Source: Prasinococcaceae sp. CCMP 1430
Lineage: Eukaryota > Plantae > Prasinodermophyta
Assembly (NCBI GenBank): GCA_013416795.1
Contig: RQSC01000236.1
Location: 1-43,864, forward strand
DNA length: 43,864 bases
Direction of reading: 5' to 3'
The notes under the pieces were generated by a model. That model was not told where the DNA came from. It was given only the letters and a program-made list of their open reading frames with translations, and searched no databases. Numbering within the stretch: position 1 is the stretch's first letter; every line of letters begins with the position of its first letter. Both the position numbers and the translations under genes were made by a program. Positions 1 through 43,864 of this stretch are shown piece after piece.

Positions 1-67
1 CACGAGCGCTTCGCGCGCCTCGCCCGTCCCCCCTCCCATCCCCCAACACCCGCGCGAGCGCGCGCAT
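1..67 (-). CDS. Possible first exon (MRALAR) of a gene running off the left edge
   Basis: Minus-strand ATG at 67 gives ATG CGC GCG CTC GCG CGG followed by GTGTTG (donor-like), resembling other first exons here. No downstream exon is available to confirm it. Confidence 0.2.
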   Translation of the reverse strand, partial: MRALARVLGDGRGDGRGARSAR

Positions 68-464
68 TCGAAACGGCACCGCCCCAACAGCCGTTTTTGC
101 GCGCCTTACAGAAGCGCGTTTCGGCGCGCGCGTCGCACGCGAAAACACGCGATTCGATCTGTCCCCGGAAGGTTTCGAGCGGGCGTACCGAATGTTTGAT
201 TTGGATTACCGTCGACTGGACGAATATGAGATTGGTTGGAATACGTGCATAAGTTCACGGATTGTATACTTGAAATAAGTTCTTTCCGGCGACTCGTTCA
301 AAAAATGATTCTAGGTGATAAATTGCGGATAATTCGCGCGAACAAAAAGCGGCGTGTGGCGCGCGCTGCTGCTGCGGCGCCCGCCGCGCCACAGCGGTGG
401 GGCGGGCGGGACGCCCGGCACCTCGCCCGCGGCGTGGGTTGCTGCGACGGAGGGGTCGTGTGGG

Positions 465-1280
465 ATGGCAGCGCGGGTGGCGGTGCGGAACTGCGCCCCG
501 CCCTCCCCCCGCCCACTCCCCCCCACGCGACGGAGGGGATCCGAACGCGCGCGGCGGTGCGGCCGCGCGCGGCGGGTGATGGCGGCGAAGGCGGGGGCAG
601 CGATGAGGACGGCAGCGAGAAGGGCGAGGGCAAGGACGAGGAGAAGGAATACGACGTCATCATCCGAGGCTTCGGGTCTTCGCAGGGGGGGAAGTACGGT
701 CTAGGTGCGGTGAAGGCGCCTGCGTGCGAGGGTGGGCGCACTTCCCATGCGATGCCCACGCGCGCGGTCCTACGAACGCTCTCATGGCATTGAGTGCTCC
801 CGGCGCGCCTGCATCTGTCAGCACGCGCGTGCGGCTGACGCTGAGCCTCTGCGGCGACCCCGCGCGTCGCAGGCCCGCGCACGGACCAGCTTCTTGACTT
901 TTCGGCGAGCCCCGACGTGCTGTTCATCTGCCTGCTACTCACCGTCTTCCTCATCATCGGCGTCATCATGGGCGGCCCGCCGCCGCAGTCATACGAGCAG
1001 GAGTACGCCGCGGAGATCGAGGCCTACAGAGCCAAGAAGGTGCGTAGGAGGGAGCACACGGCGCAGCTACGCGCCCGCGGTATGGACTAGCGCTCGCGCG
1101 TGGCGCTGACTGCCTGCTGACGCGCACTGCCCGCCTGTTGCACATTCGCGGCCCCGCTACGCACTCCCCCGCCTCACGCCGCAGGCCGAGGACGCGCGCG
1201 CCGAGGCACAGGCGGCAGCAGCCGCGCTGTCCGCACCGCCGCCCGTGGCGGAGGGCACACCGGCGCCGCCGCTCGATTGA
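465..1280 (+). CDS. Small single-pass membrane protein (~150 aa), possibly plastid-targeted, unknown family
   Basis: Exon model 465-482, 536-704, 873-1039, 1185-1280 with phase-compatible GT-AG introns (CTGAC branch points in introns 2 and 3). Gives an acidic linker, a hydrophobic segment VLFICLLLTVFLIIGVIMGG and an Ala-rich tail. First exon tentative. Confidence 0.6.
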
Positions 1281-1460
1281 TGCCCGCGGGTGCGGGTGTT
1301 GGTGCCGGTGCCTGCTCACCCGAGCGCACAGGGCAACAGCGGCAGCAGCGGCAGCAGCGGCAGCATTAGAGCATAAAGCGTCCTCACGACACTCCGTAAT
1401 TATCAACAGACAAGGCGAACTCGCGCGCACGGCGGCACGTCGGGTGTAGGGTGGTCGGGT

Positions 1461-2513
1461 TCACCGCCTCCTCTTCATGCGCCCCGCCCTGTCGTCCTCT
1501 GTGAGCTCCATCGCCACCGGCATGCTGTCGAAGGACTCGTGCGCGCCACCCGCCCAGCCCTGGCGCGCACGTGCCCCGCTCCCGCCGCCGCCTCGCTCCT
1601 CGGCCTCCTTTCGCACGCTGTAGCCGAGCGCACAGCCTACAGTCAGCCACGATGACGCAACGCGTGCGCGATGTGTGCGCCGCCCCGGGCGTCCACGCAA
1701 GCGCGCAGACACGTGCGCTACGCCCGCGCGCCAGTCGCTCCGCTTCGCGCCCGCACACACCTTTCCTTCTTCGCTTCGAGCTCCTTCTCTGCGCGAGCGG
1801 CGGCGTCGCTGCTTGCCTTGACGGACGCCGCGCTCTGCTCGATGGTCTGCAGTAGCGCACCAGTGTTCGCCTCCCACCGCTCCAGCCCTGCCACGATGTC
1901 CTTGAGGCTCTCTCGCGGCACGTCGCGCCCCGCGCAGCCGCGCACGTGGAACATGCGTCGCTGCTGGTCGAGCGTGCCGCGCACCAGGCCCGTGTACATG
2001 CACTCATTGATGAGGAGGTCCTCGAGCTCGCGCGTCGAGCCGATCTCGAGGGTCGCCTGCAGCTCGTCGTACGTGAGCTCTGCGGAGCGCTCAGCGAGCG
2101 ACACCACCGTGAGCTGGCGCAGCTTACGCTCGGCGGCCGCGTCGAGCGGCGGCAGCGCGGGGGAGCCACTCGCGCGAGCAGCGCGATAGTCCGCCCATGT
2201 GCCGTACGCGAAGAGTTTCAGGAGGGACAGCGCGGGCTCGTGCTCTGTGTTGGCAAGCTATTGGAGTGCAGGGGGCGTTTGGGTGCGCGCAGCGGCTTGT
2301 CAGGACGGGCACGCACGCGTGCGTTGACGGCGCTGGTAGCGCCGAGCAGCGGCGCGCAAGGCGCGCGCGACGCACCGCTTGCATGCCAGGCACATCCAGT
2401 ATCTCGGCAAACGCAAACACCCCCGGGTGCGCGGCCGCCTCGGCGGCGAGCGGCGATGGCGTCGAGCAGCTTCGCGCCCTGCGGGAGCGCCGCCCACGCG
2501 CCGTCCACGCCAT
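1461..2513 (-). CDS. CSN7: COP9 signalosome subunit 7 (PCI domain)
   Basis: Spliced exons give AAHPGVFAFAEILDVP / LLKLFAYGTWADY / KLRQLTVVSLA / RELEDLLINECMYTGLVRGTLDQ..AGRD, all CSN7 hallmarks. Stop at 1461. True start unresolved (see findings). Confidence 0.9.
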
Positions 2514-2815
2514 CCGGCGCGCAGTTGAAGATGCGCACGCCGCTCGCGTCGCCCGCCGAGCCCGCGAGTGGCGCGGGGAGCGATCCGCTCCCGCCGCCGC
2601 CCCGCTGCGACTCCTGCACGCACGCGCCGAGGGCCTTCCAGAAGCGCCCCGCCTCGGGCACGCCCGCCAGCGCCTCGAGCGTGAACGGCACCGCGTCCAC
2701 GACGCTCATCACGCCGCCATCGCCGGCGACGCCGCCCTGCGTTGCGCACCTGCAGACGATCGCGACCGAGGCGAGCGCCTTGACCCTCGCGTGGCTCATC
2801 GCGCCCTTGAGCGCC
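2451..2815 (-). CDS. Unidentified coding segment upstream of CSN7 in a different frame
   Basis: Frame ALKGAMSHARVKALASVAIVCRC...VVDAVPFTLEALAGVPEAGRFWKALG...LLDAI has coding-like G/C-ending codons. It is cut by the single N at ~2816. Confidence 0.45.
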
Positions 2816-2816
2816 G

Positions 2817-4033
2817 NGCATGTGCGTCCGCTGCGGCGCGCGCGCGCGTGGATGACGAGGCCGTGTGGCGGGCGCTGGCGGTCGGCGTGGCGCAGGGCGC
2901 CGACGCCAACGCGTGCGGACGGTGCGTGGGTGCAGCAGCGGACGCCGCGCGCTCGCCCCGAGATTGGGGACTCGTGCGGTGGAAGACGCTCTGCCAGGTG
3001 CTGCACGCGGCCGCGCCGCTCGTCGGGAGCTGGCGCGAGGCCGGGCCAACACAGGCGGGTCCCGGAGACACCGACGCGCACGCAAGTAGCGCAGGGGACG
3101 TCGAGCGGCTGAGTCTCGACGTCGCGTGGCGGCACGGCGGGGCGCTCGTATATGAGACGCTGCGCGTCGGGCACGCTTTCCGCCGGCGCGTGCTGGGCGT
3201 CGTCGTTGCGTCGGAGGAGCTCGTCGTGGCCGATGCGCGACAGCGCACGGACGCACACTGCGGCCCCGCGCTGTCATTCTGCAGTGCCGAAAACGCCCAT
3301 GACGTATACGAGCCCGACGAGACGGGGCTGCTCTTCGACATCGAGTGCATCGAGGTACGCATTCGACCCTGCTTCATTGTGTGTGTGTGTGGGTGGGTTG
3401 GGAGATGCGCGGGGGAAGGGCGGGGGGCGGTATGCGCGTGACGCGCCGCTGACACATTGTGTCTTGTGATTGCGCACGTGCCGCATTCTGCTGCCGTGCT
3501 CGCAGGGGTGCAGAGACGACGACATGCCAGCACGGGCGTCTGCGTGCTTGTCCTGCGACGCCGGCGGCGGCGATGCGTGCAGCAGCTCGGCCTTCTTCTC
3601 CGGCTGCGGCAGCGAGGCGCTTTGCTCAGGCTCCGGGCGCTGGGCGCTGCGAGCGCGCGTATGCGCAGGCTTCGGACTCGCGCGCGTTGGGGCCAAGGCA
3701 CTCGTGGTGGTCGAGCCCGAGGTAAGGGGCATTGCCGCAGGGTTGGAGGGCTTGAGCTTGAGGCGACGGCGTTCCGGGTCGTCCGGGGACTGCATCGCGA
3801 GTGCGGCGTCGGTGTCGCCGAGCTTCGAGCGCTCGCTGAGCGCCTTCATGGGCGCTAGCTCGAGCCCCGGCTCGGGTTCGGCCCGCTCGGCGCGTCGCAG
3901 AGAGAGGAGGCGGAAGGAGGGCACCGCCGAAGAGGGCTCCGTTGCGCGTGGGTGGAAGAACGGCGTGCGCGCTGGCGACGTATTCCTGCTGCGAGCAGCG
4001 TCCTCGACGCGACCACACACACCCTATTTCTAA
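2817..4033 (+). CDS. F-box-like protein, 5' truncated
   Basis: Begins after the N with ACASAAARARVDDEAVWRALA, which resembles the end of an F-box motif. Phase-0 intron 3355-3505 with CTGAC. Ser-rich second exon ends at TAA 4033. Confidence 0.55.
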
Positions 4034-4070
4034 ATCCTCAGAAGATACAAACGAGGTGACCCATTTATGC

Positions 4071-5964
4071 TCACAGGATGCCCTCGTCCCTGCGCTTGCG
4101 CTCTATGTGCTCCCTCTGCTCCGCCTTGCGCGCGCGCTTGGCGGCGTTCCCGGCCTCACGCTTGTCGAGGCGCTCCTTGGTCTCCTGATCGTTGTACGTG
4201 CGCTTTCGGAGGTCCGCGGCGAGCTGGACGGGCTCATAGCCCTCGGCGGCCGCCACACGCTGTGGGCCGTATCGCGAGGGGAGGCGGCGTGGCGGCGCGC
4301 GCGCGGCACGTCAGCTCCCCGTCGTGCGTCCGCGCGTGGGCGCACATGCCAAACCACTCGATCTGCCTCATAATTCGCCACGGCACTCGACCACACCCAA
4401 CGCCACGCCCATAGCCAACACACAGACACGCATACACACACGTAATGCTCGCCGCTCGTGCGCACCTCCTCGTTGAGGGCCGCAGTCAGCACCTCGCTAG
4501 TGTCAGCGTCTCCCTCGATGGCAACGGATGCTACGAGTTCCTCCGCGGACTTCGCGCGCACCGCGGCAGCGGCGAGCGCGGCGTCGCCTTCGATGCACAC
4601 GCGCGCGAGCCCGCATGGTGGCGCGCCGAGCTCCCGCGCGGCGGCAAGCGCGCTGCTGAGCGCTTCGGAGCGTGCGGTGTCGACGGCAAGGCGGCGGCCG
4701 CCATCGGTGAGGAGCAACACAGTCACGCCCGGGGCGTCCTCCACCGCCGCCGCGAGCGCGCCGCCGCCGAGGCTGACCACGTCAACCACCGCCTTGCATG
4801 CGCCCTCCTCGCGCGCGCAGTCCCACCGGGCGAGCTCCTCCCCGCTGCGCCACGCCCAAACGCGCACGCTGCCGTCGCCACCGCACGTCACTAGCACGGC
4901 GTCGCCATCACCCTCGCCATCCGCATCCGCAGCGCCGGGCACGCCCTCCACGAAAGCGACCTTGGTGAGGAAGTCCTCGTGCCCGAGGCAGAAGCTGAGC
5001 ACCTCTGCCGCGCCGCCGCGTGCGCCGCACATCTCGCGATTGAGCGACCCACCGCGCGGCCACGCCGTGAGCCGGCAGCGGCCGTCGCGGTCACCGGTGG
5101 CGAGCGCCGCGCCGCACGGCGACGCCGCGAGCGAGCCAATGATGGAGCAGCAGTGGCCCAGCACCAGCGACAGCGGGCGCGATTCGGCGTCTGGGGCGAG
5201 GCCCACCTCGCAGGGCGGCCACACCTCCGTCATGGCGATGCCAAAGACGTCGCCCCACTTGTCGGCGACGAGCAGCCACTCGCCCTCGTCGTCAGCCGCA
5301 CCGGCGGCCGCGCCGCCGGCGAAGCACACCGCGGACGCGCGCTTGGGCGTGGGCGCGCGGTACACGACTCGTCGAAAATTGGTCGGGCGCGCGAGGTCGT
5401 ACACGCTCACGTGCTTGTCGTCGGTCGCCGCCGCGACAAAGTCGCCCGACGCGTGCACGCAGAGTGCAATGAACACGCCTGCTGCACCGGAAAGGAGCAA
5501 AGCGTGCGTGTTTTTGCGAGGGCGCGCACGATGGCGCGTGTGCGTGCATGCCCGTGCGCGCGAGCGCGTACGAGGTGGCGGCGCTCGTCAGGCGCGGATC
5601 GTCGCGCGAGCGCAGTGGGGCGCGCGGCGCGCGCGCCAGGTGCGCTGAACGCTCGCTGTGCGCTCCCCCGCCCATGTGCGCGTGCACGCACCGCCCTCTC
5701 CCGCGTCGATCGCCATGCACGACCCATCCTTGCAGCGCACGGCGAGCCGGCGGCCCGCCGCCGCGGCCAGCACGGAGGCGCCGGGGCGTCCCTCCGCGCG
5801 CGGTGTGGCCAGCCCGCGCGCCACCCGCGCGCGGTGTGGCAGCTCACACACGCACGCGCACATGCTCACACGCACCTACCACCTACCACCACACACACAC
5901 ACCATCTCCACCCGCGCGCGCGGCTGGCGGCCCGCAGCCGCCGCACCGCCGCGGCCGCGCACAT
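4071..5964 (-). CDS. TRM82/WDR4: tRNA m7G46 methyltransferase non-catalytic WD40 subunit
   Basis: Motifs LLVADKWGDV, LGHCCSII, ATGDRDGRCR, SFCLGHEDFLT and C-terminal LRKRTY. Internal splice junctions are phase-compatible. Start at ATG 5964 is tentative. Confidence 0.85.
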
Positions 5965-6264
5965 ATTAACCCTATCAACCAGGAGACCCTTAATCGTGCT
6001 TTTTCTGTACTGTACAGTAACCTTAACCTCAACGCAACGGCGCCGAGCGCCTGCTGCGCCACTCGGCGAGCGGCTCAACAGCCCCTCCCCCCCACACACA
6101 CACACACCACCCTCCCTCCTCCTCCCCCGCCGAAGCACGCCGCGCGCGCACCCGCTGCGCGACGCCCAAAGGTCGGATCGCGGGGGAGCGGGCGGGGGGG
6201 GGGGGGAATTTGGCCGAACGCCTCCTCGCGGCGGCGCGGCGCTGCGCGGCGCTGCGCGGCGCGC

Positions 6265-7671
6265 ATGGAGCGTGTCGCCCGGGGGCGCGGCGCGGTCGCC
6301 GGCGGTGAGTCCGTGGCGCGCGGGAGGCCCGAGGAGCGCCTGGTGGACGTCGGGCGCATCGTGGGCGTCCTTGGAGGGGGCGTGTGCTACGAGGAGCGAT
6401 ACGTGCCGCTCCCCGGTGGAGATGACGACGAGTGGCTCGCGCTGCGCGTATTCGCGTGCGCGCACGGCGCGGACGGTCGTGCGGCTCCTGCTCCGCGGTC
6501 TGCAGGCGGCGAAGGGGAGCGAGCGGACGGCGGGGAAGGTGGCCCTGGCAGCGGCAACGACACCAAACTGGAAGGCACTCTGCCCGTGCTCGTGTATGTG
6601 CACCCGTGGGCGGTCATGGGGGGCCGCCAAGACATGCTCCTGCGACGCTCGGCGCTCATATCTCGCCAACACGGCATGCACGTGGTCACATTGGACCTTC
6701 GAGGGGCGGGAAATTCCGACGGGAGGTGAGGCGGCCGCAGACGAGCGTCGTGCGACGCGTGCGTGCATGGCCCGCTGCGACTTACAATGCGCGACCGATG
6801 TGCTGAAACTGCCTCGCTTTCGCTCGGCACCTCGCCGCCTGCAGCTCGACGCTGCGCGGTGGCCCAGAGGTTGATGACATTCTCGCCGCACTGAGCTACG
6901 CATCAGCGCGCTTCGCGGGCAGCGAGCTCCTCCTCGCCGGCGAGTCCGCAGGTGGGCCATTCGCCGGATCGGCGCTCGCCAGGGACCCGCGCGTGGCTGG
7001 ATTCGTTGCAATCGGATATACCTGGGGGTTCTGGACGTCAGTGCTCTTCGGCCGCCACTTCAAGGCGCTCATGCGAGCGCGAGCGCCGCGCCTGTTCGTG
7101 ATGGGCTCAGACGACTGCTTCACGTCCATCCGCACGCTGCGCAAGCGGGTTGCGAGGTGCATCAAGGAGTCCGGAAATGAGTACGCCGACTTCGAGGTCG
7201 TGCAAAGCGTCGGTCACTTCGCCCTCGAGGGCCCGGACTACGATGCGCACGTGGCCGAGCGCATAGGCGCCTTCGTGCACCGCGTGCTGCGGGGCGACTT
7301 CAGGCGGTCAGTGGCGGCGACAGCAGGTGATGCACGGTCGAAAGTCGAGGGTGAGGCGACGCCAGTGGCGTTTGGCTGCGAAGGCGGCGCTGCCGCGCAG
7401 GCGACGCAGGCCTCGCCTGTTGCTGCAGCGAGTCTGCCGCCGGACGCCCGGGTGTGAGTGTGTGCCTTTCCTGACGCGCTCGCGCGCGTTCGCGCGCGCG
7501 CGGGGGCCAGCAGCCAGCGGGACTGCCTTGGGCCTCTTCCGCCGCGCCGCAGCAGCTGCGTGCGCCGTCGCACTCGCCGCTGGCGTCGCGCATGCGATCA
7601 CGCGCCCGAGGCGTGCGCGCGGCGTCGGCCACCGCTCTGCAGCGGCCGCCCGCGGCGGACAACAGACGTAA
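6265..7671 (+). CDS. Alpha/beta hydrolase with a probable C-terminal hydrophobic tail
   Basis: VYVHPWAVMGG, DLRGAGNS, nucleophile elbow GESAG, Asp in MGSDDCFT, His in VGHF. The unspliced frame stops at 7457; an intron at 7454-7517 extends it to 7671. Confidence 0.8.
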
Positions 7672-8737
7672 CGGTTCGGCGCCTTTCCCTCCGTTGCCAT
7701 CTCAGCAGACTTGCGGGCTGGTCTCCTTCTTGCGCGCTGCATGTATTTCGGCATTGGGATTGGTGCGACAGCGGTGCGCGCGCCCCCGGCCCGCGCCCCG
7801 GCGAGCCCCGCGACAGATGGGATCCCCCGGGTGCGCAGCGCAGCGCGCCACGCCGCGTGCCCCACCCTCCATCACTCAGCAAGGCTTGGTTACTGGAGGC
7901 ACGTCGGAGCCCCCTCGCGCGCCCGCTAACCAACCGCGGCGGCCACATGCCTGAGCGCAGCAGCCCCCGACCCACCGACCGACCGAGGCCTGGGTTGGTT
8001 GATTGGTTTGGCTGGTTCCCCACACGCTCCCATCCGACGAGCTACACCGACCGAGACCAACCAACACCTGGCTTGGAGCTTCCCTCCTCGTCGTGAGTCG
8101 GTACAGTAGTGCGGGCGCGTCTAGCTCGTGGAGAACCAAGCTGGGGTTCCTGACGACCTGCCGGCCGCCGGCTTCTCATCGTCTCTTGGGGCGCCGCCGG
8201 TGCGCGCGCGAGATCCCGCCGCGCCGCCGCGGGGCCGCGGCGGCCGACCACAGCGCGAACGGGGGCGCGCGGGCGCGAGCGCGCAGGGGGGGGCGCGAGG
8301 CGCGAGGCCTTCGGTTGAGCTCGGACCGACGAAGGGGAGTCGGAGGGGGGGGGGCGGGTTTGGGGGATAACGCGGTGGTGAGCACGCTACGGCAGCGCTG
8401 CTGGAAGACGAGGGTAGTAGCCTGGTGAGCCCGCGTGACCAGGGGGGGGGGAGGGGGCGCCCAGCGCAGCACTGAGCGGTGGCAGCATTGCGTGAGGGGA
8501 GGCAACGTGCGTGGCACAAGTGGTGCGGGTGCCCTCGCGGAAAGCGCGACTCCTGCTCCCGCCCGCCGCCCCCGCCCCTCCCCCCTCTCCCCATCCCTCA
8601 CCTTTACACCCCGCAATTGAGAGCCAGGACCCTTCGCCTGCTTGCTGGTGAGGGTGGCAAGAAGCTGACGCCTGTGCTGTCTCGTGCTCCCGTCCACGCG
8701 CGCGCGCGCGCGCACGCGCGCTGCCAGCGTACGAATC

Positions 8738-9419
8738 ATGCGCGAGGCGGCGTTGCAGTCAGCCGAAGCGCCAGGCTGCGCGACTGGAGGAGGAATGCAC
8801 CGCTCGTGGCGCCCCGCGCCTGTCGAGGTGTCGCTCGAGGACTGTCTCGCAGGCAAGGGGATGAAGCACAGCGACTCGCAGGCGACATTTATTTGTCTGG
8901 ATGACGATTGTGATGGTGAGGACGGCGGTGGCTCCCAGAGCAGCAGCGTGACCACACCCAGGGGCGACGTCAACACGATCACCAATAGCGAGTGCGCCGA
9001 TTCTCCGCTCTCACGGTGCCACTTGCGCGGTCTGGACGAGGCGCAGCTGCCACCTCTGAACCACAAGCTCGCCATGGGCGTCATGGACAATCAGGTGGTG
9101 CACAAGGTACGCAGACAAGGCGCACTTTCGCTTGCTCACACGACCCCCCGCACCTTTCCCGAACACGTGCTCAACCACATGACGGACGCACCCGAGCGCT
9201 CGTGCTGTGGCCAATTTTGCTGACGTGTCGCCGCGTCCTCCTTCACAGCGGGTGTCGGACTTGGATGCGCTCATCGACGAGGACAGCGCCGTCGGGTGCT
9301 ACAACGAGCCGCTGGCCTTCGGTGGCACGCTCAGGATTGTTGCATACTTCGCGCGCGCTGTAGCCTGGCTCGCGGGCGACGGCACACGGCGACGGCGATA
9401 CGACCGGGAGTCCCAATAA
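8738..9419 (+). CDS. Hypothetical protein (~180 aa), two exons
   Basis: ATG 8738 ORF to CACAAG|GTACGC, a phase-0 intron with CTGAC ending CTTCACAG|, then a second exon RVSDLDALIDED...YDRESQ*. No recognised domain. Confidence 0.55.
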
Positions 9420-9711
9420 GCATATGGGTCAGGGTCCGTGCATACGGTAGCGACACGCGGACGTCAGGGGGCGCACGGGCAGGCTCGTGAGGGCGCACAT
9501 GTAGGGTAATCAGAAGAATAGTTACGGAAGACACTCACAGGCAACCTGCGGTGCTCGAGACGGGGCCCGTCGCGCCAGCTGGGGGTCGCCGTACGAGCTG
9601 CGGGCCACTGCGAACGCGCGATTATGACCGCGCCCTGCGGCACGTGCTCTGAGCACTCGTGCACAGCGCGGCGCGACCGCATGCGACGAAACGTGAGATT
9701 GCCGGCCTCCC

Positions 9712-10486
9712 TTAGATTTCCATGACATTCTTCTCGATGCTTTCGATGACACTGGGCACCACGCTGGCGTCCTTGGCAGGGTCCGGCAAGCCCCAGTCCA
9801 CCGAGCGCAAGCCGGGCGCCCACGGGCACTGGCCATCCATGCAGCCCATGGTCACCAGGAGGTCCCACTGATCGTATCCTCCGATCGCGGGGTCGTCGTG
9901 CGCCTTGGAGCGGAGCCCGTCCAGCGAGTAGCCGCGCTCCGACAGGGCGGCAGACATGACCGGGTTGATTTTCCCGCTCGGGTACGTGCCGCACGAGGCG
10001 ACGACGAGGTCGCTGCGCTTCGTGCGGCAGATGGCCTCGGCGGCGATCTGCGGGCGCCGACAAGCGCAGCGTCAGCCGTCCGCGCCCTCGCGTTTCACAA
10101 TCGTCGCGCCCGACGACGCGCGCGTGCGCAGGCGGGCGCGTCGCCATCGCACGCGCGCGCGCGCACGCACCGACCGCCCTGCGTTGTGCCCGCACACGAA
10201 GAGCACGCGCTTCACCGAGTTGACCACAACCCTTTCCTCCGTGTCCTCCAAGCCCTCGTCGCTAGCGGCCGCCTCGCGGCTGTCGGCCCCCGATTGCGCT
10301 CCATCAGCGCCGCCGCCAGTGCTGGCACCCGTGAGTAGACGTTCGGCGTAGTCCGCCGCGTCCTCGCACAGGGCGCGGCGCGTTGGCGCCCCGTTCTCCG
10401 AGAAAAGGTACTCGGCGGCGTCCTGAATGCCGCCCTCGAGGGCGGAAGCGTCGATGCCCCCGATGCCGCCCCTGTTGCTGTCATTG
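9712..10486 (-). CDS. arsC: LMW-PTP-fold (thioredoxin-coupled-type) arsenate reductase domain with N-terminal extension, 5' truncated
   Basis: KRVLFVCGHNAGRS|IAAEA (CX5R P-loop), SCGTYPSGKINP, LLVTMGCMDGQCP (resolving Cys pair) and DWGLPDP. One phase-0 intron. Cut by N at 10487. Confidence 0.85.
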
Positions 10487-10487
10487 N

Positions 10488-12551
10488 CGGACGCGGACGT
10501 CGAGCGCGCCGCGGGCGGGCGCGCGCGCGGCGAGCCCGAGTACGCCGACGCGGGCTTCCTCGACATCTTCAAGAACTTTGCGCTGCTCGGCTGGACGGCG
10601 TTCGGCGGGCCCGCCGCGCACATCGGCCTCTTCCAGAAGGTGGGTGCGAGCGCGCGCGTGCGCGCGTGCGTGCGCGCGTGCGTGCGTGTGCCGTGTGTGT
10701 GTGTGCGCGCCCGCGCGCTTGCCCGAGCGTGCGCGTGAGCCCGCGCTGATGCGCCTCGGTCCGCGGCTCTCGTGGTGCACCACGCAGCTCTTCATCGAGG
10801 ACCTCAAGTGGGCGAGCTCGGAGGCCTTCGCGGAGCTGCTGGCGCTCTGTCAGTGCCTTCCTGGGCCCTCGAGCACGCAGATGAGCTTCGCCATCGGCAC
10901 CACCAAGCGCGGCGTGCTTGGCGGCCTGCTGAGCGGCATCCTCTTCCAGTACCCGGGCCTCGTCCTGATGACCGTGCTGGGCGCCTTTGCCGACGACTGG
11001 GCGGGCACCGATGTGATCGACAAACACGCGTCGCTGGGCGGCTTCGTCAGCGGCATCAGCGCAGCGGGCGTGGCGCTCGTGGCCTCCGCTGCCTGGGGTC
11101 TCGGCAACAAGCTGTGCAAGGACCACGACACCAAGCTCATTTCCGTGCTCAGCGCCGTGGTGGCGCTCTACTACGGTGCGACCCCCCCACGAACCCCCAC
11201 AAACCACCCCGCGCGCGCTTCCGCTGCTGTGCTTGGCGACGCGCCGCTCTGCGCGCGCATAGCGCTGACCGAGCTCGCGTTCTGGCCACCCGCAGTGACT
11301 GGCTGGATCTTTCCACTGCTGCTGCTGCTCGGCGGCATCGTCACGTACTTCTACCGAGGCCCGCTGCCGCCCGCCGACGGCGAGGTCTCCGCCAAGAAGG
11401 CCGCCGCCGCCTCAGGCGTGCAAGACTTTGGCGTGGGCAGGCCAGTTGGCGCCATGCTCGTCGCCGCCTGGTTGGCCATCCTGGGGGTGGGCATCGCGCT
11501 GGTGGCCTCGACCGACTACGACGACTGGAAGGAGCTGCACTGGTTTGAGGTGCGCGTTGGCGCGTGCGCGCGCCAGAGAGAGGGGGGGTGCGTGCTGCCA
11601 GGCACGTACGCGCACCTTGGGACACAGCGGACTGACTCAAGCTCAACCCGCCGCCCCGTTCCCCACGCGCGCTTCAGGCATTTTATCGCACTGGCGCCAT
11701 CATCTGGGGCGGCGGGCAGGTGGTGCTGCCGCTCCTGCAGCACGAGGTTGTCAAGTACGCCACGTGCTGCACAGACGACGCTGGCGAGGAGGGAGCGCGC
11801 TGCTTGGCATACTTCTCGGCGGGGCAGTGCACGGAGGCCTTCACAGGCGGCGGCGCGTGCGGCTCGGTCGAGGCCACGCGCTGCACGTACGTGCGCGAGG
11901 ACACGTGGGTGACGGAGGAGCAGTTCTTCGCGGGGCTAGGGCTGGCGCAAGCGATGCCCGGGCCGTTGTTCAACCTCGCAGGTACGCGACGCGGGCGCTC
12001 CAATACGGCGCCCACGCCACGCCTGCGTCTGCCGCGGCGCTTCGCATGCGTTGCCTGCGCGCGCGCCCGCGTGCGTGCTGGCGCCACGGGCCCCAGCGCG
12101 CCCCTTGCGCCGGTATGAGCGCGTCGCGCTGACCGGATGGCGCGCCGCCGCCGTCGGCGCGGCCTGAACAGCATTCCTCGGCGCGGCAGTGGGCGGCGTG
12201 CCTGGCGCGGGCATCTGCTGGCTGGGCCTGTTCGGCCCTGGCGTGATGCTCATCTTCGGCGTGCTTCCGTTCTGGGGCCAGTTCCGCACCAACGCGCTCT
12301 ACCGGCGCATGCTGCCGGGTCTAAACTCGGCGGCGGTGGGGCTCGTCTTCGCGGCGGTGCTCTCCATGGCGGCCAACGCGCGAGCGGCGTCCAGCGCTCC
12401 GACGTACAGCACTTGCGTGGCTGTGCTCGCCTTCTACGCGGCGCAATTCGTCAAGCTGCCCGCCGGCATGTGGTCCAAGGTGAAGGCGCCGATGGTCATA
12501 GTCGCCGGGGGGGCGCTGGGCGCCCTCGGGGGTGCGGTGGGCGCGTACTAG
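10488..12551 (+). CDS. chrA: CHR-family (chromate/oxyanion) transporter, long bidomain form, 5' truncated
   Basis: Two CHR half-motifs, AFGGPAAHIG...LALCQCLPGPSSTQ and IWGGGQVVLPLL...GLAQAMPGPLFNL, plus many TM segments. Multi-exon; stop TAG 12551. Confidence 0.92.
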
Positions 12552-12771
12552 GACAGTGCGCGCGCGACGCGTGCGCGCGCATCGGCGGTAACGTTCCAAG
12601 CGAGCGCACGGGGCACGGAACGCGCGCCTGTTTCCCGCGCGCACTGCTCTTGCGCCGAGTGCGCGCGGCACCCAACACACAGCATTACTCCGAGTGCGCC
12701 TCCAGACACGCTCGCCCTATCGTACATGGCCGCGCACGCGCGCGCGGGCAGACGCCCACGGACGGGGGCGC

Positions 12772-13407
12772 TCACTCGGCCTCCGCGCGGCACGACGCGC
12801 CGTCGGCGTTTTCGCGCTCCGCCGCCGCGCGCGCGGCCAGGACACCGGCGAGGTCGCCACGGCCGGTCACATTGGTGCGACGCTCGGCCCAGAAGTCGTA
12901 CACCTTCTCAGCGAGCGCCCCGACAGTCTCGTTCTTGGTGACGGCGTACACCCACCCGAGTCCGACGGCCTCGTACAGCTCCCGGAAGACCGCGACGCCA
13001 GACAGGATGGAGCCGTCCGCCCTAATGGCGTGGATGGACGCCATCGCGCGCGGAAACGTGATGCCCATGTTCCACTCGGGGCCGAAGTCCGGCCCTAGGC
13101 GAGCGCGCACGGGAGCCGCGCGCACGGGAGCAGCGCGCGGGTCGCGCGGCGTCAGCGGCGTCCGCGCTCGCACCTCGTCCCGCGCTGGCCGCGCGCTGCG
13201 CGCGCTGCGCGTGCTGCACGCGCGCGCCCGCGGGCGCGCGCTCGCCGCACCGTCGATGTCGACGAAGTCGATCGCCCCCTTTCCCTCGTCGCGCGAGCGC
13301 AGGAAGTTCACCTCGCGCTCGCAAAGCGGGCATCCGCCGTCGTAGAGCATGCGGATGCGCGCGCCGGCGGGCCACCGCAGCGCCTCCACCGTGCCCGCCG
13401 CGGGCGC
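12772..13407 (-). CDS. DCC1-like thiol-disulfide oxidoreductase (DUF393)
   Basis: MLYDGGCPLCEREV (DxxCxxC), ASIHAIRADG, GVAVFRELYEAVGLGWVY, YDFWAERR. One phase-1 intron. The start lies in or beyond the N gap. Confidence 0.85.
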   Translation of the reverse strand, partial: APAAGTVEALRWPAGARIRMLYDGGCPLCEREVNFLRSRDEGKGAIDFVDIDGAASARPRARACSTRSARSARPARDEVRARTPLTPRDPRAAPVRAAPVRARLGPDFGPEWNMGITFPRAMASIHAIRADGSILSGVAVFRELYEAVGLGWVYAVTKNETVGALAEKVYDFWAERRTNVTGRGDLAGVLAARAAAERENADGASCRAEAE

Positions 13408-13571
13408 NNNNNNNNNNNNNNNNNNNNNNNNNNNNNNNNNNNNNNNNNNNNNNNNNNNNNNNNNNNNNNNNNNNNNNNNNNNNNNNNNNNNNNNNNNNNN
13501 NNNNNNNNNNNNNNNNNNNNNNNNNNNNNNNNNNNNNNNNNNNNNNNNNNNNNNNNNNNNNNNNNNNNNNN
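13408..13571. other. Assembly gap (N-run)
   Basis: 164 N. Confidence 0.99.
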
Positions 13572-13701
13572 GGGCGCGGGGGGCGCGCGCGCCGAAGCGC
13601 GCTCGCGCGGAGGGGTACACAGGTTACAAGACACTGGCGGCGGGCGGGCGCGGCGCTCGGCAGGCCCGGCAGCGCGGTCGCGCGCGCGCGGAGCGCCGCC
13701 C

Positions 13702-15060
13702 TCAGCCGACGACGGCCGAGAGCCAGTTCGTCACCAGAGGCACGCAGTCGGCGGCGACCTCGTCCGAGTCGCGCGAATTGGAGTAGACGTCGAAGTCGAG
13801 CAGCGGCACGTCGAGCGCCTCGGCGAGCGGGAGCAGCGGGCTCAGAACGTCCACCATGGCGTCGTTGGTGCGAGCCGACAGGAACGAGATGTGGCAGGGG
13901 GAGCCTTCGCCGCGGTACGCCACGAAGGCGGTGCGATCCACGGGCGGGGCGCACGCCTGCTCGGCCCCCCCGGAGACGGCCACCGCAGCGACCGCGGCCC
14001 CCGACTTGGCGCCGCCGCCGGGCGCGGGAGCACACTCGCCACCCCCGGCGGTCGTCGCCGCCGCCGCCGCACCGGAAGCGGCGGCGGCGGCGGCGCTCTC
14101 GGTGAGCTCACGCAGCGAGTCGCCATCGAATGCCGCCACCGGCACCGGCAGGGCATTCACCGCCTCGACGATTCCCGGCGAGGGCCCGAAGCGCCCGCTC
14201 TCGCGCGCGTCGAGGCTGATGACGCCGTCTCCTTCGGACGCGATGACCAGGAGCGGATCGGCTGCGACTTCGGCGGGCACGTCGCGCAGGCCCGCGATGG
14301 CCACGCGCGCGAGGCGGCCGCGCGTCTGCACCGCGGTGCCGGCGCCCGCGGACTGGCCGACCAGCGCCAGGCGCCCGGAGTCGCGCGTGATGCCGAAGGG
14401 CCCTTCCACCAGCTGCGCCAGCGTGGCGTTCACCACCTCCTCGCGCGAGGCGGAGGGATTCTGAGGGGGCGGCGCGCCCGGGCGCGCGTACGGCGGCGTC
14501 GTTGTGGGGTCGGCCAGGCCCTCTGCGAACTCGGGGGCGCACACGACGAAGCCCGCCGCCGCGAGCGCCTCGGCGTAGTCCACCAGGTCGAAGCGCGAGC
14601 CCAGGTAGCCGTGGCAGAGGATGACCGCGCCTTTGACGTCGGCCCCTGCGGGGCGCCGTCCGCCGGCGACGACGCCCGCGGCGGCGCGCAGGGGCACGTC
14701 GCGGTCGAGCCAGCGCGGCGTCGACGGGGGAAGGCTGAGCAGCACGCGCGCGATCTTGGCGACGGAGATGGCGTGCGGGTAGAGCACCGGGCTGGCGCCG
14801 GCGGCCGCGCTCTCGCCGGCCGCGGGGTACCACATCGCCACGGGCACTTGCTGCCCCCCGCGCACCTCCACGCTCACGCGCGCGTCCTCGAACGCGACGG
14901 GCGCCGCGGCCGGCCGCGGCGACCAAAGCCGCCGCCTGGCATCGCACCGGCCCCTCCCGCCACAACCCGCCCAGCCCACCCCCACGCCCCCTCGCGCGCT
15001 GCCGGCACACGCCGAGCGTGGGCGGATAACGCCGCCTCGCGACGATACCAATGCCTTCAT
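13702..15060 (-). CDS. Alpha/beta hydrolase (PAF-acetylhydrolase/dienelactone-hydrolase-like)
   Basis: VAMWYPA, ILCHGYLGSRFD...LAAAGFVVCAPEF, nucleophile GQSAG, Asp in ASEGDGVI, His in SPCHISF. 452-aa ORF with an Arg/Ala-rich N-terminus. Confidence 0.75.
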   Translation of the reverse strand: MKALVSSRGGVIRPRSACAGSARGGVGVGWAGCGGRGRCDARRRLWSPRPAAAPVAFEDARVSVEVRGGQQVPVAMWYPAAGESAAAGASPVLYPHAISVAKIARVLLSLPPSTPRWLDRDVPLRAAAGVVAGGRRPAGADVKGAVILCHGYLGSRFDLVDYAEALAAAGFVVCAPEFAEGLADPTTTPPYARPGAPPPQNPSASREEVVNATLAQLVEGPFGITRDSGRLALVGQSAGAGTAVQTRGRLARVAIAGLRDVPAEVAADPLLVIASEGDGVISLDARESGRFGPSPGIVEAVNALPVPVAAFDGDSLRELTESAAAAAASGAAAAATTAGGGECAPAPGGGAKSGAAVAAVAVSGGAEQACAPPVDRTAFVAYRGEGSPCHISFLSARTNDAMVDVLSPLLPLAEALDVPLLDFDVYSNSRDSDEVAADCVPLVTNWLSAVVG

Positions 15061-15631
15061 TCATTTTTTTTATTTTAGTGCGACTTTTTAAATAAAAATG
15101 CTGCGAAATAAATTTAAAAAGAAAAAAGAAAAAAATGAAATCCCTTTGGTTTCCGGCGGCCGTGGCCGAATCGCGGTTGCGCGGGTCGCGCGTGACCCGC
15201 AGCCGAATAGATCATTTTACATCCAAAACGAGAGTTCTTTGAATATGTCTCCCGTGGGTATTAATGATCTGTTCTGATCTGGGCAACGGCGGCGGCATTG
15301 GCGCGTCGTAGAATCCGGTGCGCATGCGCGCGCAAGCGCAAGCGCGGTCACCCCGCGCGCGCGCGCCCTCGCGCCGTCGCGGCCACCCCCGGAATGACCC
15401 CCCGCTTAATCCCGGTCTTTTCTCCAATCACCCCTATAAATTGCGGATCATCCGGGGCTCTCTCTGGCTCGTTCACCTGGTCACCGAATCGGCTCTCTCT
15501 CTCGCGCGCGGCGCCGCGTCGCGCGCGCGCGGCGCCCCCTCGCGATTTTCGGATCGTATTGGGGTTCGGGGCCGCGGATCCGCGCGCGCGATCTTTTTTT
15601 TTTTGTTGGAGGCGTGCCTTCGTAAACCGCA

Positions 15632-18600
15632 ATGCGCGCGGCGCGCGCGCGCGCGCGCGCGCGACGCTGCGGGTGAGGGGGGTGAAGGGGGCGAGGGAGG
15701 CCAGAGCGCGCGCGCGCAGCGGTGCCGCAGCGCAAGGCGGCGGAGCCTGCGGCGGTGGACGTGCCGGCGCCGCGGGGGGGCGAGGGGGGGCTCGGTTCCG
15801 CGCTCTCGCGCGTCGACCCGGTCACGGGCTTCGTCAACGTCGACGGCGGGCGCATCGACGACGGGCGGTACGGGCGCTTCAGGGACTCCATCGCGGGCGT
15901 CATCCCGCAGCACAGGCAGATAGACGACCCCATCCGCACCTTCGCGTATGGCACGGACGCGTCCTTCTACAGACTCACGCCCAAGCTGGTGCGTCGCCGC
16001 CGCCTCCGCCCCGGACGCCGCCCCGGACGCCGCCGCGGAGCGCGCTGACGTCCCCCCGCCGCCGCCCGGCCGCGCGCGCGACGCGCGACAGGTCGTGAAG
16101 GTGCACGACGAGGAGGAGGTCGCCAAGGTGCTGCCGAAGGCCGTGGAGCACGAGGTGCCGGTGACCTTCCGAGCGGCGGGCACGTCGCTCTCCGGCCAGG
16201 CGGTGACCGACTCGGTGCTGCTCAAGCTCTCGCACACGGGCACCAACTTCCGCGACTTCAAGATCGAGGACGGCGGCAAGGTGATCACCGTGGAGCCCGG
16301 CCTCATCGCCGGCGAGGTGAACCGCCTGCTCGAGGCGTACCAGAAGAAGCACAACCTGCCGATCAAGTACAAGATCGGCCCCGACCCGTCGTCCATCGAC
16401 AGCTGCATGATGGGCGGCGTCGTGGCGAACAACTCGTCGGGCATGTGCTGCGGCGTCAAGCAGAACACCTACCACACGCTGAGGGACATGCGCATCGTCT
16501 TCGCCGACGGCACCGTGCTGGACACCGCCGACGCGCAGAGCCGCGCGGCCTTCATGGAGAGCCACGCGCACCTCGTGAGGGGCGTGCAGGAGCTCGCGCA
16601 CAAGGTGCGCGCCGACGAGGAGCTCACCGCGCTCATCAAGAAGAAGTTCGCCATCAAGTGCACCACGGGCTACTCGATCAACGCGCTGGTGGACCACGAT
16701 CCCGAGGACCCCATCGAGATCATCAAGCGCCTCATGATCGGCTCGGAGGGCACGCTCGGCTTCGTCAGCCGCATGACGTACAACACCGTGCCCGACTACC
16801 ACCACAAGGCGAGCGCGTTCGTGCTCTTCCCGGACATCCGCTCGGCGTGCACGGCTGCGGCCGTGCTGCGCCGCGAGACCGAGGTGGACGCCGTGGAGAT
16901 GTTCGACTGGGCCTCGCTCGTGCAGTCCAAGCGCATCGGCAAGTTCGTGGAGGCCGTGCCCAGGATGGCGGAGATGCCCGAGGGCTCGTCCGCGCTGCTC
17001 ATTGAGTGCCGCGGGCAGGATCGCGCGGCGATGGAGGAGTCCATCGCGAGCGTCACCGCCGCCATCAACGGCTCGGAGCTGCCCTACGAGGAGTACAGCT
17101 TCACCGAGGACCCGGCCGTCTACAACGTGTACTGGGACGCGCGCAAGGGCCTCATCCCCATGGTCGGCGGCGAGCGCGAGGCGGGCACGAGCTTCCTCAT
17201 CGAGGACGTGGCGTGCGAGGTGGACCGCCTGGGCGACATGACGTGCGACCTCATCGACATGTTCAAGCGCCACGGCTACCACGACGCGTCGCTCTTCGGC
17301 CACGCGCTCGAGGGCAATCTCCACCTGGTGTTCGCGCAGGGCTTCCGCAATGAGGCGGAGGTGCAGCGGTTCAGCGACATGATGACGGAGATGTGCGAGA
17401 TCGTCGCCGAGAAGCACCACGGCTCGCTCAAGGCCGAGCACGGCACGGGGCGCAACGTGGCGCCCTTCGTGGAGATGGAGTGGGGGCGCAAGGCCACCGA
17501 CATAATGTGGGAGCTCAAGGAGCTCTTCGACCCCGACTACGTGCTCAACCCGGGCGTCATCCTCAACAACGACCCCGACATCCACAGGAAGAGCCTCAAG
17601 CTTTCGCCGCCCAGCTCGGCCATCGTGGACCGCTGCATCGAGTGCGGCTTCTGCGAGAAGAACTGCCCGTCGCGCGACGTCACGCTCACGCCGCGCCAGC
17701 GCATTACGGTCTTCCGTGAGATCAACAGGCTGCGCGCGCTGGAGAGCCCGACTGATGAGGAGGTCGCCAAGCTCGACGACTTCGAGCGCATGTACGTGTA
17801 CAACGCGGAGCAGACGTGCGCGGCCGACGGCATGTGCCAGGAGGCCTGCCCTGTGAAAATTAACACCGGCGAGCTGATGAAGTCGCTGCGCAAGGAGAAG
17901 TTCGACCAGCCGAGCTTCGGCCAGGCCGCCGCGGCCTTCGTCGCGAACCACTTCGAGGGGGTGGTCAACAACTCGGTGCCGGCGTTGCTCAACACGGTGG
18001 CCGCCGCGCACCGCGTACTTGGCACGGGCGCGATGGGCACCATGGGCGGCGCGGTGCACTCGGTGGGGAACGCCTGGATACCGCTTTGGAACCAGTACAT
18101 GCCCACCGGCGCGGCCGCCCTCGAGGAGGCACCGAGGGCCGCCGGCGACGGCGCAGCACGCAAGAAGGTGGTGTACCTGCCCACGTGCGTGACGCGCACG
18201 ATGGGCCCCGCGGTCGGCGACGAGGCCGCGGGCGGCGACGCGGTGCACAAGCGCATGAACTCGCTGCTGCGCAAGGCCGGCTACGAAGTGGTGTACCCCG
18301 AGGGGCTGGGCTCGCTCTGCTGCGGCATGCTCTTCAACTCGCGCGGCTACAACGAGGCCGCCGGCGAGAAGAGCTCGCAGCTAGAGAGGGCAATCGCGGC
18401 GGCGTCGGAGGGCGGCAAGATTCCGGTGCTCGTGGACACCTCGCCGTGCGTGATCACCATGAAGGACTCCATCGAAGACCCGCTGCTCAAGACGGCCATC
18501 TTCGAGCCGCTCGAATTCATCGACAAGTTCCTCGTGAGGGAGCTCGACTTCGAGAAGACGAAGAAGTCCGTGGCCGTGCACGTGCCATGCTCGGCCAAGA

Positions 18601-18908
18601 AAATGGGCAAGAACGCCACCTTCGTGAAGTTGGCGGGCATGTGCGCGGAGGAGGTGCACGAGTCGGGCGTGCCCTGCTGCGGCATGGCCGGCGACCGCGG
18701 CATGCGCTTCCCCGAGCTCACGGCGGGCTCGCTCAACCACCTCACGGACGCCGCCAAGGGCTGCACCGACGGCTACTCGACCAGCCGCACCTGCGAGATG
18801 TCGCTGTCCAATCACTCGGGCATGCACTGGCGCTCGCTCGTGTACCTCGTGGACGAGAGCACGTCGGCCAAGACCGCCGCGGCGACGGCCTCTCGAGCGA
18901 CGGCATGA
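15632..18908 (+). CDS. GYD1-like: FAD/4Fe-4S D-2-hydroxy-acid dehydrogenase (glycolate/D-lactate dehydrogenase, fused GlcD-GlcF / Fe-S D-iLDH type)
   Basis: YGTDASFYRL, RAAGTSLSGQA, SLKAEHGTGRN, CIECGFCEKNCP, CAADGMCQEACP and two CCG motifs. Intron 15989-16091. The first exon has a frame problem (see findings). Confidence 0.92.
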
Positions 18909-19199
18909 GCTCGCCCGGCGGTCCGTGTGTGTACTGTACTAATGTTATGAATGTTTTGTATCCGCTCGGTGCACTCGTGCGCGCGACCCAGGGCGAGCGC
19001 TCGAGGCCGCGCGACAGGCGCCACTCCCGGCCGCCTCTCGCGGCGGCGGGGAGACGTGCAACTCATTGTGAAAATTGTACAGAGGGGACGCGAGCGGCCC
19101 GCCCGTGCGTTACGTAGCTGGCGGTCGACCACATCCGCCCAGGCGAGGGGCGAGCGCGCCCTCAGGAGCAGCGCAGGCCTCCGCAGAGCACGGGCGGAG

Positions 19200-20501
19200 T
19201 CAGGGAATGTACTCGGGCTTCGCCGGCACGAATGCGTTGGAGGTGTCGAGCGGCACGTCGTCGGCCAGGTGCATGCACCCGTCAATGCGCTTGTACTCCT
19301 CGCACACGCGCTCGTAGCCGTAGCGCGCCAGGGCGGCCTTGCGCTCCGCGGCGTCGTCGCTGTCGACGCCCTTGTACGCAATGGACGACTCGCTGAAGTC
19401 GAGCTCCTCGGTGAGGCTGAGGCCGACGCCGCTGTACGCCACCGTGCGTGCCTCGCCGAGGGCTTTCTCTGTGACCTTGGGGGGCGGCATGATGTCAGCA
19501 GTGGCCATTGCCAGCCCGTAGAAGTGCGTGGGCGCCACGCCCTTCTTGGCCGACAGCTTCCGGAACATCTCCACGGCGTCCGGGTCCCACTTGTCGGGGC
19601 CGAGCTCGCCCGTCTCAAGGTTGGGGCGGTCGCGGCCGCCAGCGGGCGCCACCCAGATCAGGTGGCCGCCCTCCTTGAGCAGCCTCTCCATCTCCTTGAT
19701 GGTGGCGATGTTCTTGCGCATCTTGGCCGAGCGCAACTCGGGCTGGTCGTTCATGTGCTTCTTGGAGTACACGCACAGGAGGTTGCGGCCCATCGAGAAG
19801 GGCTTCGCCAGCGTGTCCTCCACCACGCGGTCGCCCGCCACGTAGATGACGCGCTCGCCGAGCCCAGGGTGTGACGCCTCGGTCATGAGCGGTATGAACG
19901 CCGCGTCCGCCTCCGACTGGTGGTTGGCCATCATGACCACGTTTTCGCCACGCTTGAGCGCCGCGTCGACGGCGTCCCACCGCTCGGGCCACCGCACCAG
20001 CGACCTGCTGAAGTTGAGCAGGTTGCCCACGTACAGCATGCCCAACTCGTAGTAGTTGAAGGGCGCGCGGATGGCGCGGTGGTACGAGGGAAACTCGAAC
20101 TTCTCCTCCATCTGCAGCGCGTAGGCGGTCATCATCTTCTGGAAGGTGGCCACGGTGATGCCCGCCGCCAGCGCGCGATCGCCGTTCTTGGCGGTCTTGA
20201 CGGCGGCGATGTACGAGTCGAGCAGACCCAAGAACGTCGCGCTCACGCTCTTGGAGAGGAACCTCGCGATGATCCGGATGACGCCCTCGGAGACGGCGAA
20301 GCGCACCGCCAGCTGCGCGGCCCGCGCCTTGAGCAGCGAGAGCGCCGCCTGCACGCGCTCGCCGAGCGACGGGCTCGCGACCTCGGCCTTCTTGGCCTTG
20401 GTCGCGACGGCCATGCACACCGGCGCCGCGCGGCGGGGGCGCGAGCGCCCACCGGCCGGCGCCGCCACCGCGCCCGCTGCGGCGAGCAGAGCGATGTGCA
20501 T
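19200..20501 (-). CDS. ATS1: Plastid glycerol-3-phosphate 1-O-acyltransferase
   Basis: NHQSEAD (HX4D), YVAGDRV, PFSMGRNLLCVYSKKHM, IWVAPAGGRDRP. Transit-peptide-like N-terminus; intronless ORF. Confidence 0.95.
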   Translation of the reverse strand: MHIALLAAAGAVAAPAGGRSRPRRAAPVCMAVATKAKKAEVASPSLGERVQAALSLLKARAAQLAVRFAVSEGVIRIIARFLSKSVSATFLGLLDSYIAAVKTAKNGDRALAAGITVATFQKMMTAYALQMEEKFEFPSYHRAIRAPFNYYELGMLYVGNLLNFSRSLVRWPERWDAVDAALKRGENVVMMANHQSEADAAFIPLMTEASHPGLGERVIYVAGDRVVEDTLAKPFSMGRNLLCVYSKKHMNDQPELRSAKMRKNIATIKEMERLLKEGGHLIWVAPAGGRDRPNLETGELGPDKWDPDAVEMFRKLSAKKGVAPTHFYGLAMATADIMPPPKVTEKALGEARTVAYSGVGLSLTEELDFSESSIAYKGVDSDDAAERKAALARYGYERVCEEYKRIDGCMHLADDVPLDTSNAFVPAKPEYIP

Positions 20502-21636
20502 GCCCCCCGCCGTCGCCGCAGCACCTGAGCGCGCGCGCGCGCGCGCAGCCGCCGAACGTGTGGCTCGCGGGCGGCCTGCGCACCCCCGGTGCGCGCCGCC
20601 GAAAGACCCCAGGTGAGCCGACACAATCCCGAGGTCCCCCCGGACATCAACCCGGTACATCCCATCGGCAGACCCGGTCGAGACCCGCCGGGGCGCGCGC
20701 GGGCGCCGTTCCGGATCGCGCGCGTTGGGGCGGAGTGTAAATCATAAATCATAAATAAATAAATAAAAAATAAATAAATAAATAAAAAATACTGTACATA
20801 CCTACAGACGTGCGGACGGAATATGCGCGCATCCAAAACGGAAAAAAAAGTTTTTGGGGGAGCTGGGAGCGAGCATCGCATCGCACCTGCGCGCGTCATC
20901 ACTACAGAAAAACCAAAAAAAAAACAATGAAAAGACGTCAGACACGCCAGGGACGACGCAGGAAAACGGACGGCGGCAATAAAAACAAAATAAAAATAAA
21001 AATAAAATCAAATCAAATAGATAGGAATTCGGCCTGGTTGCTCGTTGGTTGGCTTCGGCTGGCGCCCGTTGAGGTGCGTTCGTGTTGATGTGGATCGCGT
21101 TCGTTTTGACGTGGGGCCACCGCGCCGACCAACGTTGCGACCAGCACGCGGCGGGCACGTGCCGCGTCGATCGGCGGATGGCGCGCGGGCGATCCGTGAC
21201 CGCGGGGCGCCGCGCGGACAAATCTTTTTCTCTGACCCCGGTGAGCGACCCGCGGATGGGCCCCACCCACGGATTCGGCGACCGGCCTGCCCTGCCCGCA
21301 GCGCAGTGACGAGCCCTCAAACTTTTTTTTTTTTTTGGCACGGTTCGCGAAAGGCGTCCGACCATCATCAATCGAAGCGCTCGTCATTTTGTTTTTGTGA
21401 CCGTCCCCGCCGGGGCGTCATCGTTTTTATTTTATTTTGATTTTTGGATTTTATTTGGATTTTCCGTCGAGAACGCGCGGCGCCGTCCTTGACACTCGAG
21501 ATTTTTGTTTCGTGATGAGGACCGCGCATTAGGAGTGACCTCGGCAGGTCATTCGTAGTACTGTAGCGTTGGGTCTCATCAAATTCAATTGCAAAAAAGT
21601 GCGTTTTGCCGTTTGGGCGTCAGAGTGACCATGGAT

Positions 21637-21750
21637 GATTTAGATTTCGATGGAGATGTACAGGAGAAGTACGTAGATGTACGTACGTACATTCGATGGA
21701 GATTCAGATGTATGTAGATGTTTAGATTTACATTTTTAGATTTAGAGTAT
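21637..21750. repeat. Degenerate GATKTA-type hexamer array
   Basis: gattta gatttc gatgga gatgta ... gatgga gattca gatgta ... upstream of the FMN dehydrogenase gene. Confidence 0.55.
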
Positions 21751-21896
21751 TTTCGTCCGATTTTCACGCGGGGGCCGCGCGCGCGCGTTTTCCATGCGGG
21801 TCCACACGTGCTGCAGCGGAAAGTAGTGCCAGGCCGGGGCCTGCGGGCCTCGCCGCCAGAGGGAGCGCGCGCGCGCGGCGCGCTCGCGGGCCAGCC

Positions 21897-23243
21897 ATGG
21901 CCTTCGTGCACCGCCTGGGCATCAACAAGCTGCTGGCGCCGCTCAGGCCGCTGGTGAACCCCATCGTGAACGCGGCGCCCAACGCGCGGCTCGCCAAGGC
22001 GGTGAACGTATGGGACCTGCGCGAGTGCGCGTCCAAGCGCACCCACCAGATGTGCTTCGGCTACCTCGACAGCGGCGCCGATGACGAGATCGCCATCCGC
22101 CGCTCGCGCAGCGCGTACTCCGACTACGAGATGCACTACAACGTGCTGGCCGGCAACTCGCCCGAGACGCTGGACCTGCGCACACAGATCTTCGGGAGGG
22201 AAGTCAACCTGCCCTTCTTCATGTGCCCCACGGCGGGCCACCGCATGTTCCACACGCTGGGCGAGCGCGCGGGAGCCTCGGTCGCGGCCGAGAAGGGCAT
22301 CCTCTTCGGGCTGTCGTCGCTCGCCACGACGTCGGTGACGGACATCGGCAAGGAGCACCCGCCGACGCGGCCCAAGGTCTTCCAGCTGTACCTGTGGAAG
22401 GACAAGGAGCTCAACCGCGACCTGCTGCAGGCGGCGCGCGAGCACGGCTACGACGCGGTGGCGCTCACCGCCGACTTCACGTGGTTCGGCAACCGCGAGC
22501 GCGACCACCGCAACGGCTTCAGCGTGCCGCCCAACTACTCGGCGCGCCAGATCTGGGAGGCCATCAAGCGCCCCGCGTGGACGTGGGACGTGCTCTCCAC
22601 TCCGGTGTACACCTACGCAAACATCAACAAGAACGTGCCCGCCGAGTCGATGGCGGCCTTCATCAACGCGCAGCTGAGCCCCGACTTCAATTGGAAGGAC
22701 GCCGAGTGGCTCGCGCAGGAGTGGGGAGGCAAGCTGGCGCTCAAGGGCGTGGTGCGCGCCGACGACGCGGTGAAGGCGCTCGACAACGGCTTCAGCTCGC
22801 TGTGGGTGTCCAACCACGGCGGGCGCCAGCTTGAGACGGCGCCGCCGACCGTCGACCTGCTTCCGGAGATCCGAGCTGCGGTGGGGACGGACGTGGAGAT
22901 CATCGTGGACGGCGGCGTGATGCGCGGCACCGACATCGCCAAGGCGCTGGCGCTCGGGGCGGACGCGGTGGGCGTGGGCAAGGCGTTCCTGTACGGTCTG
23001 GCGGCGGGCGGCCGCCCGGGCGTGCTGCGCGCAATCAACATGCTCGAGGACGAGCTGCAGCGGGCCATGGGCTTGCTGGGCACGAGGACAGTCGCCGAGC
23101 TGAAGGAGCGCGGGCCGGAGCTCATCCGCCGCCGCGCGAACATGCCGCAGCTGCCGTACATTCCGCCGCGCAGCATGGCACCGACGCACGCGCAGCTCAT
23201 GAACAGCGCCAAGGGCGGCGCCAGGAAGCGCAGGACGGCCTGA
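21897..23243 (+). CDS. lldD-like: FMN-dependent alpha-hydroxy-acid dehydrogenase, LldD-type
   Basis: YLDSGADDE, PTAG, FQLY, GNRERD, KGV, SNHGGRQL, DGGVMRGTDIAKALALGA. Intronless 448-aa ORF with no PTS1. Confidence 0.95.
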   Translation: MAFVHRLGINKLLAPLRPLVNPIVNAAPNARLAKAVNVWDLRECASKRTHQMCFGYLDSGADDEIAIRRSRSAYSDYEMHYNVLAGNSPETLDLRTQIFGREVNLPFFMCPTAGHRMFHTLGERAGASVAAEKGILFGLSSLATTSVTDIGKEHPPTRPKVFQLYLWKDKELNRDLLQAAREHGYDAVALTADFTWFGNRERDHRNGFSVPPNYSARQIWEAIKRPAWTWDVLSTPVYTYANINKNVPAESMAAFINAQLSPDFNWKDAEWLAQEWGGKLALKGVVRADDAVKALDNGFSSLWVSNHGGRQLETAPPTVDLLPEIRAAVGTDVEIIVDGGVMRGTDIAKALALGADAVGVGKAFLYGLAAGGRPGVLRAINMLEDELQRAMGLLGTRTVAELKERGPELIRRRANMPQLPYIPPRSMAPTHAQLMNSAKGGARKRRTA

Positions 23244-23313
23244 TCCTCTCCGCTGGTCGGACGGGGGGAAGGGGGTCCCGTGGCGGTGGCGCCGCGGAGT
23301 GTCGGGATGGGAC

Positions 23314-23318
23314 TGTAA
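23314..23318 (+). terminator. TGTAA polyadenylation signal candidate
   Basis: TGTAA ~70 nt after the stop at 23243. UGUAA is the usual green-algal poly(A) signal. Confidence 0.5.
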
Positions 23319-23360
23319 GTGCCGGGTTTGGATGGACGCATGCCGGACCTCGTCGGCCGC

Positions 23361-23440
23361 GGCCGTGGCGCCATGGCCGTGGCGCCGCGGCCGTGGCGCT
23401 GTGGCCGTGGCGCCGTGGCCGTGGCCGTGCCCGTGCCCGT
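23361..23440. repeat. 14-bp minisatellite (GGCCGTGGCGCYRY x4) followed by G(G/C)CCGT x4
   Basis: Units at 23361, 23375, 23389 and 23403, then four hexamers, immediately before the N gap. Confidence 0.85.
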
Positions 23441-23456
23441 GGGTGGCAGCGCGCGC

Positions 23457-23725
23457 NNNNNNNNNNNNNNNNNNNNNNNNNNNNNNNNNNNNNNNNNNNN
23501 NNNNNNNNNNNNNNNNNNNNNNNNNNNNNNNNNNNNNNNNNNNNNNNNNNNNNNNNNNNNNNNNNNNNNNNNNNNNNNNNNNNNNNNNNNNNNNNNNNNN
23601 NNNNNNNNNNNNNNNNNNNNNNNNNNNNNNNNNNNNNNNNNNNNNNNNNNNNNNNNNNNNNNNNNNNNNNNNNNNNNNNNNNNNNNNNNNNNNNNNNNNN
23701 NNNNNNNNNNNNNNNNNNNNNNNNN
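23457..23725. other. Assembly gap (N-run)
   Basis: 269 N. Confidence 0.99.
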
Positions 23726-24020
23726 GCGCGGGCGCGCGCCACGGCGGCCAGGCTGTCGCCGCCCCCCCGCCCCCGCGCGCAAAAGGCCGCGGTGACGACG
23801 GCACGCACACGCACCCGCAACCCGTACCTACAGTTGAACTCTATTAAAACCACGGGAAAGCTCAGAACCTCAGACAGAGCCATGGCCACGTACTGCACGT
23901 TAAAAAATAAAAATAAAAATGAAAATAAAATTGAAAATAAACCCGATCGAAACGGCGCGCGGCCGCCCGCCCCGGGCGCGTGGGGGCGGGGGTTGGGGTT
24001 GGGGGGGCGGCGAACGGATC

Positions 24021-25474
24021 ATGCTGCTCGCCAACGCCCACGCGCGGCGTGGGACGGCCACGGGCGCGTGCTTGGTGCACCGTTCCCGGCGCTTGAGACC
24101 CGCGGCCAAGGCATCGAAGGGGTCGAAGACTGCGGCGCAGGACGACGTCGATCAGGCTATCAGCGATGCCGCCAAGCTTCGGCAGAAGGGGGCCAAGGCC
24201 AAGATGGCAGCGGACGTCGCCGGACGCGACTCACACCAGCACTGGGACAGCCACTACGTGCCCTCCGACGGGGTGACGGACGTTGCCGTCGACGAGGAGG
24301 AGCTGCACAAGGCGCAGAAGCGCGCCAAGAAGGCGCAAAAACGCCTCGCCAAGGCCAAGGCCAAGGAAAAGGACAAGAAGAAGAAGAAGAAGAAGGCAGC
24401 CAAGCGGGACAAGCAGGGGAGTGCCAAGGGTGATGGGGGCGTGCTGTCCGTCTCTGAAAGTGCCCGGGATGCCGCTGACGTGGAAGCTGAGACCACCGCC
24501 GGCGGCGTCGACTTCGAAGCTGACCTTGACGCCGACTCGTCAGATTGCGACGTGGAAGCGGAGGAGTCGGACTCGGACAGCGACTGCGATTCTGATGTCG
24601 ACCCAACAAGGCCTGGCAGCAACCACGTGATTGCGGGCAATGGCAGCTTGGCTTTGGAGAGGGACGACGGGCCGGTGGCGGCGCTCAGCGGCGGACGCGC
24701 CCCCCCGCCAGACCTGCAGGAGAGCACTGCGTACGTGGCCCTGAGCGAAGGCATGAACCACACGCTGGCACTCACACCACGAGGCACTGTGCAGTGCTTT
24801 GGAAGCAACGCGCACGGGGAGGCGCCCTTCGATGAGGTGCGAAGCGCGATGAGGCGCGCGGCATCGCAACGCGTCGTCGCGCGTGTGCGTTGCCGATGGC
24901 TGACGCGCTGCGCGCGGCTGTGTATGAACGTGCGCGCGCATGGCTGTGTGCTCGCGGCGAGCACGCAGGTTGTCAGCGACACGGGCTCGCGGTTTCAGGC
25001 AGTGTCAGCGGGTTTGCACTACTCGCTCGCCTTACGTGAAGACGGGAGCGTCGCCTGCTGGGGGCGAAATTCACACGGGCAGGCGCCGCCCGAGGGAGGT
25101 GCGTCTCGCAGCGCGGCCGTGCGCGCGGGCGTTCGGGATTCACCGCTCGCATTGTTCACGCGCGCGCTGCGAGCTTGCAATCGACTCGCGTTGCGCGCAT
25201 TGCACACATGTGCCTCCGTGCGCTCGCTGACGTTGGTTGGCGCGAACGCTTCTCTTGCGCGGACGGCTGCTCGCTGGCGCGCGTGTGCGGCGCGGATGTC
25301 TGCGGCCACGCCCCCGACGCAGTCCCGGGCCCGTTCGTCTCCGTGTCCGCCTCTGGCTGCGCGTTCGCGTACGGCGTGCGGGCCAATGGGTCGATCCAAT
25401 GTTGGGGCCAGAACCCGTGGCTTCGCAGCGGCTTCAATGCGTACGACATCGACGTCATCTCCGGCTGGAACTAG
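24021..25474 (+). CDS. Protein with a Lys-rich and acidic N-terminal region and ~3 RCC1-like repeats
   Basis: LSEGMNHTLALTPRGTVQCFGSNAHGEAP, VSAGLHYSLALREDGSVACWGRNSHGQAP, VSASGCAFAYGVRANGSIQCWGQN. Introns 24837-24968 and 25099-25322. Confidence 0.8.
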
Positions 25475-25645
25475 CTGCGCGCGGCCGCTCTGCACGACAG
25501 TGCAAGCAGCGTAAAGCACCGTTCGGGCTTGCCACACGCGCCGCTCGTGCCGCGTCGAGCGCGCGCGCGGGGAGCCCCTCGCCCCCGACCGCGAGCGCGG
25601 GCGGGCCGCAGCCCGCCGGCCCCAGACTGGCCCGCGGGGAGTCTG

Positions 25646-25693
25646 TAGGGTTTCGGGGCCCACGTCAGAATGCATTCATAAAACGAACCCTAT
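25646..25693. promoter_or_regulatory. Telo-box (TAGGGTTT) + site-II-like GGCCCA + AACCCTA upstream of TrpRS
   Basis: TAGGGTTT at 25646-25653, GGCCCA at 25657-25662, AACCCTA at 25686-25692. This matches the plant telo-box/site II arrangement in promoters of translation genes. Function is inferred. Confidence 0.45.
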
Positions 25694-25850
25694 CTACCAA
25701 TTTTTACCCAAACCAATTTTTCGTGGATTTAATTCGGCCCGACCGGCGGCTGCGGACGCCCGCGCTCGTGTGTTCGAAGGCTTCCGTGCCTTTTTTATAC
25801 GCGTATTTTCGAAGGGAAAAGAGTTTGGAAACGCGGCGGCGGATAAAAGG

Positions 25851-27121
25851 GTGGCCGCGCGCGTGGGCGCGCCACAGCGCGCGCGCGCGGGGCCACGCAC
25901 GGGACGCACGCGACCGCACCCCCCCCACACACACAGGGCGCGCTCTCGCGCGCCGACTGGGCGCCGAAGCCGACGCGCCTAGGCGCGCGGGCGACGCTGC
26001 GCGCGGCGCCCGCCGCGTGCGAGCCTGCAGTGCCCGCGGGCTCCATGTCGACCGCCACAGCCGATGCGCCCGCAAAGCCCGAGGTGCGCAAGCGCGTGCT
26101 TTCTGGTGTGCAGCCGACGGGAGACATCCACATGGGCAACTACCTGGGCGCCATCAAGAACTGGGTGTCGCTGCAGGAGGAGTACGACACGTACTACTGC
26201 GTGGTCGACCTGCACGCCATCACCATGCCGCACGATCCCAAGGAGCTGCTCGCCGCGACGCGTTCCTCGGCGGCCATTTACCTCGCGTGCGGCGTGGACC
26301 CCGCCAAGGCGAACGTCTTCGTGCAGTCGCACGTGCCCGCGCACGCCGAGCTCACGTGGCTGCTGAACTGCATCACCCCCATGGGCTGGCTCAACCGCAT
26401 GATTCAGTTCAAGGAAAAGTCGCGCAAGCAGGGCGCGGAGGACGTCACCGTGGGGCTGCTTGATTACCCTGTGCTCATGGCGAGCGACATTCTGCTGTAT
26501 GATACCGACCTGGTGCCTGTCGGCGAGGACCAGAGGCAGCACCTTGAGCTCGCCAGGGACATCGCGGGCAGGGTCAACTCGCTCTTCGGTGGCAGGAAGG
26601 GCAAGAAGATGGGGCTGCGCTCGAGCCGTGTGCTCAAGCAGCCCGATGCTTTCATTCCTCCTGCTGGCGCGCGCGTCATGTCGCTCACCGATGGCACTGC
26701 GAAGATGTCCAAGTCCAATCCTGCAGAGGGCTCGCGCATCAATCTGCTCGACCCGCCTGACGTCATTGCGCAGAAGGTCAAGCGATGCAAGACGGACTCG
26801 ATCGCGAACTGCCTCGAGTTCGACAACCCCGATCGCCCGGAGGCGACCAACCTGCTCACGCTCTACCAGCTCTCAACTGGTCAAACCAAGGAGGAGGTGC
26901 TGGCCGAGTGTGGCACGATGAGCTGGGGGCAGTTCAAGCCGGCGCTCACCGATGCGCTGGTGGCGCACCTTGAGCCCATCCAGACGCGCTACGCAGAGGT
27001 CCGCGCGGACGACACCTACCTGGATGCTGAGCTCAAGCGCGGTGCCGACGCGGCTAATGAGGTGGCGCAGGTCACGCTGGATCGCGTGAAGACCGCTATG
27101 GGCTTCACGCTCCCGCAATGA
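25851..27121 (+). CDS. trpS: Organellar (bacterial-type) tryptophanyl-tRNA synthetase
   Basis: SGVQPTGDIHMGNYLGAI, DYPVLMASDILLY, VPVGEDQRQHLEL, KMSKS. First ATG is at 26045; an extension to GTG 25851 is proposed. Confidence 0.95.
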
Positions 27122-27300
27122 TGTGGCCGACGCGTTGGTGCTGCGCGTCCCTTCGGGGTGCTCAAGTGGGCGCGCGCGCGAGCAGCTGAGCACGCAACGA
27201 CGCTGCATGGCAGCACGACACACTGCCACTGTAGTACATATTCTTTTTTGAACCCGGCAGATACTACATAGTGTACAACAAACACTGCAGATGCGAGATC

Positions 27301-29423
27301 TCAGGGCGCGCTCGCAGCGGCCTCAGCCGCCCGCGCTGCGCGCAGTGCCGTGTGCATGAGGCGCTTGCGCTCGGCGCGGTAGGCGACCACACGGGCGCTA
27401 CGAGCGGAAACGGCACAGTTGCGCTCGTCAGCTCTCTCCTCGAGGCGCGTCTGTTCGGCCTCATCCTCGGCAATCGTCGAGGGCATGTCGTCAAGCTGCG
27501 TCTGCAGCTTTTTGCGAATCCCAGCAAGTGCTGCTAGCGTTTTGGCATTGGCAGCGTTGCCAAGTATGCGCGCGCGGAGCGACTCTGCCGCGTAGGTCGC
27601 GCGTTGGCGAAGCGCAGGGCGCGGCGTGCCGGTGCACTCGCGCGCGCTGGCGCCAACTGCCGCGCAGCGAGACGCCTCATCAACGTCTCCCTCGAGTGTG
27701 GCCGCTGTCGCGGCGCTCTCTGCCGCGCGGTGGAGCGCTGCCGCGGCCGCCAGGGGCAACGGCGCCCCCAGCGACAGGTCTAGCCTGTCGTTGGGCGTGA
27801 CCGTCCAGTACCCGTAAGTGGCGAAGACGTCATGGCCAGGCATGCCATCGTGATACCGTATGCAGACCTCCTCGCCGAAAGCAATGTCTGCGACCGCCCG
27901 GAGCACCATGCCGCCCTCGCCGTTTTCGTGCAGGCGCTCGAACTGGAAGTCCGCGTTCAGCCCCCGTTCCCCCACCGCGCCATCCGCGTGGTTCGCGCTG
28001 TCCAGGTACGGCACCAGCGCCAGGTGGTCACCCGCACGCGAAGCAAATCCACCGTCCTCGAGCGGGGCCATGCCCGACGAGGCCTCGATGTCGAACGCTC
28101 GCGACTGAACGCACGCGAGCGCCCATTCGAGCGTCTCTTCCACCGCGCCGGCGGCGGTCGGGTCGCCTCCGTCAGCCTGGCGTGCGATCCGTTGGATGGA
28201 TTCAGGCACGCACGCGCGCACGGCCGCGCGCGAGCGCCTTCCGGCTGCCGCAGCGCCGCAGGCATTGCCGTCGTCGCAGTCCTCTTGCAGCTGGACGAGC
28301 TCTTCCTCGCTGAGGCTCAGCGGATTGATGAGCGAGCCCAGAGACGGCAGCAATCGCAAGTAGCTGCGCCACACGGACGATGCGTGGCTGCCTCCGTCGC
28401 CGCCTCCGAGCGCGTCTATGAGCGCGAGCGCGACCCGGCATTCGTGGTCCATGTCGTCGTCGTCGGCTTGACGCACGCCGAAGAGCAGGCAGCGCTCGGG
28501 CACGACGAGCAGCACGTCTCCCGCGCACGCGCCTTCGCGGCGCGTGCACTCGAGCCGCAGCGTGCCCGCGCCCGTGCCTGGCGCGAGGCCGACGCCCAGG
28601 AAGTCGTCGCCGCTCCACTCATCCCCCACCGCCGCGCGCACGCCATCAGCCCACTCGGCGACGGCCGTTCGCTCGCCCGCCCGTGGCGACTGCGCAGCCG
28701 CCACGGCGCCAGCGAGCACGCGCGCCGCATCCGCATCGGCGCCGACCTCCACCGCAGCCTCCACCGCGGCGGCCGCCGCGCATCGCACGGCGCGCCGCCA
28801 CGTCGCGCGACCACGCGCGATCGCCCGATCGCGCGCGAGTGGCCCACGGCGCGCGCGCGATCTGATGTGAATGTAACCCTAATAATTTAATACCCCAAAC
28901 ATTCGCGTCAGAACCTGAACGACGCAGTGCGAACTGATGGGGAGCAGAAGGGCTCGATCCTTTCAGCTTCAGCGCCGAAATGATAACCCTACTTTTGTAC
29001 TGACCTTAATAAGTGAATGCCAAAACCTGAACCGCGCACACGGAAGACATACCATGCACGTCTTCCGTGGTGTGTGAATGTGAACCCTAATAAAGGGTAC
29101 GTACCTTAATAAGCGATAACCTGAACCGCGCGCACCGTCGCGGCGCGCGCCCGGCGCGCGCGCGCCGCCGGGCCACCGCCGCGCCGCCGCGGCGGGCGCT
29201 GCCCCATCTCGCCCCCCCGCTTCCACGCGCGCGCGCGCGCGCGCACGCACGAGCACACGCACACACAGAGAAGGGGGTGGGGAGAGAGAGGGAGAGAGGC
29301 AAACGACGCCCCGTCCCCGACGAGCGCCGGCGGCGGCGCGCACGCCTCGCCCAGCGCTCGCGCTGTGCCGCCGGCGGCCGCCGCCGCCGCCGCCCTCGCC
29401 GCCCTCCAACGGCGCTTCGACAT
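27301..29423 (-). CDS. SET-domain protein, Rubisco LSMT-like, probably plastid-targeted
   Basis: WALACVQSRAF, LVPYLDSANHAD, GEEVCIRY. The long exon has no early ATG. A proposed exon 1 (29423-29344, MSKRRWRAARAA...) joins via a phase-2 intron 29343-28862 to give a transit peptide ending VRC-AA. Confidence 0.8.
28867..29135. repeat. Three degenerate direct-repeat modules AACCCTA..(ACCTTAATAAG)..AACCTGAAC with an internal hairpin
   Basis: AACCCTA at 28875, 28985 and 29083. ACCTTAATAAG twice; AACCTGAAC three times. Hairpin CACGGAAGAC/GTCTTCCGTG at ~29038-29068. Confidence 0.7.
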
Positions 29424-29650
29424 AAACCCTTTTCTGTCGTATGTACCCAAAATTACGCGTGCATCTTTTTCAAGATCACGACAAGTGCATATGTGAGGCT
29501 TACCCCAAACTAAAACGCGAGTCGGCCTCGTCCATCGGACCCGGTGGCGCTGCGCCCCTCTCTGCTGCGCCCTAACGCGCGCGCGCAGGGGTGGGGGGCA
29601 GAGCGCACCCTTGCGGCGGGGTGTGCGGGTGGACGGGAGGGAGGTGTAGG

Positions 29651-30649
29651 ATGTGGGCTGCGGCGCGGCGCGCGGCCGCGCGGGCGGCCGATCTGGGACG
29701 CGCCCGAGTCCTTTGTCCCTGCACGGTGTCCGCTGCCCCCCCTCACCCCCAACGCACCGACCGCAGCGCTCGCCGCACTCTGCGCGCCGCGCCGCGCGGT
29801 CGGGCCTGCCGTGGCGCAGCCGCCGGCGGCTGGCGGGACTGGACTGCCGCAATGGGGCTTGTGTGTGCGTTCGCTCGCGATCGCTGACACCGTCGCCGGG
29901 CGATCGCCACCCGTTCACACCTCCCACGTATTTCCTTCCGCCCTCGTGCACCCGCAGGCACTCATCGCGCAGGTCCCCGGCGTGGGCGCTCCCCTGTCGT
30001 GCGAGGTGGCGCGCACTCGCACTGGCCGCTCCATCGGCTACGCCATCGCGCAGCTCGCCACGCCCGAGGTGCGCAGGCCACGCGCGACGCGATCGGCCGT
30101 CGCGGAGCCCTGCGCCGAGCCGCGCCGCCCTACCCACGCCTGCTGACCCCCGATCGCCCCCCCCCTTTCCCGCGCCTGCCCCCGCCGACGCGCCGCGCCT
30201 TCAAGGCGGCCGCCGCCGTGATCGGATCCCTGAACGAGTACGAGCTGGCCGATCGCCGCCTCTTCGTGCGTGAGGACCGCGGTGCGCCGGCCAAGTCGTC
30301 GAAGCCCAAGAAGCAGCGCGCCTTGACTGCGCCGGTGGCCGAGCCCGAGGCCCCCGCGGACCCGTGCCGTATCTTCATCGGCAACCTGGCGTGGGCCACC
30401 ACCTCGGAGGAGCTCACTGCGCTTGTCGCCCAGGTGCCCGGCGTTGGCGTCCCCGTGTCGTGCGAGGTCGGCCGCACGCGCAACGGCCGCTCGACCGGCT
30501 ACGGCACCGCGACGCTCGCCTCGCCCGAGGCTGCCACCGCCGTGATCGGCGCCATCAACGGCCACGAGCTGGCGGGTCGCCGCCTGATCGTGCGCGAGGA
30601 CCGCCCGAAGTCGCAGAGGCGCGCGGCGGCCGAGGAGGCCACCGCCTAG
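29651..30649 (+). CDS. Tandem-RRM protein, GBP1/Gbp2/hnRNP-M-like
   Basis: RIFIGNLAWATTSEEL...GRSTGYG...AINGHELAGRRLIVREDR, plus a near-duplicate first RRM ending LNEYELADRRLFVREDR. 5' exons unresolved. Confidence 0.75.
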
Positions 30650-30905
30650 GCTGGTGCGAGGTCGCGAGCCTCCGGAGTCATAATACGCGCGTGAGCTCCG
30701 CGTCGAGCTCACGGAGGAGGGTCCCGCCGGCGGCAGGCGCCCCGGCAACAGCCCCCCATCCCGCCCTGTGCGGCCGTGCACACCGGTGCCCCCATTTTGG
30801 AAATCCGTAAATTGCGAAGTAGGGGGTTGAAACTTACGACGCTCGGCCCATGGCCGCATCCTCCCTGCACAGCTATGCGAGGGCCAGCAGGCCAACTCGC
30901 TCCCA

Positions 30906-33313
30906 CTAGTGCGCGCGCGCGCGCCTGCGCGCCACGCGGGCGCGCTGGATCGCGCGCACGTGGCCCTCCGCCATGCACGACGAGAGCACGCCGCGAGCCT
31001 TGGCCATCACCTCGAGCGACCTGTTCGCGTGCTGTTTCCACGTCTCGAGGGCCGGGTCTTCGCGCACGAGCGCTTCCAGGCGCCCCTCGTCGTCCACGCG
31101 GCCGAACTCGCCACTCACCGCGGTGTACAACTCTGCTGTGAGGTCTTCCTCCACGCGCCCGAGCATGGCGTAGACCACTGCCTTGGGCACGGTGGCAACC
31201 AGGCTCGCAAAGACCTCCTCGCAGTACTCGGACGCCGCCTGGCCCATTTCAAGGAGGAAGCGCTCGTGGTCGGCGGCGGTGCGGGCCTTTGAAACCTCGG
31301 CGTCCTCCGCATCCGTCGCGCTATCGGCACGTGCGCGCTGCGCCGCGGCCACCGCCTCGGCTGCTTCCGCTTCCGCTTCCGCCACTTCTCTCTCGGTGTC
31401 GCTGTCGCCCTTGTCCTCGCTCGCGCCCGTGCTGGTCTCCTTCGGTGGTGGCGGCGAGGGCTCGGGAGGCGGCACCGCTGGCTGCGACGGGCTGGGTGGC
31501 ACGTACGCGATGGCTTCTGACGGCGGCTGGGTGGCGGCTCGCAGCCTCGCGAGCCACTCGTACTTCTTCTCGATGGATGGCGCGCGCAGCATGAGCCACT
31601 CGTGGTCCTTGACGATCGGCCGCCCGCGCTCCTTGGAGGCCACGCGGAAGACGGCCGTGGGCTCGGTGTTGCCCTTGGCGAGCATGTCCTGCGGGCGAGT
31701 GCGCTGCATGTCGATGACGCCGCGCGCCGTTCTGTCCTCCGGATTCTTGTAGTAGGACAGGCGGCACTTGGCTTCGTTCAGCACGAACCAACGCTTGTCC
31801 CAGTGCGCGCCGCCGTCCGAGCGCTTCTCCAGATATCCCATGAGGAAGTTGCGGCTGTCGTTGGCGGAAAGGGACCCGAGGGTCTCCAGGTCGCCTGACG
31901 AATCGAATAGTCCGTCGTCGCGCCCGCCTGTACTGGGGGTACCCGGTGCCGCTGACGGCGGCGTGGGGGTGGCCGGTGCCTCTGCCGCGGCTTGTTCGGC
32001 GGCCTCCTTTGCTTCGCGTTCGCGCTTCTTGTTTCGCTGCTGCTCCGCGAGACGGTGGGCGCGCTCCTGCGCAGCGCGCGCAGCCTCGATGCGAGCCTGA
32101 TGCTCGGCGCGCAGGCGACGCTGGCGCTCCTCCTCCGCCGCGCGCTCTTGCGCGCGCAGGCGCTCCTGGAAGAAGTGCGGGGTGGGATAAACCTGCTCCA
32201 TCCGCACCATGGCCTCGGCCATTTCCAATGCGTCGTCCCTCCACTTCGAGGCGGCGACTTCAGTGGCCTCGCCAAGCAACGCATACAGAGCCGGCCGGCG
32301 GCGCGCGGCTGCCGAATGCTGTGCGATGGCACGGGAGCCTTCGAGCAACGCAGCGTGCGCCGCCCACGCACACTCTCTTGCAGGCTCGAGCACCTGGCCT
32401 ATCGCATGCTCGACCATGCGGCGAAGGCCCGCTTCGGGCGCAACCAGATGCGGCTGCGTGCCATCCGCACTCACGCACATTGTCTTGACAGCACCCGGCG
32501 CAAAGAGCACCTCCATAGGGGTCGCATTCACCGCCTCATCGAGGCGCTGCTCAAAGGCTTCGACAATCTTGGCGCCCTGGCGAGCGCCGTCGTGGAGCCC
32601 CGCCGAGAGCATCGAGGCGTACGCGCGGCACGCCTGCGCCGCGACAGCCTGCGGGGGCAGGCGGATACCACTGGAACTGCTGGCGTCGGCAGCGCTCCCC
32701 GTCCCCTGGCTCGGCACCTGCGCGCCAGCCTCAGCGCTCCGCGCGGCGGCGGCGCCAGAGCTCAGGCCTTGCTGCAAAGCCTCAGGGATGCCGCCTCCCA
32801 TCTGTTCGAGCTCCTCGAGTTGCTCCCGGATCTCGGTCTCGCGCTCAGTGAGCACAGCCTGCAGCTCCTCGGCCTGGGTTTGGCTGCGGCGGGGCGCGCG
32901 CAGATAGCCGCTGTGTGACACCGCTGCGCGGCCGTCGAAGCCCGAGCCTGCCGTTCCCATCACGAAGCGCGGCACGAGGGCCTCCAGCGCGGCATCCAGT
33001 CGATGCGATATATCCGTGGCGGCAGCAGCTGATGTTGGGTTCCCGTCAGTGCTCGCAGCGCCAGCGGCGAAGGGGGCAGCGAGCTTCGCTGCCGCCACGG
33101 CCGCCGAGAGCACGTCGCGCTGCGCCGCGTCGAGCTCGTCGAAGTCATCGTCCTCCGCCACTGGCCCCTCTCCGGAAGCCCCTCCCGCACCGCCGGGGCC
33201 ATCGCCACCACCGCCAACAGCCCCCCAACCGCCCTCCGCGCGGCCCGCAGGAGCGCAAGGATGCTTCGGTGCTCAAGCAGATGCAGGTGTTGGCGGAGGT
33301 CGAGGAGCGCGTC
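30906..33313 (-). CDS. DRP2-like: DRP2-like dynamin (middle domain + PH + GED), GTPase domain not visible, 5' truncated
   Basis: APEAGLRRMVEHAI..EPARECA (middle), GYLEKRS...WDKRWFVLNEAKCRLSYY (PH), VPKAVVYAML...EDP (GED). Cut by N at 33314. Confidence 0.8.
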
Positions 33314-33593
33314 NGGCCGGCGGCTCGCGCGCGGGCCGCTCCGCCACACCGCGTTGCGCGCGCGCGGCACCAGGGGCGGACGGGAGAGAGCGGGCAGCAG
33401 CCGAGAGGGCTGCGTTTGGCCTGGAGCAGCGCCAGCCAGTGGACGTGCCTCTGTGTTGCCTGGCGTTCCGAGCGCTCGCTGGCGCTTCTGTACTCCTGGC
33501 TCCTGCCTCTGGCGTGCCCTCGCAAAGGCGAGAGCGCCGCTGCGTTGTACGCGCTAGTACGACCGCGGTGCCAAGGACGGTTTTGCAAGCGCC

Positions 33594-35787
33594 ATGGCGA
33601 TGGAGGGCTCCCTGATTGCGCTGGTGAACCGCCTGCAGGAGGCGTGCTCCAAGCTTGGGGACCTCGGCGTCGAGTCGGGAGATTTGCCGTCGCTGTATGG
33701 TGCGCAGCTGCGCTCTCGCTCGCCCGTTTGGCCGTCTGAGCGTTCGCTCGTGCTGTGTCCATCGGTGCCCAACACTTGACACCAATCCCCGCCCCGCTGC
33801 TCGCGCTCGTACACTGACGTCACCATTGCCACGCGCGAATGGCCGCAACGCATGGCTTCACTGGCGCGTCACCGTGCCCGTCGCGAAATGCAGACGCGCT
33901 GCCCCAGATTGCAGTCGTTGGTGGGCAGTCCGCGGGCAAGTCGTCCGTGCTCGAGGCTATCGTTGGCAAGGACTTTCTGCCGCGCAATGCTGGCATTTGC
34001 ACGCGCAGGCCGCTTGTCATCAACCTGCAGAAGAGCGAGGGCGAGGAGTTCGGCGAGTTCTCGCACAAGAAGGGCGAGCGTCTCACAAACATGCTGGACG
34101 TGCGCGCAGAGATCGAGGCAGAGACAGAGCGTGCTGTTGGCGCGGGCTCAAAGAACGTCTCGCCGGTGCCCATCTTCCTCACGATCAGGTCACCGAACGT
34201 CGTCAATCTCACGCTGGTCGACTTGCCTGGCCTTACAAAGGTCGCCGTCGAAGGCCAGCCCGAGTCTATCGTACGAGAAATCGACCAGGTGCGCCAGCGC
34301 GTCACCGCGGAAACCATACTGCCGCGCGACGCGGCGGCGCGCGCCTCGCGCGCGCGCGCGCGCGGCTGTTCACCGGCAGGCAGCTGACTTGAACCGTTGC
34401 TGGCGGCCCGGTACTGACGGGGCGATGCCGATCCGCCCTTACCGCGCGGACGCAGATGGTCAGAAAGTACGTGGCGCGTCCCAACTGCGTCATGTTGACC
34501 GTCTCGCCAGCCAATGCCGATTTGGCCAACAGCGATGGGCTGCGCATGGCCAAGGACGTCGACCCCAGTGGCGAACGCACGTTCGGTGTGCTCACCAAGC
34601 TCGACCTCATGGACGAGGGCACGGACGCGCGCGCCATCCTGGACGGCCAGACGTACTCCACGCGCTTTCCCTTCGTGGGCGTGGTGAACCGCTCCCAGAA
34701 GGACATCACCGGCAACATGGACATGAAAAGCGCCCGCCGCAAGGAGAGCGAATACTTTGCGAACAACCCGGCGTACTCGGACATTGCCGACCGCATGGGC
34801 ACTGCGCACCTCGCGAAGGCGCTCAGCCGCCACCTAGGCGAGATCATTAGGGACAAGATCCCTTCCATCAACGCGCTTATCGCACGTTCCATGGAGAAGC
34901 TGCGCACCGAGCTGAGGGTGCTGGGCGAGCCCGTGCCTCTGGACAACCGGGGGGACATGCTGTACCAGGTGCTCGAGCTGGCCCGCTTTTTCGACCGCGA
35001 GTTTGGCAATCGCATCGATCGCGGCGGGGTGGGCGAGCAGCTGTACTTCACGTTTCACACGAAACTGGGCTCGGCGATCGACGCGCTGCCCATCGACCGC
35101 ACGCTCGCGCTGCCGAACGTCGCACGCGTGATCCAGGAGGCGGACGGCTACCAGCCGCACCTCATCGCACCGGAGCAAGGGTACCGGAGGCTCATCGAGC
35201 ACTGCCTCAAGATGCTGAAGGGCCCTGTGGAGAACGCCGTGCACGAAGTACACTCCATTCTGTGCGACGTGGCGCGCAAGGTGTCCAAGTGCGAGGAGCT
35301 GCAGCGTTTCGGCATGCTGCGTGAGGGCATCCTCGCCGCCGCCGACGCGAGCCTCACGCGCTTCCGCGACGAGGCGCGGCGCATCGCCGTGGTGCTCGTC
35401 GAGATGCAGTCGTCGCATCTCACCGCCGAGTTCTTCAGGCGCCTGCCGATGGACCCCGACATGAAGGGGGTCACTGGACAATCAGGCCTCGACGCGCGCA
35501 CGGAGGCTTACCTCAGGCGCATCGCGTCAAACGTCGCCGCGTATTACGAACACGTGGCCGACACCCTCAAGGTGACTGTGCCCAAGGCGATTGTGCACTG
35601 CCAGGTCATGAAGGCAAAGTCGTCCATGCTGGACACTTTCTACGTCGAAGTGGGGCGCAACGAGAAGGAGGGTCTCAGCGAAATGCTGTCCGAGGATCCC
35701 GCCACGGTCGCGCGGCGCGAAGCGCTCTCGACCCGCCTCACGCTACTCAAGACGGCGCAAGAGGACATCAACGCGACGACCATGTGA
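33594..35787 (+). CDS. DRP1: DRP1-like (phragmoplastin-type) dynamin-related GTPase
   Basis: [77 protein letters not shown]. Exons 33594-33699, 33894-34288, 34456-35787. Confidence 0.95.
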
Positions 35788-35853
35788 GCGAGCTTCGTCG
35801 GCCGACGACTGAACGGCGCGCGTAGCTGCGCTGCGGGGGGAAGAGATTGGGCA

Positions 35854-35858
35854 TGTAA
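35854..35858 (+). terminator. TGTAA polyadenylation signal candidate
   Basis: TGTAA ~65 nt after the DRP1 stop. Confidence 0.5.
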
Positions 35859-35902
35859 TGGGTCCCCGCGGTGCCATTTTTATTTATTAAGACGCCCCTC
35901 CA

Positions 35903-37935
35903 CTACGAGAGGCGCGTGGGCACGCCGCTCTCCACGAGGTGCTCCTTCACCTCGTCGATGCCAACCTGTCGCGCGTGCGCGCGCCGGCAAGCGGGTCAGG
36001 TCAGCGTCAAATGTCGCAGGCGCACGAACGCGCCTGCGGCATGCCGCGCTCGCGCGCGCGCACCTCGCGCCGGTGAAAGATTCCCGCAGCCAGCGCAGCT
36101 GAGGCCTTGGTCTTCTCGAACACTTGCGAGAAGTGCTCGGGAGCGCCCGCGCCCGACGAGGCGATCACGGGGATGCTCACCGCACGCGAGATGTCATCCA
36201 CGAAGGCACAGTCGAAGCCCGAGCCGGTCCCGTCCTTGTCGATGAGGTTGAGCAGCACCTCGCCCGCACCCAGCGCCTCGACGGCGCGCGCGAGCTCGTA
36301 CGCGCCCAGCGGCCGTCCCTCTCGCCCGCCCTTGACGGTGCACTGATACCAGCACCACTCCTCGCCGTCCGGGCCGGGCTGCTCGGCGCGCGTGCAGTGG
36401 TGAGGCACGCTCGCCGGGTCCGACACGTAGACGCGTCGCGGGTCCACGCTCACCACGACCGCCTGGGCGCCGTACTTTCGCGAGATCTGCTCAATGGCCG
36501 TGTCCCCCTTCAGCACTTCCCCGTTCGCGTAGTACGCCTCCGCCGCGTCGACCGAGTCGCTGCCGATGGACACCTTGTCGGCACCCGAGCGGAAGTACTC
36601 GGCCGCCACCTCGAGCGCGCTCGAAAATTTGCCCTCCGAGTCGGTGAAGGACTTGATGCCGCCGCCGACCGTGAGCGGCACAAAGATGGACTCCGAGGCG
36701 AGGCGCAGGACGTCCAGCATGGGCATGTCTTCCAGCGGGCAGTCGCGGAAGCCCGTGATGTTCAGAAACGTCACCTCGTCGGCGCCATCGTTGGAGTAGC
36801 GCCCCGCGAGCTCCACGGGCTTGCCCAAGTTGCGCACGGCGCCCGTGTTGGTGAAGCCGTCGGCATCGCCGCCCTCGGCACCGTCGTCCTCTCGGACGTC
36901 GTACTGGTCGCCCTTCGTGACGACCATGTCGCCCGCGTCGTTGGCGCGCACGTCCAGGCAGGCAATGACGCGCTTGGCGAGCTCCGCCGGCGGCTTGGCG
37001 CCGCTGGCGGCGGCCTCGGCCGCCTGCTGCGCGGCGGCGCGGCCGAGGGCCGTCTGCTGTCGCCCCTCGCCGCCGCCCAGGAAGTTGTCGAAGAGCGCGA
37101 GGCCCACGTTGCCGCTCTTCTCCGGGTGGAACTGCGTGGCGTACACGTTGCCGTGCTTGACCGCCGCCACGAAGTCCTCGCCGTAGTTGGTGGTGGCGGC
37201 GATGTACTCGGCGTTGGCGTCGGTGGGCGTGGCGTGGTACGAGTGCGTGTAGTACACGTGGCGCGCGGCCGCGGGGGCGAGCACCGCGTCGCCGGCCGCG
37301 CGCTCCGTGAGGGCGATGCCGTTCCATCCCATGTGCGGCACGGCACCGGGCGTCGCCGCCGGGTCGAAGCGCGTCACCATGCCCGGCACCACGCCGAGGC
37401 CTTCCACGCCGGGGCTCTCCTCGGAGCCCTCGAAGAGCACCTGCATGCCAATGCAGATGCCCAGGAAAGGGCGCTCGCCGCTCGCGACGTACTCCTGCCG
37501 TGCGCGCAGCAGCAGCAGTGCGCGCGGTCCGCGCTCGTGTCAGCTCCGGAGCGACCGCTGGTGCGCCCTCGGTCGCGCTCGCGCCCCCCTCACCACCGCC
37601 TCCGGCTGGGCGGCGCCGCCAATCGCACCTTGAGCGCGTCCGTGTAGCCCTTCTCGGCGAGCACGTCCATCGCGGCGCCGAACGCGCCGACGCCCGGAAA
37701 GACGAGGCGCTCGGCGTTGGCGATGTCCTGCGGCCCCTCGACGTCGCGCACCTCGTACCCCAGCGCCGCGATCGCGTTGCGGATGGAGCGCACGTTGCCC
37801 GCGCCGTAATCGAGCAGCGTGACCGGCGGCGGCGCGCCGGCCGCGCCGCGCGCCGCACCCCGAGCGCCGTGTGGCCCCCCCCTCCCCCCACGCCGACGCC
37901 GCCCCGGCGGCTGCCGCCGCAGGCGCCAGCCACAT
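35903..37935 (-). CDS. HISN4/HIS7: Imidazole glycerol phosphate synthase, fused HisH-HisF
   Basis: LLDYGAGNVRS, FPGVGAFG, FLGICIGMQ (Cys), TQFHPEKSG (His/Glu), LAKRVIACLDVR, DKVSIGSD, ASSGAG, GIFHRRE|VGIDEVKEHL. The ATG exon is 1 nt out of frame at a G-run. Confidence 0.95.
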
Positions 37936-38265
37936 CCGGGACCCGCCTCACCCCAAACCCAAGCCGCGACGCGGGTTAAACCACACCAAAATTCAGTTCT
38001 AAATGGACCCTACCCTATCTATGCTTGCAGAAGCTTCCCCTACGTCGTACGTAGGTCCCAGCCAGTGGATGAGATTCAGACGGGGGGCCGATGCGGCTTG
38101 GGGCGAACCGCCTTTTTTTTTTTTTTGGTTGAAACGCACCCTCGTCAAAACGCACGCGCGCCGCCACGCCTTTTTCGCACGCCTTTCTTTCGTGAGCAGG
38201 GCGTCATCATACAGTACAGAATAAAACACTCGGTGCGCACGGTACATGTACCGTACTACGCTTTC

Positions 38266-38307
38266 GATTTCGATTTAGATGTAGATTTAGATGTAGATTT
38301 AGATTTA
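38266..38307. repeat. GATKTA hexamer microsatellite (7 units)
   Basis: gatttc gattta gatgta gattta gatgta gattta gattta. Confidence 0.8.
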
Positions 38308-38364
38308 TACTCATTTTGTTTTCGATCATCCGACTTGAACGTCGCGCAGCGCAACACATAAATA

Positions 38365-38857
38365 CAGAGGTGAGCTTTAAAATCGTACGCCTCGCCAGGC
38401 GGATTTACGCCCGCCTAAAAATCGTTCCAGCGCGCGCCGCTTCGCCAGGGCGCCCAGTTTTACCCGCGCTACTCATAGAGCATTTTCGCACCCCCGCCGG
38501 TGCAGCGAGGCGCCGACGGCGAGGGGGGGCCAAAAATCAAAAATGCACGCGTAAAATGCGAAATAAAGATTCTGATCTAAATGCCTCGACAGGCGCTCCT
38601 TCGGATCTGGGCGCCGGAAGCGGCCCGGCGATCACTGTACATCAAATGCCATTGAAAAAAAGTCCCGAAACCCGAACAAGGCTAAATTTTGGGCCCCCCT
38701 CGCCGTCGGCGCCTCGCTGCATCGGCGGGGGTGCGGAAAGTTTCTATGAGTAGCCTGGGTAAAACTGGGCGCCCTGGCGAAGCGGCGCGCGCTGGAACGA
38801 TTTTTAGGCGGGCGTAAATTCGCCTGGCGAGGCGTACGATTTTAAAGCTCACCTCTG
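38365..38857. mobile_element. Non-autonomous DNA transposon (MITE), 493 bp, ~172-bp TIRs, TA target-site duplication; Tc1/mariner-like by inference
   Basis: TA|CAGAGGTGAGCTTTAAAATCG...CGATTTTAAAGCTCACCTCTG|TA. Arms ~38365-38536 and ~38686-38857 match as reverse complements with roughly ten differences by eye. No transposase ORF. Confidence 0.88.
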
Positions 38858-38990
38858 TAAATCAAAAAGAAAAAGCCATCCAAGACAATCATGGGGTACG
38901 ACGACGGTCTTCTCCATCAATTGGTGCAACAGTGCCTGGTACGTCGAAAAGGCGCTTCACGAAGTGATGTGTCACCCACCGCTCCGGTCC

Positions 38991-39016
38991 TTTTTTTTTT
39001 TTTTTTTTTTTTTTTT
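38991..39016. repeat. T26 homopolymer (A26 on the minus strand)
   Basis: Direct count of 26 T. Confidence 0.9.
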
Positions 39017-39565
39017 CTCGGCGGGTCGGCGCAGGGTCGTTTGCGGGGTTACGCGACGGCGCGGGCTCCGAGCGGCCATGCCGTGTCGGATCTACGAGGG
39101 GGCCCTGGTGCGCTCACATGGTGAGCTCGTCGAGCAGCCTGCTNGGAGCGGCGGGCGGGCGTGCGGGCGGACGAGCGCGAGGGCAGGCGCTGCCGGGGCC
39201 GATGCGAACGCACGCCGAAGTGGCTGCGAGGGTTTCGGGAGGATGGCGGCCGCCGCTGCACGCGGCGCGCGGCGCGCGGCGGCGCTCACTCGCGCACGAG
39301 CGATCCTGCGCGTTGGCCGGGACGACCGTCGTGACGGACACCGTTCCCGATCCCCTGCGCGCCGCGGGCGCGCGGCGCTCGCCGCCACCCGACGCCCCGC
39401 TGACGCGCACCCTGCTCCGCCGCCGCGTCCCGCGTTTGGGTACGCGCCGCCGACGGCCGCGTTCCCGCGCTGCCCCGCGCCCGCCCATCCCCCTCCCCCT
39501 TCCGCCCGCGCCGAACGCGCCCACATTCCTGCCGAACCCCTGCTTGCGCGCCAACTCGCTCGCAG

Positions 39566-42500
39566 GTGTCCGCTGGCAAGCTGAAGCTGCCCTTGGCGCT
39601 CGTCCTGATGGCCGACATGGGCCGCGGCCAGCGCCCCAAGGAGTGGGGCTGCGCCTGGGCCGGTGGTGCGTCGCGCGATGCTACCTCCGTCGAGGTTCCC
39701 TCCGCGGTCGCCGCGGCGGCGGGGATCACCGACGGTGCCCGCTGTGCCGTGCGCGCGGTCGGATGCCCGCCGGCGCAGTCCGTCGTCGTCGAGCCCGCCT
39801 CGGCAGACGACTGGGAGGTGCTCGAGCAGAACGCCGACTACGTGGAGGGACAGCTGCTGCAGCAGGTTGGCGTCGTCGTCGAGGGGCAGCCCTTCCCCGT
39901 TTGGATTCGCGGGCAGAGCGTGCTCACGCTCAGGCCCGTCAGTGTTGTGCCAGGCCCCATGGCGCAGCTCACCGCCGGATCGGAGGTCGCGATCGCGCCC
40001 AGGACCAGGCAGCAGGATGCCAAGGGTGAGTCAGTCCGCGCCTCTGCCCGGAATGCTCTGTGTTGTGGCGCGCGCGCGGCGTGCGGCGTGCAGTGTGTGC
40101 CGTGCGCCAGGATGCGCGCGTTGGCGGATGCGTCCACGGGGTGGGTGCCCGCAAGCACGCGTACCAGCCCGTGCGCTCGTGTGTCCGCGCCTCCTCGCCC
40201 GCGCCCGAGAGTGCCGCACGAACCCCTTCTCCGGCGCCCAGCGAGCCGCGTGACGACATACTTTCGTAGCACCGCCGGTGGCAGCTGCAGCCCTAGTAAG
40301 CGCCCGGCGGGAGGCAGCTGGTGTGCACCCCTCGGGGCGCGCGCCAGCCCATTACGCAGCCCATGATATGTTGTTCTACCCCGATGGCTCGCGCGGAGGA
40401 GGGGCGCACAGGGGAGCCGCCGCGCGTGCACGCGCGCCTCTTGCGCCCTCGTGGCGGCATCGTTCTGACCCAGGAGCGTTGCCACACGCACGCACGTCGC
40501 ACACAGCGGGCAACGATCTTGCCGAGCAGATCAAGGCGATGGGACTCGGCGGTGCCTTCCCCGGCGGCGCGCCCGCCGCCGCGGCGGCGCCCGCCGCGGA
40601 GGCCGCGCCTGCAGCGGAGGAGCCCGCGGCGCCGCGCCCCAAGGAGCGCACGCTGGCCATCCTGCGCGTGCAGGCATCGCCCGCCAAGCTGGCGCACACG
40701 CCCATCGTGGACGACGGCACAGGCCAGCCGACCGCGTACGAGACGGGTCTGAGCACCCTGTGCCTCGTCTCTGCGGAGACCGCCCGCGAAATGCGCGTGC
40801 AGCCCGGGATGGTGGTGCGCCTCACACGCCGCCACGCCGACGCCGACGCGTCGACTCTGGTGTGCATCATCATGGTGGCCCGCCCGGGCCTGTGCGCGCC
40901 GCGCCACGTGCTGCTGTCGCCAGCAGCGCGCTGGGCGCTCTGCGCCGGCGCCGGGGCGCGCGTGAGCGTGTCGGCCCCCCCGAAGGCGCGCTCGCCGCTC
41001 CTGGCGCGCCCCTGCGCGCTGGAGCCGGTCGTGATGCAGAAGCCCAAGCCGCCGCGCAAGGGCCCCACTGGCGCGATGCTGGCCGCGGCTGGCGTGGAGT
41101 CTACGGATGGCAAGCGCACGCCCTTCCAGGCGGTCTTTGCGCGCTGGGTGGCCGCGCAGGCGCGCGCGTCAGGCACCGCGGAGGTGCCAGTGGCCAACGG
41201 CTCGGTCATCCAGATGCGCCCGCAGGGCAGCGCGCCCTTCGCGCGTGGCGAGGCGTACATCGTGAAGTTCGCCGGCGAGGCCGCCGGCGCGTACCAGATG
41301 GTCGACCCCAAGAAGCTCGCTTCGCGCGAGCACTGCCCAAACCTGACCCTCGGCGAGATGGCCGTGCGCCCATTGGCGGACGACGAGGCAGTGCTCGCAG
41401 GCGCGCCGCTGCTCACGCAGCTGCCATGGCTGCGGCCCATGGCCGACGAGGTGATGGGCGCGATTCGCCCGCTTCTGGCTGCCGGTCCCGCCGCGCGTGC
41501 GGGTGCCATCATTCACGGCGCGAGCGGCAGTGGAAAGTCGCCGCTCGCGCTGGCCATCGCGCGCGTGCTGAACGAGCCCGACGCCAAGAGCGCGCTCGCG
41601 CCCGTGCACTGCCACGTGGTCGCGTGCCAGCGGCTGGTCGGCGAGGCGGCGCCCGACATCTGCGAGGTGCTGCTGCAGGTGTGGCGCATCGCCGAGCGCC
41701 ACTCGCCCGCGCTGGTGGTGCTGGATGGCCTCGATCTGCTCCTCCCCGTGAAGGCGCAGGGCGCTGACGGCGACTCGGGGGTGGACGCCGTGGCCGAGCA
41801 CCTCGCTGACCTCATGGACAGCTCGGCGCAAGGGCCCAACGGCATCGCGTGGCTCGCCACCGCCAACGACCCCGAGGGGCTCAACACGCTGGTGCGCGCT
41901 GCGGGGCGCCTCGATGTGATTGTGGGGCTTTGCTCGCCCGAAGAAAGCGCGCGCCGCGATCTCTTCGTTGCGCGCGGTGCCGCGCGCAACCTCAAGATCG
42001 GCGCCGAGGCCGCCAAGGTTGCGGCGGCGGCCACCGACGGCTGTGACGCGGCCGATGTCGAGCTGCTGCTCGAGCGTGCGCTGCACTGCGCCACGGGGCG
42101 ATTCCTGCACTCCAATCGCCAGGCGAACGCGACGGGAGGGGACGCCGGTGGAATGTTCGAGATCACCGCGTCGGATTTCGAGGCGGCCAAGAGCGGCTTC
42201 TCTGCGGCGGCGTTCGCGGGCGCCAAGGGCGGCGGCGCGGGCAAGGTGGACACCGACCTCGGGTGGGACGACATCGGCGGACTGGACGACGTCAAGGACC
42301 AGCTCTGGGAGGTGCTCGAGATGCCGGCTCTGCACGCCGATCTGTTCAAGGGCGCGCCGCTGCGCGCACGCACGGGCGTGCTCCTCTTCGGCCCGCCAGG
42401 CTGCGGCAAAACGCACGTCGCGCGCTGCGCCGCCGCCGCCTGCGGAATGCGTCACATCAGCGTCAAGGGCCCCGAGCTGCTCAACAAGTACATCGGACAG

Positions 42501-43172
42501 TCCGAGGCTGCTGTTCGCGAGCTGTTCGCCAAGGCGCGCGCAGCAGCTCCGTGCGCGCTCTTCTTCGACGAGTTCGACGCGCTGGCGCCGCGCCGCGGCC
42601 ACGACTCCACGGGCGTGACCGATCGCGTCGTCAACCAGCTGCTCACGGAGCTCGACGGCGTCGAGTCGCTGTCGGGCGTGGTGGTGGTGGCGGCCACCTC
42701 GCGGCCCGATCTGATCGACGCGGCGCTTCTGCGCCCCGGGCGCCTCGACCGGCTGCTGCACGTCAACTTCCCGTCGGACGTCGAGCGCGCGCAGATCATG
42801 CGCTCGCTCAGCCGTCGCGCGCGGCTCGCCGACGACCTCAAAGACGGCGAGATGCTCGCACGCGTGGCCGCGGACGCGCCCGGCCTCACCGGCGCCGACC
42901 TGCAGGCGTTGCTGTCGGACGCGCAGCTGTCCGCAGCGCACGAGGCGCTGGATGCCTCCAAGCGCGGCGAGCGCGTCGAGGCGAAGATCTCGTACGAGCA
43001 CGTGATGAAGGCGCTCACCACGCTCAGGCCGAGCGTGCCGCCCGCCGAGGCTGCGCGCCTCGAGCTGATCTATGCGACATTCCTTTCGGGGCGGAAGGCG
43101 AGCTCGTACGACGCCGCGGCCGATGCGGCCGACCGGCGGCGCAAGGGGAAGATGAAGGCGACGCTGGCCTAA
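39566..43172 (+). CDS. PEX1: Peroxisomal AAA ATPase PEX1; first exon(s) unresolved
   Basis: N-domain VEPASADDWEVLEQNA, D1 GASGSGKS, D2 GPPGCGKT, LFFDEFD, APRRGHDSTGVTDRVVNQLLTELDGVE, C-terminal KMKATLA. Confidence 0.93.
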
Positions 43173-43412
43173 AACGCCGCCGGGCTCGTGCGCGCGGCTC
43201 GGCAGGAGGAAAGTGCGGGTTGCGTGGCGCCTGGACGAGACATAAGATGTGCTCGCGACCATTTATTTGCTTGACAGACCGCGTCCGGGCGCGCGGCACG
43301 CGGCGCGCATGCGCAGCATCGGGTGCGCGAGGCATGTGTCACATTCATGTATAGGTTTTAAAGAATACAATGCATGGGAGGCGCCCGCGCTCGCACCGGG
43401 ACCGACGAGGCC

Positions 43413-43864
43413 TCAGCCGGCGGCGGTGAAGTACGCGCCCGCGGTAGCACCGATGGCCGCTAGCAGCATGAAGGCCGCCGCCGCGCGCCTCTCCTGTGCC
43501 TCATCCTGCCGGAGCCACTCTGTGCCCACCTCGGCTGCCGCACGCACGCTGTCGTACACCTCCACCGTGTGCGCATGCGCGCGAGCGCCCGAGGCCGCCG
43601 CCTCGAGCTCGAGCAGGGCGCGGTCCACGCCAGTCTCGAGCGACAAGAGCGGATGCTCCGCGCCGTCTTCGCAGTAGTGCACCACCACGCGCGCGTCCAG
43701 CAGCTCGGGGTGGGCGCGCGCGTCCGCCTCTGCCGCAGCCGCGAGGCAGGCAACCACCAGCGGCATGTGCTCGCGGAACACCTCCTTTCGCAGCGCGGCG
43801 GCGGAGGCGGCTGCCGCGCGCGCGAGCAGGCGCATCGTCGGCGCGCGCACGGAGCGGCCCTCGC
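43413..43864 (-). CDS. Hypothetical protein C-terminus with a terminal hydrophobic helix (runs off the window)
   Basis: Coding-like ORF ending RRAAAAFMLLAAIGATAGAYFTAAG*. No recognised domain. Confidence 0.6.
   Translation of the reverse strand, partial: EGRSVRAPTMRLLARAAAASAAALRKEVFREHMPLVVACLAAAAEADARAHPELLDARVVVHYCEDGAEHPLLSLETGVDRALLELEAAASGARAHAHTVEVYDSVRAAAEVGTEWLRQDEAQERRAAAAFMLLAAIGATAGAYFTAAG

Follow-up and report, generated by a model that had tools for sequence, protein, structure and literature searches.

Two non-homologous 2-hydroxy-acid dehydrogenase genes are conserved neighbours in Prasinoderma and Chloropicophyceae

Why do the genes of two non-homologous flavoenzymes that act on the same kind of substrate lie close together in an algal nuclear genome? 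The question arises from a stretch of 43,864 nucleotides (hereafter the window; G+C content 68%), which is nuclear DNA of Prasinoderma coloniale and in which a first-pass annotation had reported the pair. Both dehydrogenases are present at the places reported, according to Pfam matches and protein identities, and the earlier interpretation as a whole is partly supported. The explanation that we favour, at a probability of roughly 45%, is a conserved two-gene neighbourhood of NAD-independent 2-hydroxy-acid dehydrogenases in which an ancestral adjacency has been kept for co-regulation. The conserved linkage of the pair is a new result.

The first gene (15394-18908, plus strand) encodes an Fe-S dehydrogenase of the FAD/Fe-S/CCG type (GlcDH) with 1026 aa and has two short 5' introns. 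When joined, 15394-15414, 15746-15988 and 16092-18908 give the exact translation of the P. coloniale protein PRCOL_00006771 in EukProt (P0270). As exon 1 (15394-15414; MTPRLIP) is taken from the annotated model without homology or RNA support, the 5' end is provisional, and the targeting signal of the enzyme is equally so. Intron 1 of that model (15415-15745; 331 nt, GT...AG) includes the ATG at 15632 from which the gene had been thought to start. This start is not upheld: the ATG is in frame, but the Arg/Ala-rich frame that it opens runs for only 14 codons before a TGA, and a manual search found no canonical in-frame splice leading from it. The conserved FAD-binding region begins in exon 2 (15746-15988; …IDDPIRTFAYGTDASFYRLTPKL), the frame-2 translation of which aligns with the N-terminal region of the Chloropicon primus protein. 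Intron 2 (15989-16091; 103 nt, GTGCGT…ACAG) is needed because the homology demands a change of frame there, 'FAYGTDASFYRLTPKL' joined to 'VVKVHDEEEV' across the intron aligning with 'FAYGTDASFYRLNPKYVLKVANEDEV' of C. primus. Alignments to relatives (tblastx, tblastn) begin exactly at 16092, where exon 3 (16092-18908) starts, and domain searches and GYD1 homology place FAD_binding_4, FAD-oxidase_C, a 4Fe-4S dicluster and two CCG motifs in this exon.

Within the open reading frame 15948-18908 (+), which is shorter than the full gene, Pfam finds FAD_binding_4 (1e-26), FAD-oxidase_C (1e-46) and Fer4_8 (1e-9). The C-terminal half is GlpC/GlcF-like, both NCBIfam models matching residues 560-970, with CxxCxxCxxxC at aa 603 and CCG at aa 831 and 950; the Pfam CCG model gave no hit at the E 0.001 level. 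The description of a roughly 1000-aa FAD/4Fe-4S/CCG dehydrogenase is thus borne out. Chlamydomonas Cre06.g288700 (CHLRE_06g288700) is 61% identical over 94% of the open reading frame and has the same domain order (FAD_binding_4, FAD-oxidase_C, 4Fe-4S, two CCG motifs), and the Fe-S enzyme is the orthologue of this glycolate dehydrogenase, GYD1. We know of no report of the Chlamydomonas GYD1 gene beside an FMN 2-hydroxy-acid dehydrogenase. The use of the Fe-S type as glycolate dehydrogenase in chlorophytes, which the earlier account had given as established, is documented, GYD1 (Cre06.g288700) being an Fe-S flavoenzyme that converts photorespiratory glycolate to glyoxylate (PMC12174325).

The second gene (21897-23243, plus strand) is intron-less, and its product, identical to a 448-aa protein on record, is assigned by Pfam, alignments and trees as a putative FMN-dependent dehydrogenase of 2-hydroxy acids that resembles LldD and belongs to the diatom mitochondrial type. 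FMN_dh (PF01070; E 2e-120) covers residues 45-404 and model positions 1-345 of 350. The match to LldD models is collinear (7-372 of 381 model positions), which agrees with the LldD-type label given earlier; since the scores lie under the curated cut-offs (232 bits vs 550 for NF033901 and 259.5 vs 376 for PRK11197, NCBIfam), the enzyme is classed from its sequence as LldD-like and not as an LldD equivalog. The catalytic residues Y56, Y165, R200, K283, H307 and R310 are all present, and all are invariant in the alignment except Y56, which is nearly so; we take their HAO1 counterparts to be Y26, Y132, R167, K236, H260 and R263 (HAO1 numbering). About 13 additional residues lie in the loop between 220 and 247. 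Leu142, which does not vary within the green clade, occupies the position of the glycolate-oxidase Trp (spinach W108, human W110). The predicted active site is intact, with a small pocket residue like that of L-lactate enzymes, and a plant or animal glycolate oxidase of the GOX/HAO1 type was rejected on account of the Trp-to-Leu142 replacement at the position that governs substrate size.

The FMN enzyme has close kin among diatoms. A 431-aa 'glycolate oxidase' of Phaeodactylum tricornutum (P0072) is 63% identical to the window protein, agrees with it in the catalytic residues and in having Leu at the Trp108/110 position, and shares a conserved N-terminal extension of about 30 residues, bacterial matches beginning only at query residues 30-32; the two fall in sister clades rather than in one clade, and no Fe-S dehydrogenase gene is linked to the diatom gene, in contrast to the window. 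The 431-aa protein has no PTS1, and this, together with PMC2173943, suggests that it corresponds to the mitochondrial isoform already characterised. That diatoms oxidise glycolate with an LldD-derived mitochondrial FMN enzyme, also part of the earlier account, agrees with Schmitz et al. 2017 (Photosynth Res 132:183) as that work is cited in PMC6594073 and PMC9670274.

The coding regions lie 2988 bp apart on the same strand, and with two short introns in one gene and none in the other, the spacing, the shared orientation and the nearly or fully intron-free structure reported for them all hold. A chloroplast-type glycerol-3-phosphate acyltransferase gene (GPAT; 19200-20660; Pfam Acyltransferase; PDB 8ia1, E 3e-80) is, as claimed, the sole gene between them, but it lies on the minus strand. 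GPAT and the FMN gene diverge from an intergenic region (20661-21896) that contains AT-rich islands at 20706-21061 and 21316-21781. The islands beside the two dehydrogenase genes (264, 356+466 and 545 nt) are indeed among the longest, but such islands are not peculiar to the pair, most intergenic regions of the window having them. The two genes are separate, monocistronic transcription units, and a bacterial lld-type polycistron was rejected, given the opposite-strand GPAT, the introns in one gene and the failure to find a permease or regulator among the neighbouring ORFs scanned.

The strongest evidence comes from other algae. The two genes are neighbours in four genomes, two of Prasinoderma and two of Chloropicophyceae, and the proposal of a eukaryotic cluster, for which synteny across prasinophytes had been named as a check and a lack of conserved linkage as grounds for refutation, is borne out to this extent. 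In a Prasinoderma relative (L009/L010) the genes stand in tandem, the Fe-S gene first, with 741 bp between them; the window has the same order with GPAT inserted, and since GPAT is absent between the genes of the relative, it is not a member of the conserved pair. In C. primus the Fe-S gene (minus) and the FMN gene (plus) are direct divergent neighbours on either side of an 803-bp region, and in a Chloropicon-like alga (L002) they are again in tandem with the FMN gene first. Order or orientation thus yields three arrangements, and a tblastx comparison of the window with the Chloropicon loci finds only these two genes in common, the flanks being scrambled; adjacency has been kept where the surrounding gene order has not, as in a gene cluster. 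Chance does not explain the recurrence: independent juxtaposition in two genomes of what we take to be about 7-9 thousand genes each has a joint probability near 1e-7 and the pair is present in four, so that separate accidents in each lineage, for which only the different orientation in each genome speaks, are scarcely credible.

A single ancestral adjacency of an early green alga that by luck has stayed unbroken in two compact genomes, with no functional meaning, is unlikely, though less so than the other rival readings. Out of the thousands of adjacencies that the ancestor had, a few could persist in two lineages, and the linkage is dispensable, since on the contigs examined from Pycnococcus (L003) and from the Tetraselmis-like symbiont alga of Convolutriloba (L011) the pair is unlinked, as it is on those examined from haptophytes, Parmales and diatoms. 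The two genes of P. coloniale now have an unrelated gene between them, and a k-mer comparison of 20661-21896 with the other upstream regions found nothing in common except low-complexity runs, and no shared promoter motif. Luck would nevertheless have had to spare two enzymes that share a kind of substrate, an improbable outcome for a random adjacency, through repeated local rearrangement into three orientations without separation and with every flank scrambled, and in the Chloropicon lineage it would have left a pathway-adjacent aminotransferase beside them.

The trees bear on how the pair was inherited. Path lengths of the Fe-S gene exceed those of the FMN gene by a factor of 3.4 within Prasinoderma, 2.6 in the Chloropicon lineage and 3.5-3.8 when the two lineages are compared, and this proportionate divergence fits common inheritance of the pair. 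When rooted with bacteria, the Fe-S tree unites the window protein and Cre06.g288700 in one eukaryotic clade with 100% support, a monophyletic green-algal one, within which Chloropicon falls in a 98% Chlorophyta clade without Prasinoderma, matching the species tree; unlike GYD1, the Prasinoderma gene branches outside that clade with prymnesiophyte sequences. The window FMN enzyme belongs to a separate green-algal clade (100% support), sister to the diatom-type clade. Here the tree departs from the species tree, Prasinococcus grouping with ochrophytes and haptophytes, and in view of this conflict it is not established that the FMN gene descended by vertical inheritance alone; a clade of Prasinoderma and Prasinococcus is rejected by the AU test (p 4e-68), the group having been chosen after the tree was seen. 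The best 120 FMN_dh matches name no core chlorophyte or Mamiellophyceae except a strain labelled Picochlorum RCC944, the sequence of which groups with Chloropicon.

One recent event in which both genes passed laterally as a block from one marine picoalga to another, from the Prasinoderma lineage to Chloropicophyceae or the reverse, could be read from the same trees: the tight clade that holds the Prasinoderma FMN gene also contains chlorophyte sequences (77-80% identity) and lies far from Prasinococcus, and the grouping of the Prasinoderma Fe-S gene with prymnesiophytes implies that this family has clearly moved between eukaryotes. A clade of Prasinoderma and Chloropicon Fe-S sequences is formally unrejected (AU test, p 0.088), but imposing it costs 29 lnL units relative to the best tree, the window Fe-S protein is closer to Mamiellophyceae (63-64% identity) than to C. 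primus (57%), and a search of viral contigs found no relative, all of which makes such a transfer improbable.

Another possible source of the pair, a bacterial operon of the lldD-lldE type acquired as a unit by an early green alga, its two genes remaining adjacent ever since, had been suggested as one origin of the locus. Its model is documented, as had been stated: lldPDE of Pseudomonas aeruginosa sets members of precisely these two families side by side, the FMN L-lactate dehydrogenase being of LldD type and the Fe-S D-lactate dehydrogenase multidomain (PMC6134097). The order in L002 equals lldD followed by lldE, the eukaryotic clade of each gene is monophyletic against the bacterial sequences that root it, and Alphaproteobacteria are among the closest bacterial matches of both. 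However, lldPDE is a polycistron with a permease and the LldR repressor, whereas the window genes are eukaryotic and monocistronic, one with introns, with an unrelated opposite-strand gene between them, and the closest bacterial homologue of each lacks the other nearby. Around the closest bacterial FMN_dh genes, in seven loci from marine alpha- and gammaproteobacteria (45-50% identity), no Fe-S dehydrogenase occurs in the flanking DNA available, which reaches up to 8 kb on either side. The closest plasmid-borne Fe-S homologues, in Azospirillum and Skermanella (45-47%), stand beside lldP, in Azospirillum also lutABC, or alone, and never beside lldD; in the Azospirillum locus, with the closest bacterial homologue found (46.6% over 98% of the query), the context is lactate utilisation and the L-lactate partner is LutABC, not an FMN enzyme. 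One bacterial Fe-S homologue in lactate-utilisation loci is annotated as lactate dehydrogenase, and from the literature we take these bacterial kin to be, probably, D-lactate dehydrogenases. The expected common donor clade did not appear either, the nearest families being, under thin bacterial sampling, Azospirillaceae for the Fe-S gene and Kordiimonadaceae, Hyphomonas, Parvularculaceae and Lysobacterales for the FMN gene; the taxonomic ranges of the two genes among eukaryotes differ as well. An operon relic is for these reasons quite improbable.

Under the favoured explanation of a neighbourhood kept for co-regulation, the adjacency would be older than the split of the Prasinoderma and Chloropicophyceae lineages and would have been retained because closeness aids co-regulation, the 803-bp divergent region of C. 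primus possibly serving as a promoter region common to both genes. Both enzymes would supply the mitochondrial respiratory chain, and not O2, with electrons drawn from glycolate and from the D and L forms of lactate. One would handle the achiral and D substrates, while the other would take the L substrate and perhaps also glycolate. The green-algal nitrate-assimilation gene cluster is a well-documented metabolic neighbourhood kept across distant green algae; it concerns another pathway and more genes. The linked pair may likewise mark a small, old gene cluster dealing with photosynthetic waste. In both Chloropicon-lineage loci a gene of the AlaAT family (PDB 3tcm, E 3e-184) adjoins the Fe-S gene, and it probably encodes an alanine/glyoxylate (AlaAT/GGAT)-type aminotransferase that would carry out the next step of the pathway. 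In Phaeodactylum an AlaAT gene, its product 49% identical to that of the Chloropicon lineage, lies two genes from the FMN enzyme.

In the window, a GYD1-type FAD/Fe-S/CCG dehydrogenase gene (hereafter the Fe-S gene, 15394-18908, plus strand) and an LldD-like FMN-dependent 2-hydroxy-acid dehydrogenase gene (the FMN gene, 21897-23243, plus strand) share the same orientation, as the first-pass annotation had described, and are parted by a single gene, a clear homologue of chloroplast glycerol-3-phosphate acyltransferase (GPAT; 19200-20660, minus strand). A check of synteny across prasinophytes, as suggested there, showed the linkage of the pair to be conserved in two lineages and in three arrangements. 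In Chloropicon primus (CP060754), the FMN gene lies immediately next to an Fe-S gene for a protein of 1132 aa, in divergent orientation and with 803 bp between them. On a metagenome contig (L002), regarded as Chloropicon-like because its flanks share EXS, AlaAT and PUA genes with C. primus, the two stand in tandem with the FMN gene first. On two contigs of a Prasinoderma relative (L009 and L010), the tandem begins with the Fe-S gene, the genes lie 741 bp apart and GPAT is absent between them; the encoded proteins share 84-85% and 92% identity with those of the window, where the same order is found with GPAT inserted. Full-text literature searches on linkage of these enzymes in Prasinoderma, Chloropicon or prasinophytes retrieved no paper.

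Our preferred reading, to which we assign a probability of roughly 45%, is that the pair encodes two mitochondrial dehydrogenases that would feed the respiratory chain, the Fe-S enzyme acting on glycolate and D-lactate and the FMN enzyme on L-lactate and possibly glycolate, and that their proximity would have been kept for coordinated expression. For the two genes to have come together independently in a pair of genomes with some 7-9 thousand genes each, the probability is ~1e-7. Adjacency, on the other hand, could have been retained by luck, which we consider unlikely; a search for a common promoter motif among 7-10 nt k-mers in six upstream regions of four genomes found none, yielding only CGCGCGC and poly-A at about the level of shuffled sequence. 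Comparison of the linked loci with the whole window by tblastx showed nothing in common beyond the pair, and the genes downstream of the pair in the Prasinoderma relative differ from those of the window. The two contigs of this relative are identical over the gene pair and diverge right after the FMN gene, one continuing with a 246-aa ORF (minus strand) and the other with DNA_pol_delta_4 (plus strand), which suggests a strain-level rearrangement or a chimeric assembly beside the pair. On the contigs seen for Pycnococcus, the algal symbiont of Convolutriloba, Diacronema, Pavlovales, Triparma and Phaeodactylum, no Fe-S dehydrogenase lies beside the FMN gene, and no FMN gene lies beside the Fe-S gene on Mamiellophyceae-like (L017) and prymnesiophyte-like (L031) contigs.

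The annotated model of the Fe-S gene has three exons (15394-15414, 15746-15988 and 16092-18908, plus strand), which when joined translate exactly to the 1026-aa EukProt protein PRCOL_00006771 of Prasinoderma coloniale (stored as P0270), and the window dehydrogenase falls with that protein in one 90% cluster; the window is accordingly nuclear DNA of P. coloniale (phylum Prasinodermophyta). The encoded protein comprises FAD_binding_4 and FAD-oxidase_C domains, a 4Fe-4S dicluster motif and a GlpC/GlcF-like tail, with two CCG motifs. Its N-terminal motif ('FAYGTDASFYRLTPKL' in the window, 'FAYGTDASFYRLNPKY' in C. primus) lies in a different frame from the main ORF and is linked to it by a 103-nt GT-AG intron (15989-16091, plus strand). 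The ORF 15948-18908 of the six-frame scan was thus rejected as the whole gene, as it consists of the last exon plus intron read-through. The start at ATG 15632 favoured in the first-pass annotation is doubtful, as its frame meets a stop after 14 codons, and a search by hand found no in-frame canonical splice from this ATG. This Arg/Ala-rich frame (15632-15676) lies within annotated intron 1, in the same frame as the next exon, and may represent an upstream ORF or else point to an error in the 5' gene model. The first exon, of seven codons, and with it the 5' end and any presequence, is provisional. Database searches for the Fe-S enzyme used single-exon references only (window 15948-18908 and 16092-18908), the exons being joined for trees and tblastn only.

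The FMN gene is a single uninterrupted ORF of 448 aa. The protein matches FMN_dh (E 2e-120) and is collinear with bacterial LldD models, with scores below their curated cut-offs. In an alignment to human HAO1, all catalytic residues are kept (Y56, Y165, R200, K283, H307 and R310), Leu142 occupies the position of the Trp of glycolate oxidases, and the loop at residues 220-247 is longer than in HAO1; we take this loop to resemble the membrane segment of LldD and mandelate dehydrogenase. The N-terminal ~30 residues are common to all eukaryotic FMN enzymes, and bacterial matches start only at query positions 30-32. The N-terminus (MAFxHxLGxNKxL…; window 21897-21990, and residues 1-40 of the Phaeodactylum tricornutum protein P0072) is kept from green algae to diatoms. 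Such conservation is unusual for a cleavable presequence, and the segment might serve in targeting or in membrane anchoring.

The outer neighbours in the window, a chromate transporter, an RCC1-repeat protein and a Trp/Tyr-tRNA synthetase, are unrelated to the pair. Divergent from the Fe-S gene is an ORF of 452 aa from its ATG (13702-15060, minus strand) without a match in a Pfam search; by language-model features (score 0.93) it is similar to alpha/beta hydrolases of the PAF-acetylhydrolase/chlorophyllase type, a putative identity that we treat as a lead only. The AT-rich islands said to set off the two enzymes are indeed among the longest in the window (G+C 68%), but they are not exclusive to the pair, as islands occur at most of its intergenic regions.

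Textbooks credit each algal group with one glycolate-oxidising enzyme: chlorophytes with the Fe-S GlcDH and diatoms with an FMN dehydrogenase, plants having GOX. Here both non-plant types adjoin in two green lineages that branch early, which bears on the evolution of photorespiration and on whether compact algal genomes group metabolic genes for regulation. Green-algal proteins match the Fe-S enzyme at 61-64% identity, among them CHLRE_06g288700, which is GYD1, the photorespiratory glycolate dehydrogenase of Chlamydomonas (PMC12174325), in agreement with the Fe-S type given for chlorophytes in the first-pass annotation. The FMN enzyme has relatives in C. primus (77% identity), Pycnococcus/Pseudoscourfieldia (72%), an alga within the assembly of the acoel Convolutriloba (77%), Prasinococcus, haptophytes and Parmales (62-65%) and diatoms (mostly 58-63%). 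The diatom relatives include the 431-aa 'glycolate oxidase' of P. tricornutum (P0072), which is without a peroxisomal PTS1 and was therefore taken as the mitochondrial isoform of Kroth et al. (PMC2173943). As cited in PMC6594073, this isoform is the enzyme characterised by Schmitz et al. 2017, consistent with the mitochondrial FMN enzyme for glycolate previously attributed to diatoms. The pair also bears on the origin of the diatom and haptophyte FMN enzyme, since green-clade relatives exist. Scanning of metagenomes with an FMN_dh alignment returned 5 uninformative loci, with the FMN gene at the contig end or the contig artefact-like, and no relatives were found in the viral contigs scanned. 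For two hits, P0112 (381 aa) and P0224 (863 aa), a bacterial source was rejected because their contigs look eukaryotic, one from a Fistulifera-like diatom and one from a Mamiellophyceae-like alga with an intron-split gene; the pair is linked in neither. Two FMN copies stand in tandem in the non-photosynthetic diatom Nitzschia sp. Nitz4 (P0070 and P0105, scaffold8, 176411-177769 and 178071-179598), and a 3970-nt metagenome contig (L026) carries two copies (59-1339 and 2101-3381) 2042 nt apart and of equal similarity to the query, which reflect either tandem duplication or an assembly artefact.

In the Fe-S tree, rooted with Azospirillaceae sequences, the eukaryotic proteins are monophyletic, with Chloropicon within the Chlorophyta clade (98%) and Prasinoderma outside it, a placing that matches the species-tree pattern. 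Transfer of the two-gene block between algae would bring the Prasinoderma and Chloropicon Fe-S proteins together, and we hold it to be distinctly improbable: forcing this grouping made the tree 29 lnL units worse, and it was disfavoured but not rejected by the AU test (p 0.088; 21 rows, LG+G4). The GlcDH/FMN_dh path-length ratio under one model was 3.4 within Prasinoderma, 2.6 within the Chloropicon lineage and 3.5-3.8 between lineages, so that the divergence of both genes is proportionate, as would be predicted if the pair was inherited together, and not if only the FMN gene had been transferred recently. The FMN tree contains a green clade with 100% support, comprising Prasinoderma, Chloropicon, Pycnococcus and the symbiont alga, without resolution within it, and a separate clade of Prasinococcus, Parmales, haptophytes and diatoms. 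A more ambitious and doubtful extension of our preferred reading is an ancient cluster of green-algal nuclear genes by which mitochondria would oxidise glycolate and D-/L-lactate. This cluster would have predated the split of Prasinodermophyta and Chlorophyta, uniting chlorophyte-type and diatom-type enzymes in one cell and joined in Chloropicophyceae by the glyoxylate aminotransferase of the subsequent step. If this held, a conserved cluster of photorespiratory genes would have been described for the first time in a eukaryote, and the two routes, 'green' and 'diatom', would have coexisted ancestrally.

Sisterhood of the Prasinoderma and Prasinococcus FMN enzymes was rejected (AU p 4e-68 for a group picked after the tree was seen), and this split points to past old paralogues or eukaryote-to-eukaryote transfers in the FMN family. 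The grouping of Prasinococcus capsulatus with Parmales, haptophytes and diatoms could stem from old paralogy, inter-eukaryote transfer or transcriptome contamination. Chloropicon is also joined by a strain that carries the label 'Picochlorum RCC944', which may be outdated. The Prasinoderma Fe-S enzyme groups (97%) with a clade containing a Chrysochromulina parva protein, its sister contigs (L031 and L032) being prymnesiophyte-like with no FMN_dh nearby, and the cluster with the Diacronema lutheri protein lies inside the Chlorophyta clade; from these placings, in which the Chrysochromulina, Diacronema and Pyramimonas clusters take their taxon names from member proteins, green-type GlcDH genes are present in haptophytes and may have come from two sources.

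The first-pass annotation had also proposed a relic of bacterial operon co-transfer, and its model, the Pseudomonas lldPDE operon pairing lldD with the Fe-S gene lldE, is confirmed (PMC6134097). The bacterial homologues inspected do not favour this origin. The seven closest FMN_dh loci contained no Fe-S dehydrogenase (up to 8 kb on each side), and the four plasmid loci inspected around the closest Fe-S homologues contained no lldD. Nor do the two genes point to one donor clade: the nearest FMN_dh matches are marine alpha- and gammaproteobacteria (45-50% identity), and the closest Fe-S homologues reached, named 'FAD-binding and (Fe-S)-binding' proteins, are encoded on plasmids of Azospirillum and Skermanella (45-47%), in lactate-utilisation loci with lldP and an FCD-type regulator, as well as lutABC in Azospirillum. 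As bacterial sampling was thin, comprising a pattern scan that yielded only these seven loci and otherwise plasmids alone, the relic is kept as improbable, at low but non-zero odds. The probabilities of our preferred reading, luck, block transfer and operon relic partly overlap, origin and maintenance being separate questions.

In both Chloropicon-lineage loci, an AlaAT-family gene is convergent with the Fe-S gene, 151-288 bp away (L001, 4235-5647, plus strand; Chloropicon-like L002, 10463-11761, minus strand), and matches PDB 3tcm (E 3e-184). The alanine-aminotransferase family supplies the plant glutamate:glyoxylate aminotransferase (GGAT). The GGAT step comes after glycolate oxidation (scheme in PMC12174325), and the gene beside the pair may represent an extended glycolate-to-glycine neighbourhood; no AlaAT-family gene was found by tblastx in the P. 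coloniale window. In Phaeodactylum, an AlaAT gene (L013, 4760-6187, plus strand), 49% identical to that of C. primus, is the second gene upstream of the FMN gene, the one between them encoding a DAO-family flavoprotein. Such flavoproteins (PF01266; L013, 7420-8964; L014, 983-2152; L015, 11692-12618) have a weak ThiO/glycine-oxidase-like N-terminus; in P. tricornutum and on a Fistulifera-like contig they adjoin the FMN enzyme, and they look like a diatom-specific conserved neighbour. In Triparma columacea (L012), the FMN enzyme is flanked by KDPG/KHG-aldolase-family and aldehyde dehydrogenase genes (6797-9746 and 12152-13760); KHG aldolase yields glyoxylate and pyruvate.
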